Source: an uncultured Planctomycetota bacterium (GTDB lineage Bacteria; Planctomycetota; Planctomycetia; Isosphaerales; Isosphaeraceae). From it: a stretch of 64,000 bases of DNA. The first letter of the stretch is position 1; every line of letters begins with the position of its first letter. The DNA lies in assembly GCA_963823665.1 (NCBI GenBank), contig CAWGMQ010000008.1, positions 1,728,001-1,792,000 of the forward strand, in the 5' to 3' direction. The position numbers and the translations under genes are program-made. Shown one piece after another: positions 1 to 64,000 of this stretch. The notes beneath the pieces were generated by a model. It made no database searches. It had not been told where the DNA came from and saw only the letters and a list, made by a program, of their open reading frames with translations.

Positions 1-2667
1 AGCAGCGGCGGCCAGGGACGAGCCGCAGGCGGCGTCGACAGTGTAGTTGGAGCCACCCAGATTCAAACGGTTGGCGATCCGGCCGGCGGTGACGTTGAGG
101 AGGAAGCCGGGGAACGCGTCCTCGGTCCAGTCCGGAAGCAAGCCCTGGCAGGACTGCAAGGCCTGGCGGCCGGCTTCGGGCAGGACCGTGTCGAGCATGG
201 GGAGGTACGAGCGGAAAGCGTAGCCCATGGCGAGCTGGGCGGCACCGCCGCCCATGCCGAGCACCACGCTGGTTTGCTCGCGGGGGAACGGACGCTCGGC
301 GTAGCCGGCATCGGCGAGAGCCGTGCGAACGACCTCGAGCGCGATCAACTGGGCGGGCTCGATCGATGGGAGGCTCGAGGGGGGCATGCCGTATCGAATG
401 GGATCGAAAGGGATGTCAGGGAGGAACCCGCCCCACTTCGAGATGATCTTGTCGGGAGCCTTGGGATCCGCGTCGTAATAGAGCCGCCAGTTCCATTTGT
501 CGGGTGGGATTTCGGTGATGGCATCAACGCCCTGAAGCGTATTGGACCAGAACCGGGAGGCGCTGGCCGCGCCCGGCATCACCGCGGCCATGCCGATGAT
601 GGCAATGTCGGATGGCTCGGGCGAGGGCCTGGGAGCCGGGGGAACAGCCGTCGCACGGGCGCAGGCCTGATCAACGAGATCGTTGCTCGAGGCTGAGAGC
701 TCGTGGTGCAGGTTGGCCATGGTGGTCGTCTCGCTGCGCAGCGCGGCGACCTGGCCGAGCATGTAAAGGCCGTTGGCTTCCTGGTAGTCATCGCCGACGG
801 ACTCGAGTGCCGATTCGCTGGCGAGAGAACGGTCGAGCCCCTTGGTCGCGACCCGGAGGCGGCCGACGTTCAAGCTCTCGAGGGCGTCGCGGATGGCCTC
901 GGTGGAGAGGCTTTCGGCGTGGAGGCGGGCACGTTCTTGCTCGAACCGGCGAGCGAAGGGAGTGGGGCTGACGCGTACCTGGTGACCGGGTCCGGATTCG
1001 AGCAGGACGGTCGATTCGCAGCGGAGGACTTCATCCTGGAAGCGAGGAACGATGGCGCCGGTCGCGACGGCCTCCTGGGTGAAAAGATAGGCGGTGCCGA
1101 CCAAGATTCCGATTTTTGCGCCGCGGGCGGCGAGCGGACCGGCGAGCGCAGCGACGAGTGCAGCGGAGCGAGCGTCGTGGATTCCGCCGGCAAAGACGAG
1201 GCTGATGGAATCAGCGGTTATTCCCCGGTCGAGGGCTTCGGTGACCGTGGCGAGGGCCTGTTCCCAGAGAACGAAGCTGGACCTGGGCCCCACGTGGCCA
1301 CCGCACTCGCGGCCCTCGAGGACGAAGCGGCGGGAACCGTGGCGGAGGTACTGGTCGAGCAGGCCTGGGGACGGCGCGTGCAGATAGGTGATGATGCCGT
1401 CGCCCTCGAGTGCCGCGGCCTGGTCGGGTCGCCCGCCGGCGATCAAGGCGAATGGGGGTTTGACGGCGCGAACCGCGGCAAGCTGCTCGGCGCGTAGTTC
1501 GGGGGGCACGAAGCCGAGAATGCCGACGCCCCAGGGGCGTGCGCCGAGAGAGCGCGACGTTTCGCGCAACAGGCTCTGCACTTCTGGTTCGCGCAATAGC
1601 GCCAGGGCGAGGAAGGGGAGCGCGCCTTCCTGCGCGACCGCCTGAGCGAAGGCGGCAACGTCGCTGACGCGGGTCATCGGTCCCTGGAGGATCGGATAAC
1701 GCGTGCCGTGATCGGCGGCCAGCGGAGAGCCTTCGGCGAGCGGGCGGGCGGCACGAGCGCTTGCCAGCCCGTCGGTGATGGCTCGCTCGACGGCCTGGAC
1801 GACTCCGCCGGTCGTGACAAACTTTCGGGACAATCGCTCGGCGAAGGCGATGTCCTGGCCTACGGGAGCGCACTGGGCGTCACTCCAGCCGACGTGGCGC
1901 TCGACCGCTTCGGCCCAGGCAGGTGCGCCCTGGCCGGCGGCGGCCCTCAAGCCTGCGAGCGCTTCAGAACCCAAGGGGGCGAAGACGCTTATGCTTGCGC
2001 CTGAGGGCGGCGCGATCACCGCGGTTTCACTGCCGTCGCTGCGGGCGATACGCTCGCGCCAGACCGGGGAGATGGGTGACTCGCGCGTCAGGAGCAAAGC
2101 GCCGTCGAGGACGACCCCGCTTGCTCCCGCGGCGATGCACCCGGCCGCCACGCTGGGGCCGATTCCTCCGCGCACCCAGACCGGCAAGTCGCTTTCCGCC
2201 AGGACGCCCTGTAACAGGACGAAGGAAGACTCGGCGCCGCACCACCCGCCGGACTCGTGGCCGGAGAGAATCAAGGCGTCAAAGCCGGCCGAGCGGGCGA
2301 GCGTGGCCTCGGCGCGGGAAGTCACCTCCGCGATTGCGATCCGATTCGCCGCCCGGATGACGCCAGCCACCTGAAGCAGTCGATCCGCCTCGGCCAAAAG
2401 GACGGGTATACAAATGACGTCCGGGGAGGCTGGGCCGAACTGAAGTGCGGTTCCGGGAAGGACGTCGCGCGGCTGGATTCGGACGCCGAACGGGCGCGCC
2501 GTTCGCACTCTCATGCTATGGAAGGCTTCTTGCGGATCTCGAAATTCACCGAAGCTAAAATCGACGATCCCGAGAGCATCCGCGCGTGAGGCCGCCGCTG
2601 CGATCGCCAAGCCTTCGATCCCGATTGGTGCCAGGGCGAATACGCGAGGAAGGCTGTTACTGGTCAC
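1..2667 (-). CDS. Type I polyketide synthase / PfaA-like secondary lipid synthase, 5' part (two FabK/nitronate-monooxygenase-like domains followed by a KS domain); runs off the window start
   Basis: Manual translation of the - strand (absent from the ORF track because there is no stop in the window). GTG at 2667 follows GGGAG. FabK-like motifs GNEAGGWCG and EGRECGGHVGPR; KS motifs IAIVGMA, KWGGFL and GRIANRLNLGGSNYTVDAACGSSL (active-site Cys). Confidence 0.9.
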   Translation of the reverse strand, partial: MTSNSLPRVFALAPIGIEGLAIAAAASRADALGIVDFSFGEFRDPQEAFHSMRVRTARPFGVRIQPRDVLPGTALQFGPASPDVICIPVLLAEADRLLQVAGVIRAANRIAIAEVTSRAEATLARSAGFDALILSGHESGGWCGAESSFVLLQGVLAESDLPVWVRGGIGPSVAAGCIAAGASGVVLDGALLLTRESPISPVWRERIARSDGSETAVIAPPSGASISVFAPLGSEALAGLRAAAGQGAPAWAEAVERHVGWSDAQCAPVGQDIAFAERLSRKFVTTGGVVQAVERAITDGLASARAARPLAEGSPLAADHGTRYPILQGPMTRVSDVAAFAQAVAQEGALPFLALALLREPEVQSLLRETSRSLGARPWGVGILGFVPPELRAEQLAAVRAVKPPFALIAGGRPDQAAALEGDGIITYLHAPSPGLLDQYLRHGSRRFVLEGRECGGHVGPRSSFVLWEQALATVTEALDRGITADSISLVFAGGIHDARSAALVAALAGPLAARGAKIGILVGTAYLFTQEAVATGAIVPRFQDEVLRCESTVLLESGPGHQVRVSPTPFARRFEQERARLHAESLSTEAIRDALESLNVGRLRVATKGLDRSLASESALESVGDDYQEANGLYMLGQVAALRSETTTMANLHHELSASSNDLVDQACARATAVPPAPRPSPEPSDIAIIGMAAVMPGAASASRFWSNTLQGVDAITEIPPDKWNWRLYYDADPKAPDKIISKWGGFLPDIPFDPIRYGMPPSSLPSIEPAQLIALEVVRTALADAGYAERPFPREQTSVVLGMGGGAAQLAMGYAFRSYLPMLDTVLPEAGRQALQSCQGLLPDWTEDAFPGFLLNVTAGRIANRLNLGGSNYTVDAACGSSLAAAA

Positions 2668-2932
2668 CGATGTGTGCTCCCAAGTTGCCGTAATCTGATG
2701 GAACTATAACTGACGGATGTAACTATGGAAGATGGGTGAGAATACCATAACAGGGTTGTGCGAGGTTTGTGCAGACCTGGCGGAGTTTGACGGTCTGGTG
2801 GGACGGACGGGGCCTGCAGGTTGAAGCGAATCTGCCGATGAGCTTTATCGCCAATCGTGGTAGAGTCGCGGTCGTTGGAGCTTTTGAGAAGGATGTCTCA
2901 TGGCTTCTAAGCCTCTGTCTGGGGAGGGATAC

Positions 2933-3976
2933 ATGCTGGTGGGCGAACGACGGATCTCTCGGCCCAAGCGGGTTTTGTACGTTGCAATTCTGATACCTCT
3001 TCTCGGAGCGGCCAGCACGGCGAAAGAGATCACGGGCCCTTCGGCAGGTGCTCTTGCGCTCGCCACCTTGGCGGCCGGGAATATGCAGACCAAATTGGTG
3101 TATCTGCAACCCGGACTGCTAATTGGAGACAAACCGCCAGAGGGGTGGAGTCACCTCGTGGTGAAGTCTCTGCCACGCCTTGCCTCCGGCGACAAGGATA
3201 GTTTACCGAAGGGGGCTGCGAAAACGGCAGCTTATTTCCGGACGGTGATTCTGGCGAATGTGAAGCCCGTGGACGTCGACGAGAAGGAATTCGAGCTAAC
3301 TCAAATTGGAGTAGGAATTTGCGTTCCTCAAAAGGGCCAAAACAAGGAGATTGTGGTTAACGCCGACCGTCAGGAAGCGCTTGGGCTTCATCTTTCGTGG
3401 GTCGAAAAGAAGACGCTCGACGCGATCGAGGCTGGAATGGCAAAGGGCAAGATCATCGCCACGACGCCGACCTTCGCGCTCTTTCGCTCACCGGCGACGG
3501 TGGTTGCCGCGGGTGATGAGCACCGGGAGGTCAACTTAAATTATGCATTCTGCGTCGACCGCGGAACGGGCAAGCTGCAGGTCGGGCTCTGGACTTCGGC
3601 GCTCGAGGCCGCGCAAACACGTTCACCCCAAACCATGTTGCGGCTGAACTCGAACCCGATTTTCGACTGCAAGATGGATGTGCAGACAACGAAGGTTTTT
3701 GGGGTGACGGTTCCGGGCACGTGGTCGTTCGCGATGAGCGTGTTGCCGCCCGGGAAGCCAGTCGCCGTTCCGAAAGACCTGGGCGAGATGATCGTCAAGA
3801 CCTCGCGAAGGCCGAACGAAGCCGACGCTGAAGCGCTCGAAGAGGCCTTGGATCAAGTACTTCTGACTGTTGCGGAGCCGGAGAAGATGCCGGAATCGGA
3901 CAAGAGCGTGCGGAGGACGGCGATTCCGCCGCCGTTACGGCGGGTGGCGCGGGGGACGGATACGGAAGAGAAGTAA
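2933..3976 (+). CDS. Hypothetical exported protein
   Basis: Long ORF; ATG 2933 after GGGAGGG; N-terminal hydrophobic signal-like segment; divergent from the PKS. Confidence 0.7.
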   Translation: MLVGERRISRPKRVLYVAILIPLLGAASTAKEITGPSAGALALATLAAGNMQTKLVYLQPGLLIGDKPPEGWSHLVVKSLPRLASGDKDSLPKGAAKTAAYFRTVILANVKPVDVDEKEFELTQIGVGICVPQKGQNKEIVVNADRQEALGLHLSWVEKKTLDAIEAGMAKGKIIATTPTFALFRSPATVVAAGDEHREVNLNYAFCVDRGTGKLQVGLWTSALEAAQTRSPQTMLRLNSNPIFDCKMDVQTTKVFGVTVPGTWSFAMSVLPPGKPVAVPKDLGEMIVKTSRRPNEADAEALEEALDQVLLTVAEPEKMPESDKSVRRTAIPPPLRRVARGTDTEEK

Positions 3977-4327
3977 GTGCGTTGCAAGCACTTGAGGCGA
4001 AGGCCAGCACTTCTTGACCAGACATGGGTCGGGAGGACTGGCCGTTTTTTATTGAATGGGATCTGGATTGTCGTGTTTTGAACAATTTGCTGAGAGCGAG
4101 GCGCCCGAAACTGGGGTTCAGGTGGGACCGGGCAACTGGGAAAGACGATTGGGTTGGGTTGCTCGAGGAGTTCCGGTATTCTGCGGCGGTCTTTTGGGGA
4201 GCCGATGGTGCCTGTGAGTTGACGGTAGTCATCTGGGATTCAGAGAAACTTGGAGGGTTCGGGCCGGCGGGCGGCATAGACATCATTGTGGTGGCAACCC
4301 AACTCGAGGCGCCCTGATACGGCGAAG

Positions 4328-6556
4328 ATGATGTTGTCTGAGGTATCGGAAGACCTGCAGACGCTGTTCGGGGCGGGAGCATTCGGGCCGCTCTCGGACG
4401 CTGAGCTACTAGCGCGGTTTAACACCCGGGACGAGGCGGTCGGATCCGAGGCAGCGTTCTCGGAGCTTGTGGCACGGCACGCTTCGATGGTGATGGGTGT
4501 TTGCACCCGTATGGTACCCGACTCGCAGGGCGCCGCCGATGCGTTCCAGGCGGTGTTTCTCGTGCTGGTGCGCAAGGCTTCCGTGGTGCGCGTTGAGGAT
4601 TCACTCGGGCGGTGGCTCTATGGTGTGAGCGTGAGGGTGGCGCGGCGAGCGCGGCGGCGTGCGGCTTTGGCGCGAACGCGAGAGAAGGGTCTCGAAGGAT
4701 TCGACCGTGCCGGCGGGGCTTTGCCAGCGGAGGAGTGCGAGCGCGGCGAGCTTCGTTCTGTGATCGACGAAGAAATCGCCCGACTGCCCAGCCGGTTTCG
4801 TGCGGCCGTCGAGTTTTGTTACCTGGAAGGGCTGACGCAAGAGCAGGCCGCGCGTCGGTTGCGTTGCCCGATCCGGACGGTGGAGAGCCGCTTGCAGCGG
4901 GCGAAGGAACGCTTGCGATCGAGGCTCGAGCGGCGTGGGGTTGCGCCGCTGGGCGGAGTCGCGGCGTGGTTATCGGGCGAGACCGCACGGGCGCACGTGC
5001 CACGCCGCCTTGCTGCGGAGACGATCGCCGCGGCCATTCATAGTGCCAAGAACAAGGCCGTCGGGAGCGTGGTTCCGGCAGCCGTATCGTCGCTGGTCCA
5101 TGAGACAATCTGGAGCATGATGATGATGAAGGCGTGGCAGATCGCGTTGGTGCTGCTGGCAATCGGACTTCCCGGTGCCGGAGCGGTCGCTTTGCAGCGA
5201 GCAGACAATGACGCAACGGCCCCTGCTTCCAAGACACCAACTGTTCCCGGGAGCGGCGCCCGAACCGAGCCGTCGATGGCCGACAGATTCGCGAGGATTC
5301 TCGCCGAGTACTACGCGAAGCAAGAAGCCATTTCGCAAGCGCTACAAAAGGTAACGACCCAGCGCGAGGTGAACGAAGTCTACGCGAAGATGTCACCCGA
5401 CGAGGAGGCTTTCACGCGACGGATGATCGATCTGGCGAATCAAGCCCCTGACCACCCGGTAGCGCGTGACGCTTTGATCTGGGTCGTCAACAAGCGGGGC
5501 ATGTTTGACGTTGGGGAGTATGGCGATGAGTTTGCGCGAGCGGCGGCGCTTCTTGTACGGCATCACGGCAACGACCCCGAGGCTGTCCGGATCGGGCTGG
5601 TGCTCGACAACATTGTGTCGCACCATCACGATGCGCTGTTGTTCGGCTTTTACGCGGCGGCGAAGGGGCACGAAGCGAAGGGGCTGGCTCGTCTGGCGTT
5701 GGCACAATACCTCGAAGAGCAAGCGATGTTCGCCCTGGCCAGTCAACAGTTACCGGGCCGGCAGAAAAAGAGATTCGTCGGGGTGATGGGCGACGACGGC
5801 AAGCTCGTTGATAAAGAGGTGGAACAGAGCGACGAGGAATACTCGTACATCCTGCAGCTTCGCACGCGCGACGCCGGCGAGATCCGAGCGCTTGCCGAGC
5901 GGCTCTACAGGGAGGTGGTCGCCGAGTACGGCGATGTGGTTTATCGTACCGTCGAGCATCGCGAGCTGGAGGCCGTCCTGGCGAGTGAGGAACCCCGGTG
6001 GAGAGGCAAGCTCTTGACCGAGGACGAGCTTGGCAAAATCAGGGCACTTGTCGGCAGCAAGCAAACGCTCGCCGAGGCGGCCCGTGCTCGGCTCGACAAC
6101 ATGCAAAACCTGATCGAGGGTAAGCCGGCTCCCGAGATTGACGGTGTCGATTTGCATGGGAAGCCATTCAAGCTCTCCGATTACCGCGGCAAAGTCGTTG
6201 TGCTGGTCTTCTGGGGCACCTGGTGCGGGCCGTGTATGCGAGAACTTCCTCACGAGCGCGCGCTGGCCGAGCGACTGAAGGACAAGCCGTTTGCCGTGCT
6301 CGGCGTGAATTGCGACGACGATAAGGAAGCGGCGGTGAGTGCGACCAAGTCAGAGCGGATTAGCTGGCCGAACTGGCACGACGGGGCGCCAGGCGCGGGT
6401 CCGATTGCCAAGCGGTACCACATTCGGAGTTTCCCGACGCTGTTCGTCATCGATGCGCAGGGAATCATCCGGCACAAGGAGATCCTGGGCGAGGGGCTTG
6501 ATAAGGCGGTTGATCAGTTATTGAACGAGACACAGCCTGGGTCCGGGGGAGGCTGA
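4328..6556 (+). CDS. ECF sigma-70 factor with TM helix and C-terminal TlpA/redoxin (thioredoxin-like) domain
   Basis: Sigma region 2 (AADAFQAVFLVLVRKA, LGRWLYGV), region 4 (EGLTQEQAARRLRCPIRTVESRLQRA), TM segment WQIALVLLAIGL, then KLSDYRGKVVVLVFWGTWCGPC. Start chosen at ATG 4328. Confidence 0.9.
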   Translation: MMLSEVSEDLQTLFGAGAFGPLSDAELLARFNTRDEAVGSEAAFSELVARHASMVMGVCTRMVPDSQGAADAFQAVFLVLVRKASVVRVEDSLGRWLYGVSVRVARRARRRAALARTREKGLEGFDRAGGALPAEECERGELRSVIDEEIARLPSRFRAAVEFCYLEGLTQEQAARRLRCPIRTVESRLQRAKERLRSRLERRGVAPLGGVAAWLSGETARAHVPRRLAAETIAAAIHSAKNKAVGSVVPAAVSSLVHETIWSMMMMKAWQIALVLLAIGLPGAGAVALQRADNDATAPASKTPTVPGSGARTEPSMADRFARILAEYYAKQEAISQALQKVTTQREVNEVYAKMSPDEEAFTRRMIDLANQAPDHPVARDALIWVVNKRGMFDVGEYGDEFARAAALLVRHHGNDPEAVRIGLVLDNIVSHHHDALLFGFYAAAKGHEAKGLARLALAQYLEEQAMFALASQQLPGRQKKRFVGVMGDDGKLVDKEVEQSDEEYSYILQLRTRDAGEIRALAERLYREVVAEYGDVVYRTVEHRELEAVLASEEPRWRGKLLTEDELGKIRALVGSKQTLAEAARARLDNMQNLIEGKPAPEIDGVDLHGKPFKLSDYRGKVVVLVFWGTWCGPCMRELPHERALAERLKDKPFAVLGVNCDDDKEAAVSATKSERISWPNWHDGAPGAGPIAKRYHIRSFPTLFVIDAQGIIRHKEILGEGLDKAVDQLLNETQPGSGGG

Positions 6557-6791
6557 TCGTCAGGATGACAACAGACGGATGCGCGCGCCCCGGCCCGTTA
6601 TTCGGCACTGGGCTTTGGCTCGGCCGGGGAATCCCTCGGGTTCTTTGGAGCTGACGAAGCAGGTGCGCCGGGCGACCCGGCGCGTGACAGGGGCGGCAGG
6701 TCATGGATGATTGGCGGCGGATCATCGCGCCGGAGGATGAATCGCTTGAGGACGGTCACCACGCAAGCGCGTGATGGCGAGGAGATTTCTG

Positions 6792-7358
6792 TTACTTTGT
6801 GCTGCCGGGTTCCGAAAGGTCGGCGAACCGGTATTCCAAACGCAGCAGAGACTCCTGAATCTGAAGCGATGCCTGCTGGACGCTGGTGCAGACCATCATT
6901 ACTCCGGCGGCGATCAGGATCACGAGCCCGCAGAAGAGGCAGAGAAGGGCGTGGAAGTGATCGGGGAATGCGGGCGCCAGGAGAAGGAAACAGGTTTCCA
7001 GCAGCACAGCGAAGATCCAGGAGAGGGCCGCGATTGCTGCCGGCTGGGTCCGCAGCGGCAGGCTACCCCTGCGCAGCGGCCACGCGGACAGGCCGGCCCA
7101 GGCGAGGGAGAAGAGCACTCCGCCGCCGAGTCCGATGCGGGCCAAGAGCGGTAGTTTATCCTGGATCAGTGCGTTTGCGCCCAGGAAAATCGCGATGGCG
7201 ACTGAAGCGACAGATACCAGACCGAGGAACACTTTCATCGGTAGTGGGAGTTTCTTCTCCAACATGTCTTGCAACTCCTTGTTGTACCGCTCGCGAAGGA
7301 GCGGGTTTTGGGGTTCCAGATCACACAAGCGATCACGCAGAGTCGGGTCGAAGGCCAC
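6792..7358 (-). CDS. Putative anti-sigma membrane protein (4 TM)
   Basis: Four hydrophobic segments; starts 3 nt after the stop of the ECF sigma gene. Confidence 0.7.
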   Translation of the reverse strand: MAFDPTLRDRLCDLEPQNPLLRERYNKELQDMLEKKLPLPMKVFLGLVSVASVAIAIFLGANALIQDKLPLLARIGLGGGVLFSLAWAGLSAWPLRRGSLPLRTQPAAIAALSWIFAVLLETCFLLLAPAFPDHFHALLCLFCGLVILIAAGVMMVCTSVQQASLQIQESLLRLEYRFADLSEPGSTK

Positions 7359-7361
7359 GGT

Positions 7362-7910
7362 TTATTCCTCCTTCCCCAGAAGGTCGCGCAGCGCCTTCTT
7401 GGCGTGATACATCCTGGACTTGACGGTCCCCGCCGGGATGTCCAGGACCTGCGCGATCTCGTCGACGGAAAAACCCTCGAGAAAGAAAAGGGTCAGCACC
7501 TCGCGGTGGGGCACGGGAAGTTGCACCAGCCCGCGGTGGAGGACTTCGGCGTTTTCGAACTCCTCCGGGCCGGGCGCCTCGTCGGCGGGCGGGAGCATCT
7601 GGTAGTTCTTGAGGAACCGCTGGTAAGTGGCCCGGAGCTGGCCGTGATTGAACGCAGCGTGACGGGCGACACGATAGAGCCAGGGACCCAAGCTGGCCGG
7701 CTCGCGCAGCGCGGCGATTCCGGACAGGACGCGGAGCCAAGTTTGCTGGAGGATGTCCCAGGCGTCTTGCTCGTCATCCACCAAGCGACGGATGAAATAG
7801 AGCAGCCGTTTTTCCCAGCAATGAACCAGCTCCTCGAGCGCGGCCTTGTCGCCGCGGCGGCAACGCAGGACCAAAAGCTCTTGATAAATCGCTGCCGCTG
7901 TGCGCCGCAC
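7362..7910 (-). CDS. ECF RNA polymerase sigma factor
   Basis: LVLRCRRGDKAALEELV, DAWDILQQTW, EGFSVDEIAQVLDIPAGTVKSRMYHA. GTG 7910 with GGGAGGGAG RBS. Confidence 0.9.
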   Translation of the reverse strand: MRRTAAAIYQELLVLRCRRGDKAALEELVHCWEKRLLYFIRRLVDDEQDAWDILQQTWLRVLSGIAALREPASLGPWLYRVARHAAFNHGQLRATYQRFLKNYQMLPPADEAPGPEEFENAEVLHRGLVQLPVPHREVLTLFFLEGFSVDEIAQVLDIPAGTVKSRMYHAKKALRDLLGKEE

Positions 7911-8014
7911 GAGTGTTCTCCCTCCCGGCTTCAAGCATATAGACCGGGCTACGGGCACAGCGGTTCAAATTCCGTGGAAGCTTCGGCCTCCTGGGAACGT
8001 GCGTTCAACGTCCA

Positions 8015-8551
8015 CTAGCGCGATTGGCGGCCGGCGTAGACTGTGGCGGCGCGGCTGCCGTGGTCGGGGTGCTCGTCATCGAGCGGGAGCTCTTCGATCA
8101 GCTCGGTGTCTGATGCGGTGTGAAAGGAGACGACGGCCCAATCGACGTCGCCCATCACGGGGCGGTGCCAGACGTTGGTTGGAATCGTCAGCCAACGGTT
8201 TTCCAGCGGCTGCTCGGTTTCACTTCGCAGCACGTTGGAAACCCAGTGCCCGCCGTCCCAGGTTTGCATGTCGGCCCATCCTTGGTAGGACATGACGCGC
8301 TGGATGCTGTTGGGATGACGCTCGGCGCCCGAGGAACAACCGGCACGCAAGACGAAGACCCAGCTCGAGGCGATGCCGTCTGGCAGATGGTCGTAGATTT
8401 CGAGCGGGACAGTGCGCCAGGCGAGGCGCGAGGCGGGATCGCGCTTCAGGAGAGCACCAACCTCGGCGGTGAGGGCGGAGAGTAACGATGAGGCGCGTTC
8501 GGCGCGGATTGCGCGGTCTAACGATTCGACGATGGCTTGTTCGGAGTTCAC
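8015..8551 (-). CDS. Hypothetical cupin-like protein
   Basis: ERHPNSIQ and TIPTNVWHRP motifs resemble cupin motifs 1 and 2; co-oriented with neighbours. Confidence 0.55.
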   Translation of the reverse strand: MNSEQAIVESLDRAIRAERASSLLSALTAEVGALLKRDPASRLAWRTVPLEIYDHLPDGIASSWVFVLRAGCSSGAERHPNSIQRVMSYQGWADMQTWDGGHWVSNVLRSETEQPLENRWLTIPTNVWHRPVMGDVDWAVVSFHTASDTELIEELPLDDEHPDHGSRAATVYAGRQSR

Positions 8552-8576
8552 GGTTGTTCTCCCGATCGCGATTCGT

Positions 8577-9236
8577 TCATGCGTCTGGCTCCCAGAGGCG
8601 CGTGCGGAAATACTCCTTCCAGCTCTCGGGGAGGATCGATGACCGGGTCGCGCGGCGAAGAAGATCCTGGTTCTCCGAATCGACGGTGTAAAGGTTCACG
8701 ACTTCGGCGACGGTCAGGCTCTCATCGGGACGGGCAAGGAGCTCGATGGCGTCGCCCTCGCCGACTTCGCCCTGGCGCGTGACGGCGAAGTAGAAGCCGG
8801 AGCGGCCGCTCTGGAGGAATCGCTTGACGATATCGGGACGGCCGAAGCGGAGGCCGAGCTTGTAACAGGGCATGCGCGGCTGGGTGATGACGAATTCGGC
8901 GGACCCAATCCGGAAGCGGCTGCCGATCCGCATCTCGGATTCGAGCAGGCCTTCGGTGGTGAGATTTTCGCCGAAGACTCCGATCGGAAGGTCGGCCTCG
9001 GGAAGCTCGTTTCGCCAGTACTCGTAGTGCTCGGACGGGTAGGCGTAGACAGCCTTGTCGACGCCGCCGTGCACCGTCAGGTCAGATTGCTGGTCGCCTT
9101 CGAAGTTGAGCGTGCTCACGCGAAGCCGGCGATTGACCGGCGTCTTAAAAATGGAGGTGAGGACCGTTCGTCCGCGCCATTGGATCTCTTGCGGGAGCCC
9201 GACGTTTAACGAGATGACTCTCACTTTCGGCTCCAT
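8577..9236 (-). CDS. MOSC domain protein (YiiM-like, with 3-alpha domain)
   Basis: GDQQSDLTVHGGVDKAVYAY, FGENLT, TQPRMPCYKL, SGRSGFYF. Confidence 0.9.
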   Translation of the reverse strand: MEPKVRVISLNVGLPQEIQWRGRTVLTSIFKTPVNRRLRVSTLNFEGDQQSDLTVHGGVDKAVYAYPSEHYEYWRNELPEADLPIGVFGENLTTEGLLESEMRIGSRFRIGSAEFVITQPRMPCYKLGLRFGRPDIVKRFLQSGRSGFYFAVTRQGEVGEGDAIELLARPDESLTVAEVVNLYTVDSENQDLLRRATRSSILPESWKEYFRTRLWEPDA

Positions 9237-9431
9237 TTGGAATGCCGCGAAAGGCTACAACTGCTCGAGATTGGGCTGCTCGTCCTGGATCGTGTGAATT
9301 GACTGCGGCAGATTGTTGCGCTGGTCCATCCTATCCGGCCGCATGTCAACCGGCTACGCTGGGTTGGCCTGAAAGGGGGGGGAACGGAGGTTACGAACGG
9401 GACCTCCCAGGGCGATTTCCACCGGTTTCTC

Positions 9432-9935
9432 ATGGAGATGATCATGACTGCGGATGCGCTTACCCCGAACCCATCGACGGTGATCGCTCCTCCGTTCACG
9501 CTTGAGACGGCCACGCTCAAGGTGCGGTCGGCCGAGGATGGATGGAACTCGCGCGACCCGAACCGCGTGGCCCTGGCGTACAGCGAGGACTCCGTGTGGC
9601 GGAATCGCAGCGAGTTCGTGACCGGCCGCGACGCGATCCGGGCTTTTCTGAGGGGCAAATGGGAGCGGGAGCTTGATTACCGACTCTGCAAGGCCCTTTG
9701 GGCCTTCACGGACAATCGGATCGCAGTGCGGTTCCAGTACGAGTGGCATGATGCGGACGGCCGCTGGCACCGGAGCTACGGCAACGAGCTGTGGGAGTTC
9801 GACGAACGCGGACTCATGCGTCGCCGCGAAGCCAGCATCAACGATGTCGCGATCGCGCCGAGTGATCGCAGGTTCTTCTGGCCGGCGCCTGGGCCGCGAC
9901 CGGCAGATCACCCGGGTATTGCGGACGTCAAGTGA
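9432..9935 (+). CDS. DUF1348 / NTF2-like (SnoaL-like) protein
   Basis: [55 protein letters not shown]. Confidence 0.9.
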
Positions 9936-9978
9936 CCTCCGCCGGGCGTTTTCCCAATTGGGAGTCAGGCCTGGAACG

Positions 9979-10917
9979 ATGCCGCAGCGGGACCAGGGGG
10001 ATTCTGAAGCACGGGGACCGGTCGTGCTGTTGACGGGAGCATCCGGCTACGTCGGCGGCCGGCTGATACCACTGCTCGAGCAGCAGCCGGTGGCGCTGCG
10101 GTGTCTGGCTCGCAGTCCAGAGAAGATGCGGTCACGCGTCAAGGAATCAACGCAAATCGTCCGGGGTGATGTTCTCATCGCCCAGTCGCTCGAACAGGCG
10201 CTCTGTCGGGTGCACACAGCGTACTACCTCGTCCACCTCATGTCAGGGTCGAGGGACTTTGAGAAAGACGACCGGCAGGCGGCGACGAACTTCGCGGAGG
10301 CCGCGAAGAAAGCCGGCGTGCGGCGAATCATCTACCTGGGCGGCCTGGGCGACGATGCCGACCCGAAACTGTCGCCGCACCTGCGCAGCCGCCATGAAGT
10401 CGGCCAGATCCTGAAGGGCTCGGGCGTCGAAACGATCGAGTTTCGAGCGTCGCTCGTGATCGGGACCGGCAGCCTGTCGTTCGATCTGGTGAAGTCGCTG
10501 ACCGATCGTCTACCGGTCATGCTCTGCCCGCGCTGGCTCACGACGCCCACCCAGCCCATCGCCGTGGACGACGTCCTGGCCTACCTCCTGGCGGCCAAGG
10601 ACTTGCCTGCCGGCGAGAGCCATGTGTACGAGATCGGCAGTGAGGATGTCACGACCTACGGGGAAATGATTCGAGAATACGCACGCCAAGTGGGATTAAG
10701 GCGCTGGCTGATTTCGGTGCCGGTGCTGACGCCATACCTATCGAGCTTGTGGCTGGCGCTGGTGACGCCCACCAGCTTCGAGGTGGGGCGGCACCTCATC
10801 GAGGGACTGAAGAACCCCACGGTTGTCCGGGACAAGAAGGCTCTGGACGTCTTTTCGATTCGTCCGATGTCAACCCGGGAGGCGATCCAGAAGGCGCTGC
10901 TCGGGAGGGTTCTATGA
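9979..10917 (+). CDS. NAD(P)-binding atypical SDR (YbjT-like)
   Basis: LTGASGYVGG Rossmann motif, IIYLGGLG, LSPHLRSRHEV, TQPIAVDDV. ATG 9979. Confidence 0.85.
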   Translation: MPQRDQGDSEARGPVVLLTGASGYVGGRLIPLLEQQPVALRCLARSPEKMRSRVKESTQIVRGDVLIAQSLEQALCRVHTAYYLVHLMSGSRDFEKDDRQAATNFAEAAKKAGVRRIIYLGGLGDDADPKLSPHLRSRHEVGQILKGSGVETIEFRASLVIGTGSLSFDLVKSLTDRLPVMLCPRWLTTPTQPIAVDDVLAYLLAAKDLPAGESHVYEIGSEDVTTYGEMIREYARQVGLRRWLISVPVLTPYLSSLWLALVTPTSFEVGRHLIEGLKNPTVVRDKKALDVFSIRPMSTREAIQKALLGRVL

Positions 10918-12433
10918 TTCCGTCGCGATCGAGGGCATCGGCTGCGATCCAGCCCGACATCAAGACCATCGGCATGCCCGGGCCTGGATGCGCGGAACCC
11001 CCGGCGAAGTACAACCCCTTTACGTCCGGACTTTGGTTCGACGGCTTGAAGGCGCCGAGGAACTTGCCGTGGCTGGCCAGCCCGTAAATAGCCCCGTTCA
11101 ATACGCCGAATTGATCGTGGATGTCCTGAGGAGTCAGGCAGCGCTCGAAGCGGATGCGTTGTTCCAGGTCTGCGAGCCCGGCTGTCGATGCGAGCTTGTC
11201 GAGGATGACGCGGCGGTATGCCGGCAGGAGCTTCTTCCAGTCATGGTGCGGACGGAGGTAAGGCGTGTGGACCAGCACGTAAAGCGCTTCGCCGCCCGGT
11301 GGCGCCACGTCGGGATCAGTCCGGGCCGGCGCCGCGAGGTAACAGGTAGGATCGGAGGCGGGTTCACCGTCTCGATAGATCGCCTGGAACTCGTCTTCCG
11401 GGTTGTGAGAGAAGACGAAATTATGATGCGCGAGATGCTCATACGCTCGATCAAGACCAAGGTAGAGCACGACGCCGGAGCAGGCTGGCTCATAGCGACG
11501 CCGGCTCTCGAAGCGGCGCTCGGGCACGCCGCCAAGCAGGTCGCGGTGGGTTCGCACACAGTCTGAGTTCGCCACGACCGCCGCTAGCTCGATTTCCTCT
11601 CCGCGTTCGGTTTCCAGGCCCCGCACACAGCCGCTTGAATCCAGCAGGATGCGCCGCACACCGACCCCGCAGCGCAGCACGACGCCGAGATTCCGCGCTA
11701 GCGACTCCAGGGCCCGAGGCACGGCTACCGTGCCTCCGCGGGGGTACCACACTGCCTCATTTGTTTGCATGTGGGCGATGCCACAGAGTACTGCCGGGGA
11801 TTGATCCGGGGCTGATCCGACGTACTGGGTGAAGTGGTCGAGCATTTGAGCGACGCGAGCGTCGGAAACATGGCTTCGTACCGTGGCCGATACCGACCGA
11901 CCCGGGCGCATGTCGAGAAGAGCCCGCAGCAACGAAGGCTTTAGGATGCTCCTCGTATCGACGATGTCCCACACGGAGCCGACGCTGCGCCAGAAGAAGA
12001 AGCGCTCGGAGATTTCGTTCATTCGTTCCGACAGGTCGAGAAAGCGACGGTAGGCTTCGGCCGATCCAGACTGGGGTGAGAAACTCGCGAGCTCGTGGGC
12101 CATTGTCTCGGGTGACTGGCGCAAGTCGAGGACGGACCCGTCCGCGAAGAAACAACGCCACTGGGGGTCGAGCCGAATCAGCTCCAGGTGCTTCTCGAGC
12201 TGCTGGCCAGCCTCGGAGAAGATGCGACCCAGAACGGAGGGCATGGTGAGAATGGTCGGCCCCTTGTCGAAGCGATAGCCCTGTTCTTCCAGGCGGGCGG
12301 CCTTGCCTCCTAGCCAGTCGTTCCGCTCGAGCAGGACCACTGAATAACCGCGGGCGGCGAGTGTGCACGCAGCGGCCAAGCCCCCCAGGCCGCCGCCGAT
12401 GATGCCTACTCGAGCCGGTTTGCTGCTTTTCAT
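10796..12433 (-). CDS. Phytoene desaturase family protein (CrtP/CrtNb-like diapolycopene oxygenase candidate)
   Basis: IIGGGLGGL FAD motif, GYRFDKGPTILT, GLYFAGGSAHPGPGMPMVLMSG. Confidence 0.85.
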   Translation of the reverse strand: MKSSKPARVGIIGGGLGGLAAACTLAARGYSVVLLERNDWLGGKAARLEEQGYRFDKGPTILTMPSVLGRIFSEAGQQLEKHLELIRLDPQWRCFFADGSVLDLRQSPETMAHELASFSPQSGSAEAYRRFLDLSERMNEISERFFFWRSVGSVWDIVDTRSILKPSLLRALLDMRPGRSVSATVRSHVSDARVAQMLDHFTQYVGSAPDQSPAVLCGIAHMQTNEAVWYPRGGTVAVPRALESLARNLGVVLRCGVGVRRILLDSSGCVRGLETERGEEIELAAVVANSDCVRTHRDLLGGVPERRFESRRRYEPACSGVVLYLGLDRAYEHLAHHNFVFSHNPEDEFQAIYRDGEPASDPTCYLAAPARTDPDVAPPGGEALYVLVHTPYLRPHHDWKKLLPAYRRVILDKLASTAGLADLEQRIRFERCLTPQDIHDQFGVLNGAIYGLASHGKFLGAFKPSNQSPDVKGLYFAGGSAHPGPGMPMVLMSGWIAADALDRDGIIEPSRAAPSGSPPGLTSDESKRRPEPSCPGQPWGSSVPR

Positions 12434-12436
12434 TGG

Positions 12437-13990
12437 TCACGTGGCCTCGACGGGACGACGATCGGCCAGTTCGCCGGGCTCCGGCTCCGGACAGCGGCTG
12501 GACAATCCCAGGTCTTCAACCAGGAGGCGAGAGGTGATGCGAGCCGACTCAAGAATGACCGGAAGCCCGCTTCCCGGGTGGGTTCCTCCGCCGACCAGAT
12601 AGACGGCGTCCAGATCTTCAAACCGATTGCGCGGGCGGAGGTGGAGCATCTGAGAAAGGTTGTGGGCCAGATTGAAGGTAGCGCCCCGGTGGATTTCGTA
12701 GTCGTGGTCCCAGTCGGCCGGGGTGATGATGTGTTCGAAACGGATGCGGCTCTGAACGTCCGTGATCCCGACCTTCTGCAGACGCTTCAGCGTGAGCAAG
12801 CGGAAACGGTCGCGCTGCTGCGACCAATCCACATTCTGATGCTGGTGTGTGACGGGCACCAGGACGTAAAGGGTGCTCATACCGGGTGGGGCGAGCGCCG
12901 GGTCGGTGACGCAGGCGTTCTGGACGTAGAAGGAGGGCGTTTTCGGGAGGACATGGAGGTCTTCGGTCTCACGCAAATTGCGTACGTAGTCCTCATCCAG
13001 GTAGATCGTGTGGTGGCCAAGGTGGTCGTAGCGTCCTTCGATGCCCAGGTAGAGCATGAAGGTGGAGCACGAGAAGCGCTTACGGTTGATCCGACGGTTT
13101 TTCCAGCGCTTTCGCAAGCGGTCCGGCACGAGGCGGGTCATCGCCCGGGCAAAGTCGGCGTTCACGACCAACGCGTCGGCTGGGTAGGTGTGTCTCGCGG
13201 TGCGAACCCCGACGGCCTTGTGGCCGTCGAAGAGGATTTCCATCACTTCTGCTCCGAGACGGATTTCGACGCCCAGCTCTCGGGCGATGCGCGCCATGCA
13301 ATCGGTGACCGCTCCACACCCACCGATCGGGTGATACACGCCATGCTCATATTCGAGGAACGACAAGATGGAAAAGAGACTTGGGCAGCGGTAGGGCGAC
13401 ATCCCGAGGTACTTCGATTGGAATGAGAAGGCAAGGCGAATTCGGGGATCGCTGAAGTAGCGGGCCAACTCTTGATCGAGCGAGAGCCAGGGATGCAAAG
13501 AGGGAAGCATCTCCAGGATCCGTCGCGAGAACAGGTCGCGCCATCCCAGGAAGGGGGTCTCCAGACAGGGCTTGAACCGCTGAAATTTGAGCCGGTTGTC
13601 TTCCATGAACCGGCGAAACGAAGCGGCATCGGCGGGACACAGTGCGGAAATCGCCTGTTTCATCCGGTTGAGGTCAGGCGTGGCATGCAGTTGACCTCCG
13701 GCGCCGAAGATCAGGCTGTACTGAGGGTCGAGCCGGATCAACTCCAATTCGTGCCAGAGGTCCTTGCCGACCGCCCGGAAGATCGCTTCGAGGACCTGGG
13801 GGTAGAGAAAAAAGGTGGGGCCCAAGTCAAATCGGAAACCGTTGGCGGCCAGAGTGGACGTACGGCCGCCGACCTGGGACTGGCGCTCCAGGACCGTGAC
13901 GCGGAGGCCTGAGCGGGCGAGCAACATGGCGGCCGCCAGGCCGCCGGGGCCGGCTCCGATGATCACAATACTCTTGTCCGATTTCCGCAT
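12437..13990 (-). CDS. crtI: Phytoene/diapophytoene desaturase (CrtI/CrtN family)
   Basis: [51 protein letters not shown]. Confidence 0.88.
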
Positions 13991-14034
13991 CGTGCCTCTG
14001 TCATGCGGAGCTCATGAGGAATGGGTTACCGAGT

Positions 14035-14053
14035 AAATCGTTCAAATCGTTCA
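14035..14053. promoter_or_regulatory. Tandem 9-bp direct repeat AAATCGTTC x2, candidate operator
   Basis: Lies between the divergent crt operon and its regulator, just downstream (on the - strand) of a TTGACG-N17-TACAAG promoter-like sequence. Confidence 0.45.
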
Positions 14054-14267
14054 TTTATCTTGTATGCGAGTCGACGCCAGTCGTCAACGGCAAGTCAATC
14101 ATTTTTCGAGAGCCAGCGCCTGGCTCGCGATGGCTATTCGCTTTCTGGAAACGACGCCCGTTTGATCGGGGAAATCAGAAAGTCGCGGTTGAACCGACCG
14201 GGGGCGGATGCGTACATTCAGTGTTGAACGTCCGAATCGTCCAGCAATCGACGGCGAGTGGACACGC

Positions 14268-15176
14268 ATGCCGGAACTACAATATGTCAGCACGGCGAAC
14301 GTAGCCCGGGCTCTGGGCGTCGGCGTCTCGACGGTCAAGCGGTGGGTGGACGAAGGAATCTTGCCTGCGCATAAAACAGCGGGCGGGCACCGGAAGTTGC
14401 TGGTGGCGGACGTGCTGCGTCTGGTGCGGGAGGGTGATTTTCCTCAACTTGATTTGAGCGAGCTTCAGTTTGCCGCAAAGACGAAGGGGCGCCTCGAGCC
14501 GAAGTCCCTTTCGCAACAACTTCTGTCTGCGCTCAAACGAGGGGACGGAGATACGATTCGGTCGCTCATTCACGGTGCGTATCGGTCGGGCGTTGCGATG
14601 GAGACACTGGCCGACTTCGTGATCGCGCCGGCCATGAACCAGTTGGGGCATGAGTGGGAGGCGGGCCGGATCGAAGTTCTCCACGAGCATCGAGGCACTC
14701 AGCTCTGCGTGTCGGCACTTTACGAGCTCAAATCGGTGCTGGAAACGCAAGCCGATCGAGGTCGGCCGCTGGCGGTTGGCGGAAGTCCGGAGCTGGATTA
14801 TTACGTGCTAGCGAACCTTCTGGCGGAGATGGTTCTGCTTGACGCCGGCTGGCGGGCGACTGACCTTGGCCCGCACACACCGATCAGCTCCTTCCGCCAG
14901 GCGCTCGCGGAGCTTCGACCGCGGCTGTTATGGCTCTCGGTGAGCGAGCTGGTGGATCGGGATCGATTCGTGACGGAGTATCGCGAGCTGTATCAGGAGG
15001 CCGAGCGGGCCAGTGTGCCGGTTGTGATCGGCGGTCGTGCGCTGGGTACCTCGCTCCGTTCGGCCATGCCGTACACGTGCTATGGCGACGGGCTGAGGCA
15101 CCTGGCGGCTTTTGCTCGATCGCAGCACGGGCCTGCGCGTCGTCCGCGACGAGGGCGGCCTGCGGCTGGTTCCTGA
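14268..15176 (+). CDS. CarH/LitR-like regulator: MerR/excisionase HTH plus four-helix cap plus B12-binding Rossmann domain
   Basis: STANVARALGVGVSTVKRWVDEG..KTAGGHR HTH; IAPAM..LGHEW..EH cap motif; LGPHTP and WLSVS B12-domain motifs; divergent from carotenoid genes. Confidence 0.85.
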   Translation: MPELQYVSTANVARALGVGVSTVKRWVDEGILPAHKTAGGHRKLLVADVLRLVREGDFPQLDLSELQFAAKTKGRLEPKSLSQQLLSALKRGDGDTIRSLIHGAYRSGVAMETLADFVIAPAMNQLGHEWEAGRIEVLHEHRGTQLCVSALYELKSVLETQADRGRPLAVGGSPELDYYVLANLLAEMVLLDAGWRATDLGPHTPISSFRQALAELRPRLLWLSVSELVDRDRFVTEYRELYQEAERASVPVVIGGRALGTSLRSAMPYTCYGDGLRHLAAFARSQHGPARRPRRGRPAAGS

Positions 15177-15257
15177 GCAGGAAGCGGGGGGTGGGTCTGG
15201 ACGCGCGATTCGCATGATCAGTAGACCACAGAGGCGGTTAGCCCAATTGGCCACGGC

Positions 15258-15770
15258 TCATCGTTTCTGAGAACCGAAGAGAACCCGGATCGTGTCGATC
15301 GTAAGATATAGGTGGAAATCTTGAGCTGGTAAGGAAATGAATCCGTATCGTTCGTAGAAGCGCTTAGCCTCGGCGTCGATGGCGTCCACTTCAACGGCCT
15401 GAACTCCGAGAAACTGCGAGAGCTCGAGCGACTTCTTCAGTGCGTCGATGAGGAGCTTCTGGCCCAGTCGCTGACTTGCATGGTCTGGTCGACGGCCAAC
15501 CGTCCGAGAAGGATTACCGGGATGGGATGCTTCGGCAGCTTACGCGCGAGCTCCTGAGGTAATTCTTCGAACGCCAGCGCACTGCTCGCGATCGTGTAAT
15601 ACCCCCAAACCCTCGGGTTTTCTCGTTTAATGGCGACATAAGTTCGCCCGAGATTTCGCTTCTCGTACTGGCTGGCGCGCTCGAATAAAGTCGTCGAGGC
15701 ACGACTTCCCACAAGCAAACCCATCGCGTTTTTGGGCGCGGCTTAGGGGCTCTATCAGCCAATCATCCAT
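15258..15770 (-). CDS. GNAT acetyltransferase toxin (TacT/AtaT-like), two apparent frameshifts (~15678, ~15476)
   Basis: Pieces in successive frames: MDDWLIEPL..FACGKSCLDDF / ASQYEKRNLGRTYV..LLGRLAVD / LGQKLLIDAL..VEVDAIDAEAKRFYERYGF. Confidence 0.85.
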
Positions 15771-16041
15771 TTTTCGCGCCGTGCCGACGAGCGGCCCGCC
15801 GTAACGCGGCGTTGGGCTCTGGCGGATTGTCAAGTAACTTAATAAACCGATCGCGCGCTTCGTTCGAGAGCACGGTCGGCTTCTCTTCGCGGAACGGAAG
15901 CTCTTCTTCCGGGACAACCCGAGCCTTTCGGACGCGAAGCTCGGTGTCGCTCAAGTGCTCGATGATGACGGTTGCGTTAGCAAAATCTCTGGGCAGGGTA
16001 ACCCTACCCTTGGAGTCCGTTGCTCTCGTGTGGATGGCCAT
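15763..16041 (-). CDS. Antitoxin: AbrB/MraZ-like N-terminus plus DUF1778/TacA-like C-terminus
   Basis: DSKGRVTLP N-terminus; LSNEARDRFIKLLDNPPEPNAALRRA C-terminus; stop overlaps the toxin start. Confidence 0.8.
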   Translation of the reverse strand: MAIHTRATDSKGRVTLPRDFANATVIIEHLSDTELRVRKARVVPEEELPFREEKPTVLSNEARDRFIKLLDNPPEPNAALRRAARRHGAKNG

Positions 16042-16187
16042 ATTTGTGTCGGCTCCTGAACTTTTGTTACTCGAATGATAGCGGTTGAGGGATTGTGGTC
16101 AAGCGGGATCTACCCACATTACCTTCCGGGGCGAAGAAAGGGCGCTTCCGTTTGACATCCCACTCCTCGGGAAGTCGCTCGCCCTCC

Positions 16188-16209
16188 GTCAGGCTGAAGC
16201 CTGACCTAC
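16188..16209 (-). repeat. GTAG-type REP (GTAG-GTCAGGC-loop-GCCTGAC), copy 1
   Basis: Related copies at 47341-47363, 47380-47401 and 57411-57432. Confidence 0.75.
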
Positions 16210-16320
16210 GGTTTCCGGCTGACCCGATCAGGCAACTGGCGGACCGGAGCGGAATGGCTTATCGTGATGCGAGCTTCAAGGGGTCGCAGACGAGCTGAGG
16301 AATCGAGCGAGGCGCGAACG

Positions 16321-16872
16321 ATGGACAAGCACTACAAGCAGATGACCGATTTCCTGGTCGGGATGGGGATCGACGAGCTTCCGCATACGCACAAATCGTA
16401 TCTGGCGCACTTGATCGCCGTGTTCCGGGACCTGGAATCACTGGGGTGCCCGGAGGACGTGTGCCGGGCGGGGATGTTTCACTCGATCTATGGAACGGAG
16501 AAGTTCCAGGGATTCACCTTGCCACTCGAGCGACGGGGCGAAGTGCGTGCCCTGATCGGCGACCGGGCGGAGCGGCTGGCGTATTTGAACTGTGCGATGG
16601 ATCGGGCGTCGTTTGACCGGGCCCTTGAAACGGCCGAGGGGCCGTATCGGATCGTCGACCGCATCACGGGAGAAGCAGTCGAGGTTTCTCGGCCGGAATT
16701 CGACGACCTTTGTCGCGTGCATCTTATCGACTGGCTGGAACAAGTTCCCCGATCGGAAGAGTGGGACTATCGGCGCGCCGGTTATCAGAAGATGGCACAG
16801 CGATTGGGTGGCGAGGCGGAAGAGCGCTTTGAGCGGGTTTACGGCCGGGGTGAAATCGCGATGAGATCGTAG
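16321..16872 (+). CDS. DUF6817-like protein
   Basis: PHTHKSYLAHL, CRAGMFHSIYGTE, LIGDRAERLAYL. Confidence 0.75.
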   Translation: MDKHYKQMTDFLVGMGIDELPHTHKSYLAHLIAVFRDLESLGCPEDVCRAGMFHSIYGTEKFQGFTLPLERRGEVRALIGDRAERLAYLNCAMDRASFDRALETAEGPYRIVDRITGEAVEVSRPEFDDLCRVHLIDWLEQVPRSEEWDYRRAGYQKMAQRLGGEAEERFERVYGRGEIAMRS

Positions 16873-16903
16873 ATTTCACGCAGTTCCAAATGGAGATCTT
16901 TTT

Positions 16904-17425
16904 ATGTTCTCGCAACATGGCTCGGTCAACGTCACTCCGGCCAACGTACAGGAGACGGTGAAATTCGACATTCTGGGCGATCGGAAGCTGCAATTCACTG
17001 ATGACGCCGTGTGGTATTTCACCGAGGAAATGATGGTGGTGCCGCTCCCTGCAGTCATCGCCACCGGCATTCTGGTGCGGAACAAGCCGATCTTGTATCG
17101 CGATATCAAATGGGTTGGGCCGATTGTCAAGAGACAGTGGGGGATGCTCGCATTGGGAGTCCTGGGGTTTGCGGGGGGGCTCTACTGGACCCTCGTCACG
17201 TTGCAAAAGGGGCGCGAGGGGGTGATCTTCTGCTTGTTCATACTTGCGTTCTTCGGGATCATCCCACTCTGGATCTTCGTTCAAGGGCGGAGGTTTCTGG
17301 CCATCGCCTCTGACAAGGAGGTGATCAGCTTCCCGATGGACCGGAAAAAGAAGCAGGTTCGCAAGGCAATTGAGGTGCTCAAGCGGTACTGCCCCGGTGG
17401 CCATGTGCGCTGGGAGGTTGGCTGA
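16904..17425 (+). CDS. Hypothetical membrane protein (2 TM)
   Basis: ORF with two hydrophobic helices, in a run of co-oriented genes. Confidence 0.65.
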   Translation: MFSQHGSVNVTPANVQETVKFDILGDRKLQFTDDAVWYFTEEMMVVPLPAVIATGILVRNKPILYRDIKWVGPIVKRQWGMLALGVLGFAGGLYWTLVTLQKGREGVIFCLFILAFFGIIPLWIFVQGRRFLAIASDKEVISFPMDRKKKQVRKAIEVLKRYCPGGHVRWEVG

Positions 17426-17462
17426 TCGCGAGTCAAACGACAAACTTGAGGAGGCGGCGAAA

Positions 17463-18410
17463 ATGCGTGAGGGGAATCGCCGGAGCTTCATGACGGATTG
17501 CTCGGCCGGGGCCGCGGCCCTGGCGGCACTTTCTGGAGTCGAAGCCGCCGCTGGCAGTTCATCAGAACCAGCGCGCGAGGGGATGTCGTTTCTGTGTGTC
17601 ACGTGCGGGACGCAGTTTTCGGAGACGATGCAGCCGCCGGAGCACTGTCCGATCTGCGAGGATGAGCGGCAGTATGTCAATCCCGATGGGCAGAAGTGGA
17701 CGACGCTTGCGGAGCTGCGGTCGTCACACAAAAACATTGTCAAGCAGGAAGAGCAGGGCCTCTTCTCGATCAACACGGAGCCGCGATTCGGGATTGGCCA
17801 GCGGGCGTTCTTGATCCAGACCGAGAAGGGGAACGTCCTGTGGGATTGCGTGTCGCTTGTGGACGACGCGACGATTGCTCGGGTGAACGAACTGGGTGGA
17901 ATCGCCGAGATCGCGATCTCACACCCGCATTATTATACTTCCATGATCGAATGGAGCCGCGCGTTCGGCGCCGTGCCGATTCACTTGCACGAGGCTGAGC
18001 GGCCGTGGGTAATGCGGCCTGATCCGAGCATCAAATTCTGGACGGGCGCGACTCATGAGCTGCGCGAGGGGCTCAAGCTGGTGAGCACCGGCGGGCATTT
18101 TGAGGGATATCAGGTGCTGCACTGGCCGGCCGGAGCGGGGGGCCGCGGGGCACTCATGGCGGGCGATCAGCCGCAGATCTGCATGGACCCCAAGCAGGTT
18201 AGCTTCATGTATAGCTATCCCAACTACATTCCGCTCAATGGGGCGCAGATTCGCCGCGTGATGGAATGCCTTCTACCTCTGACGTATGACAGGGTTTACG
18301 GGGCTTTTTTCATCCGTGGCAAAGGCGTCATTCCGACCAAGGGAAAGGAAGTTGTGCGGCGGTCGGCGGATCGGTATCTGCGGGCGATCGGGGCGGAGAG
18401 TGGAAAGTGA
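17463..18410 (+). CDS. MBL-fold metallo-hydrolase with N-terminal CxxC/CxxC zinc site and Tat-like signal
   Basis: RRSFM signal; CVTCG..CPICEDERQY; FGIGQRA; ISHPHYY; GGHFEG; SFMYSYPNYIPL. Confidence 0.85.
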   Translation: MREGNRRSFMTDCSAGAAALAALSGVEAAAGSSSEPAREGMSFLCVTCGTQFSETMQPPEHCPICEDERQYVNPDGQKWTTLAELRSSHKNIVKQEEQGLFSINTEPRFGIGQRAFLIQTEKGNVLWDCVSLVDDATIARVNELGGIAEIAISHPHYYTSMIEWSRAFGAVPIHLHEAERPWVMRPDPSIKFWTGATHELREGLKLVSTGGHFEGYQVLHWPAGAGGRGALMAGDQPQICMDPKQVSFMYSYPNYIPLNGAQIRRVMECLLPLTYDRVYGAFFIRGKGVIPTKGKEVVRRSADRYLRAIGAESGK

Positions 18411-18488
18411 GGTGGTCGTCTTCAAGTCGGATTCGCATCTCTCGCAGGACACCAAGAAACTGCCGGCGAAGAATGGGACGCTGCCCAA

Positions 18489-19948
18489 TTACGACGTCTG
18501 GAAAACCGCACTGCGCGACTTTGACGTGCGGCGGAATCGCTCGTGCCTCAACGCGGCTTTTCTGATCGGTTCTCGTTCGGCCATTTCGTCGAGTAGAACC
18601 GAGACGGCTTTGTCCAGTTCTCCGCGGCCGTGGGCAAGTTTGTATCGGATCACGCCGTCGCGGTCGAGAACGTAGATGATGTCTTCGCTGGGAGCTGAGA
18701 AAGCCCATCGAATCTTGCTGTAACTTTCGCTTATTTCCGGGTCCCACCAGATGCGTATTGGAACGTGTTGTTCCTGGATCGCTTTCTGGTATCCGTCGCG
18801 CTGAGATCCGACAACACCCAGGAGCGCGACGGGTTTTCCCTGGACGCTCTCCGCGAGTTGACGGAATCTTGAGAGGGTCTGCTTGGGAATCTGGTCGGGA
18901 GGGATTAATCCGAAGTCGAGGTGTCCGCGAATGTAGAGGACGACGATTTTGCCGCGGTAATCGCTCAGCTTCATGGTGTTGCCGTCGAGATCAACGCCCT
19001 CTATCTTTGCGCGAACTTGCCAACCGACAAACGCTGCAGGCGCGCCAAGAGGAACTTGGCGATGCCCGCGAGGGGCGTCTGAGGAAACTTGCCGCGTCCC
19101 ATGTCAACTTTGACGGTTGCGAAATCCGTGATCACGCGTTGGTAATGCTGGGCCGCCTCATCCTCGAGCTTCTTGGGATCGCTTTTCATGAGTCGCTCCC
19201 TGACATCGAGAGCGATTGCCGCTGGTCCCAAGTACACCGGCTCGGATTTGCCCATCAGTTGCCAGCGGCGGACGTATTGCGCTCGGTTCTCGAGAAGCTC
19301 AGCCAACTGAAAAGTCGCCCGCCCGCGGATCTCGAGCGATGGGCTCGACGCGATCAGCCGGCGCAGGAACGTCTCGGCTGCGCTCGAATGCCAGAAAAGG
19401 ACCGATTTGGGGAAGAGCAGGTCTTTCAGGCCGTCGCTCGTTGCGTGGTCACGAGCCAGGATGGTCAGGGCCGTTTCGGCCTCGGGCCGACGGTTGACGC
19501 CAAATGTGGAGACCAGCCAGATTAAGGCCTTTTCGGCCTTGGCGGTGCGGGGCTCCTTGGTCGCGACCTCGAGCACGCGGCGGGCAAAGCGATCGACGAA
19601 GGATTGATACGTCTTGGCCGGAGGGCCCTCCTTCCTCGCCTTGATTGCATCTCGAACCGCCTTCATGTGCGACTCGTCCGCTTCCGCAAACTCACGGAAG
19701 ATCGCATCGAGGTCGTCGTCCGGCGCGAGGTGGGCGGTAGCGACCGGGGGCGGACTTCGCTCTTGAAGCGGCTTGCCCTGGTCAGGGGTTGGTGTTTGGC
19801 CGGCGGTGAGGCCGGCCTGAGTCGACTTCGATTGGAGTTGTTCGGCCGGATTTGATGCGGTCAGAGGGCAGAACGAGCCCATGACTACTGCGATCAGGAA
19901 CGGGAAGGTGGCGCGGATCGCTGCTGATTGTACCGATGCTTGATGCAT
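18489..19948 (-). CDS. Exported helical-repeat plus redoxin-like protein lacking CxxC; frameshift ~19010
   Basis: The 19001-19948 ORF ends LSVGKFA; after a 1-nt shift it reads KIEGVDLDGNTMKLSDYRGKIVVL..IYVLDRDGVIRY. Confidence 0.75.
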
Positions 19949-20134
19949 GTATCACGGACGTCCGGCCGTTTCCGCGAGAGGATGGCTCGCCGCGCACAAC
20001 GCACGACACACTGATACCAACTTGTCAATGCTGGATCAACCGTTGTGTGCTGGCTTTCGCGGTGGCCGACTCGAAATAGAAGAATTCTACCCCGGGCTAT
20101 TTGATGTCGCCCCCGTTGGAGGCTCAAACAAGTA

Positions 20135-21916
20135 TCACGGTTTGGGGGGCACCACCGGCAGAAGGAGATGCGACGGGTGGTCCTTGTCGTGGTAGATGGT
20201 TTGATCGGCGCGTTTCAGCTCGGTGGATTTGCCGAGGGTTTCGCCGGTGTTGGGGTTGCGGTCGTATTTGGGGAATGCTGTCGAGGCGATTTCCAGGCGG
20301 ATCGAATGACCCTTTTTGAAGAGCTGGCTGGTGGTCCAGCAGTCGATCTCGTAGGCGTAAATCTTGGCGGGCTCGATCAAGGTCGGCTTGTTCAGCCCTT
20401 CGCGGAAGCGGGCGCGGACCATGCCGTCACTGAGGCGCTGGGCAAATCCGTCGGGCCAGACGTCGAGGAGCTTGGCGGTGAAGTCGGTGTCTCGGGCGCT
20501 CGATGCGGCGAAGAGCTTCGCGCGGATCGGGCCGGTGACTTCGGTGTCGTCGGCGAGTGGCTCGGTGGTGTAGACGAGCACGTCGTCGCGGCGCTCGACG
20601 GGGCGGTAGTCATCCGGGCCGCCGATCTGGGCGAACGTGGGCTCGGTGATGAACGGGACGGGGCGCGCGGGATCAGAGGAATAGTGGTCGGCGGGTTCTT
20701 CCGCGGGTTCAGAGGACGAGAGTGAGCCGTCGCCGAAGAGGCTGTTGGCGCGGCCCTTACCATGCAGGAAATATTTGACGAACTTGGCCCGAGCGGGCGG
20801 CCATTCTTGCTCGTCGCGCCAGCGGTTGGCGCCCATGACGAAGATGCGCACGGGAGGCTCGCTCAAGATGCCGGTGTCGATTCCTTTGAGCCAATGGTCG
20901 TACCAGCGAAGAAGCGTGCCGGGGAGGTCGATTTTTGCCGTCGGGCCGAAATCGACTTCGCCGAGCTTGGTCGGCTGGGCCGTGACGTTGTGGGGCCAGG
21001 GACCCATGATCAACTTCTGGGATTTGCGGACCTGCTCGGTCGGACCATGAGCGACCATTCCAGCGAAGTTGAGGGGGGTGCCGACTTGTTCGTCGTCGTA
21101 CCAACCCGACAGGTGGAGAACGGGGACCTTCACGCGATCGAATTTGTTCTGGTAGCGCAGGGGCTCCCACCAATCATCGAGCTGGGCGTGCTCGAACATC
21201 TGGCGCCAGTAGGGGAGCGGGCGGCCGACGGCCTCGTCCATGGTCAAGAGGGGCAAGTGGCGGTGGACCTTGTCCCAGGCGACGGCATCGAGGTTCTGAA
21301 GTGCGTGGCCCGATGTGAAGTGATACCAGGAGACGTCCATAGGAATCGGCACGCCGGTGGGCCACTCGACGAACGGGTCGGAAGGAGTGACCATGGTCAC
21401 CATGGCGGTCAAATGCGGGGGCTGCTCGATGGCGGCGAGCCACTGATTCTTGGCGGTGTAGGAACCTCCCACGGTTGCAACCTTGCCGGTCGACCAGGGC
21501 TGGGCGGCACACCATTCGATCGAGTCGAAGCCGTCATGGCCGTCGGCGCGGTAGGGCTCGAAGGTGCCGCCGGAATCACCACGGCCGCGGACGTCGGCGA
21601 CCACCATCACGTAACCCCGCGAGGCGAAATAGCGGAGGCGTTCGAGGCCTTCCTTGTCGCGCGGTGATTTCAAATAGGGCGTGCGGGTGAGGATGACGGG
21701 GAATCGACCGCCCAATTGCGGACGATAGATGTCGGCCGAGAGGGTGACGGCGTCGCGCATCGGGATCCGGACATCGAATTCGATCTTGACCTCGTGGGTG
21801 GGCTTCGACGCCTTCGACGCTGGTTCGTCGGCGTGGGCCGGCGGAGCGGAGGGCAGGAACAGACATGAAAGAACCAGCCAGGGCCTGAGACGGACTGACG
21901 CTTGGGATGCACGCAT
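20135..21916 (-). CDS. CocE/NonD family (S15) hydrolase, exported
   Basis: IPMRDAVTLSADIYRP, RTPY, DVRGRGDSGG, GGSY nucleophile, SGWYD, GPWPH, C-terminal PepX-like domain. Confidence 0.92.
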   Translation of the reverse strand: MRASQASVRLRPWLVLSCLFLPSAPPAHADEPASKASKPTHEVKIEFDVRIPMRDAVTLSADIYRPQLGGRFPVILTRTPYLKSPRDKEGLERLRYFASRGYVMVVADVRGRGDSGGTFEPYRADGHDGFDSIEWCAAQPWSTGKVATVGGSYTAKNQWLAAIEQPPHLTAMVTMVTPSDPFVEWPTGVPIPMDVSWYHFTSGHALQNLDAVAWDKVHRHLPLLTMDEAVGRPLPYWRQMFEHAQLDDWWEPLRYQNKFDRVKVPVLHLSGWYDDEQVGTPLNFAGMVAHGPTEQVRKSQKLIMGPWPHNVTAQPTKLGEVDFGPTAKIDLPGTLLRWYDHWLKGIDTGILSEPPVRIFVMGANRWRDEQEWPPARAKFVKYFLHGKGRANSLFGDGSLSSSEPAEEPADHYSSDPARPVPFITEPTFAQIGGPDDYRPVERRDDVLVYTTEPLADDTEVTGPIRAKLFAASSARDTDFTAKLLDVWPDGFAQRLSDGMVRARFREGLNKPTLIEPAKIYAYEIDCWTTSQLFKKGHSIRLEIASTAFPKYDRNPNTGETLGKSTELKRADQTIYHDKDHPSHLLLPVVPPKP

Positions 21917-22109
21917 CGACCACTCCACAAGGAGACTGTATGTTGCAGTAGGATGAAACGGTTCGGGAATCACTACGCGCATCGACGGCCGGCGCACCGC
22001 GGAGCGGCATGATAACCGTTACCACGCAGAGCGTGGTAACGAGGTTTGGAACGTGGATTATCATCGGGGCGGGCATGCCCGTTCAATGGTGGGGCGAGAG
22101 GAATCGCGC

Positions 22110-23399
22110 ATGGATTTGACGTGGGTTGACCGGGCGCTGGGGAGCGGCATTCCTTATATCACGTACGCGGTACCGATCTTTTTCCTTTTGATCGGTGTGG
22201 AGCTGGTGGTGGCGCTCTGGGAGCAGAAGAAGGCGTACAGGCTGCACGATTCGATCAATGACCTTTCGTGCGGCATCACCGAGCAGATGGTGGGGATCTT
22301 TCTCAAGGGGCTCTTGTTCGCGGGATACCTGGGGACCTTTGGATTCGCCACGCGGCGCGGGATCAATCCGGTTGACGTGCAGAGCTACTCACCGGCGGGG
22401 AAGTGGGTGGCGGCGATCTTGCTGTTCCTGGGCGTGGACCTCGCGTACTACTGGTTTCACCGGATTGCGCATGAATACAACGCGCCCTGGGCGGGGCACG
22501 TGGTGCATCATTCGAGCGAGGATTACAACCTTGCGGTGGCCTTGCGGCAGGGGACGTTTCAGGGGGTATTCTCCTGGGTGTTTTACTTGCCGCTGGCGCT
22601 ACTGGGCTTTCCCCCCGCGTGGTTTGCCGCGATGTCGAGCTTCGACACGCTGTACCAGTTCTGGATCCACACCCGATTGATCGGCAAGCTGGGGCCGCTC
22701 GAGCTGATGCTGAACACGCCGTCGCACCATCGCGTGCATCACGGGCGCAATCCCAAATATCTGGACAAGAACTATGCCGGCACACTCATTATCTGGGACC
22801 GGATGTTCGGCACGTTTCAAGTTGAAGAGGAAGAGCCGGTGTACGGTCTGACGAAGCCGCTCGACAGTTGGAATCCGTTGTGGGCGAACTTTCACGTGTG
22901 GCGCGACCTGTTCCGGGACGCGTGGCTGGCACCGCGGTGGGTTGACAAGCTGCGGATCTGGTTCATGCCGCAGGGCTGGCGGCCGGAGGGTTTGCCCGCC
23001 AACCCGGCTGCTGCGGAGGTGAACCGGGCTACTTATCAACCTTATGACACACAGGTGTCGCGTGGGTTGGATGCTTATGCGTTTGTGAACTTTGCCGGTG
23101 CGCTGGTACTGGCGGTTGTGCTGCTAGCGGCCGGCACCACGATGGGGCGTGGCGAAGTGGCGGTGCTGGTGGTGCTGGTGCTGTGGGGTCTGCTCAATGT
23201 CGGCGGTATTTTCGAGCGCCGGCGGTGGGCGCTGGCTTCCGAGTTGTTGCGGCTGCCGGTGACCGGAGTTGCGCTGGCCCTGGCGCTGCCCGGAGCGGCG
23301 GGGCGTGGGGTGTTGGTGCTGGGGCTCGTGGTTTTTGGCACGGGGTTGTTGTTCTGGCTGCTGTGGCATCGAGGGCACGTTGAACGGGCGGGGTCGTGA
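22110..23399 (+). CDS. Sterol desaturase / alkylglycerol monooxygenase-like fatty acid hydroxylase
   Basis: His boxes HRIAH, HVVHHSSE, WIHT, PSHHRVHHG; DKNYAG..IWDRMFGTF; extra C-terminal TM region. Confidence 0.88.
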   Translation: MDLTWVDRALGSGIPYITYAVPIFFLLIGVELVVALWEQKKAYRLHDSINDLSCGITEQMVGIFLKGLLFAGYLGTFGFATRRGINPVDVQSYSPAGKWVAAILLFLGVDLAYYWFHRIAHEYNAPWAGHVVHHSSEDYNLAVALRQGTFQGVFSWVFYLPLALLGFPPAWFAAMSSFDTLYQFWIHTRLIGKLGPLELMLNTPSHHRVHHGRNPKYLDKNYAGTLIIWDRMFGTFQVEEEEPVYGLTKPLDSWNPLWANFHVWRDLFRDAWLAPRWVDKLRIWFMPQGWRPEGLPANPAAAEVNRATYQPYDTQVSRGLDAYAFVNFAGALVLAVVLLAAGTTMGRGEVAVLVVLVLWGLLNVGGIFERRRWALASELLRLPVTGVALALALPGAAGRGVLVLGLVVFGTGLLFWLLWHRGHVERAGS

Positions 23400-23400
23400 A

Positions 23401-24306
23401 TCATTTCTCGCGTTTGCTCGCCAGGGTGCGGCGGAGCGAGCGGATCTGGTCCTGGGCGACGGCGCTGAACTTCGAGCGCAGGATCGGCGCGCCCTGGAAC
23501 CAGCCGTCGGGCTCGATAAACGCCATGTGCATCTCGACCAGCAGCGCGCCCGGCTTCAATGCGAGCCGGCTGACCTTGGCGTAGCTCATGCCACCTTCGT
23601 AAGGCTTGGGAGTTTCATCGGTCTTCGCGGTGGTTTGTCCTTGCCGGGGACGTGCTTTCCAACGGTTGGGAAGGGTCGTGGACGTGGCGAATGCGGGGTC
23701 GGTATGTGAGGCAACGACGATCGAATCGGGGGACTGGGAGGCGACGATCCGGTTGGTCACGTCAAATTCAATGCGGTCGAGAAGCCGGGAGTGCACGTGG
23801 GCGAACCACTGGTTCTCACCGCTTGCGGGCCGGGCGGTTTTGACGGCGGCGGCGCGGAGATCGTCTTCCTTCAGGAGCCGGGTCTCGAAGAACATATTGG
23901 CGACGTCGACTGCCTTCTGATCGGTGCGCGACGCTTCCTGGGCGAAGTCGACCTGTTTGAGCTCGGCGTGGACGATGAACCAGACGTCGGCAACCCGGAT
24001 TTTGGCACCCTTTGCCTCCACGTCATGGACCTTGATGATGAAAGGCGAGAAGACCGAGTCGCGCAGCAGGTTTTCAAGCGCGGTATTGGAGCCGGCGAGC
24101 TCGTGGAGAACGGCGCGCTGGGACTGGGCATTCTGGCCATCGGAAAGGCGGGGTCTGGGCAGGGTGACTTTCTGCCCGCCGGATTCGAGGCCTTTTTCCA
24201 GGACCTCGTTGAACACGATGTTTTGAGCGTGAGCCGGCTCGATTTGAGTCTGTCCGGCGGTTTGTCCGGCGAGCGCAGCGGCCAACAAAATCGTTGTTGT
24301 GATCAT
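23401..24306 (-). CDS. Hypothetical exported protein
   Basis: Signal-like MITTTILLAAALAGQ at ATG 24306; C-terminal EPDGWFQGAPILRSKF. Confidence 0.7.
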   Translation of the reverse strand: MITTTILLAAALAGQTAGQTQIEPAHAQNIVFNEVLEKGLESGGQKVTLPRPRLSDGQNAQSQRAVLHELAGSNTALENLLRDSVFSPFIIKVHDVEAKGAKIRVADVWFIVHAELKQVDFAQEASRTDQKAVDVANMFFETRLLKEDDLRAAAVKTARPASGENQWFAHVHSRLLDRIEFDVTNRIVASQSPDSIVVASHTDPAFATSTTLPNRWKARPRQGQTTAKTDETPKPYEGGMSYAKVSRLALKPGALLVEMHMAFIEPDGWFQGAPILRSKFSAVAQDQIRSLRRTLASKREK

Positions 24307-24458
24307 GAGATTTACTCGGGTCCTTCCGGATGTAATGGTGTTGAGGACAAGTTTGCCCAGAAGGGGGTCGATAGTAAAGAAGAGGTCACTCGAATCCTCT
24401 CGAGACAACAAGAAGCCGGTTAAGGCTGGAGAAATTGAACGGCAAACGGGGTGCCATG

Positions 24459-25577
24459 ATGGCTGAACGGGGACGGATGCGCAAACTCTGTGGGGGCGCG
24501 GGTTGGCTGTGGTGGCTCGCGACGGGGCTGGCCGGCCTGGGCGGGTGCGGACATGCAATTCCCATCGCGGCGCAATTTCAGGGAGGGGTCGGAGCAAACG
24601 TGGTGGCAAACGCGACGTTCAAGGGGGACGTCGAAGTGAAGCTGCCGGCGGCAACTGATCCGGGGGAAATCATCGCGACGGTCGTTCGTGCGGGTCAATC
24701 GCAGTCGCCTTGTGCGCGGATTGCGCTCGTCGATGTCGACGGGGTCTTGCTCAACCAGAATTACGGTAGCCTTGCGGCCGTGGGAGACAACCCGCTGGCG
24801 GGGTTTCGAGACAAGCTGGAAGCGGCCGCGCGGGATCCTCAAGTTGTGGCGGTTCTGCTCAGGGTGAACAGTCCGGGAGGGAGCGTGACAGCGTGCGACA
24901 TCATGGCTGAGGAGCTTCGGCAATTCCGGGCCGAGACGCACAAGCCGGTTGTTGCCTGTCTGATGGATGTCGCCACATCCGGCGCGTATTACGTTGCCGC
25001 GGGAAGCGACCGGATCGTGGCGCACCCGACGGCGTTGACCGGTGGTTTGGGCGTCGTGTTCAATCATTTCAATCTGGAAGACGCCATGGCGCAGCTCAAT
25101 GTCGTTTCGGATCCCGTCAAGTCGGGAGAGAACATCGACATGGGAACCGTTACCCGCGTGCTCGACGACAACATGCGACCGCTGTTGCAGAAGATGGCCG
25201 ACTCATATCGCGAGCACCTGGAGCGCAAGATCAAGGAACGGCGGACGACCATGACGGCTCAGGACCAGCAGACGCTCAAGGATGGGCGGATCGTCGTCGC
25301 ATCCGAAGGTCTGGCTCTGCACCTGGTCGATCGGCTAGGCTACCTGCATGACGCCATCGCGCTCGCCGAACAAGTCAGCGGTGTCTCGAATGCCGAAGTC
25401 GTGCTGCTGCATCGATCTGGGTATCCCGCGCATTCGCTTTATGCGATCACACCATCGCCGGCCCCACTGACCGAGTCGCTTCCGTTTAGCTACCCTGGCC
25501 TTGATCGAACTAAACTACCTTCGTTTCTTTATTTATGGCAGCCAGATCCAACGCTACCGCGACTGGGCTCGCATTGA
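24459..25577 (+). CDS. sppA: S49 family peptidase (SppA-like), lipoprotein
   Basis: LGGC lipobox; LLRVNSPGGSV, ATSGAYYVA, AHPTALTGGLGV, KSG. Start uncertain. Confidence 0.8.
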   Translation: MAERGRMRKLCGGAGWLWWLATGLAGLGGCGHAIPIAAQFQGGVGANVVANATFKGDVEVKLPAATDPGEIIATVVRAGQSQSPCARIALVDVDGVLLNQNYGSLAAVGDNPLAGFRDKLEAAARDPQVVAVLLRVNSPGGSVTACDIMAEELRQFRAETHKPVVACLMDVATSGAYYVAAGSDRIVAHPTALTGGLGVVFNHFNLEDAMAQLNVVSDPVKSGENIDMGTVTRVLDDNMRPLLQKMADSYREHLERKIKERRTTMTAQDQQTLKDGRIVVASEGLALHLVDRLGYLHDAIALAEQVSGVSNAEVVLLHRSGYPAHSLYAITPSPAPLTESLPFSYPGLDRTKLPSFLYLWQPDPTLPRLGSH

Positions 25578-25633
25578 CGGCACCGGCGCGGCCGGATGAT
25601 GTTCCGCCGCGGCCTACGGGAGGCCGTGGGACC

Positions 25634-26617
25634 GTGGCGGACCCAGAGCCGGCTGATTGGCCGGTCTTGGTGACGGGGGCTGGGGGATTTGTCGGGGGGC
25701 ATGTTGCGCGTCACCTTGCGAGCTCCGGGCATTTCGTGCGGGCGGTGGCGCGACGGCCGGTAGCGGCCGAAGCGGGAGACCCTGCGATCGACTGGGTGGT
25801 GGGCGACTTGTTGGAGGCCGATGTGAGGGCCCGGGCGCTGGCAGGGGTGCGCGGGGTGATTCACGCGGCGAGCTGGGTGTCTCTGGGACCGGATCGCCAG
25901 GGGATCAGCCAATCCACGAATGTCGAGCTCACGCGGGACCTGCTCGCCGAAGCGCGAGCGGCCGGAGTCGAGCGGTTTGTGTACACGTCGAGTCTGTACA
26001 CGCTGGCGGCGGGAACACCCGAGCAGTCGGCCGACGAGTCTTCGGAGTGGAACCTGCAACGGGTCGACTCGTCGTACACCCGCACCAAGCGGGAGGCAGA
26101 ACGGCTAGTTCTGGAGGCGAACGGCGAAGGGTTCAGCACGATTGCGCTCTGTCCGGGGATGGTTCTGGGCCCGCGGGACCCGAAGCCAACGTCGACGCAG
26201 ATCGTCAAAGGTTATTCGCGGACGATGATCGCGATCGCGCCCTGGGGTGGGATACCGATCGTGGATTCGCGGTTGCTGGCGATTGCGCATCGGCGGGCGC
26301 TGGTCGCGGGTGGATCGGGCCAACGTTATGCCGTTGTCGGGCCTTACTTGAGCTATGGGGAACTGGCGAAGCTGGTAGCTGCGATCACCGGGCGGCCGCG
26401 CTGGATCGTGCCGTTGCCGAAGCTGGTTGAACCGCTGGTCGTGGGGGCTGCCGTCTGGCTGGGACCGCTGCTGCGAAGGTCGTGGCCGGACGTGTCGCGT
26501 GCGCTCGTGGGAGGGGGATTTCTGCAGATGTATTTCAGCGGCGAACGGGCAAATGCATGCCTGGGGCTCGAGCATCCGTCTGCGCGCGAGACAATTGCTT
26601 CTTGCTTTTCGCCTTAA
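25634..26617 (+). CDS. NAD-dependent epimerase/dehydratase (dihydroflavonol-reductase/HpnA-like)
   Basis: VTGAGGFVGG, IHAA, YTSS, YTRTK, PGMVLGPRD. Start uncertain. Confidence 0.85.
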   Translation: MADPEPADWPVLVTGAGGFVGGHVARHLASSGHFVRAVARRPVAAEAGDPAIDWVVGDLLEADVRARALAGVRGVIHAASWVSLGPDRQGISQSTNVELTRDLLAEARAAGVERFVYTSSLYTLAAGTPEQSADESSEWNLQRVDSSYTRTKREAERLVLEANGEGFSTIALCPGMVLGPRDPKPTSTQIVKGYSRTMIAIAPWGGIPIVDSRLLAIAHRRALVAGGSGQRYAVVGPYLSYGELAKLVAAITGRPRWIVPLPKLVEPLVVGAAVWLGPLLRRSWPDVSRALVGGGFLQMYFSGERANACLGLEHPSARETIASCFSP

Positions 26618-26829
26618 AGAAGGGAGGCCGTTGCGTGCGAGGTGTCTGACCGAATGCATCACGGCGATTGTGCTTGACAAATGTGAACGTGGCGACGGTC
26701 ACCGTGCTTGCACGGCTGATCGGAATCAGGCAAGATCGTAGCTATTGCATGTGCGGCAGCATTCGAGACATGCGTGACTGCGGGGTGGTTCCGATCGTTG
26801 GCCGCTCGGGTTCGCCGGAGGTTCTCAAG

Positions 26830-28164
26830 ATGCTCGAAACACCGCTCGTTTTCTTGACGCTTCTGGTCGGGCAGACTTCGGCGGCGACGCAACCCGCGGT
26901 CAAGCAGAAATCGACGCCGAAAGCCGCCGCGCCGGTGGATCGCGACAAGGCGGTGTCGGAATACAACTTCCTCAAAGAGAAGACGCCAATGACCGCCGCT
27001 GCGCGGTGGAAACTGGCGATCTGGTGCGAAGAGCATGGACTCGCGGATCTCGCCTTTGTGCACCTGGGCGAGGTGATTTCACTTGACCCGGGCCGCGACG
27101 TGGCCTGGCGCAAGCTTGGATTCAAGAAACTGGGAAACCGCTGGGCGAGCGAAGCGGAGATCGCCGAGGACCTTGAACGGAAGAAGGCGGACAAGCGGTG
27201 GGGGCCGCAATTAAGGAAGGTGCACAAGGACATTCACGGATCCAACGGCAAAGCGAAGCGATTGCTGGCCGAGGCCGAGCTCGACAAGATCACCGATCCG
27301 AGGGCTGTTGTGTCGGTTTACCGCGAATTTGGCGCGGGCGGTGAGACGGACCACTGGATTCTAGTCGACTTTCTCAGGCGGATCGACAAGCCGATGTCTT
27401 CAAAGGCCCTGGCCTTGATTTCTGTCTACGGGAAGTCGAAGGACATTCGCCGGGCTGCGACCGATGTTCTGCGTGGCAGGCCGAGCGACGACTTCATCGA
27501 CGTGCTGGTCGGGCTGATGACCGACGAGTACAGGTATGAAGTGAGGCCGGTCGGCGGCCCGGGCTCGCCCGGGGTGTTATTCGTCGAGGGCGAGAAGTTC
27601 AACGTGAGCCGGTTTTACGCGCCACCCGCTGCGCCCAATATCGTGCCTCAGCCCGGCGACATGATCACGTATGATCAATATGGCGAGCCGATCATCAACC
27701 GTCCCATGCGGCGGGTCGCGGAGATGGGCCCGATGATCATGGAAAAACCCACGGCGACGAAGCGTGTGACCAAGCAACAGGAGGAGGATGTCACCGAGTA
27801 TGCTCAGATCTCCCCGTCCCAGCTCGCCATGGAAGCCCAGAGGGGTGCGCTCGGGGCCAAAAACCAGCTCGAGGACGACGTCGAATTGATCAAGTCAATC
27901 AACAAGGAACGGAAGACATTCAACGAGCTGGTCATGGCGGTTGCGAAGGACGTCACCGGGAAGGACGGCATCAAGACGCCGAAGGAATGGCGCGAGACGC
28001 TGGCCGGGGGCAAAGGCTTCAGCAAGCGGCCCTCTTCGGCCAATCCAACATACGGTGAGATGGTGGCCCTGGCGTACAACCCGGTATTCGGGCCGGCGGG
28101 CTTCACCGCCCGAGGCGAGTTCAGAGTGCATGTTCGCGCGTGGGAGATCCCGGTCGACAACTGA
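26830..28164 (+). CDS. Secreted paralog array member 1 (planctomycete-type ARWKLAxWCEEH N-terminal domain plus HEAT-like helices)
   Basis: ATG 26830 with GGAGG RBS; signal-like N-terminus; clear homology to the next three genes. Confidence 0.85.
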   Translation: MLETPLVFLTLLVGQTSAATQPAVKQKSTPKAAAPVDRDKAVSEYNFLKEKTPMTAAARWKLAIWCEEHGLADLAFVHLGEVISLDPGRDVAWRKLGFKKLGNRWASEAEIAEDLERKKADKRWGPQLRKVHKDIHGSNGKAKRLLAEAELDKITDPRAVVSVYREFGAGGETDHWILVDFLRRIDKPMSSKALALISVYGKSKDIRRAATDVLRGRPSDDFIDVLVGLMTDEYRYEVRPVGGPGSPGVLFVEGEKFNVSRFYAPPAAPNIVPQPGDMITYDQYGEPIINRPMRRVAEMGPMIMEKPTATKRVTKQQEEDVTEYAQISPSQLAMEAQRGALGAKNQLEDDVELIKSINKERKTFNELVMAVAKDVTGKDGIKTPKEWRETLAGGKGFSKRPSSANPTYGEMVALAYNPVFGPAGFTARGEFRVHVRAWEIPVDN

Positions 28165-28227
28165 CCGGAGCTCCATCGATAGCTTCCGGTCCGGAAGCTT
28201 TAGCGCCTTGGTTGCGGAGGTTTTGAG
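28165..28227 (+). repeat. Conserved intergenic spacer with GCTTCCG-GTY-CGGAAGC hairpin and RBS, repeated after each paralog (also 29512-29573, 30858-30919, partial 32212-32247)
   Basis: Hairpins at 28181-28199, 29529-29545, 30875-30891 and 32229-32245. Confidence 0.85.
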
Positions 28228-29511
28228 ATGATCGGATCACCGCTCGTCGTGCTGGCGATTCTGGTCGGTCAGACCGCGGCCCCGAAGGATTCAGGGGAGA
28301 AGAAAACTTCTGCGGCGAAGCCAGGCGGCAGGATTGTGTCCGACAAAGTGATGTCGGAATACAACGTCCTCAAAGCCAAGACGCCAATGACGGCTGCTGC
28401 GCGGTGGAAACTGGCACTTTGGTGTGAAGAGCATCGCTTGAAGGATCTCGCCTTTGTGCATCTGGGCGAGGTGATTTCACTTGATCCGGGGCGCGACGCG
28501 GCCTGGCGCAAGCTTGGCTTCAAGAAGCAGGGAAACCGCTGGCTGAGCGAGGCGGAGATCGCGGAGGAGCAGGAGCTAAAGAAGGCCGACAAGCGGTGGG
28601 GACCGATTCTGAAGGCGGTGCACAAGGACATTCACGGGACCAACGGCAAGGCGAGAAGAGTGGCTGCGGAGGCCGAGTTCGACAAAATCACGGATCCCCA
28701 GGCGGTGGTGCCGGCATACCGGGAGTTTGGTGGCGGGGGCGAGACGGACCACTGGCTGCTGATCGACATTCTCTCGCGGATCGAGGCGCCCGCGGCTTCG
28801 AAGCTGATGGCATTGATGGCTGTCTACGGCAAGTCGAAGGAAATTCGCCGGGGTGCGACCGAGGAGCTGCGCAAGAGGAAAAGCGATGAATACCTCGAGT
28901 TGTTGACCGGGCTGATGGCCGACGAGTACAAGTATGAGGTCAGGCAGGTCGGCGGTCCGGGGTTGCCCGGGATCTTGTTCGTGGAAGGTGAGAGGTTCAA
29001 CGTAAGGCGGTTTTACGCGCCGCCGGCGGCGCCCAACATCGTACCGCAGCCTCGCGACATCATCGCCTACGATTCAGTGGGCGAGCCGATCATTATCCGG
29101 CCGATCAGCGAGCTTGCTCTCGCGGACGCCGAATCGATCCCCCGAACCGGCTTGGCCGCACAGCCGAGGTTGGGGGAATACACTGAGATTTCGCCCTCCC
29201 GGGTCCAACTGGAAGCGGAGAGGGGGGCAGAGGAGGCCGGGAGGCAGCTCTCCCGAGATGTGGATATGATCAAGTTGATCAACAAGGAACGGAAAGAGTT
29301 CAACGAGCTGGTGATGCGGGTGGCGAGGGACGCGACCGGACACGACGGCAAGACACCGAAGGAGTGGCGGGAGAAGGTGCTCGGAAAAGGTTTCAGCAAA
29401 CCGCCCGGAGACAAGCCGACTTATCCTGAGATGGCGGTGCTCGAGTACAAGCCGGAATTCCAGCGCGTCACGACCCGATTGATACTCAAAGTTTGGATCG
29501 ACGACGGGTGA
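28228..29511 (+). CDS. Secreted paralog array member 2
   Basis: 427-aa ORF with RBS; homologous to members 1, 3 and 4. Confidence 0.88.
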   Translation: MIGSPLVVLAILVGQTAAPKDSGEKKTSAAKPGGRIVSDKVMSEYNVLKAKTPMTAAARWKLALWCEEHRLKDLAFVHLGEVISLDPGRDAAWRKLGFKKQGNRWLSEAEIAEEQELKKADKRWGPILKAVHKDIHGTNGKARRVAAEAEFDKITDPQAVVPAYREFGGGGETDHWLLIDILSRIEAPAASKLMALMAVYGKSKEIRRGATEELRKRKSDEYLELLTGLMADEYKYEVRQVGGPGLPGILFVEGERFNVRRFYAPPAAPNIVPQPRDIIAYDSVGEPIIIRPISELALADAESIPRTGLAAQPRLGEYTEISPSRVQLEAERGAEEAGRQLSRDVDMIKLINKERKEFNELVMRVARDATGHDGKTPKEWREKVLGKGFSKPPGDKPTYPEMAVLEYKPEFQRVTTRLILKVWIDDG

Positions 29512-29573
29512 CCTGAGATGCATTGATCGCTTCCGGTTCGGAAGCTTACACGCTTGGTTGCGGAGGTTTTGAG

Positions 29574-30857
29574 ATGATCGGAACACCGGTCATTGCACTG
29601 GCGCTTCTGGTTGGTCAGACGGCGGCCCCGAAGGACTCGGGGCAGAAGAAGGATCCGGCGGCGAAGCCGGGTGCCAGGATTGCTTCCGAGAAATTGATCT
29701 CGGAATACAACGTCCTCAAAGCGAAGACGCCGATGACCGCTGCTGCGCGGTGGAAACTGGCGATTTGGTGTGAAGAGCATCGCTTGAAGGATCTCGCCTT
29801 TGTGCATCTGGGCGAAGTGATTTCACTTGATCCGGAGCGGGACGCGGCGTGGCGCAAGCTTGGTTTCAAGAAGCAGGGGAACCGCTGGGTGAGCGACGCG
29901 GAGATCGCTGAGGACCTCGAGCAGAAGAAGGCGGACAAGAGGTGGGGGCCGGCGCTCAAGAGATTGCACAAGGACATTCATGGGACCAACGGCAAGGCGA
30001 GAAGAGTGGCTGCGGAGGCCGAGCTCGACAAAATCACGGATCCCACGGCCGTGGTGCCGGCATACCGGGAGTTTGCTGGCGGGGGCGAGACGGACCACTG
30101 GCTGCTGATCGACTTTCTCTCGCGGATCGAGGGGCCGGCGTCGTCGAAGGTGATGGCCTTGCTCGCTGTGTACGGCAAGACGAAGGAAATTCGCCGGAGT
30201 GCGACCGAGGAGCTGCGCAAGAGGAAAAGCGATGAATACCTCGAGTTGTTGACCGGGCTGATGGCCGACGAGTACAAGTATGAGGTCAGGCAGGTCGGCG
30301 GTCCGGGGTTGCCCGGGATCTTGTTCGTGGAAGGTGAGAGGTTCAACGTAAGGCGGTTTTACGCGCCGCCGGCGGCGCCCAACATCGTACCGCAGCCTCG
30401 CGACATCATCGCCTACGATTCAGTGGGCGAGCCGATCATTATCCGGCCGATCAGCGAGCTTGCTCTCGGAGAAGCAGCATCGATCCGCGGAACCGGCTTG
30501 GCCGCACAGGCGAGGTTGGGGGAATACAATGAGATTTCGCCTATCCGGGGCGAAATGGAAGCGGAGAAAGGGGCAGAGGAGGCCAGGAGGCAGATCGATC
30601 GCGATGTGGATATGATCAAGTTGATCAACAAGGAACGGAAAGTGTTCAACGAGCTGGTGATGGGGGTGGCGAAGGACGCTAGCGGAAAAGACGGCAAGAC
30701 ACCAAAGGAATGGCGGGAGAAGGTGCTCGGAAAAGGTTTCAGCAAACCGCCCGGAGACAAGCCGACTTATCCTGAGATGGCGGTGCTCGAGTACAATCCG
30801 GCATTCCAGCGCATCACGACCCGAGTGATACTCAAAACTTGGATCGACGACGGGTGA
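29574..30857 (+). CDS. Secreted paralog array member 3
   Basis: Starts exactly 1346 bp after member 2 and has the same length. Confidence 0.88.
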   Translation: MIGTPVIALALLVGQTAAPKDSGQKKDPAAKPGARIASEKLISEYNVLKAKTPMTAAARWKLAIWCEEHRLKDLAFVHLGEVISLDPERDAAWRKLGFKKQGNRWVSDAEIAEDLEQKKADKRWGPALKRLHKDIHGTNGKARRVAAEAELDKITDPTAVVPAYREFAGGGETDHWLLIDFLSRIEGPASSKVMALLAVYGKTKEIRRSATEELRKRKSDEYLELLTGLMADEYKYEVRQVGGPGLPGILFVEGERFNVRRFYAPPAAPNIVPQPRDIIAYDSVGEPIIIRPISELALGEAASIRGTGLAAQARLGEYNEISPIRGEMEAEKGAEEARRQIDRDVDMIKLINKERKVFNELVMGVAKDASGKDGKTPKEWREKVLGKGFSKPPGDKPTYPEMAVLEYNPAFQRITTRVILKTWIDDG

Positions 30858-30919
30858 CCGGAGATGCATTGATCGCTTCCGGTTCGGAAGCTTACACGCT
30901 TGGTTGCGGAGGTTTTGAG

Positions 30920-32211
30920 ATGATCGGATCGCCGCTCGTTGTGCTAGCGATTCTGGTGGGTCAGACCGCGGTGCCGAAGGAAGCAGGGGAAAAGCCGAAA
31001 TCGGCGGCAAAGCAGGGCGCCAGCGTCGAATCTGAGAAAGCGGTTTCGGAATACAACATCCTGAAAGCGAAAACGCCGATGACCGCCGCGGCGCGGTGGA
31101 AGCTACGCGCTGTGGTGTGAAGAGCATGGCTTGAAGGATCTCGCGTACGTGCATCTGGGCGAGGTGATTTCGCTTGATCCGGGCCGGGACGCGGCCTGGC
31201 GCAAGCTTGGATTTAAAAAGCAAGGCAACCGCTGGGCGAGCGAAGCGGAGATCGCCGAGGACCTTGAACAGAAGAAGGCGGACAAGCGCTGGGGGCCGGT
31301 GCTGAAGAAGGTGCACAAGGATATTCACGGCGGCAATGGCAAAGCCAAAAGAGTGCTGGCCGAGGCCGAGCTGAACAAGATCACCGATCCCAATGCCGTT
31401 GTGCCGGCTTACCGTGAGTTTGGTGGAGGCGGCGGAGACCGACCAGTGGCTCATGATCGACTTTTTGCGGCGGATCGAAAAGCCTATGTCTTCAAAGGTT
31501 TTGGCCCTGATTTCTGTCTATGGCAAGTCGAAGGACATTCGCCGGCGCACGACGGATGTTCTGCGCGGCAGGCCGAGCGACGATTTCATCGAGGTGTTGG
31601 TCGCGCTGATGACCGACGAGTACAAGTATGAAGTGAAGCCGGTCGGCGGCCCGGGGTCGCCGGGAGTCTTGTTCGTGGAGGGCGAGAAGTTCAACGTGAG
31701 CCGGTTTTACGCGCCACCCGCTGCGCCCAATATCGTCCCGCAGCCTGGCGACTTCATCACGTACGATCAATTTGGCGAGCCGATCATCAACCGGCCAATC
31801 GCGGAGTTCAAAGGCGGACCTGCAAAACCGCTGGGCCCGCGCGGCATGCTCGGGCAAAAGGAGATTGTTGATTTTGCTCAGATTTCGCCGTCCCAGCTCA
31901 AAATGGAAGCGGAGCGGGGTGCGGTCGCGGCAGGCAGGCAGCTCGATCAAGACGTCGACATGATCAAGTCGATCAACAAGCAACTCAAGGAGTTCAACGA
32001 GCTCGTGATGGCGGCGGCGAAGGACGCGACTGGTCACGAGGGCAAGACACCGAAGGAATGGCGGGATAAGCTGCCCGGGAAAGGCTTGAGCAAGCAGCCC
32101 GACGAAAAGCCGACGTACCCGGAGATGGTGGCGCTCGAGTACAACCCCGTATTCCAGCCCGTGGGGATCACCACGCAGACTCTATTCAAGGTCTTTTTCA
32201 ACGACGGGTGA
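30920..32211 (+). CDS. Secreted paralog array member 4, two apparent 1-nt insertions (~31106, ~31433)
   Basis: Homology runs across ORFs 30839-31120, 31131-31631 and 31393-32211. Confidence 0.8.
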
Positions 32212-32665
32212 CCGGAGATGCATTGATTGCTTCCGGTCCGGAAGCTTCGTGGTTTTTGCGTTGTGGCTAATCGTTCCATGCGGGGGGTAGTTTCCCGCCT
32301 CCAGCGACAGACGTACGAGGCTGGCACGTCTTTTGTCAACTTCGCCCGGCTGATCGGGCGCTCACCCGAAAAAGTCCCCTGGTCGGGTTGAAAGCTCGAT
32401 GATGGGCAGAGGAGGGAGTCGAGGGGGAGCATCGCGTACCGGCGCACGAGGGCGATTACCACGATGGCGTATCTCTTTGATCTGCGAGGGCGTTTCTCGT
32501 TCAGCTCGAAGTCGTTCATCGTGGCCGCCTGCCGGGTTGCGAGGTGGATGGCTGTCAGCGTGAAGACGTGGCGTGTGCTCCCTGTCGAAATCGAGAGTCT
32601 ACGCTGCGGACGTACGCTCATCGCGACCATTGCGCCGGCACTGGCGTGCACTCATCGGGTATATT

Positions 32666-33425
32666 CTATTCCGCGGTCGGAAGTGCGTGAACGGCGGCTT
32701 GATGGATGCGAAGGTCCGCGCACGTCATCTGGTAGCTGGCTTCCAGATCAAGGGGCACGGAGAAGTCGGTGGCGATCCACAAAGGGAGGGTCGGGAGCGG
32801 CTGGCCCAGGGCGAACGGTGCCGGCCAAACCTCGAGTTGCTGCGACGCTTCTTCACGCGGCACGGCTCTATAGGAAACTGCCGACAGGCTCGACGGCGGC
32901 AGGGCCGCCGCGCCCATATCGACCCCGAGGAGGGACAGGATGGTGCTGTTCAGATCTGCTCGTCGCGTGGTGACGGTGTCCACGACGACGAGCGCTACTT
33001 CCCTGTTGCAGGTAGCCGACACACTTGACCGCGAACGCCTGCCTGGATGCGGAGCGGTCCTTGTTCGGCGGGCTGAGCAGCTCGACGGCTGCCGCGAGGC
33101 GGGGGTCGCCGTCGTCAGCAAATATCTGAACCTCGACGCCATCAACGTTGGCCAGATCGACCGCGACGGCGAGGGCGGGTGCCGGTGCCTCCCAAGTCGA
33201 ATGCTCTGCCCCGCCGCGCACGCAGCCAGGGGTTTCCCGATCTTGCAGTGTGGCGACGTCGATCTCGATGGGGCCATCGCGATCCACGAGGGGGACGGCG
33301 TAATAGCCTGCGGGCAAGACCCTCTGGTTGAGTAGCCGGGCCATGGCTGCGGCCCACGCCCCATGGAAGCTGCGCCAGGGATGAGTTCGGTTCAACGGGG
33401 GGTTGAAATGGTCCAGCAGCGGCAT
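32666..33425 (-). CDS. DUF4058 family protein (PD-(D/E)xK-like), frameshift ~32995
   Basis: MPLLDHFNPPL..WRSFHGAWA, ELLSPPNKDR; continues in the other frame as LVVVDTVT..LPTLPLW..LDLEASY. Confidence 0.85.
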
Positions 33426-33429
33426 AGGA

Positions 33430-33950
33430 GGCCCTTCGCGGTATCACTGGCCATCCGCAATAGAGGTCAGTGTATCCGGAGTCCGCATGATGAGGAAGAT
33501 TGATACCAGCCGCTGAGGTAACGACACCATCGTAGGTCAGGTCGCCGTTCTCCGTGAGCGAGCCGTATGTCGAGGGTGCGTACTGGTACGAGAACGAGCT
33601 GCCCGCGCACGAGCCGGTTGTCGCCGAGCCGAAGCTGGCGCTGATCTGCGCCGAGCCGTCGAGCGTGCCGGTGATCGTTTTCCCGAGCGAGAAGTTGTCG
33701 GAGCCCGTCTCGCCCTCGGTGAACGTGTACGTGTCGCCGCTGGTACCCTTGGTGCCGGAGGCTTTCATATTCGCATTGTCATTGCCGGAGTCGGTCCAAC
33801 CGACGGAGTTCAAGCCGCTCTCGCTTTGGCTGTTGGTGTTCCCGGCGATTGAGTGGTCGTCGCTGACCGTAAACGTGTCGAGCGAAGTGGTGGTCGTATC
33901 GCCGATTGTGATCACGCCCGAATCGCTGACGCTGTGGCTCCTCCGTGTAA
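33430..33950 (-). pseudogene. Toxin cassette 3: truncated copy of the Ser/Thr/Gly/Asp-rich constant region
   Basis: Near-identical to the N-terminus of ORF 38705-40537 up to LTYDG, then diverges and runs into the DUF4058 gene; no effector. Confidence 0.65.
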
Positions 33951-34273
33951 CGCCTCCCCAGGAGATTCGGTGGGTGTCTGGCTCCTTCCGGACTTGCTGG
34001 TGGTCGTGTCGCCGATTGTGATCACGCCCGAATCGCTGACGCTGTGGCTTCTCCGTGTAACGTCTCCGCGGGAGATTTGGTGGGTGCCTGGCTCCTTTGG
34101 TGTCTGGCTCCTTCAGGAAATTGGGTGGGTGTCTGGCTCCTTGGTGTCTGGCTCCTTGGCTCCTTCTGTGCGTGTTCGAAGTGATCAGAGGCCCTGGTTT
34201 TGCGCCGAACGTGCGAGCCGCGAATGAGTGGATGCGGGGGGCCGTGATAAAAGGATGGGTGTCTGAAATCTCT
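33551..34273. repeat. Long direct repeat A (partner 40173-40779); includes coding fragment plus REP-rich leader and an internal 110-bp tandem duplication (33888-33987 / 33998-34097)
   Basis: Direct sequence comparison. Confidence 0.92.
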
Positions 34274-34274
34274 T

Positions 34275-34976
34275 CTATTCGGTCGACGTACGCAGGCGTT
34301 CACTCTGTTCACATAGCGCGTCAATGTACAGTTGTGCGCCGATGCTGTTCGCAATCGATCGAGCGTTTTGTCGGCACAGGTCGACATAATCATTGTCGAA
34401 GTATCCACGACTGAGCATGTGCTCAGCGAGCGGTATGCAAGCCTCGAAGATTCGGTCGATCTTGCTCTTGCCCTGGGCAAGCTGACGAACGGTCTCCACA
34501 ACCGCCAGCACGGTTGTGTCGTTTTCCTTCGCCACACGCAACACGGTTGCGAGTGCTTTTCGCTCGATGTGGTAGCTAAAATACCGGCGCGTATTAAATG
34601 CAGGTTCGGCGAGCTCGGACCTGATCGGCGCGACAAAGCACCTCACACTCGGTAGTAGTGTGATAATCCTTTTTTGGCAGTTAATGAAGAAATGCTCGTC
34701 GACGTTGAACTCGCTGCCAATTCGGACCCTGTATCCGACGTAAAGCGCGTCGAGCCCGTCACCGGGCTCGTCAGGCGGGGCCACCCACAAATTGACGTCG
34801 ACATTGGCGTGCGAGGGCCGACCATCGGACACGAAGAGGTACACAACGATGTCCGGAGCGTGACTTTGAACCATGGACGCAAACGTTTTCCCAGATCCCG
34901 CTCGCGCCGGCACGAACCGATGAAGCTTCTGCAAATCGCTGAATATCTGAAAAACACTCTCTGCGAAAGAGGCCAT
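34275..34976 (-). CDS. Putative immunity protein for the upstream nuclease toxin
   Basis: 233-aa ORF, visibly more AT-rich, directly downstream of the toxin tip; no recognised motif. Confidence 0.65.
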   Translation of the reverse strand: MASFAESVFQIFSDLQKLHRFVPARAGSGKTFASMVQSHAPDIVVYLFVSDGRPSHANVDVNLWVAPPDEPGDGLDALYVGYRVRIGSEFNVDEHFFINCQKRIITLLPSVRCFVAPIRSELAEPAFNTRRYFSYHIERKALATVLRVAKENDTTVLAVVETVRQLAQGKSKIDRIFEACIPLAEHMLSRGYFDNDYVDLCRQNARSIANSIGAQLYIDALCEQSERLRTSTE

Positions 34977-35072
34977 AACGGTTGCTCCAGTAAAGAGTCT
35001 CTCCTTCCCGTTTGCATTTCCGCACGGTTCGCGCTTACTTTCCGCTGAGTCGATCGGCCAACGGCCCTCGCG

Positions 35073-37030
35073 TCAGCTTCCGGGCGCATCAGGGCCCCAA
35101 GTCCAAGGAATCTCTCCCCCGTCAAGCTGGTCCAATAGCGGGCCCATCTTTGGCTCAAGTTTTGGATCGTTTTCAAAATGCCAATGCGGGTTTGCGCGCC
35201 CCATTTGGAGGTTGTCAAGATCTTTGCCGATCTGAACCTCCATCCTATCCGACCCCTCCTGTGATAATGGCCGTTTTCCGAATGCATTGGCTTTGAATTC
35301 GACGTCCTTGCCATTAAAAAGCTTGTCATAATTTCGACCGCCGATGTTCTGACGACCTTTCCCGGGCCCGAAGATTTTCGTCGCCCGATTGTCGTGCCAC
35401 AGCTTCGCCCAATTCAGCCACCCGCGCCCTTTCTTGCCATCACCATTGCAGGTCGCACTCATGTTATGCGACCAGACCGCGAAGCCCCAGATCTGGTGGC
35501 CGATGAAGTATGTATGATATTCCGCCACGCACATGTTGTAAACAGGTGCTGATGGCTTCGGGCCTTCAAAGCCGTCCACCTTCAGCCAGCGGCCGTCGTG
35601 GCGCGGAGCTCGTCGCCTGCCTCGAGCTGGTGCGCGGCGACCCAGCCGCGGTCCTTCACCCAGAATGGGTGCTCGGCCGTTGTGCGGATCGTCCGGCCGT
35701 TTACGTACAGGTCGAGCAAGGGCAGGTAATTCTCGAAGGTGGCTTCGACCTGCCTCGGCACTGGCTCGGCGTCCGGGTCGTCGTCCGGGGCGGTGATCAC
35801 CCAGTCGCCGGGGCGGATGTCTTCGATGAACTTGCTGCCCTCCGGCGTCAAGATCGGCGTGCCCGCGGCGAAGCAGCCGCCGGAGAAGATGTCATAAATC
35901 GCGCCGCCTAGGGATAGGATGGCTTTGAGGGCGCCGAAGCTGTCGTTGTTGGCGATGGCTGTCCTGAGCGCGTCCAGTGAGTCGATGGCGGTCTTGGTCG
36001 CGTAGCCCAGCCGAACGAGCTTCAATCCGAATGCCACCAACTTCGCGGCCTGAGACGCGTCTTCACCGACACAGCCCAGGGGCCCCAGGATTTTGCCGAT
36101 CGTCACCTGAATGGCCGCTTCGTCGGCCATCGGCGCGATCACATTGGCGCCCTGGTCGAAGTCTTCTCTGTTTCCAAAAACCGGATCATTCGGTAGGTAT
36201 TGCAGTTGCGGGACCAAGTACTGCAGCAGCTTGCTGTGCTTGGCGAGACCTTGAAATGTGTCGAAGGATTGGCCGTTGCCAAACGTCTCGCCCAGGGCAC
36301 CTGGCATGTTCTGGAGCGTCCCTCCCAGCAGGCCCGCTTCGGTTTTCGCGCCCTGCCATAACCTGCCGAGCTGGTAAGCGGCGTCGTCCCAGAATGAGCG
36401 CTTCGGCGATCCCGCAGGTCCCGGACCAGCCGCTCCGGAGGGCGTGGCATTTCGAATCGCCACGACTCCCGGGTCGGCGGCAGAGCCGTCTGCCGGGAGA
36501 ACAAGCAGCAGATTCGAGGCCGGCAGGTCCGCATCGGGATCGGTAAGGAGTAGGTTGGTGACCCCAGGCGAGCCCGCTGGGAACATCGGCAACGCAAGCT
36601 GCTGGCCTCTGCTGATCGGCCCTGGCTGCATCGCGGTCGGGTTTTCATTGCCGCCGGCGTTGAAATTGCTCAGGCGGTTGAGCTCGCTGGTGGTGCCGCC
36701 GTCGCTCAGGCCGGTGTCCATCGATGGGGCGTTGCCGGGAATCGGTGGGCCTTGCGAGGTTGACGCGCTGCTGCCTGAGCCGGTCGTGGTTGTTATTCCG
36801 GGAAAGCTGCGGCGGTAGCCGATTCCCGAGGGGTGCGAGACCCAGTTTGTGGCGGTTTGACCGACCTCGTTGGATTCTGCGAGCCAGACCTCGGTGCCAG
36901 CGGTGTTTGCTTCGGGGAGGATGTCGGGGCCTGCGAAGGACATGGCGTGTACGCCCATGCCGCCCAAGGCGGACATGAGGCCGGAGCTGGTGTCGAGGCT
37001 GCCGGGCGAGGTGCCAAGGTGCAGTGCCAA
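35073..37030 (-). CDS. Toxin cassette 2: constant fragment, pre-toxin helices, HINT domain and restriction-endonuclease-fold toxin; frameshift ~35602
   Basis: CFAAGTPILT, TTAEHPFWV, then (shifted frame) VYNMCVAEYHTYFIG..VWSHN; tip RNYDKLFNGKDVEFK..QIGKD..PHWHF. Confidence 0.85.
36611..37022. repeat. Long direct repeat B, 412 bp (partner 39512-39923)
   Basis: Shared coding block HLGTSPGSLDTSS...PTAMQPGPIS at constant offset 2901. Confidence 0.92.
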
Positions 37031-37071
37031 GGGCTGAAGCCCGTGGCTATTGACCGGCGCCCCTTTGGGGC
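37027..37071. repeat. REP-like doublet CCAAGGGC-TGAA-GCCCGTGG ... GCCCC-TTT-GGGGC
   Basis: Two short hairpins beginning 4 nt from the end of repeat B; a related remnant lies near 20090-20125. Confidence 0.65.
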
Positions 37072-37174
37072 CGAAGACGATGCCGGCGTGACCGGGTTCG
37101 TCCTCGGTGAGCGAGTTGCATGTCGAGGGTGCGAACTGGGGGGGATTGCAATGCTTGTCTATGCCCTTATGCCC

Positions 37175-38350
37175 TTAGCGATAACGCCGACGGTCACCAT
37201 TTCTCGGGGAGGCACAGATTTTGAGCCAGGGTTCGACTGACTGATCGCGCAAGTCGCTTGCAGACGTCTGGGTCACCAGAGTGCGGCCGTCGGCTGAGAG
37301 GCACAATTGGCGGCATTCCTGCAGGTTCGGGCCGCACTCAACTGTGCCCAGGACTTTGCCGGTCTCGAGGCTGATGATACTGGCAAGGTTGAAGTTTGGA
37401 TATCGACCGACGGCCAAGAGCTTTGCGCGCGACGAGATCGCCAACACGCCAGCCTGGTTCAGGGTCGTCGGCGGAACGATGTCGAAGCGCTTTGCCACTT
37501 TGCCGGATGGCACTTCAATCATTGATAGTTCTTTCTCTCCCAGGTGGAAGACGTTCGAGCCGTCATCGGAGAAGGTGAAGGCCCCGCGCGAGGGCAGGTC
37601 GAGTTTTCGGGTACCGGTCGCGAGTTCATAGACTCGTCGTTGCTGGTCAAGGAAATCGTTGACAACGGCGTATCGGCCGTCGGGCGAAATTGACTCGATG
37701 GACTGGTTGGCCCGAAAGTCAACAACGCTCAGACGTTTTCCCGACCCGATCGCCCATCGAATGACAACCGGGCGGTAAGGCGGCAATCCATCGTTCACGC
37801 CTGTGGGAACCGTTCCCACCGCGAGCAGCGTTCGATCACTCTCGGTGAACGTCAGGTTCACGGCGCCTCCCTGCTCAACGATGTGCGCCGATTGCTGTCG
37901 CCCCGGAAGTGCGAAGATGGTGATGCCTCGGCCGTGTGCTACCGCGAGCGCCCGACCGCTCTTGGAGAATGCTGCAGAGAAGGAGCCGAGGAGGCTGTCG
38001 GGCGATTCCGGCAGCATGGTTGACTTGGCGGAGGTCAGGTCCCAGAGCTCCACTCCGTGCCGCACGGGCGGCCGCGGGAAGGTTGTCGATATGCTCGAAT
38101 CGCCTCTGTACGGCAGCGCCAGGGTTCCTGCGTCTGGAGAAAGGTCCCACTTCGCGTCGTAGTAGTGCGGTGCCGCGATGCCTTCGAAGATTTGCCTGAT
38201 TTTCGCGCCGTCGTTCGGCCTAACTTTGGCGCCCTCCGGCTGCCTGGTTTTGGCGCTTTCGACCTGGTCGGGCGATGGTCCTGGACAACCGGTGGAAATC
38301 GCGGCGAGCACGAAGGTGATGGTGATTCGATGAAACACCTGGCGGGTCAT
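37175..38350 (-). CDS. Lipoprotein with WD40-like beta-propeller; candidate immunity/partner of cassette 1
   Basis: Lipobox AISTGC; repeats LSPDAGTLA, AFSKSGRALA, ISPDGRYA, FSDDGS, LSADGRTLV. Probable frameshift near the end (true stop about 37194). Confidence 0.8.
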   Translation of the reverse strand: MTRQVFHRITITFVLAAISTGCPGPSPDQVESAKTRQPEGAKVRPNDGAKIRQIFEGIAAPHYYDAKWDLSPDAGTLALPYRGDSSISTTFPRPPVRHGVELWDLTSAKSTMLPESPDSLLGSFSAAFSKSGRALAVAHGRGITIFALPGRQQSAHIVEQGGAVNLTFTESDRTLLAVGTVPTGVNDGLPPYRPVVIRWAIGSGKRLSVVDFRANQSIESISPDGRYAVVNDFLDQQRRVYELATGTRKLDLPSRGAFTFSDDGSNVFHLGEKELSMIEVPSGKVAKRFDIVPPTTLNQAGVLAISSRAKLLAVGRYPNFNLASIISLETGKVLGTVECGPNLQECRQLCLSADGRTLVTQTSASDLRDQSVEPWLKICASPRNGDRRRYR

Positions 38351-38430
38351 GAGGAGTTGCTCCGCTATCTAGGCCGCATCGGTCGGAGCGATTGGTGACT
38401 GCCATCGAGGGCACAAACGGGTCAGACGCT

Positions 38431-40537
38431 CTACGACGGTGGCGGCGGTATAGGAGTGACGAGTTTCCCCGTTGGGTCGACGCCGATCCTCGGCACGTTC
38501 GGAATCCTCACTCCGTTGAGCGGGTAACTGCCTTTGGGCAAAGGTATCGGGGTTCTGTTGCGAAACTTGCGAATGCTGCCAGCGTCCCGCGGATCTGCTG
38601 ATGGCCACGACTCGCTGGGGTCGGCGAAGACATGGCGGGCGACCCTCGTGCCCCACGCCGAGAGGCGACTAAGCCAATTACTTTGATATGTAGCATCATC
38701 TTTGTTAGTCGGGTTTCGAGCCCTGAGCACGTCGGTGTCCGGAACCGGCGACTTCCCAGTAGTAGCCGCACGTTCCGAGGATCAGCGTACCGTTGGCCTC
38801 AAGGGCGTTCTGGATTGCGAGAACCAGGTCACCGATTATATTTGCCCCGGTCACTTTCACTGGCACATCTACCGGTTCACCATTCACCATTAGCGGTTCG
38901 CCGTTGAACATTGCGTTAGAATGCATCGTGATCGATGGGCTCTCGCTCTCGCCGCCAGCGTGCGACAGGATGAATATTCGCCTGAATGGCTTGCCTCCGT
39001 TCGCTGCGACCGCGTCATTGATTGCCTTTTCGAGCTCCCGTTGATTCTTCGGCTGAATTGGCGACAGCATGAAGTGGTTCGGCTTGGACGCCAACTGGAA
39101 TTCCGCGTATGTAGAGCCCCGTTGCGGGCCGGTCTCGACGGTATTCGGATCCGGTGGTTTCTCGGTTGCAGGCGAACCGGCGGTGACGATCACGAGGTCG
39201 CCAGGCCCTGGTGGCGCCTCCGGATCGACGTAGCCCTGGCGCGCTGGCGATGGCGCCGGCGTAGGTGTGCCGCCGGGCCCAAGCATCCGATTATCGGCGG
39301 GCGCGCTGACCGGAACGGATGCTAGCCCCCCGCCGTAGCCTCGCGCTGCCTGACCCGATTGCGATGAATCGACGTGGTTCGCCATGCGCGAGGCGGAGTT
39401 CTCTGGGTAATAGAGCGGGTTACCGTACGGCGTCCAGATTCCGGGCGTCTGGTCGTTCATCACAGCCGAGTCGAGCGGGCTGAGGCCGCCGCAGCCGACT
39501 TGCTCCACCCGGCTGATCGGCCCCGGCTGCATCGCGGTCGGGTTTTCATTACCGCCGGCGTTGAAATTGCTCAGGCGGTTGAGCTCGCTGGTGGTGCCGC
39601 CGTCGCTCAGGCCGGTGTCCATCGACGGGGCGTTGCCGGGCAGCGGGGGGCCTTGCGAGGTTGACGCGCTGCTGCCTGAGCCGGTCGTGGTTATTATTCC
39701 GGGGGAGCTGCGGCGGTAGCCGATTCCCGAGGGGTGCGAGACCCAGTTTGTGGCGGTTTGACCGACCTCGTTGGATTCTGCGAGCCAGACCTCGGTGCCA
39801 GCGGTGTTTGCCTCGGGGAGGATGTCGGGGCCCGCGAACGACATGGCGTGTACGCCCATGCCGCCTAATGCAGACATGAGGCCGGAGCTGGTGTCGAGGC
39901 TGCCGGGCGAGGTGCCGAGGTGCTCGGCGCTGCCGCGGGTCGAGCTGCCGATCTGGCCGGCCGTGTCAACGCCGGCGGTGTCGCCCTGGCCGGCGTATTC
40001 GGTCTCGGTGAGGTTGGCACCGTCGTCCGAGCCGGAGGTCGAGGTCGAGCTGTAGGTTCCGAGCGGCGTAGTTACGGCCGGGGCGCCTGTGACCGCATAT
40101 GCGGTCGAGAGCGAGTGGACGTTCAGCGTGGCGAAGGTGCTCGTCACCCCGTCGTACGTCAGGTTGCCGTCTTCCGTGAGCGAGCCGTATGTCGAGGGTG
40201 CGTACTGGTACGAGAACGAGCTGCCCGCGCACGAGCCGGTTGTCGCCGAGCCGAAGCTGGCGCTGATCTGCGCCGAGCCGTCGAGCGTGCCGGTGATCGT
40301 TTTCCCGAGCGAGAAGTTGTCGGAGCCCGTCTCGCCCTCGGTGAACGTGTACGTGTCGCCGCTGGTACCCTTGGTGCCGGAGGCTTTCATATTCGCATTG
40401 TCATTGCCGGAGTCGGTCCAACCGACGGAGTTCAAGCCGCTCTCGCTTTGGCTGTTGATGTTGCCGGCGATTGAGTGGTCGTCGCTGACCGTGAACGTGT
40501 CGAGCGAAGTGGTGGTCGTATCGCCGATTGTGATCAC
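38431..40537 (-). CDS. Toxin cassette 1: constant fragment plus His/Cys (caspase/C80/DUF4347-like) domain; frameshift ~38745
   Basis: Carries both repeats A and B; unique tip IFILSHAGG..TLILGTCGY; continues in ORF 38431-38730. No convincing start or RBS. Confidence 0.65.
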
Positions 40538-40594
40538 GCCCGAGTCGCTGACGCTGTGGCTTCTCCGTGTAACGTCTCCGCGGGAGATTTGGTG

Positions 40595-40787
40595 GGTGCC
40601 TGGCTCCTTTGGTGTCTGGCTCCTTCAGGAAATTGGGTGGGTGTCTGGCTCCTTTGGCTCCTTGGCTCCTTCTGTGCGTGTTCGAAGTGATCAGAGGCCC
40701 TGGTTTTGCGCCGAACGTGCGAGCCGCGAATGAGTGGATGCGGGGGGCCGTGATCAAACGATGGGTGTCTGAAATCTCTGAAATCTC
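40595..40787. repeat. Cluster of GGTG(T/C)CTGGCTCC motifs and GGGTGTCTGAAATCTC end (partner cluster 33973-34273)
   Basis: Full motifs at 40595, 40611 and 40640 plus two partial; in the partner at 33973, 34083, 34099, 34128 and 34143 plus one partial. Confidence 0.85.
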
Positions 40788-41145
40788 CCACAACCCAAAA
40801 ATGTTCGTCGCTTTCCACAGGAAACGATTTGTACCGTCCCTGGTAAACATGGCCCAGCCCCGCGTAGCCCCGATGCTGTTGCCACCGTCGCACATGGGTG
40901 ACCGTCAGCCGCTGCATGAACGCTGCCAAGTCCCCATCGCTCGCCGGCCAAACCAGAAGATGCCAGTGGTTCGGCATCAGCGCATAGGCACACACCCGCA
41001 TCGGCGATTCATCGCGTGTTTCCCGCAAGACGTGCTCAAACGCCTCGTAATCCGTTGGCTCTTCGAACAACTGCATGCGCGCCACGCCTCGATTCAAGAC
41101 GTGGAAGACCATCCCGCCTGGGGCGACCCGCGCTGTTCTTGGCAT
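40788..41145 (-). mobile_element. REP-associated tyrosine transposase (RAYT, Y1_Tnp), 3'-truncated
   Basis: MPRTAR..FHVLNRG..AYALMPNHWHLL (HUH)..GHVYQGRYKSFPV; homology stops at HFWVV. GGACCTGACCCC palindrome upstream (41186-41197). Confidence 0.88.
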
Positions 41146-41292
41146 CGAACCAAGTTACCAACAGACCACCTATTTTGCCAATATCGGACCTGACCCCGTT
41201 TTCCTCCCGCATGATGTGCGGGGGCCGTGAGTTGATGTGAGTTCTGATGCGCGGCGAGCGGATCACTGTGGGTGACGCCCTTCACCCCCTGG

Positions 41293-41312
41293 CCCCCCTT
41301 GGCAAGGGGGGG
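41293..41312. repeat. REP-like hairpin CCCCCCTT-GGC-AAGGGGGG
   Basis: Perfect inverted repeat in intergenic DNA near the RAYT gene. Confidence 0.55.
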
Positions 41313-41742
41313 AAAGGGACGGGTGGAGGCTTCCGCTCGAGCGCGGTGCTTCGAGCGGAACGCTGGCGGATTACGGGGCGTTGGCGAGGCGCTTGACTCC
41401 AATCACTTACCTCAGGTATTTCAGTTTGATAATCTGGATGTCGTCGACTCGCGGTCGCTCTGGTTCAGGAGGCACGGTTTCCAGGACGATGACCTGCCCT
41501 CGTCTGTCGGGCTCCCGCGAGGCGGAATGCGAGACGCGCCGAATCGATGCGCGGAGGCGAGAGGGTTCCTCCTGCCAGAACTGTGAGAGAAACGAAGCAA
41601 GGGTCGTGACGAGGCGGGCGCGGCGAAGTGAATTGCCAGGCATTGAGATGACATCACCAGGGGTCGGGTGAGCTGCCGCAGCAGGGCGTCGAAGAACAAC
41701 TTCGGGGTTGCATCATTCGCTCGTATGAGAGGACGAATTGTG

Positions 41743-44700
41743 ATGCGCAAAGCCGCAATTGGATCCGGGCGTTCCAGGACTCGCACTCTTCGCAGGACAC
41801 TGACCCGGTTCCGGCTCGAGTGGCTCGAGCCTCGTGAACTGCTCACGGCGTATACCGTCACCGATACGAGCGACAACACGAGCATGGGCTCGCTGCGGTG
41901 GGCGATTACCCAGGTCGATGGTGACTCAAGCCTCGACACCATCAAATTCGCGATTTCGGGAACGGGGGTCCAGACAATCGACCTGGGCTCACCATTGCCC
42001 CAAATCACCAATTCCGTCCTCATCGACGGCACCACGCAGAACAATTCCTCGGGACCACCGCAGATTGCGATCAATGGGGCCTCCCTATCTTCCTCTGCCT
42101 CGGTCCTTGATGACACGGGGGGATCGTTCACGATCAAGGACGTGGCGATCGTCGGCTGCCCGGGGACAGGGATCGAGTTGACCGGGGGCGCGAACGATTT
42201 GATCGAGGGATGCTACGTTGGAACGTCCGACGGCGCGCATGCCACGGCCAATGGCACAGGCATCGAGCTATTCGGTTCAGCGGATGTCACGATCGGAGGG
42301 ACGAGCGCCGCCAGCCAGAACGTCATTTCGGGCAACACGCAAAATGGCATCGAGCTGGCACCCGGTTCAAACAATGACGACGCCATCGGCACACTCATCG
42401 AGGGAAACATCATCGGCCTCGTGGCGGGGGGCACGGCGCCCTCGGGAACGGCAGCGACGGCATCTTTCAGAATGGCGCCAACAACACGACGATCGGCGGC
42501 ACCACGGCGCTTCAGCGAAACATCATCTCTGGTAACTCGGGAGATGGGATCTCCCTCGGTACCGGTATCGACTCGCTGGTGGAGGGTAACTATCTCGGCA
42601 CCGATACGACGGGTATGGTGGCCCTGGGCAACAACAACGGCTTGAATTTCACCAACGCGTCGTATGCCACGATCGGCGGGACGGTGAGCGGGGCCGGCAA
42701 CCTGATCTCGGGCAATAACGGCGGCGGGATCAACTGTTTTGTGCTGGGCTCGACGGCTGAGCTGATCGAGGGGAACCTGATCGGGGTGGACATCACCGGC
42801 AGGCGTGCGCTGCCGAACAAGAGCCACGGCCTCCGGATCGCCGGCCCGACCAACTGCACGATCGGGGGTACGGTCGCGCGCGCGGCGAACGTGATCTCCG
42901 GCAACGGCGGTGACGGAGTAAACCTCACCGTCGGCCCCGCCAACGGGACGTACGTTCTCGGCAACTTTATCGGCACCGACTCCTTCGGTGACAACCTCGG
43001 CAATGTGGGCCGCGGCGTTGACATTGGGTCCGACGACGTCACGGTCGGCGGCACCGCCAGTGGCGCCGCCAATGTGATCGCGTTCAACGGAAGCTCAGGG
43101 ATTTTCGTTGGTGGCAACCTCGATCACAATTCCTTTCTTTCCAACTCGATCTACGACAACACCGACCTGGGCATCAACCTGGGCAACGGCCCGACTCCGA
43201 ACCATCTCGACGAACAAGGCTTCACCATACCTGCACCGAACGACTATCAGAACTATCCGGTCTTGACGTCGGCGACGTCCACATCAAAGTCGACCGAGAT
43301 CATCGGCACGCTCAATGCGTCGGCCAGCACATCTTATCTCGTCCAGTTTTTCGCGAGCCCCACCGCTGATGCCTCGGGATTTGGACAGGGCCAGCTCTAC
43401 CTCGGCAGCGCGACCGTGCCGACCGGAGCGAACTTTAACGCAAGCATTAACGCCACAGTGAACACCGCGACTCCGGCCGGCTGGGTTGTCTCGGCCACCG
43501 CGACCGACCCGCTGGGCAACACGTCCGAGTTTTCACAAGACGTCATTCCGGTGGCCAGTGCCGACATGGGCGTCGCGATCACCTCGTCGCCTACTTCGGC
43601 GGCGTATGCAGGCAGCAACCTGACATATACGGTGACGGCCACGGCGAACGGGCCGGGGACTGCTCAGGGCGTGACCGTCACCGATACGCTGCCGGCGAAC
43701 ATCGGCCAGAACGTGATCGCAAGCACGTCGGTCGCCGGCGTCACGCCGATCATTTCCGGGAACACAGTGACCGCCGATTTCGGCGCTATGGCCGCGAACA
43801 CGTCGGCAATGCTCACCATCACGGTCGTGCCGACCGCCGCCGCAATACCCCAGATCACCGATCAGGCGACGGTCACCACCCAGGGTAGCATCGACCCCAA
43901 CCCGAACAACAACTCTGCCTCGCTCACGACCACGATCGATCCCGCGGCCGACCTCGCACTTTCCCTGGCGGGGCTCCCGAGCACGGTCACCGTCGGCAAT
44001 TCAGTCACATACACATTGACCGCGACGAACGCCGGTCCTTCGGATGCGGACGACGTTGTCGTGACGGATATCCTGCCACTGGATATCACTTCGTCCGTGA
44101 CGGCGAGCACGTCGGTTGGCGGCGTGACGCCCACGGTTGCGAACGGTCAGGTCACGGCGGACCTCGGTACTCTCGCCATGGGCGCGTCGGCCACGGTGAC
44201 GATCACCGTCGTGCCCGACGGCGCGGCGGTTCCCCAGATCATCGACAGCGCCTTCATTTCCAGCAGTACTTATGATCCTGACCAGGGCAACAACTCGCCC
44301 CCCGCGGTGACAACGACGGTCAACCCTGTTCCAATGAGCGACCTGTCGATCACGATGTCGGGCGCGCCCGACCCCGTCTACGCCGGCAGCAACTTGACCT
44401 ACACGATCAAAGCAACCAACAGTGGGCCGTCGACCGACCCGGACGCAGTCGTCACCGACACGCTGCCGGCCAACGTGACCTTCGTGTCGGCCACCGGCGG
44501 GGTAACGCCTTCAGGCGACGTTTTGACGCTGCCGCTGGGCGGCCTGGCTTCGAATTCCACAACCACGGTGACCATCGTCGTGACCCCGACGGCTGCGGCG
44601 GCGGGCTCCGGTAGTGCCTCGATCACGAATAGCGCGGTGATCACCGGAGAGTACAACAGCAACCTCCAGAATTCGGCCTCGACGTCGACCACGGTGATGG

Positions 44701-47330
44701 CCTCGACAGCCATCGCGATCCAGGTCGCGCCGCAGCCCACAACGGCCCAGGCCGGCCAGGACTTGACGTACACGGTCACGGCCACCAACAACGGTCCGTC
44801 GAATGCCACCGGCTTGGTCTTGACCGACACGCTTCCTTCGGTCATCGGGGCAAACGTGTCCGCGATGACCTCGGTACCTGGTGTGACTGCTGTCGTCTCA
44901 GGTGGGCAGGTGACCGCGAGCTTCGGCGAGGTGGACCTCAATGATTCGCTTACGTTGACGATCACCGTTGTGCCGACGCTTGCGGCGGTGACTGATTCGC
45001 CGCTGGTCGACACCGCAACGGTCACCAATAACGAATTCAATTCCGACCCGAATACCGCGATGAGCTCGGTGCCCGTGGCGCCGGTGAGCAACCTTTCGAT
45101 CACCATGTCGGGTCCGCCCGGCTCGGTCGGTGTCGGGAGCGACGTGACGTATACGATCAGTGCGAGCAACAGTGGGCCCTCGACCGACCCGGACGCGGTC
45201 GTGACCGACACACTACCGGCCAACGTGACGTTCGTGTCGGCCACGGGCGGAGCGACTCCGTCCGGAGGCGTGCTAACCTTGCCGCTGGGCAGCATGGCGC
45301 CAGGCGCCATGACCACGATGACGATCGTGGTGACGCCCACCGCGGTTGCGGCCGGCACGGGCACCGGTTCGATCACGAACAGCGCCGTCATCACGTCGCC
45401 ATCGGACGCCAACCTCGAGAACTCGGCGTCGGTGCAGACGACGGTTACGGCCGTGACGGCGATCGGGCTTCACATGACGGCGACGAACGGCCCGAATTAC
45501 GTCGACGGGGACCTGGAGTACACGATCACGGCGACGAACAGCGGCCCGTCGAACGCCACCGGCGTGGTGCTGGCCGATACACTTCCTGGAGACATCAGCT
45601 CGAACGTGACGGCCACCACGTCGGTGCCGGGGGTGGGTGCCTCGATCGCGGGCGGTCAGGTGACCGCGGACTTCGGTGCACTGAACGTCGATGAGTCTGT
45701 CACGCTGACGATCACGGTGGTGCCGACTGCGACCGCGGTCGCCGACTCGCCGCTGGTCAATCTCGTGAAGGTCACGAACAACGAGTTCGACGCGAGCCCG
45801 AGCACGGCGACGCTGTCGACGACGATCCTTCCCGTCTCCGACCTGGCGATCACGCAGTTCACCGCCGCGCCTGCGGCCGTCACCTACGGGAGCGCGGTCA
45901 CGTATACGGCGGCGGTCATCAACCACGGGCCGTCGCCGGCGACCGGTTTGACAGTGACTCTGCCGATGCCGGCGTTCACCACATTCGCATCGGGGTCGTG
46001 GACCATACCGTCGCACCCAATCGATCTCGCTGGGACCGTCGATCAAGAGGGATCGAACCTGGTCGCCGACATCGGCAACCTGGCGGTCGGCTCGACTGTG
46101 ACGGTCACTATCGTGGTCACACCCCAGCAGGATGCGGTTGGAACGCTCAATGCGACGATCACCGCCTCGGCCGACGGATTCAACGAGACGGCGAGCGCCG
46201 CCACAAACACTTTGCAGACGACTGTCGAAGATCAGCCGGGGAACTTGCAATTCAGCGCGGCCGGCTACGAGGTGCCCGAAACCGCCGGTTCCGCGACCAT
46301 CACCGTGATTCGGACGGACGGGCTGCGAGGGCAGGTCTCGGTGAATTTCACGACGGTTCCGATGAGCGCGACCGCCGGCCTCGATTACACACCGGTCGCC
46401 CAGACGGTCGTGTTTCCGGCGGGCGTGGCGCGGGAGACGATTCAGGTGCCGGTGCTGGCCGACCCGTACGATGACCGCAATGAGCTGGTGGGGCTTGCCA
46501 TCAGCGATCCGACCGGGGGCGCGGCATTGGGCGCCGTGACGACAGCGACTTTGACGATAGAGGACACCGACCCGAACTCCACCGTGCCGATGGTCTCGGC
46601 CGTTCAGTGGACGGGGACGGCACGATCGATCACGAGCCTGATCATCAGCTTCAACGAGCCACTTGCGGCCGCGACTGCCGACAACCCCGCCAATTTCGAG
46701 CTGGCCGGGGTGGGCAAGAAGGGTACGTTCAGCACACAGCACGACATGCCGCTGGCTATTGAGCCGCCGGTATACGACCCGTCGAACTTTACGGTTACGC
46801 TGGTTCCCACTCACGCGTTGGGGATCAATCAGTTTTACAGCTTGCTTCTCAAAGGCACGCCGGGTGGAATTACCAATGGCGGCGGCATCGAGCTGGCCGG
46901 CGCAGGGGCTGGCCAGATCGGAACGAATTTCACTGCGTTGTTTGCGCAGGGGACGAACCTGAAATACACGGACGCGGGCGGAAACCAGGTTTCGTTCGGC
47001 GTCAAGGGGGGTGGTTACCTCCAGGATCTGCTCACGGGCTCAGGGGTAGGCCAGCGGCTTGTGCTCGTCGGCGAGGTGCCACACCGCACGATTGTTAGCG
47101 GCAGTGTCAAGCAGGGTAAGCACGGCACCGGCCGGGCCTATCTGGGCTATTCGTTTTACGGGCTGGGCCAGTTCGGAAATGTGCGGGTGACGCTCAAGAG
47201 CCCGCCGTTCCAGATTCAGCGGTATCCATTCTCGCCAGGTTTGCCGCTGGGTCCGCCGACGGAGCTTGCGCGGGTGAGCAGCGCCGGGCCGGTCGCGGCC
47301 GCGCGGAGACAATCAGCCGGACGCGGGTAG
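41743..47330 (+). CDS. Large surface protein/adhesin: LExLExRxLL export motif, beta-helix repeats, 7 DUF11-like repeats, Calx-beta; frameshift ~42443
   Basis: RLEWLEPRELL; IGGT..NVISGN repeats; NTSEFS; seven (D/N)Lx..TYT.T.TN.GPS units; LQFSAAGYEVPE..GLDYT. Confidence 0.88.
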
Positions 47331-47340
47331 ACGAAAATGC

Positions 47341-47401
47341 GTCAGGCTGAAAGCCTGACGTACTTGGTGGAACAGAATTGTCAGGCCGAAGCCTGACCTA
47401 C
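47341..47401 (-). repeat. Two GTAG-type REP copies between convergent genes; the second supplies the stop codon of the PfkB gene
   Basis: gtcaggctgaaagcctgacgtac and gtcaggccgaagcctgacctac. Confidence 0.75.
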
Positions 47402-48397
47402 TAACTGGGCGATTGAGGCGGTTCCGGTGGTTCCAAGCTGGTGGATGACGATGGAGGCGGCGGCCATGGCGAGCTCCATCGCTTCGCCGTGCCTGGCGCC
47501 TGAGGCCAAGGCGGACGTCAAGTTCGCGGTGACGGCGTCGCCGGCGCCGACGATATCGATTTCGGCGCGGACCGGGTGGGCCGGGACGTGCTCGGGATCG
47601 GCGCCTGGGTGCGCTCCCACGATTCCTTGCTCGGCCAAGGTGACGAAGACGGGCTGGCGAGTGCGGGCGCAGACACTGGCAGCATGCTGTTTCACGGCGC
47701 TCAAACCGACCACCGGGTTGCCTGCCATTCGCGCGAGCTCGGCGGCGTTCATCTTGAAACCGAGTGGTGGGAAATCCGTGAGGCCGCGGCGGCTGTCGGC
47801 GAGGATGATCAGGTTGGGATTGGACTGAAGTGCGCGGTGAGCTGCGTCTTTCACGCGAGCGGTCACGACGCCGGTTTCGGGCTGATCGACCTGATCGAGG
47901 AGGATGAGGGCGTCGACGCGTTCGGACAGACCGACCACAACGCGTGCCAGCTCGCGGTCGATTGCTTCGGGCGTGGTTGTCCAGTTCTTGGAATCGAGGC
48001 GGTTCAACTCGCGCGGGGGACGGCTGGGCTCGATCAAGAGCGGCTTGCAGTAAACGGGTGTTCGGCGCGAGGGGGTGGTGAGGAGGCCGTCGAGAATCAC
48101 GCCGGGGCTGGCGGCCAGGGCCTGGCGCAGCTCGTAACCTTCGCCGTCGTCGCCGCAGAAACCGATGGCGTGGATCTCGGCGATTCCGAGAGCGACCAGG
48201 TTGCTCAGGATCGTGCCGGCCGCGCCCGGCTGGCTGCGGACGGAGACGACGTTATAGACGGTCAAGCCGGTTTCGATCGAGGTTTCATTTTTGGATGGGT
48301 CGATATGTAGGTAACGATCCAGGAAGTAGTCGCCGACGACGGCGATTCGCAGGTGGTGGTAGCGATCGGTGATGGCGGTGAAGCGATCGGGTGTCAT
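47381..48397 (-). CDS. PfkB-family carbohydrate kinase (HldE/RfaE kinase-domain-like)
   Basis: VVGDYFLDRY, PGAAGT, KMNAAE, FVTLAEQG, DIVGAGD. Confidence 0.88.
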   Translation of the reverse strand: MTPDRFTAITDRYHHLRIAVVGDYFLDRYLHIDPSKNETSIETGLTVYNVVSVRSQPGAAGTILSNLVALGIAEIHAIGFCGDDGEGYELRQALAASPGVILDGLLTTPSRRTPVYCKPLLIEPSRPPRELNRLDSKNWTTTPEAIDRELARVVVGLSERVDALILLDQVDQPETGVVTARVKDAAHRALQSNPNLIILADSRRGLTDFPPLGFKMNAAELARMAGNPVVGLSAVKQHAASVCARTRQPVFVTLAEQGIVGAHPGADPEHVPAHPVRAEIDIVGAGDAVTANLTSALASGARHGEAMELAMAAASIVIHQLGTTGTASIAQLVGQASA

Positions 48398-49498
48398 GCG
48401 TCCTGGAGCCGATGGTGGAGATGATGGACAAACATCAGATTATCGCATTGTACATAGTGGAGGGCGCCTGCCATGCGCGAGTAGCTCTTGCAGAACCTGA
48501 GATAATAGGCGGGGTTGTCCTTGGGGGGCTCGCCGCGGGTCCAATCCCAGTTGCCGCCGTCCTGGAGGTCGACGACGTAGATGTGGTGGCCGCGGATGAT
48601 ATCGAGATTGGATTGGAGGCGCAGGTTGTTGACGCAGCTCAGGGCTTTCTCGAAGACCTGAGGACCCATGATGGCCGAGCCGATCGAGAGGACGACGCCG
48701 CCTGCCAAGCTTCTGAGCGAGCCGCCGAAGAGCTTGAAGTCGAGCTCGCCGCGCGGCCGATTGCCGAGCCGCTGAACACGGGATGATTGGCGATGATGTC
48801 GTAGCCGATGCCGGGATGGACGGAGAGCGGAACCTGGTGGCGCGCGGCCTGGGCGAGGATCGAGGCGTGCTTGTGGCGGTGCTCGACGGTGATCCGGCCG
48901 GCGGGCCATTTTTGCTGGTGCATCGTGCGAAGCAGATCGGCGCGGGCGGAGGTCAGCGGGTGGCCGGGCTCGGACGCGATCAGGAGGGTGAGGTGCTCAG
49001 GATCCGGGAGAGTGGCGCCATCTTGGAGGATGAATCGGCCCAGGGACTGGCCGTAGCCGAGGCCATCGAGGCGCCGGCCATGAGGGCGAGGTGGATGTTC
49101 GACGCGGTCTCGTGCCAGGTTCCAAAGGTGCCGGTGGCGACATTCTTCTCGACGGATTCGGTTGATGCGCCGAGCCAGGCATATTCCCAGTCGTGGATGG
49201 TGCCGGCGCCGTTGGTGGCCAGATGGGTGAGCCAGCCGGCGGCCATCATTTGCTCGAGGAGGCGCGCTGCGCCGTTGCGCAGCAGGTGGGCGCCGTAGAT
49301 CAAGACGACGGCGGAGCCGCGGGCGCGGGCGGCTCGGATTTCTTGGGCACAGCCGTCGATCACGGCGGCGAGATGATCGGGGCAGGGGGGAGGGGGGAGG
49401 GCCGGGTCGATGAGGATCTCTTCGGCATTCGTCAAGCTGTGGCGGCTGGCGAGGGGGAGGACTTTCAGTTTGCTGAGGTCGAGGGGCGGGGGGATCAC
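48394..49498 (-). CDS. Conserved protein with deoxyhypusine-synthase-like fold; two frameshifts (~49075, ~48755)
   Basis: YGAHLLRNG, THLATNGAGTIHDWE, SVHPGIGYDII, SIGSAIMGPQVFEKALS, YYLRFCKSY across three frames. Confidence 0.7.
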
Positions 49499-49509
49499 TG
49501 AGGGTTCCT

Positions 49510-50368
49510 TTAGCGGCCGAGCAGATAATTGACAAAGGGGATCGCGTCGCGATAGTCGGGGATGACGGCGTCGGCGCCGACGCCCAGGAGGCGCTGGCGC
49601 TTCCATTCGTCGACGCGGCCGGAGCCGTTGTTGGCCTCATCGCTGGCGACGGCGACGGCCAGGCCGCCGGCTTGCTTGGTGTTTTCGATCTCGACGTAAC
49701 CGTCGCCGAAGGAGAGCAGGTGACGGCCGGTAATGCCGTGCTCCTGGAGAATGCGATCGATCACGATTTTCTTGGAGAACTGCTTAAAATCATCAACGGC
49801 TCCAAAGATATGGCCATTGAAATATCGGGTGATGTCGAGAAGGTCCGGCCTCGCGCTCTACGGCGGAGAGATCGGTGCCGCTGGCGAGGTAGAGGGGGAG
49901 ACCGAGGCCTCGGAGGTGCTCGAGCAGGGGACGGACGCCGTGAACGAGGAGCGCATCGGGCGCGACAGTCCGGCCGGCTAGCGCGGCGGTTCGGGCGCCG
50001 ATGTGCGCTTCCAGGCGCCGGAGGTATTCGTGCTTGTAGGCCAGGGGCTCGTCGGGCCCGCCGCCGCGCTCGCGGATGCGGTCGGCGAGCTGGATCATCT
50101 GGTAGATCGTTTGCTTGCCGTTCAAGCGCATGATGTCGTCGAGGACGAGCTGGCGGAGGGCATCGTCGGTCTCGCCGGGCTGGCGGGGCAGCGCTTCGAC
50201 GAACATGGGGACCATGACTTCGGGCCAGCCCTGGCGGATCAGGGAAATGGTGCCGTCGAAGTCGAAGAGGACGTGGCTGATCTCGGGGCGAGGGGACAAA
50301 GGACGAGGAAGCTCGACGGACGGCCAATCGTTTTGCGGGTGGGACGACGGGTGGAGAGTGGAAGTCAT
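49510..50368 (-). CDS. HAD-family hydrolase; frameshift ~49847
   Basis: LFDFDGTISL, YLASGTD, then SFGDGYVEIE..GADAVIPDY. Confidence 0.85.
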
Positions 50369-50465
50369 TGGCTTAACCTGTGAGGGACCATTCGGGCAGA
50401 GCGGTACGCAATGGCCTAGCGTACGAGCAACCATTTGGGCAGGCCACGAGGAGCACTGCGCGGGG

Positions 50466-51584
50466 TCATGCGGGGGGGCCAAGACCGACGAGGAGTTTTT
50501 CGGCGTTTTTGTGGTAGAGCTTCTCGAGGACGTCTTTGGGGAGGAAGACGCCGTAGATCATCCAGAAGCCCTGGCGGTGGTGGCCGCCGGCGGGGTCGAA
50601 GTACTCGTCGTCGGTTTCCAGGAATCGATAGTACATTCGATAGGCCTGGCGGCCGGGGGATGTGTCGGTGCCGAACATGATTCGATCCTGGTATTTCAGG
50701 AAGAAGCGGCGGGCGGTGTAGGGCTGGCGGCCGAGCTCGGAGATGCGGGCATCGATATCGACATACATGTTGGGATATTCGTCGAGCCAGCGGGCGACCT
50801 CCGCCAGGTCTTCACCGTCATTGGCCATATGGGCGCAGATGAATGTTGTTCTGGGATGGCGGGCGATGACCTTGATTCTCTGGGCGTGGAGATCGGATCG
50901 CTTGGGGAAATCCTTGCCGTAAAAGAGCCACTCGGGGTGCTCGTTCAATTCGTGCCAGCGCTCGCTGCTGCCATCGAGCGGGGTGAAGAATGCGCCGGGG
51001 TCTCCGGTGTGGATCTCGACCGGACGCTTAAAGCGGGCACAGACTTCCCAGATCGGGTCGAGCTTGGGATCGTCGACTGGGAGGAACCGGCCATCGCGAT
51101 AGCGGACTCCCAAACCGAGGGACTTGTGAAACTTGAGGCCCTTGGCGCCGGCTTCGAAGCTTTCGGCGAGGCGGGCTGACTCGCGGTCGGACCAGCTCGG
51201 GTCATCGATTCCGGAGAAGTCGAGCTGGGCATAGGTCAGGAATCGACCGGGGTGGGCCTGATCGAGGGCGGCGAGCGTCTCCTTGAGTCTTTCGCCCCAG
51301 CCGCCGTCCAGGTTGACGACGGTTTGGACGCCGGCTGCGTCCATCTCTTCGAGGTAGCGTTTGACTCGATCTGCGGTGAGGAACGCCTTGCCGGCTCCGA
51401 GGTGGTTATGGACGTCGACGACGGGAAATGCAGGTTTGGGTACCTCGGTCGTCTTGGTGATGAGCATGGACCGAGGGTGCCAATCGCGGAGCTTCAATTC
51501 CTTGATGTCCTGGGAATCCTGGGCCGAGGCGATCTGTGTGCAGACGAGCGCGATGACAAAAAGGCCCGCGAGCGATCGGAGCAT
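50466..51584 (-). CDS. Amidohydrolase family protein, exported
   Basis: Signal peptide; VDVHNH, GAKGLK, IHTGDP, ICAH, MFGTD. Confidence 0.9.
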   Translation of the reverse strand: MLRSLAGLFVIALVCTQIASAQDSQDIKELKLRDWHPRSMLITKTTEVPKPAFPVVDVHNHLGAGKAFLTADRVKRYLEEMDAAGVQTVVNLDGGWGERLKETLAALDQAHPGRFLTYAQLDFSGIDDPSWSDRESARLAESFEAGAKGLKFHKSLGLGVRYRDGRFLPVDDPKLDPIWEVCARFKRPVEIHTGDPGAFFTPLDGSSERWHELNEHPEWLFYGKDFPKRSDLHAQRIKVIARHPRTTFICAHMANDGEDLAEVARWLDEYPNMYVDIDARISELGRQPYTARRFFLKYQDRIMFGTDTSPGRQAYRMYYRFLETDDEYFDPAGGHHRQGFWMIYGVFLPKDVLEKLYHKNAEKLLVGLGPPA

Positions 51585-51681
51585 GACGGCGATCTCCCTG
51601 GATTGGAATGGGGCCTGAGAAGGAAATCCGGCCCAGTGCACTCAGCTTCGGCGAAGCAGGGAAGAGCGTCAAGCGGCAATC

Positions 51682-52177
51682 TTATTTTGCGGACTTTACT
51701 CCGGCTTTGAACGCTGGGTTCTCCTCCATCATCTTCTGGTGCCGGGCTTTGATTCGTGCAAATTCGGCGGGGTGGTCGCCGTTAAACCCAGATGCGGAAC
51801 GAGCAGTCGACGATCTTGCTGCGCGGCGAGCGGGCGGGGTCAACCGCTTTGAGCACGCTCGTTTTTTCGGCCGCCGTGAGCGCGGGCTTCCCTGCAATTG
51901 TCACGTCGGCCTGCCGATCAGTGTGCAAGGTCACCTGCAGGACGATCGTGCGGCGCGCCTGTTCGTTCGCGAATTGAGTTTCGAGCGCACCGATGGCGGG
52001 TTTTACCCAGGCGACGAGCGAGTCGGTGTCAAGCGCGACCTCCGCAATGTTCATCTCCGTCAAGATCTGGATGGAGACTTCGACGTTTTCAGGCTTCTGG
52101 GCGAGGCAGGTGGCGGAGAGCAGGAAGAGCAGAGCGATCGCCATTGAGCATCGGCTGCGAATATGAGCGTGGTCCAT
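51682..52177 (-). CDS. Hypothetical exported protein, possibly frameshifted or internally deleted near 51790
   Basis: Signal-like IALLFLLSATCLAQ; ORF ends abruptly at 51782 with a plausible tail in another frame. Confidence 0.45.
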
Positions 52178-52427
52178 GGCGCGGGCTCGTTTCGAAGAGA
52201 GGATATCCGGCGAAGGGCCGCAGCAACGACAATTGTCACATTTGATCGTAATCTTCGCGGGAAATCGGCTCAAGGTGGTTGTCTCGGAAGGCCGTTTGCG
52301 GAAAGCGGAATTCATTTGCCGGGGTTATGGACAGGACGTATCATGAGCCTGCGGCCGGCCAATCTCGCGGCTGAGCCGATTCCTGCCTGACGATTCCCTG
52401 CCGACGACACACCAGGGGTCTTTGATC

Positions 52428-54728
52428 ATGACCCGATTGCTGCGCACGGCGTGCTTTCTGTTCACACTTTTTGGGCAGGCGTCAATCAGCCTAGGAGACG
52501 ATCCGCCCAAGCCGGGCGGGGATGTAACGAGGCTGGTCTACGGCGAGTGGCGCATCCGGGTGCGGCCGGACCAGGGGCCGGCGTACGACGCGCTCATTCA
52601 ACAATCGGGACTGCCGCTGTTTCGCGCTGCGGGGGGGCGGATGGTCGGCTGGTGGAAGACGCTCGTCGGGGACCTTTACGAGCACGTCACGATCTGGGAA
52701 TACGATGATATGGCGGCGTTCGAGAAGGCCGTCGGCTTCCTGTCGAAGAGCGCGGATTTTGCCAAATTTGTTGCAGCGCGCGACCCGCTGTTATCCGGCG
52801 AGGAGAGCCGATTTTTGCGGCTGGCCACATTCTGGGCGACGCGCCCGAGCCTGCCTGAGCCGGCGGCTTTTGTGGTGCACGAGATTCATCGGGTGCCACT
52901 TGCGCACCAGGCGGCTTACTTTGAGCACATGGGCAAGCAAGGCATCGGGTTTCTCAAAGCCAACGGTTATCGACCGGCTGGTCCGTGGGTCGCGGAGGTC
53001 GGGAAGTGGTCGGAGGTGACGTATCTCTACTCGTTCGACAGCCTGGCGCAGCGACAGCAGACAATGGAGAAGCTCCGTTCGGACCCGAGCGCTGCCGCTT
53101 ATTCGGAGAAGCTGCGGGAGTTCACCGAGGAGATCAGCTCGCGGTTGCTGATTCCGGCGGACTTTGCGCGAGCGCCGGCCGCGGGAGCGGCCACGAAGGG
53201 TGAGTCTTCTGCGCTGACATTGCCGCACCGGGAGGAGATTGCGCCGGGGGTGCATGTCGCGGGGTTTGCCGATCGTTACCACTCGGCAAATTGCGGGTGG
53301 GTCGCGCTCGCTAGCGAGACGCTGCTCATCGATCTGCCGCGGGGGATGGAGGTTGGTCACTTTTTGAAGCTTGTCGCCACCACGACGGGCAGGCCTGCCA
53401 GGACGGTCGTGTTGACTCATGCGCAGGACGGGGATTGGCCGATCCTCAGGTCGCTGCGAGAGCGAGGAGTCACCCGCATCGTGACGTCACCGCTGGTGCG
53501 CACCAAGCTGCTGGCGGGGCCGGGGGCGCTCGATCCCGGAATGGTCAAGGCGGTCGGCGAGCGATTGTCGCTCGGCGACGGGTCGATCGCGGTGGAATTC
53601 CTACCGATGGATGATGCCGCCGGGCTCGCGGGAGGGGCCGTTCATGTGGCCGGGCGGCGCGTTCTCTTTGTCGGGCCGCTTGTGGTTCATGGGCCGCGGG
53701 CGCGATTGCCCGGCACGAGGACAGGGCGCTGGGCGGACGCGCTGCGACAGCTTGAAAAGCTGGATCTCGCCGGAGTCGTTCCCGGGATCGGGACGTGGGG
53801 CGGGCCGGAGCTGCTGGTGCGGCAGCGGAGGTTCTTGACGGAGCTGAGGCGCCAGGTTGGATATCAGATCGCCCAGGGCCGGCCTCGTGTGGGACTGACG
53901 GACCGGATCTGCCTGCCGGCGGATTGTCTGGTCTGGACGCCGTACGGGAACCCGACCTCAGAGGACATCGAGCACGTTTATACCGAGCTCACGGTTCCGA
54001 GCGCGCCGTTTGAGGGCCGCGAGCCCGGTGGCTCGCATTCGCGGCCGCACGCGCTTGTACTGATCGGGGATGGGCCGCACGAGCCGGGGCATCTCGAGGA
54101 GGGGCTGCGACCGGTGTTCGAGTCGACGGGAGTGGTTGCGCATTTCACGGTTGACGTTCGAGCGCTCTCGGCCGAGAACCTTGCGAAGGTGGGATTGCTC
54201 GTGATCCTGCGCGACGGGTTGCAGCGGCCGGGGGCGGATGCGCGATCGTATTACAAATGGATGACGCCCGAGCAAGAGCGGGCGGTCGTTTCATTTGTTG
54301 AAGGAGGCGGGGGCTTCTTGAACCTGCATAATTCGATGGGGCTTTATCCGGAGCATGGGCCTTATCTCGAGCTCGTCGGTGGACGGTACATCGGCCATGG
54401 GCCGCTGGAACGATTTCGCGTCGAGGTTGTCGACTCGGGGCACCCGGTCACGCGTGGTGTGAGCGGGTTTTTCACGGCCGATGAGCAGCATACTCCTCCC
54501 TATGATGAAGGGCGCGTGCATCTGCTGTTGCGCAATTGCTCGGATGATGGTAAGTCTGCCGCGGCCGGATGGGTGCGCGAGGTGGGGCGCGGGCGGCTTT
54601 GCCATCTGGCGAACGGGCATACGCTCGAGGCGCTGCTGCATCCTATGTATCAGCGGCTCATGTGTAATGCGGTTCGGTGGTGTTTGCGGCTGGATGACAA
54701 GGCTGTGGCGGCAACAGTTGTGAATTGA
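52428..54728 (+). CDS. Fusion protein: 2x NIPSNAP-like, degenerate MBL fold, ThuA (class I GAT-like) domain
   Basis: Signal peptide; GWWKTLVGDLYEHVTIWEYDD and GPWVAEVGKWSEVTYLYSFDSL; ANCGWV..LIDLP..LTHAQDGD; FVEGGGGFLNLHNS..HPVTRGV..GRLCHLANGH. Confidence 0.8.
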   Translation: MTRLLRTACFLFTLFGQASISLGDDPPKPGGDVTRLVYGEWRIRVRPDQGPAYDALIQQSGLPLFRAAGGRMVGWWKTLVGDLYEHVTIWEYDDMAAFEKAVGFLSKSADFAKFVAARDPLLSGEESRFLRLATFWATRPSLPEPAAFVVHEIHRVPLAHQAAYFEHMGKQGIGFLKANGYRPAGPWVAEVGKWSEVTYLYSFDSLAQRQQTMEKLRSDPSAAAYSEKLREFTEEISSRLLIPADFARAPAAGAATKGESSALTLPHREEIAPGVHVAGFADRYHSANCGWVALASETLLIDLPRGMEVGHFLKLVATTTGRPARTVVLTHAQDGDWPILRSLRERGVTRIVTSPLVRTKLLAGPGALDPGMVKAVGERLSLGDGSIAVEFLPMDDAAGLAGGAVHVAGRRVLFVGPLVVHGPRARLPGTRTGRWADALRQLEKLDLAGVVPGIGTWGGPELLVRQRRFLTELRRQVGYQIAQGRPRVGLTDRICLPADCLVWTPYGNPTSEDIEHVYTELTVPSAPFEGREPGGSHSRPHALVLIGDGPHEPGHLEEGLRPVFESTGVVAHFTVDVRALSAENLAKVGLLVILRDGLQRPGADARSYYKWMTPEQERAVVSFVEGGGGFLNLHNSMGLYPEHGPYLELVGGRYIGHGPLERFRVEVVDSGHPVTRGVSGFFTADEQHTPPYDEGRVHLLLRNCSDDGKSAAAGWVREVGRGRLCHLANGHTLEALLHPMYQRLMCNAVRWCLRLDDKAVAATVVN

Positions 54729-54736
54729 AGTTGAGA

Positions 54737-54854
54737 TTGCCGCAGAGCGGCAACCGGAGCGTTCCCACGCAGAGCGTGGGAACGAGGGAGCACGCGATGG
54801 AGCGGCGTGCGGGGCGCGGGCATGGGGAGAGAGCGCACTTTCGCGGAGCGAAAG
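54737..54854. repeat. Intergenic cluster of REP-like hairpins (TTGCCGC-AGA-GCGGCAA; GTTCCCACGC-AGA-GCGTGGGAAC; CTTTCGC-GGA-GCGAAAG)
   Basis: Three perfect inverted repeats with 3-nt loops between convergent genes. Confidence 0.7.
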
Positions 54855-54863
54855 GCGACTTTG

Positions 54864-55985
54864 CTACGCGCTGACGATGAATTGTTTGCACTGGATGGCG
54901 TTCAGGCCGGAGCGCTGGTGGAAGGGGCGCGGCTCGGGCTGGGCGAAGCCGTTCTTATCGATGGTGCGGACGCGAAACTCGTAGCCGCCGGGTTTCAGAT
55001 TCTGGAGGCTGACGGACCAGAGTGCGACGCTGAAGCGCATGGGCCATTCTTTGGGCTTGCCTTCGGGGGTGAAGCCCCAGATCTGGGCTGGCTTGACGTC
55101 TTCGGGAAGGCCGCCGCCCCAGTTGGAGGGTGGAGGCTCGATGGTGCAGGGGCGCCACTGGGCTGTGTTCCAGGCGGGATCGTCGTCAGCGATTTGGCCG
55201 TGGGTACCGGCCTCGGGGCGAAGCCAGTATTCGATATGGTCCAGTCCAGGCCAACCGACCATTGCGGTTCCCTGGATCGTGAAGGGGCGGCTGGCGGGGA
55301 AGCTGCCGGGCTCGGGGTTGTCGATGTATGCGGCCGTCTTCAAGTAAGATTCGGGGTCATTGTTCTGAAGAGCGTAGGTGTCGTTGGCGCGATAGTCGTT
55401 CGTCAGCGTGATGTGCTGGAGCCATTTCACGGATTTGAAGCCGTGGGCCCAGGGAATGAGCATGCGCACCGGCCCGCCGCGCTCGAGCGGGATGGGCTGG
55501 CCGTTGAGCCGATAGGCGATGAACGGGGGCAATTCACCCGGCGGCGTATCGAGGACCTGGTTGATTCCGAGCGATGACTGGAACGTCTGGTTGGGGTCGT
55601 TGTTGTGAAAGCCCCAGTAGTAGACGCGGCGGACGTCGCGCATCTTGCCGGTGGTGCGTAGAACCTGGCGCAAGGGGACGCCCTCCCATAGCCCCTGACC
55701 AAGGGGCTGGGCGATGTTGTTGCATTGCATGGCTTTCAAGAACTTGACGCCGTGCTTTTTGCCGAAGGCAAGCAACGCGGGGAGATCGAGGGCGGTGCCG
55801 TCGGCGAGTTTCTTGGGGTGATCGATCTTGGCGACGCCCTCCGATTCGATCTCGAGGCGCCAGGTATCGGCGGTGAGCCGGGCCTTCGTGAGGGCCTCGC
55901 CGGTGAGCGTGTGAGGTTGGGGATTGCCGCGGCTGACGTCTGTGAAGTCGTCGGGATTCGTCAGGAACGAGCGACGGTCGGTCAT
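54864..55985 (-). CDS. Molybdopterin-dependent oxidoreductase (sulfite oxidase family)
   Basis: KAMQCNN (Mo-ligand Cys), WEGVPL, AYRLNGQPIPLERGGPVRM, GFKSVKWL, C-terminal Ig-like domain. Confidence 0.88.
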   Translation of the reverse strand: MTDRRSFLTNPDDFTDVSRGNPQPHTLTGEALTKARLTADTWRLEIESEGVAKIDHPKKLADGTALDLPALLAFGKKHGVKFLKAMQCNNIAQPLGQGLWEGVPLRQVLRTTGKMRDVRRVYYWGFHNNDPNQTFQSSLGINQVLDTPPGELPPFIAYRLNGQPIPLERGGPVRMLIPWAHGFKSVKWLQHITLTNDYRANDTYALQNNDPESYLKTAAYIDNPEPGSFPASRPFTIQGTAMVGWPGLDHIEYWLRPEAGTHGQIADDDPAWNTAQWRPCTIEPPPSNWGGGLPEDVKPAQIWGFTPEGKPKEWPMRFSVALWSVSLQNLKPGGYEFRVRTIDKNGFAQPEPRPFHQRSGLNAIQCKQFIVSA

Positions 55986-56018
55986 GGGAACTTCTCCGTG
56001 TGCGGCGCTGCGCGTTCT

Positions 56019-57368
56019 TCACGCGTGGTCGCCCGGGTGGATCCAGGGTCCGCGATAGGGGCGAGTGAGCAGGTCGTTGGCCTCTCCATCGCCGGAGACC
56101 TGACCGGTCTGGGCATCCCAGGTGAGTGCGCGGCCGAGTTTCATGGAGAGATTGGCGAGGATGCAGGTTGCGGTGGAAATATATCCTTCCTCGATATCGG
56201 CGACCGGGCGGGAGCGCGAGGCGATGGCGGCGAGGAGGTCTTTCATGTGGCCGCGGATCGCCGGTGCGACGTGGCGCTCGAGATCCTTCTCGGTCTTGTC
56301 CTCGGGAAACTGCTCGAGTTCCATGGTCACATCGCGGTGAATGGGAGTGCCGCCGCCGGAGGGGATGAAATCGTAGCCGTTGACGCTGGCTTTCAAGGTT
56401 CCCTTGTCGCCGTAGAAGGTGGCGCCCCAGGGGTATTTGGGGTCGGCTGGCTCGCCCCAGGTTCGATGCTGCCATACCACGTCGAGATCGCCAAAGTCGA
56501 ACGTGGCGGTCTGGGTGTCGGCGATGTTGGCCTTGGCGCCTTTCTGGACGAGGATGCCGCCGCTGGAGCTGACGCGCTTGGGCCAGCCGAGCTCGAGCAT
56601 CCAGCGGGTCATGTCGAGCATGTGGATGCACATATCACCCATGATTCCGTTGCTATATTCCATGAAGGCACGCCAGCCTCTGGGGTGGGCGATCGAGTTA
56701 TAGGGGCGGAGCGGGGCCGGGCCGGTCCACATGTTCCAGTCAAGGTAATCGGGGGGGTTGGAGTCTGGTGGGTTGGACGGGTTTCGCATGTGGTAGTAGC
56801 AATAGAGTTCGACCAGGCCGACCTTGCCGAGCTTTCCTTCGCGGATGATGCGGTCGCGGGCCTCGATCAAGTGAGGCGTGCTGCGGCGCTGGGTGCCGAC
56901 CTGCACGACTCTTTGGTGCTTGCGGGCGGCGGCGAGCATCGCCTTGCCCTCGTTCACGTCGATGCTAATCGGCTTCTGGACGTAGATATCAGCGCCGGCC
57001 TCGACGGCGGCGATCATCGGGAGGGCGTGCCAGTGGTCGGGGGTGGCGATCAGGACGATGTCGAGGTCTTTTTCTTTGAGCATTTCGCGATAGTCGGCGT
57101 AGGTGCGAGGGGTCTTCTTCGACGCCTGGCGCTGGGCGACCAGATCGGCGGCATCGGCGAGCATTTTCTTGTCGACATCGCAGAGCGAGACGACCTCGAC
57201 GGGGGCAACCTGGATCAGGCGGAGCAGGTCGGCCTTGCCGTACCAACCGCTGCCGATCAAACCCACCCGCTTGGCTTCGCGGCCCTCGAAGGCCGGAGCG
57301 TGTTTACCCCCGATCGAGAAAGCCAGCCCCGTGGCCGATGAGGCCGCCAGGAAATCGCGACGGTTCAT
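56019..57368 (-). CDS. Gfo/Idh/MocA oxidoreductase with Tat signal
   Basis: MNRRDFL, GLIGSGWYG, IATPDHWH, YVQKP, QVGTQRRS. Confidence 0.92.
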   Translation of the reverse strand: MNRRDFLAASSATGLAFSIGGKHAPAFEGREAKRVGLIGSGWYGKADLLRLIQVAPVEVVSLCDVDKKMLADAADLVAQRQASKKTPRTYADYREMLKEKDLDIVLIATPDHWHALPMIAAVEAGADIYVQKPISIDVNEGKAMLAAARKHQRVVQVGTQRRSTPHLIEARDRIIREGKLGKVGLVELYCYYHMRNPSNPPDSNPPDYLDWNMWTGPAPLRPYNSIAHPRGWRAFMEYSNGIMGDMCIHMLDMTRWMLELGWPKRVSSSGGILVQKGAKANIADTQTATFDFGDLDVVWQHRTWGEPADPKYPWGATFYGDKGTLKASVNGYDFIPSGGGTPIHRDVTMELEQFPEDKTEKDLERHVAPAIRGHMKDLLAAIASRSRPVADIEEGYISTATCILANLSMKLGRALTWDAQTGQVSGDGEANDLLTRPYRGPWIHPGDHA

Positions 57369-57410
57369 GGAGGTGATTCCTCTGATGGGTTTGGGTATGA
57401 TTACTGGATC

Positions 57411-57432
57411 GTCAGGCCAAAGCCTGACCTAC
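57411..57432 (-). repeat. GTAG-type REP copy
   Basis: gtcaggccaaagcctgacctac. Confidence 0.75.
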
Positions 57433-57487
57433 GATGCGCGAATCGCTTGGACCACAATAAATCGAAAGTTAACGGGAACCACTCGCG

Positions 57488-58138
57488 TTGTCCACGGGGC
57501 TGGTGGACACCGACCAGAACGCGCTTGCCGGCAAGCCGGAGTTCTGCGGGCTTCGGCGACCGCTGTCTCTTCCTCTCTCTACGAGTGACATTCTACTACC
57601 CGGGGGGAAGAACGGCGCGCTTGAACAGGTGGTGCCGGGAAACTGGCGGGGCACGATACAGAAGCATCGGTTACGGGCGAGTAATGACGTCGAGAGAAGC
57701 CGGAGGGTGATCCGTTTCCTTTTCAGGAACTGGCTGGCGCAGGTTGACAAGCCAGACGCGGAACGCGCACGGCGCAGGAGGGTCGAGGACTTCTGGCTGT
57801 ACGAGTTTGACCGATCCGTGCCCGATAAGGCTCGCGAGATCAGCCCCGAGACGATCGATCGGGCCATTGACGAGACGCTTTTCGCCCGATTGGTGTTCGG
57901 ACAGGATGACCGGGCCGCGAACATGAACCCCTCCGCCATTGGCGCGTGGGAAGGTGACGGCTTTTTTGCGCGTGAACGGAAGCGGCGGTCCGTGCTGCTG
58001 GTGAAGCTGGCGGCGGAGCTGTATCGGCGGGAGAAGGGGCGGGCGCCGGCAACCGCAGGGGAGTTGCTTGGGGGTTATCTCAAGGAATTGCCTGAAGGGA
58101 TCTCGGGCGACGACGCCATTCCGGCGCGCGTGGAGTGA
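57488..58138 (+). pseudogene. Probable C-terminal fragment of a planctomycete helical protein
   Basis: Ends LAAELYRREKGRAPAT..LLGGYLKELP; no clear start or RBS; begins just after a REP. Confidence 0.45.
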
Positions 58139-58149
58139 AGAACGAACGG

Positions 58150-59571
58150 TCAGGAGACGGGTGACGCGGAGAGGGGCTGCGCGCCTTGGCCGTTGCGCTC
58201 GAGGTCGGCTTGTGCCTCGGTGTCCGCCGCCGCAGAGATATGGGTGCGCAAGGGCGCCCTTGGGAGCGATCGTTCGGCGAGGACGATGGCGGCGGCGATA
58301 GTCCAGAGGCCGACCGGCAGCGTGACGTAGTGGGCGTAGGCATCGGCCGCGCCCAAAACCCAGCCCTGCGCGGGCAACAGCAGGAGAAGGGCATAGACGG
58401 ACCCGGCGAGCAGCGAGGCGGCGGCGCAGGACATGGCCATAACGACAACCATCGAACCGCCGCTCGAGACGAGAAATCGCCTGAACCCGACGAGCGAGCC
58501 CCAGATCGTGCCGCGGCTCCAGGCGACGATGCCGGCGAGCCCGGCCATCACCAGCCCGACGGCTTGAAGATCGGTCAGACCCCAGCCGAGCTGCCAGCGT
58601 ACGTAGCTACCGATGGGGGTGACATTGACCCAGGTCGGGAAGTAAGCGGCGCTCAACCATACGAAGCTCGCCAGATAACGCGAGGGCAAGACGAAGGCGC
58701 ATAGCATTGCGGAAGCGGGCATCAAGGCGATTGCCTCGCGGATGTCGAGCTTGTCTTCACCGGACCTCGTCAAGCCGGCGTTCCGAAGCTCTGTCAACAC
58801 CCAGCCGAGCAAGAAACCGTCGCAAATCAGCATCAAAATTGGTACACAGGCGGCCTCGACGACCAAGCAACCGCCCAGAGGCAAGTCACCACTGCCGGCA
58901 CCCCAGCCGACGGCCCGATAGAGTGCGTAGAGCGCCGCACTTCCCCAGATTGCCGTGGTCCAACGGCTGGCTGGCTGGGCCTTTGCTCCTTTTGCTGAGT
59001 AGTCGGTGGGGATGCCCCAGCCGGGTAATTCGAGGGACGCGCGGAACACGACGACGACGACGATCAAGAGGAGGGTCACGTTGTCGCCGAGCGCAGCGAC
59101 GTCGCGGAGGGGGGTGAGCCCGGCCAGGAGGCCTTGTTCGACGGCGAGCTCCCAGAGGGCGCGAGACTTGGTCAGGAGGGTGAGGTCGACGCGCCGGCCG
59201 TCGTCTCGCATGAACACCAGAGCCTGGGCGGCCGTCCAGCCGAGGACGGTGAATCCGATGACGACGGCGATCAAGCGACCGGCCTGCCAGACGCGCCAGG
59301 CGGCGTCTCGGACGAGCCTGAAGTGGCCGGGAAGGTCGAAGAGCTGCTTGAGGACCGCGAGGGGCCCCTGAAAGAGCAACGCCAGAACCAGAAGGGCAGC
59401 GAGTGGAGTGAGAAGAGCGAACAGCGGGTGATGAAAATCGGGAAGCGCCTGCGGGGACGACAGTGTGAGCCCGCCGAACCAGCGGCGCAGGGATGAGAGC
59501 GCCATGGAGGTGTTCGTGGCGGGCGCGGGTTGATTTTGCGCCCAGACGAAGGGGAGCGTCTGCCAATCCAT
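58150..59571 (-). CDS. Hypothetical polytopic membrane protein
   Basis: Long ORF with many hydrophobic helices. Confidence 0.75.
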   Translation of the reverse strand: MDWQTLPFVWAQNQPAPATNTSMALSSLRRWFGGLTLSSPQALPDFHHPLFALLTPLAALLVLALLFQGPLAVLKQLFDLPGHFRLVRDAAWRVWQAGRLIAVVIGFTVLGWTAAQALVFMRDDGRRVDLTLLTKSRALWELAVEQGLLAGLTPLRDVAALGDNVTLLLIVVVVVFRASLELPGWGIPTDYSAKGAKAQPASRWTTAIWGSAALYALYRAVGWGAGSGDLPLGGCLVVEAACVPILMLICDGFLLGWVLTELRNAGLTRSGEDKLDIREAIALMPASAMLCAFVLPSRYLASFVWLSAAYFPTWVNVTPIGSYVRWQLGWGLTDLQAVGLVMAGLAGIVAWSRGTIWGSLVGFRRFLVSSGGSMVVVMAMSCAAASLLAGSVYALLLLLPAQGWVLGAADAYAHYVTLPVGLWTIAAAIVLAERSLPRAPLRTHISAAADTEAQADLERNGQGAQPLSASPVS

Positions 59572-59760
59572 CAACCCTGCTCCCTAGGGTGACTCATGAG
59601 TCAACATCCCGCGCGGTGATTCTGGCGGCGCGTTCGAGGGATCAACTGGACCTCCCCGCTCGACGTGCGGCGCCGCCCGAGTTGGCGAAGCTCGTCACGT
59701 GCGACAATTGTACTCGACGTGAATCACGATGGCGAGAACGGACTCGAGCCTGGCCGGATT

Positions 59761-60267
59761 TCATTGAGCGGGGTCGCTTGCAGCGCGATCCTTGATGTAA
59801 TCCTTGAGGTAGCGCAGGAAGGTGGGGAGGCCGGCGCGATCCCACTCGGCCTCGATCGCTTCTTTGAGTCGCTGATTTTCGGCCTGAAGGTTGCGGAAGG
59901 CCTCGGCATCGATCGCGCAGAGATCGACGCCGGTCACCTGGTCGTGCGTGTTGACGGAGACCAGGAAACCGGCCTCATTGGGCCAGGCCTCGATCTGGAG
60001 CTTCATATGTGGGTAGCGATGGTTGCCCAGCCGCAGCGCGTAGATCGGGGATGGGCGACCGGGGGCTTTTCCGGCGCGCTCGAAGGGGGGCCCCTTCAAG
60101 AGAACGTCGGTCGTGCAGTCCTCGCGCCAGATTGTGCGGCGCACCACAGTTTCGGGAAGATCGCCGGAGGGATAGGCGAGTTTCAAATAGATCTCGGCGG
60201 CCTTGCGCAGGAGGTCGACGCGCAGCCCACGTAAGTCACAATGACCTGCCGCGCCCATTGGCTCCAT
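59761..60267 (-). CDS. Conserved hypothetical protein
   Basis: YALRLGNHRYPHMKL..VNTHD..GLPTFLRYL; start uncertain. Confidence 0.65.
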   Translation of the reverse strand: MEPMGAAGHCDLRGLRVDLLRKAAEIYLKLAYPSGDLPETVVRRTIWREDCTTDVLLKGPPFERAGKAPGRPSPIYALRLGNHRYPHMKLQIEAWPNEAGFLVSVNTHDQVTGVDLCAIDAEAFRNLQAENQRLKEAIEAEWDRAGLPTFLRYLKDYIKDRAASDPAQ

Positions 60268-60636
60268 GAGCAATTCCTGAGTTGCAGCCACGGGGTTACC
60301 CCTCATTGCTTCCCCAACTTGACTCAAATTCTCCGCAGACTCAATACCGATTGTCATACGACCCCTCGATTGGTGAGAGCGCGTGAGGACCGGTTGCATC
60401 GGGGAAGCGAACATGGTCGGGAGAATCGGGCGATAGCGGACGCGGACACCTCTATCTACAGAATGACGCTCGTATCTATAGGATGACGCTTGTCGCAGTA
60501 AACTGTGACCACGGCCCCACGGGGACGTGCCGGAAAGAGGGCACGGCGCGCAGTTCTCTACAGCTTTGACGACATTCGGGGGTGATTTGTTCGCCTCAGG
60601 GGCTGGCAAGAGGCGTTGCAGGGCGGCCGGCGCTGG

Positions 60637-61629
60637 TCAGCCCAAGGTTTCCATCGTGAGGGAGAACGTGTCGTGGCGGCCATGGGCGAGGAGGCGCAGG
60701 CCGGCGTCCTTGCCCTGCGGCTGGAGGTTGATCGCGTCGGTCGTCTGCGTGTAGGGCTCAACCGCAAGCACATCGGGCTTCCGCGGAGGCGTGTACACGA
60801 CCAGCTCGCGAATTCCGTCGTCGAACGTGAGCCGAAACTCGGCCTTTTTCTCCAGATCGACCAGCCGGGCCACACCGCGGCGATCCTGATACTGCAATCC
60901 GGTGAGAACGTCGTCGAGCTCGAGCCCATTCCGGGGCTTGCCTGTGCGAAAATCGAGCCTGGAATCGACCGGGCGGATCTCGCCGGTGGGCAGGAAATCC
61001 TTGAGGACCCAGTACCTGGACGCGGGCAAGATGACCTGGGTTTGCGCCGGATCGCCTCCCGGTGAAAACGGGAGACGAAAGTAAGGGTGGATGCCAAAAC
61101 CGTAAGGTAGATCGGCGGCGCCGGGGTTCGAGACAGTGACGGTCATGGAGAGCTTGCGGCCGGCCAAGGCGTAGGCGACCTGGAGCAGGGCATCGGCCGG
61201 CCAGAGTGAACGCGACTCGGGAGAGTGCTTGGAGATCTGGTAACTGGCGACGATACGAGCACTATCGTTACCGGCTTTATGCTCGATCACATCCCAGGCC
61301 GCGGTCATGGCGAAGCCGTGAATTGCGTTGGGGCCGTTGGTTGTGGGCAACTGGTAGGTGCGTCCTTCGAACGTGAAGCGTCCGTCACGGATGCGGTTGG
61401 GGAATGGGAAGAGGATCGGCGTGCCGTTGCCTGCGGGGTGGGCGGGCTGATCCGGGAAATCCGGAGATGCGACCAAGACCGGCCGGGGCTCTCCCGCGAG
61501 GGGGAGCCGGAGATCGAAAAGATTGAAACCATACGCGGGCAAGATGGATGCGGAGGCCCCGGTTGCATCGTCGTGGAGAGAGTAGACGGTCCTGCCAGCG
61601 TGGTCGCGGGTTTCGATTCGGAACGACAT
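60637..61629 (-). CDS. Aldose 1-epimerase family protein
   Basis: GTPILFPFPNRI, AIHGF, GFGIHPYF, LDDVL, VVYTP, AVEPYT. Confidence 0.9.
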   Translation of the reverse strand: MSFRIETRDHAGRTVYSLHDDATGASASILPAYGFNLFDLRLPLAGEPRPVLVASPDFPDQPAHPAGNGTPILFPFPNRIRDGRFTFEGRTYQLPTTNGPNAIHGFAMTAAWDVIEHKAGNDSARIVASYQISKHSPESRSLWPADALLQVAYALAGRKLSMTVTVSNPGAADLPYGFGIHPYFRLPFSPGGDPAQTQVILPASRYWVLKDFLPTGEIRPVDSRLDFRTGKPRNGLELDDVLTGLQYQDRRGVARLVDLEKKAEFRLTFDDGIRELVVYTPPRKPDVLAVEPYTQTTDAINLQPQGKDAGLRLLAHGRHDTFSLTMETLG

Positions 61630-61775
61630 CAGGACACCCCATTTCACGATTTGCGCCTTGTCCGGTGGGCGGACGGTGGCGCTTGACATGTCAACTCCAC
61701 CCGATTCGACCATGCCGGGCGCGCGATTGCAAACGGTGCGCGGGAGGATAAGATCGGGCCGCTGACCCGGCGGGC

Positions 61776-61798
61776 GGCACACGGAGTGTGCCTGCTAC
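61776..61798 (-). repeat. GTAG-type REP of a second family (GTAGCA-GGCACAC-TCC-GTGTGCC)
   Basis: Hairpin with 5' GTAG on the - strand. Confidence 0.6.
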
Positions 61799-61846
61799 AG
61801 AGGTCGGACGACTCTTTCCGCACTTTTCTTCTTGAGTGAGCTGCGC

Positions 61847-62902
61847 ATGGCCGACATTCCTGCATCGACTCTGATCGAATTTGCGACTGCACTCCTGGCC
61901 GGAGCGGGTGTACCGCGAGAGGATGCCGTGGTCGTGGCGACGAGCTTAGTCGGTGCGAATCTGCGCGGCCACGACTCGCACGGCGTGATGCGGGTGTTGC
62001 AGTACGTTGAATTCGTGGAGCGTGGCGAGATCCGGCCAGGCGTGGACCTTCAGGTCGTGCAAGAGACAGCCGCCATGCTGGTTTGCGACGGCCAGTGGGG
62101 CCTGGGACAGGTGCAAGCGCAGCGGCTGCTGGACCTTCTGGTGCCCAAGGCGAGGGTACTCGGAGTAGCGGTCGGCGCGGCGCGTGATTGCGGGCACATC
62201 GGCCGGCTGGGCGAATACGCCGAGCGCGCCGCGTCTCTGGGACTGATGCTGCTGGCGGTCGTGAACAATTGCGGAGGGTGGAAGCGAGTCGCGCCACCTG
62301 GCGGAATCGAGCCAAGACTGAGCACGAACCCGTTTTGTGCGTCTGTTCCGACCGAGGATCCCGATGCGCCGATCGTCGCGGACTTTTCCACGAGCGTGGT
62401 CGCCGAGGGGAAAGTGCGGAGGCATTACATCGGTCAGCGCCCTGTTCCCGAGGGATGGCTGCTGGATCACAGAGGCCAGCCGACGACGGACCCGGCGGTC
62501 CTTTACGAGCCGCCGCTGGGCACGATTCTTCCGCTGGGTGGAGCTCAATCATACAAGGGCTTCGGGCTGGCGCTGATTCTCGAGTTGTGGGCGGGGGGTC
62601 TTTCCGGCGGGCGGTGCAGTGATCCTGAGGTACGCGCGGTGGGCGGGAACAACATTCTGTTCGTGGTCTTCGACCCGGAGTTCTTCGCGGGCAAGGAGTA
62701 CGTGATCGGACAAGCAAGCCGGCTGGGTGAATTCATCCATGCGACGCCACGGCTCCCGGGCGTGGATGCAATTCTTTTGCCGGGAGAGCCCGAACGCATC
62801 ATGTTCGAGCGACGAAGCGTGGACGGAATTCCGCTCGACCCGCAACTTCGTGCCAAGTTGGCTCAACTCGCGCAGAGGCTGGGAGTTGCGCCTCTTGATT
62901 GA
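61847..62902 (+). CDS. Ldh_2 family (malate/L-lactate-type) oxidoreductase
   Basis: GHDSHG, DGQWGLGQV, HIGRLGEY, STNP, SYKGFGL, LPGEPE. Confidence 0.92.
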   Translation: MADIPASTLIEFATALLAGAGVPREDAVVVATSLVGANLRGHDSHGVMRVLQYVEFVERGEIRPGVDLQVVQETAAMLVCDGQWGLGQVQAQRLLDLLVPKARVLGVAVGAARDCGHIGRLGEYAERAASLGLMLLAVVNNCGGWKRVAPPGGIEPRLSTNPFCASVPTEDPDAPIVADFSTSVVAEGKVRRHYIGQRPVPEGWLLDHRGQPTTDPAVLYEPPLGTILPLGGAQSYKGFGLALILELWAGGLSGGRCSDPEVRAVGGNNILFVVFDPEFFAGKEYVIGQASRLGEFIHATPRLPGVDAILLPGEPERIMFERRSVDGIPLDPQLRAKLAQLAQRLGVAPLD

Positions 62903-63155
62903 TAAGTCTGGCGGCCGCTACCGAGGAATGACGATAGCATTCATGTTATCGCGGTCGCTCCCATGGCAGGCTGAGGACGGTTGCATTGATTCAATCGAGT
63001 GCACCTGAATTCGCCTTGTCGTACCTCCAATTGGGAATATAGTCTGGGTTTTACGCTAAAAGAGGCACGGAGATAATGACTATGCGGCAGGATAAGCGCG
63101 AAAGCGAGGAAACGTGGTGCGTGGTTGGCTTGGCGCAATCTAGTGTAAATTGATG

Positions 63156-63184
63156 TTGACCGACAAATTCTTGGCTGCTATGAT
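63156..63184 (+). promoter_or_regulatory. Sigma70-like promoter TTGACC-N17-TATGAT
   Basis: Near-consensus hexamers with 17-bp spacer in an AT-rich intergenic stretch upstream of 63271. Confidence 0.6.
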
Positions 63185-63270
63185 GGATGTGAGCGATCGA
63201 TAATGAAGGGGGGAAAGCGATGAGGTTGAATAGCGGCGGGCCAGGGAGTCGGAGAGAGGAGAGTGCGAGG

Positions 63271-63546
63271 ATGGACTCTGAAATGGTGGTGGCCGGCGCA
63301 ATCATCGACTCCTGGATTGAGCCGACGCGGTCGAAGGCGGATACGACTCGCCTGGTCTTGCAAGTGGCTCCGCGCGAGCGGCCCAAGGATCTGGTGATCG
63401 TCGAGGCCGAGCCTTCGCTTGTACCGGATCGCTTCTGGCTGGAGGATCTGAGCGAGAACCTCTGCCACGGGAGCCCGGTGCTGGCCGTCGGGCGGCAGTG
63501 TTTCAACGGCTTTTTCGCGGCGACGCGGCTGCAACTGGCGCGGTGA
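63271..63546 (+). CDS. Small hypothetical protein, possible OB fold
   Basis: Purine-rich RBS; VVAGAI..LVLQV..LCHGSPVLAVGR pattern resembles SSB/PriB-type OB folds. Confidence 0.55.
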   Translation: MDSEMVVAGAIIDSWIEPTRSKADTTRLVLQVAPRERPKDLVIVEAEPSLVPDRFWLEDLSENLCHGSPVLAVGRQCFNGFFAATRLQLAR

Positions 63547-63630
63547 TCAAGATCGTCGTCACGACATCGTGATTGCTGTCGAAGGCGCTCTGGCGGTTGC
63601 TCGTTGCCGAGCGTCGCACGCCATTCGGCC

Positions 63631-63840
63631 TCATTCCTTGCCGGGTTCTGTGGACCGGGGGAGCAGGTCGCGGGCGTCTGTCGGATCGAGGAGATCGTCG
63701 GGCTCGGCATGGGCTCGGAGCAAGGCTTCGACGCGGCGCCGCAGCCGAAGATCGCCGGCGCAGGCCTCGGCGAGGAAGGCGGCACGCTCGGCTTCGTTCG
63801 GCATGTCGAGGGCGGCGATGAAGATCGCGGCTTCGCTCAT
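63631..63840 (-). CDS. Stand-alone (or remnant) N-terminal module of planctomycete ECF-associated Ser/Thr kinases
   Basis: IFIAALD..ERAAFLAEACAGDLRLRRRVEALLRAH; no kinase domain follows. Confidence 0.6.
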   Translation of the reverse strand: MSEAAIFIAALDMPNEAERAAFLAEACAGDLRLRRRVEALLRAHAEPDDLLDPTDARDLLPRSTEPGKE

Positions 63841-64000
63841 GATCCTGGCCCCTTTCGCGTCGACGGCTCACGGTCGACCCGAGAGTCAATGCGCCTTCGG
63901 CGGAGGGAAAGCACCATGCTCGCGAGAATTTTTCTTGCGAGATCTCGGTGCGGAGCGGGGCCCGCGCGGGCGCCGCGGAGCCGCCGCGGCGTTCTCCGTT

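Follow-up and report, generated by a model that had tools for sequence, protein, structure and literature searches.

The window analyzed here, a 64,000-nt stretch of the genome of an uncultured soil planctomycete (Isosphaeraceae), carries on its - strand three gene cassettes and, beside them, a transposase gene fragment (Table 1). It is best read as an orphan array, now decayed, whose polymorphic toxin is large, Ser/Thr-rich and found in Isosphaeraceae planctomycetes. Three pairs of constant coding blocks are shared, much as a sequence-only reading of this DNA had proposed: 33524–33987 matches 40146–40609 (96.6% identity; cassettes 1 and 3), 33998–34273 matches 40510–40779 (96.4%), and 36611–37022 matches 39512–39923 (96.1%; cassettes 2 and 3). 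The same reading held that the cassettes differ at their ends, and this is confirmed by a His/Cys tip with a lipoprotein gene in one, PT-HINT with Imm25 in another, and a tipless stub in the third. Both here and in relatives, a constant region is followed by variable C-terminal toxin domains and then by immunity genes. Neither Pfam nor NCBIfam gave a match to the constant region. The full-length parent toxin was not found in this 92%-complete assembly; open frames exceeding 2,000 aa are present in relatives G088 and G090.

Table 1. Features of the cassette array and its surroundings, by position in the window
Feature	Position	Strand	Description
Cassette 1	33524..33968	-	Constant stub alone
Local restart	33888..34097	-	Short stub, new TIR start at 33985, stub again
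Copy of half element and TIR cluster	34083..34273	-	96.4% identical to 40510–40779
Imm25 immunity gene (putative), cassette 2	34275..34976	-	PF15564, E 2e-8
Cassette 2 toxin (putative)	35073..37030	-	Block B, PT-HINT, REase-fold nuclease-like tip (Pfam; Atlas)
Two-hairpin repeat	37031..37071	-	In frame; bridges ∼245-nt deletion in cassette 2 stub
True 5′ edge of cassette 2	37099..37139	-	41 nt homologous to block A, without upstream TIR
Predicted lipoprotein, putative cassette 3 immunity gene	37175..38350	-	Role inferred from position
Cassette 3 toxin (putative)	38431..40590	-	Ser/Thr-rich constant stub (40146–40609, 39512–39923), then His/Cys tip
Cluster of truncated TIR starts, GGAGCC(AGACACC)	40595..40669	-	Variant of subclass-2.3-like TIRYT ends
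Left half of ∼150-nt dispersed non-autonomous element	40668..40785	-	TIR arm and conserved interior, short restart
TIRYT Y1 transposase 5′ fragment, subclass-2.1-like	40780..41145	-	122 aa; PF01797, E 3e-10
Left terminal repeat of neighboring TIRYT	41186..41204	-	GGGGTCAGGTCC; GGGGTCAG type

The toxin/immunity pairs are putative, being predicted from sequence. The cassette 3 ORF spans 40537–38705, and its tip, for which we obtained weak DUF4347/C80-like leads (score 0.85), runs on in another frame. A homologue of this toxin is present in relative G033; the gene 3′ of the homologous tip there has 47% identity to the cassette 3 lipoprotein and weak matches to beta-propellers. The cassette 2 tip gave a REase-fold lead (Atlas, score 0.94). 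The break in its toxin frame near 35599 is probably a sequencing indel, and one short-read contig has one extra base at this point. Cassette 1 lacks both tip and immunity gene. No TIR motif lies at its 3′ end or at the 3′ end of the lipoprotein gene. Homology of cassette 2 had been thought to end at a hairpin doublet, yet it resumes upstream, where 37099–37139 matches 40168–40208 (85%). Therefore, the doublet replaces ∼245 nt within the stub and is not the 5′ edge. The true edge (∼37140) has no motif and was scored as a miss in the stub-start enrichment test described below. The doublet folds (z = –3.1) and represents a separate, second dispersed family, with 11 genome matches versus 0 in the control.

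The - strand has eight GGAGCCAG(A/G)CACC motifs, at 33973–34155 and 40595–40652, and the motif occurs 20 times genome-wide versus once in the control. It had been taken for a REP-like element. However, shuffled sequences fold better than the GGAGCC clusters (z = +1.6 and +1.2), which are therefore not REP hairpins; the profiles show no GTAG foot. The motif is instead the hairpin-free TIR of TIRYT Y1 transposases, and the window cluster can be aligned to the termini of intact transposases of 410 aa. This TIR family (GGAGCCAGACACCC) deviates from the GGGGWSAS consensus; it corresponds to the ends of a 2.3-like enzyme. Matches to the TIR core are abundant and clustered across the genome (143 versus 6 in the control), and the repeat is dispersed in relatives too, with 29–158 matches in four and 7 in a fifth.

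The ∼150-nt element whose left half adjoins the cluster truncates the neighboring transposase gene and has at least ∼40 other copies in the genome (the best 40 of 167 candidates). Segment 34162–34273 equals 40668–40785, showing that half of the element was copied along with the junction; the outer TIR edge is where the duplicated segment starts. The copied unit begins 1 nt past the Imm25 stop codon, with the TIR core 10 nt away, and further on 33888–33987 repeats as 33998–34097 (93%). Cassettes 1 and 3 do both start after a motif cluster, as first noted, but they carry one junction, copied once with the half element, and hence do not record two events; counting them separately was rejected. 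Rather than every 5′ junction lying on a REP, the window holds one independent 5′ junction on the motif.

A RAYT gene was also said to abut the array. A Y1_Tnp gene does start at 41145, but it is a dead TIRYT fragment and not the cognate of the cluster. It retains the HUH motif (HWH), but the frame breaks off immediately ahead of the catalytic Tyr: aligned with an intact paralogue (59% identity), it stops at the paralogue's 'ARY'. We rejected this gene as the acting enzyme, since it is truncated and bears a TIR different from the cluster motif. That TIR, GGGGTCAG at 41190–41197, fits the published GGGGWSAS consensus, and motifs of this type also lie upstream of paralogues, with restarts. Intact transposase genes matching the window's TIR family are found elsewhere in the genome (410 aa, including one at L064). 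Motifs of intact paralogues, HWH...RYVERN and HLH...YVDLNP, conform to the HUH and Y---NP/N pattern of TIRYTs. Inverted TIR pairs flank transposase genes at L054, L064, L162 and L346, with the window's own cluster motif being a variant and not an exact fit. The 80-bit cut-off of REP_Tyr_transpos (NF047646) was reached neither by the window fragment (38 bits) nor by two intact paralogues (34 and 68 bits). Subclass labels 2.1 and 2.3 were assigned from motifs, length and published descriptions; the GGGGTCAGACC and TGTCAGGAACC TIR families go with subclass-2.1 genes. Searches against PDB sequences gave weak or no matches, and a single-sequence fold of the 410-aa protein had a pLDDT of 45. Twelve distant TIRYT matches came from a plasmid search.

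Toxin loci of relatives were searched and their borders mapped, and the motif proved enriched over local background. Among homologous toxin loci of the family, a TIR lay ≤100 nt upstream of 13/28 stub starts versus 1.9 expected from local density, a level reached in 0 of 200,000 simulations. With shared junctions merged by hand the figure was 9/23, leaving 14 merged starts without a strict TIR. At the other border, a TIR lay ≤350 nt past the stop of 16/29 immunity genes, 15 of them on the same strand, with gene ends taken from a crude gene caller and one of the 29 a lipoprotein of uncertain role, kept as a miss; 13/29 ends had no strict TIR. Corresponding values were 31/297 for other genes, 10/78 for low-GC genes and 7/90 for background. 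These counts, from genomes that are kin, use a strict motif set made up of the published GGGGWSAS and, for this genome, CAGRCACCC, which was derived from the window. A 'wide' set gave 18/28 and 17/29 and was partly chosen with the loci in view, so we relied on the strict figures.

TIRs sit past immunity genes on the same strand and ahead of truncated toxin stubs. Repeat profiles are sharply bounded on the 5′ side and ragged on the 3′ side, and every subfamily profiled has a fixed 5′ edge with tandem restarts. Ahead of the TIR start, the copies are unrelated to one another. The TIR family switches from genus to genus. In G012, each of three cassettes is followed by GGGGTCAGACC clusters, and these hold 8/29 of the genome's matches. 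One TIR-stub unit, always starting at the same position of the toxin, recurs at 5 loci across two genomes, and the tips that were seen there differ. G090 contains a 791-nt tip-plus-immunity piece copied at 100% identity between TIRs, and in G086 a TIRYT frame lies between TIRs 190 nt past the immunity gene and has both the HUH and the Tyr motif.

A similar layout occurs in G054, a complete genome from another family, with an unrelated toxin and a different repeat. TIRs mark 5/5 array borders, the array holds 4/11 of the exact motif matches genome-wide, and it ends in a TIRYT remnant bearing the matching TIR. Four stubs are 83–90% alike, and the gene joined on upstream, at the TIR start, is a different one in each; in the full toxin, no TIR is present where the stub would begin. 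Most arrays of other planctomycetes have no TIRs. Across 20 loci selected by HINT/Rhs, mostly from other families, TIRs were found at 7/46 stub starts (2.3 expected), 5 of these 7 in G054, and 16/20 loci had none. Judged by eye, TIRs accompany ∼6 of 25 further loci in the genus of G054 and, for Rhs loci, ∼4/23 in this genome and ∼8/25 in G090. Long arrays of G285 were viewed as ±1.5-kb pieces. A class-wide profile search, limited to the best 5 candidates per genome, matched 7/401 genomes, all of this family, and a metagenome scan yielded 1 short locus. TIR clusters selected solely on their motif have a mixture of genes beside them (YafQ, Uma2, NYN, DUF4058, integrase), and most low-copy duplications in sampled stretches of this genome do not end at TIRs. 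The link of TIRs to toxin borders is neither universal nor toxin-specific.

We consider it somewhat probable that many array borders were made at TIRs of TIRYT Y1 (HUH) transposases acting in trans. TIRYT would nick DNA in single-stranded form where the TIR starts, a fixed position 5–10 nt ahead of the core, and remain bound to the 5′ end. A tip-immunity strand, either copied or incoming, would attack this bound end with its free 3′ end, giving [immunity]|TIR, and the other end would be resolved by homologous recombination in the constant stub. The new tip would displace the old one, which would be left as TIR-stub-tip-immunity; a TIR-to-TIR unit could also leave as a circle and re-enter via its stub. 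A fixed 5′ edge with tandem restarts is what 5′-phosphotyrosine/3′-OH strand transfer, as presented in Corneloup 2021 (PMC8266576), would be expected to leave. Strand transfer by TIRYT as the source of the non-homologous junction in toxin-tip displacement has, in our estimate, slightly better than an even chance. The same activity may also truncate genes and act beside other accessory genes, so that TIRYT could be a general junction-maker with toxin cassettes as its clearest clients, and not a toxin-only machine. The original proposal was that RAYT/REP cleavage may create or shuffle cassettes. Its link between transposase repeats and borders is supported, being enriched in the family and recurring in G054, but the REP identity and the adjacent enzyme were wrong; TIRYT would be the candidate for cleavage and shuffling.

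A passive hot spot could also produce this pattern and is the main competitor, though we think it unlikely. Here, ordinary displacement would build the arrays, TIR elements would insert later into what are dispensable regions, preferring sites just past genes and causing adjacent deletions, and homologous recombination would copy the TIR-tagged stubs and so multiply the pattern. In keeping with this, the TIR unit in the window destroys the neighboring transposase and leaves cassette 1 tipless, TIRs are abundant, clustered and adjoin many kinds of accessory genes, and most arrays elsewhere have none. Several stub-side TIRs point in the opposite direction, and the presence of both orientations at stub starts is easier to reconcile with insertion or deletion than with copying in one direction. 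However, other low-GC genes in the same loci, several within the arrays, have TIRs in just the 10/78 cases given above, and random later insertion would not yield the shared TIR edge of the four diverged G054 stubs, with their differing upstream genes, in a genome with so few exact motifs.

Rather less probable is an enzyme-free route in which the short TIR repeats, together with similar words within the toxin gene, serve as microhomologies for homology-facilitated illegitimate recombination. This is the standing proposal for effector displacement arrays in the text of Kirchberger 2017 (PMC5361080), and TIR and toxin overlap by 8–10 nt at two junctions (G081 C64; G090 C33 c). Yet the TIR edge is sharp and its upstream sequences unrelated, TIR-joined immunity genes share no homology at the join, and the stutter of restarts at a single position points to repeated nicking. 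That duplications and stuttered repeats reflect long-read misassembly is very improbable: the assembly has indel errors, and in four low-coverage short-read contig sets no joints were found, with none of the contigs listed spanning a TIR junction, but the copies differ at 16/464 and 16/412 positions, short-read contigs from other runs carry the alleles specific to each copy, so that the block copies are not an artefact, and the layout recurs in other genomes, one of them a single contig.

TIRtron/TIRYT elements, the source of the GGGGWSAS consensus, were described by Di Nocera 2013 (PMC3733652), subclasses 2.1 (in ∼15% of strains) and 2.3 by Quentin 2018 (10.1101/279083), and RAYT group 1 by Bertels 2017 (PMC5581495); the portions of these papers available to us mention no function for TIRYT elements and no link to toxins. 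The present elements resemble TIRtrons in having Y1 HUH genes between GGGGWSAS-like TIRs and copies that are scattered singly, in pairs and in clusters, and in lacking a REP hairpin; they differ in that their TIRs mark toxin-immunity borders. With REPtron/RAYT-REP systems (TnpA-REP groups 2 and 3 in Corneloup 2021) they share the enzyme superfamily, stuttered repeat clusters and, by analogy, presumably the cleavage and strand-transfer chemistry; in contrast, the junction motif has no GTAG foot or hairpin and the enzyme falls under the NF047646 cut-off. The cassettes themselves follow the orphan arrays and C-terminal displacement of polymorphic toxins (Zhang 2012, PMC3482391; Kirchberger 2017) in their tandem constant stub, variable tip and immunity gene, with PT-HINT, Imm25 and a REase-fold tip. 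The text seen of Kirchberger 2017 ascribes the non-homologous end to illegitimate recombination and reports no evidence for an integrase; here, a defined repeat and a candidate enzyme lie at that end. Two questions meet, the role of TIRYT/RAYT group 1 and the origin of the non-homologous 3′ junction in toxin-tip displacement; for both, the locus together with those of relatives points to a candidate enzyme, its site and its cut position. A full-text literature search, covering few subscription papers and no supplements, returned no published link of RAYT/TIRYT repeats to toxin cassettes, nor did the accessible parts of PMC10210955 and 10.1101/2024.07.17.603846.

The TIR-cassette association suggests a way for bacteria to join and swap toxins. 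More tentatively, TIRYTs might be maintained as cassette-joining enzymes for interbacterial conflict, with units excised as single-stranded circles that move between loci and strains and re-enter the active toxin gene via the stub, a scenario we regard as possible and on the whole doubtful. Were it true, there would be an integron-like toxin diversification built on an HUH nuclease, and a function for the large RAYT group 1/TIRYT class. Integrons form arrays of gene-plus-site units, and in ISCR/IS91 rolling-circle capture, HUH-made circles re-enter by homology. If the model holds, both features would apply here, with the differences that the sites are short TIRs without structure and that the enzyme would work in trans. 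No IntI integrase was seen among the window ORFs scanned, nor was an attI, an attC or a tyrosine recombinase noticed at the array.

A 9-copy PT-HINT array at C11:155–171 kb was considered as a control and dropped, as it is a HINT-fused paralogue family without tips, immunity genes or TIRs. This family resembles the repeats at 26.7–32.2 kb of the window.

Two reports (Di Nocera 2013, PMC3733652; Quentin 2018, 10.1101/279083) describe TIRYTs, RAYT-like genes that have terminal inverted repeats on both sides, the repeat core being GGGGWSAS. All subfamilies of the terminal repeat (TIR) profiled here have a sharp 5' edge, upstream DNA unrelated between copies, ragged 3' ends and tandem restarts. 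The sequence-only reading had placed a RAYT beside the toxin array; a Y1 transposase gene with a TIRYT-type end does adjoin it, but is cut off ahead of the catalytic Tyr. The cluster motif had been taken for a REP. It does not fold and is not a REP; it matches the ends (left, GGGATGGCAGACACCCA; right, GGAACCCAGACACCCA) of a second, longer transposase type rather than those of the adjoining gene. This longer type has 26 matches in the source genome (G000), with full 410-aa frames in at least two. The core occurs 143 times, versus 6 for a reversed control.

Features of the toxin locus (window positions) and group II introns at TIRs (L, stretch examined)
Feature	Position	Strand	Order or content
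TIR, first feature of locus	41204-41186	-	precedes Y1 transposase fragment
Y1 transposase, first 122 codons	41145-40780	-	
Half of dispersed ~150-nt element	40785-40668	-	after Y1 transposase fragment
Cluster of GGAGCC(AGACACC) starts	40669-40595	-	after half element
Cassette 3	after GGAGCC cluster	-	Ser/Thr-rich toxin stub, His/Cys tip, lipoprotein gene
Cassette 2	after cassette 3	-	stub, PT-HINT, REase-fold tip, Imm25
Cassette 1	end at 33524	-	half element, cluster and stub again, with short restart; without tip
Group II introns at TIRs	L036:6026-8037 (G000:C6); L007, L009, L011, L012, L015, L017; L091:18700-18860 (G012)		

The constant blocks are indeed common to the cassettes (96% identity). 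The motif cluster precedes both cassettes 1 and 3, as claimed, but these represent one junction duplicated by copying. The repeated half element, cluster and stub (constant toxin region) open 1 base past the Imm25 stop codon. Homology of cassette 2 was said to stop 4 nt from a doublet, here a hairpin pair (37031-37071). Because it resumes upstream, at 37099-37139, this doublet is the mark of a deletion inside the cassette; it belongs to a separate dispersed family (11 matches versus 0 for the control). In stretch L078, the two-hairpin repeat apparently also lies in frame, there inside a transposase gene, judged by a near-identical peptide, and is truncated just as it is in cassette 2. At 40534-40537 (GTGA), the GTG that opens the cassette 3 toxin frame shares bases with the stop codon of the truncated transposase, an arrangement in which this stub might be translated off the transposase promoter. 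No full-length toxin was found in the 16.5-Mb, 92%-complete G000 assembly, of which the window is C8:1728001-1792000. Tandem paralogues at 26668-32211, spaced by 1346 nt, resemble by eye a 9-copy array at G000:C11:154913-171069 (L031, L032), each copy of which has a C-terminal PT-HINT without tip or immunity gene.

A toxin-stub profile search gave matches in 11 of 121 family genomes, and 24 regions were mapped. With a strict motif set (published GGGGWSAS plus CAGRCACCC from the window), a TIR lies ≤100 nt upstream of 13 of 28 stub starts, versus 1.9 expected from the density within 5 kb (9 of 23 after shared junctions were merged by hand). TIRs also lie ≤350 nt past the stop of 16 of 29 immunity genes (same strand in 15), compared with 31/297 other genes in the same loci, 10/78 low-GC genes and 7/90 genes in unrelated stretches; because the genomes are kin and gene ends come from a simple in-house caller, P-values overstate these enrichments. 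In one family genome, G012, each of three cassettes with different tips (variable C-terminal toxin domains) is followed by clusters of a different TIR, GGGGTCAGACC, and the following stub begins 35-56 nt past it; of 29 matches in this genome, 8 fall within the array. One TIR-stub unit has an identical toxin start position in five loci (G012, G081). Elsewhere, a 791-nt tip-plus-immunity piece is duplicated between TIRs at 100% identity (G090), and 190 nt past the immunity gene of G086 lies a TIRYT frame that is bounded by TIRs and has both the HUH and the Tyr motif. Two stubs of G088 (C40, C32; L157, L159) begin at the same toxin base, but the opposite-strand repeats that they adjoin are of different types, which suggests either a favoured target or shared ancestry.

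The repeat enrichment at cassette starts proposed for relatives held for these stubs. In 20 loci picked by PT-HINT or Rhs matches, mostly of other families, TIRs mark only 7 of the 46 stub starts, against 2.3 expected; G054 accounts for five of the seven, and 16 of the 20 loci have none. In G054, a single-contig genome, a 7,909-aa frame is followed by four orphan cassettes with stubs 83-90% alike, all opening at a TGTCAGGAACC-like TIR shortly past the preceding gene. A TIRYT remnant carrying that same TIR closes the array, whose 9 kb contain 4 of the 11 exact motifs present in this genome. Agreement with the transposase end is closest for the TIRs next to the full toxin, and decay is more advanced in the third and fourth (L346:5620-13510), a hint of an age gradient (n=4). 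In G016, a 2,172-aa Rhs-core frame is followed by a further gene and, a few bases past this gene, by a stuttered TIR.

By eye, TIRs are present in ~6 of 25 more loci from the genus of G054, and in ~4/23 (G000) and ~8/25 (G090) Rhs loci; in a wider set, 6 of 57 Rhs loci have one within 1.5 kb. In 33 loci of G012 and G081 chosen on the motif only, the 118 neighbouring ORFs scanned were mixed: YafQ, Uma2, NYN, DUF4058, integrase and glycosyltransferases, with a few toxin-like neighbours (e.g. RHS, eCIS-core). Most low-copy duplications in the G000 stretches examined have no TIR at their ends. These results count against TIRs at cassette borders as a universal rule.

Repeat positions, polarity, the sharp edge and intact transposases were observed directly. 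TnpA-REP enzymes, which are related to TIRYTs, nick single-stranded DNA and hold a 5'-phosphotyrosine, to which they can join any 3'-OH (PMC8266576). We infer, as on balance probable, that a TIRYT links a tip-immunity strand by its free 3' end to the TIR start, the other end being sealed by recombination within the constant stub. Old tips would remain as TIR-stub-tip-immunity units, the layout seen in G012 and G054. That TIRs were instead inserted later into dispensable arrays, with adjacent deletion, is a possible but rather unlikely course; it accounts for the destruction in the window and for reversed TIRs, and fits G054 poorly. Enzyme-free microhomology seems improbable, and assembly error scarcely credible.

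Alleles of both block copies are present in short-read contigs from other runs; none of the contigs listed spans a junction. In run X2, one contig links cassette-3-specific sequence with two cassette-1 alleles (40076-40512); either this contig is a chimera or another strain has undergone gene conversion. The frame break in HINT appears to be a sequencing error of a single base. A break near 42435 in the beta-helix/DUF11 gene (41668-47330) is absent from short-read contigs of two runs, and this is probably a single intact gene.

Both halves of the coupling are already known: TIRtrons, and orphan toxin arrays with displacement, described in PMC3482391 and PMC5361080. The latter (Kirchberger 2017) names illegitimate recombination as the source of the non-homologous end, noting no evidence for an integrase. 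We found no report of TIRs or TIRYTs coupled to toxin arrays in the main text of the openly accessible papers searched. Such coupling supplies a testable candidate mechanism. TIR-toxin arrays may resemble integrons and ISCR.

Group II introns (Rfam D1-D4 and RVT matches) lie inside or directly behind TIR cores, at the identical base relative to the core in many G000 copies. By their placement, TIRs look like an intron target; attC sites are the target of some class C introns. At G000:C11:540000-580000 and C6:905000-925000 (L033, L034, L036), introns, gene fragments and accessory genes of small size alternate with dense runs of the ~150-nt element; these stretches are possibly TIR-punctuated arrays without toxins.
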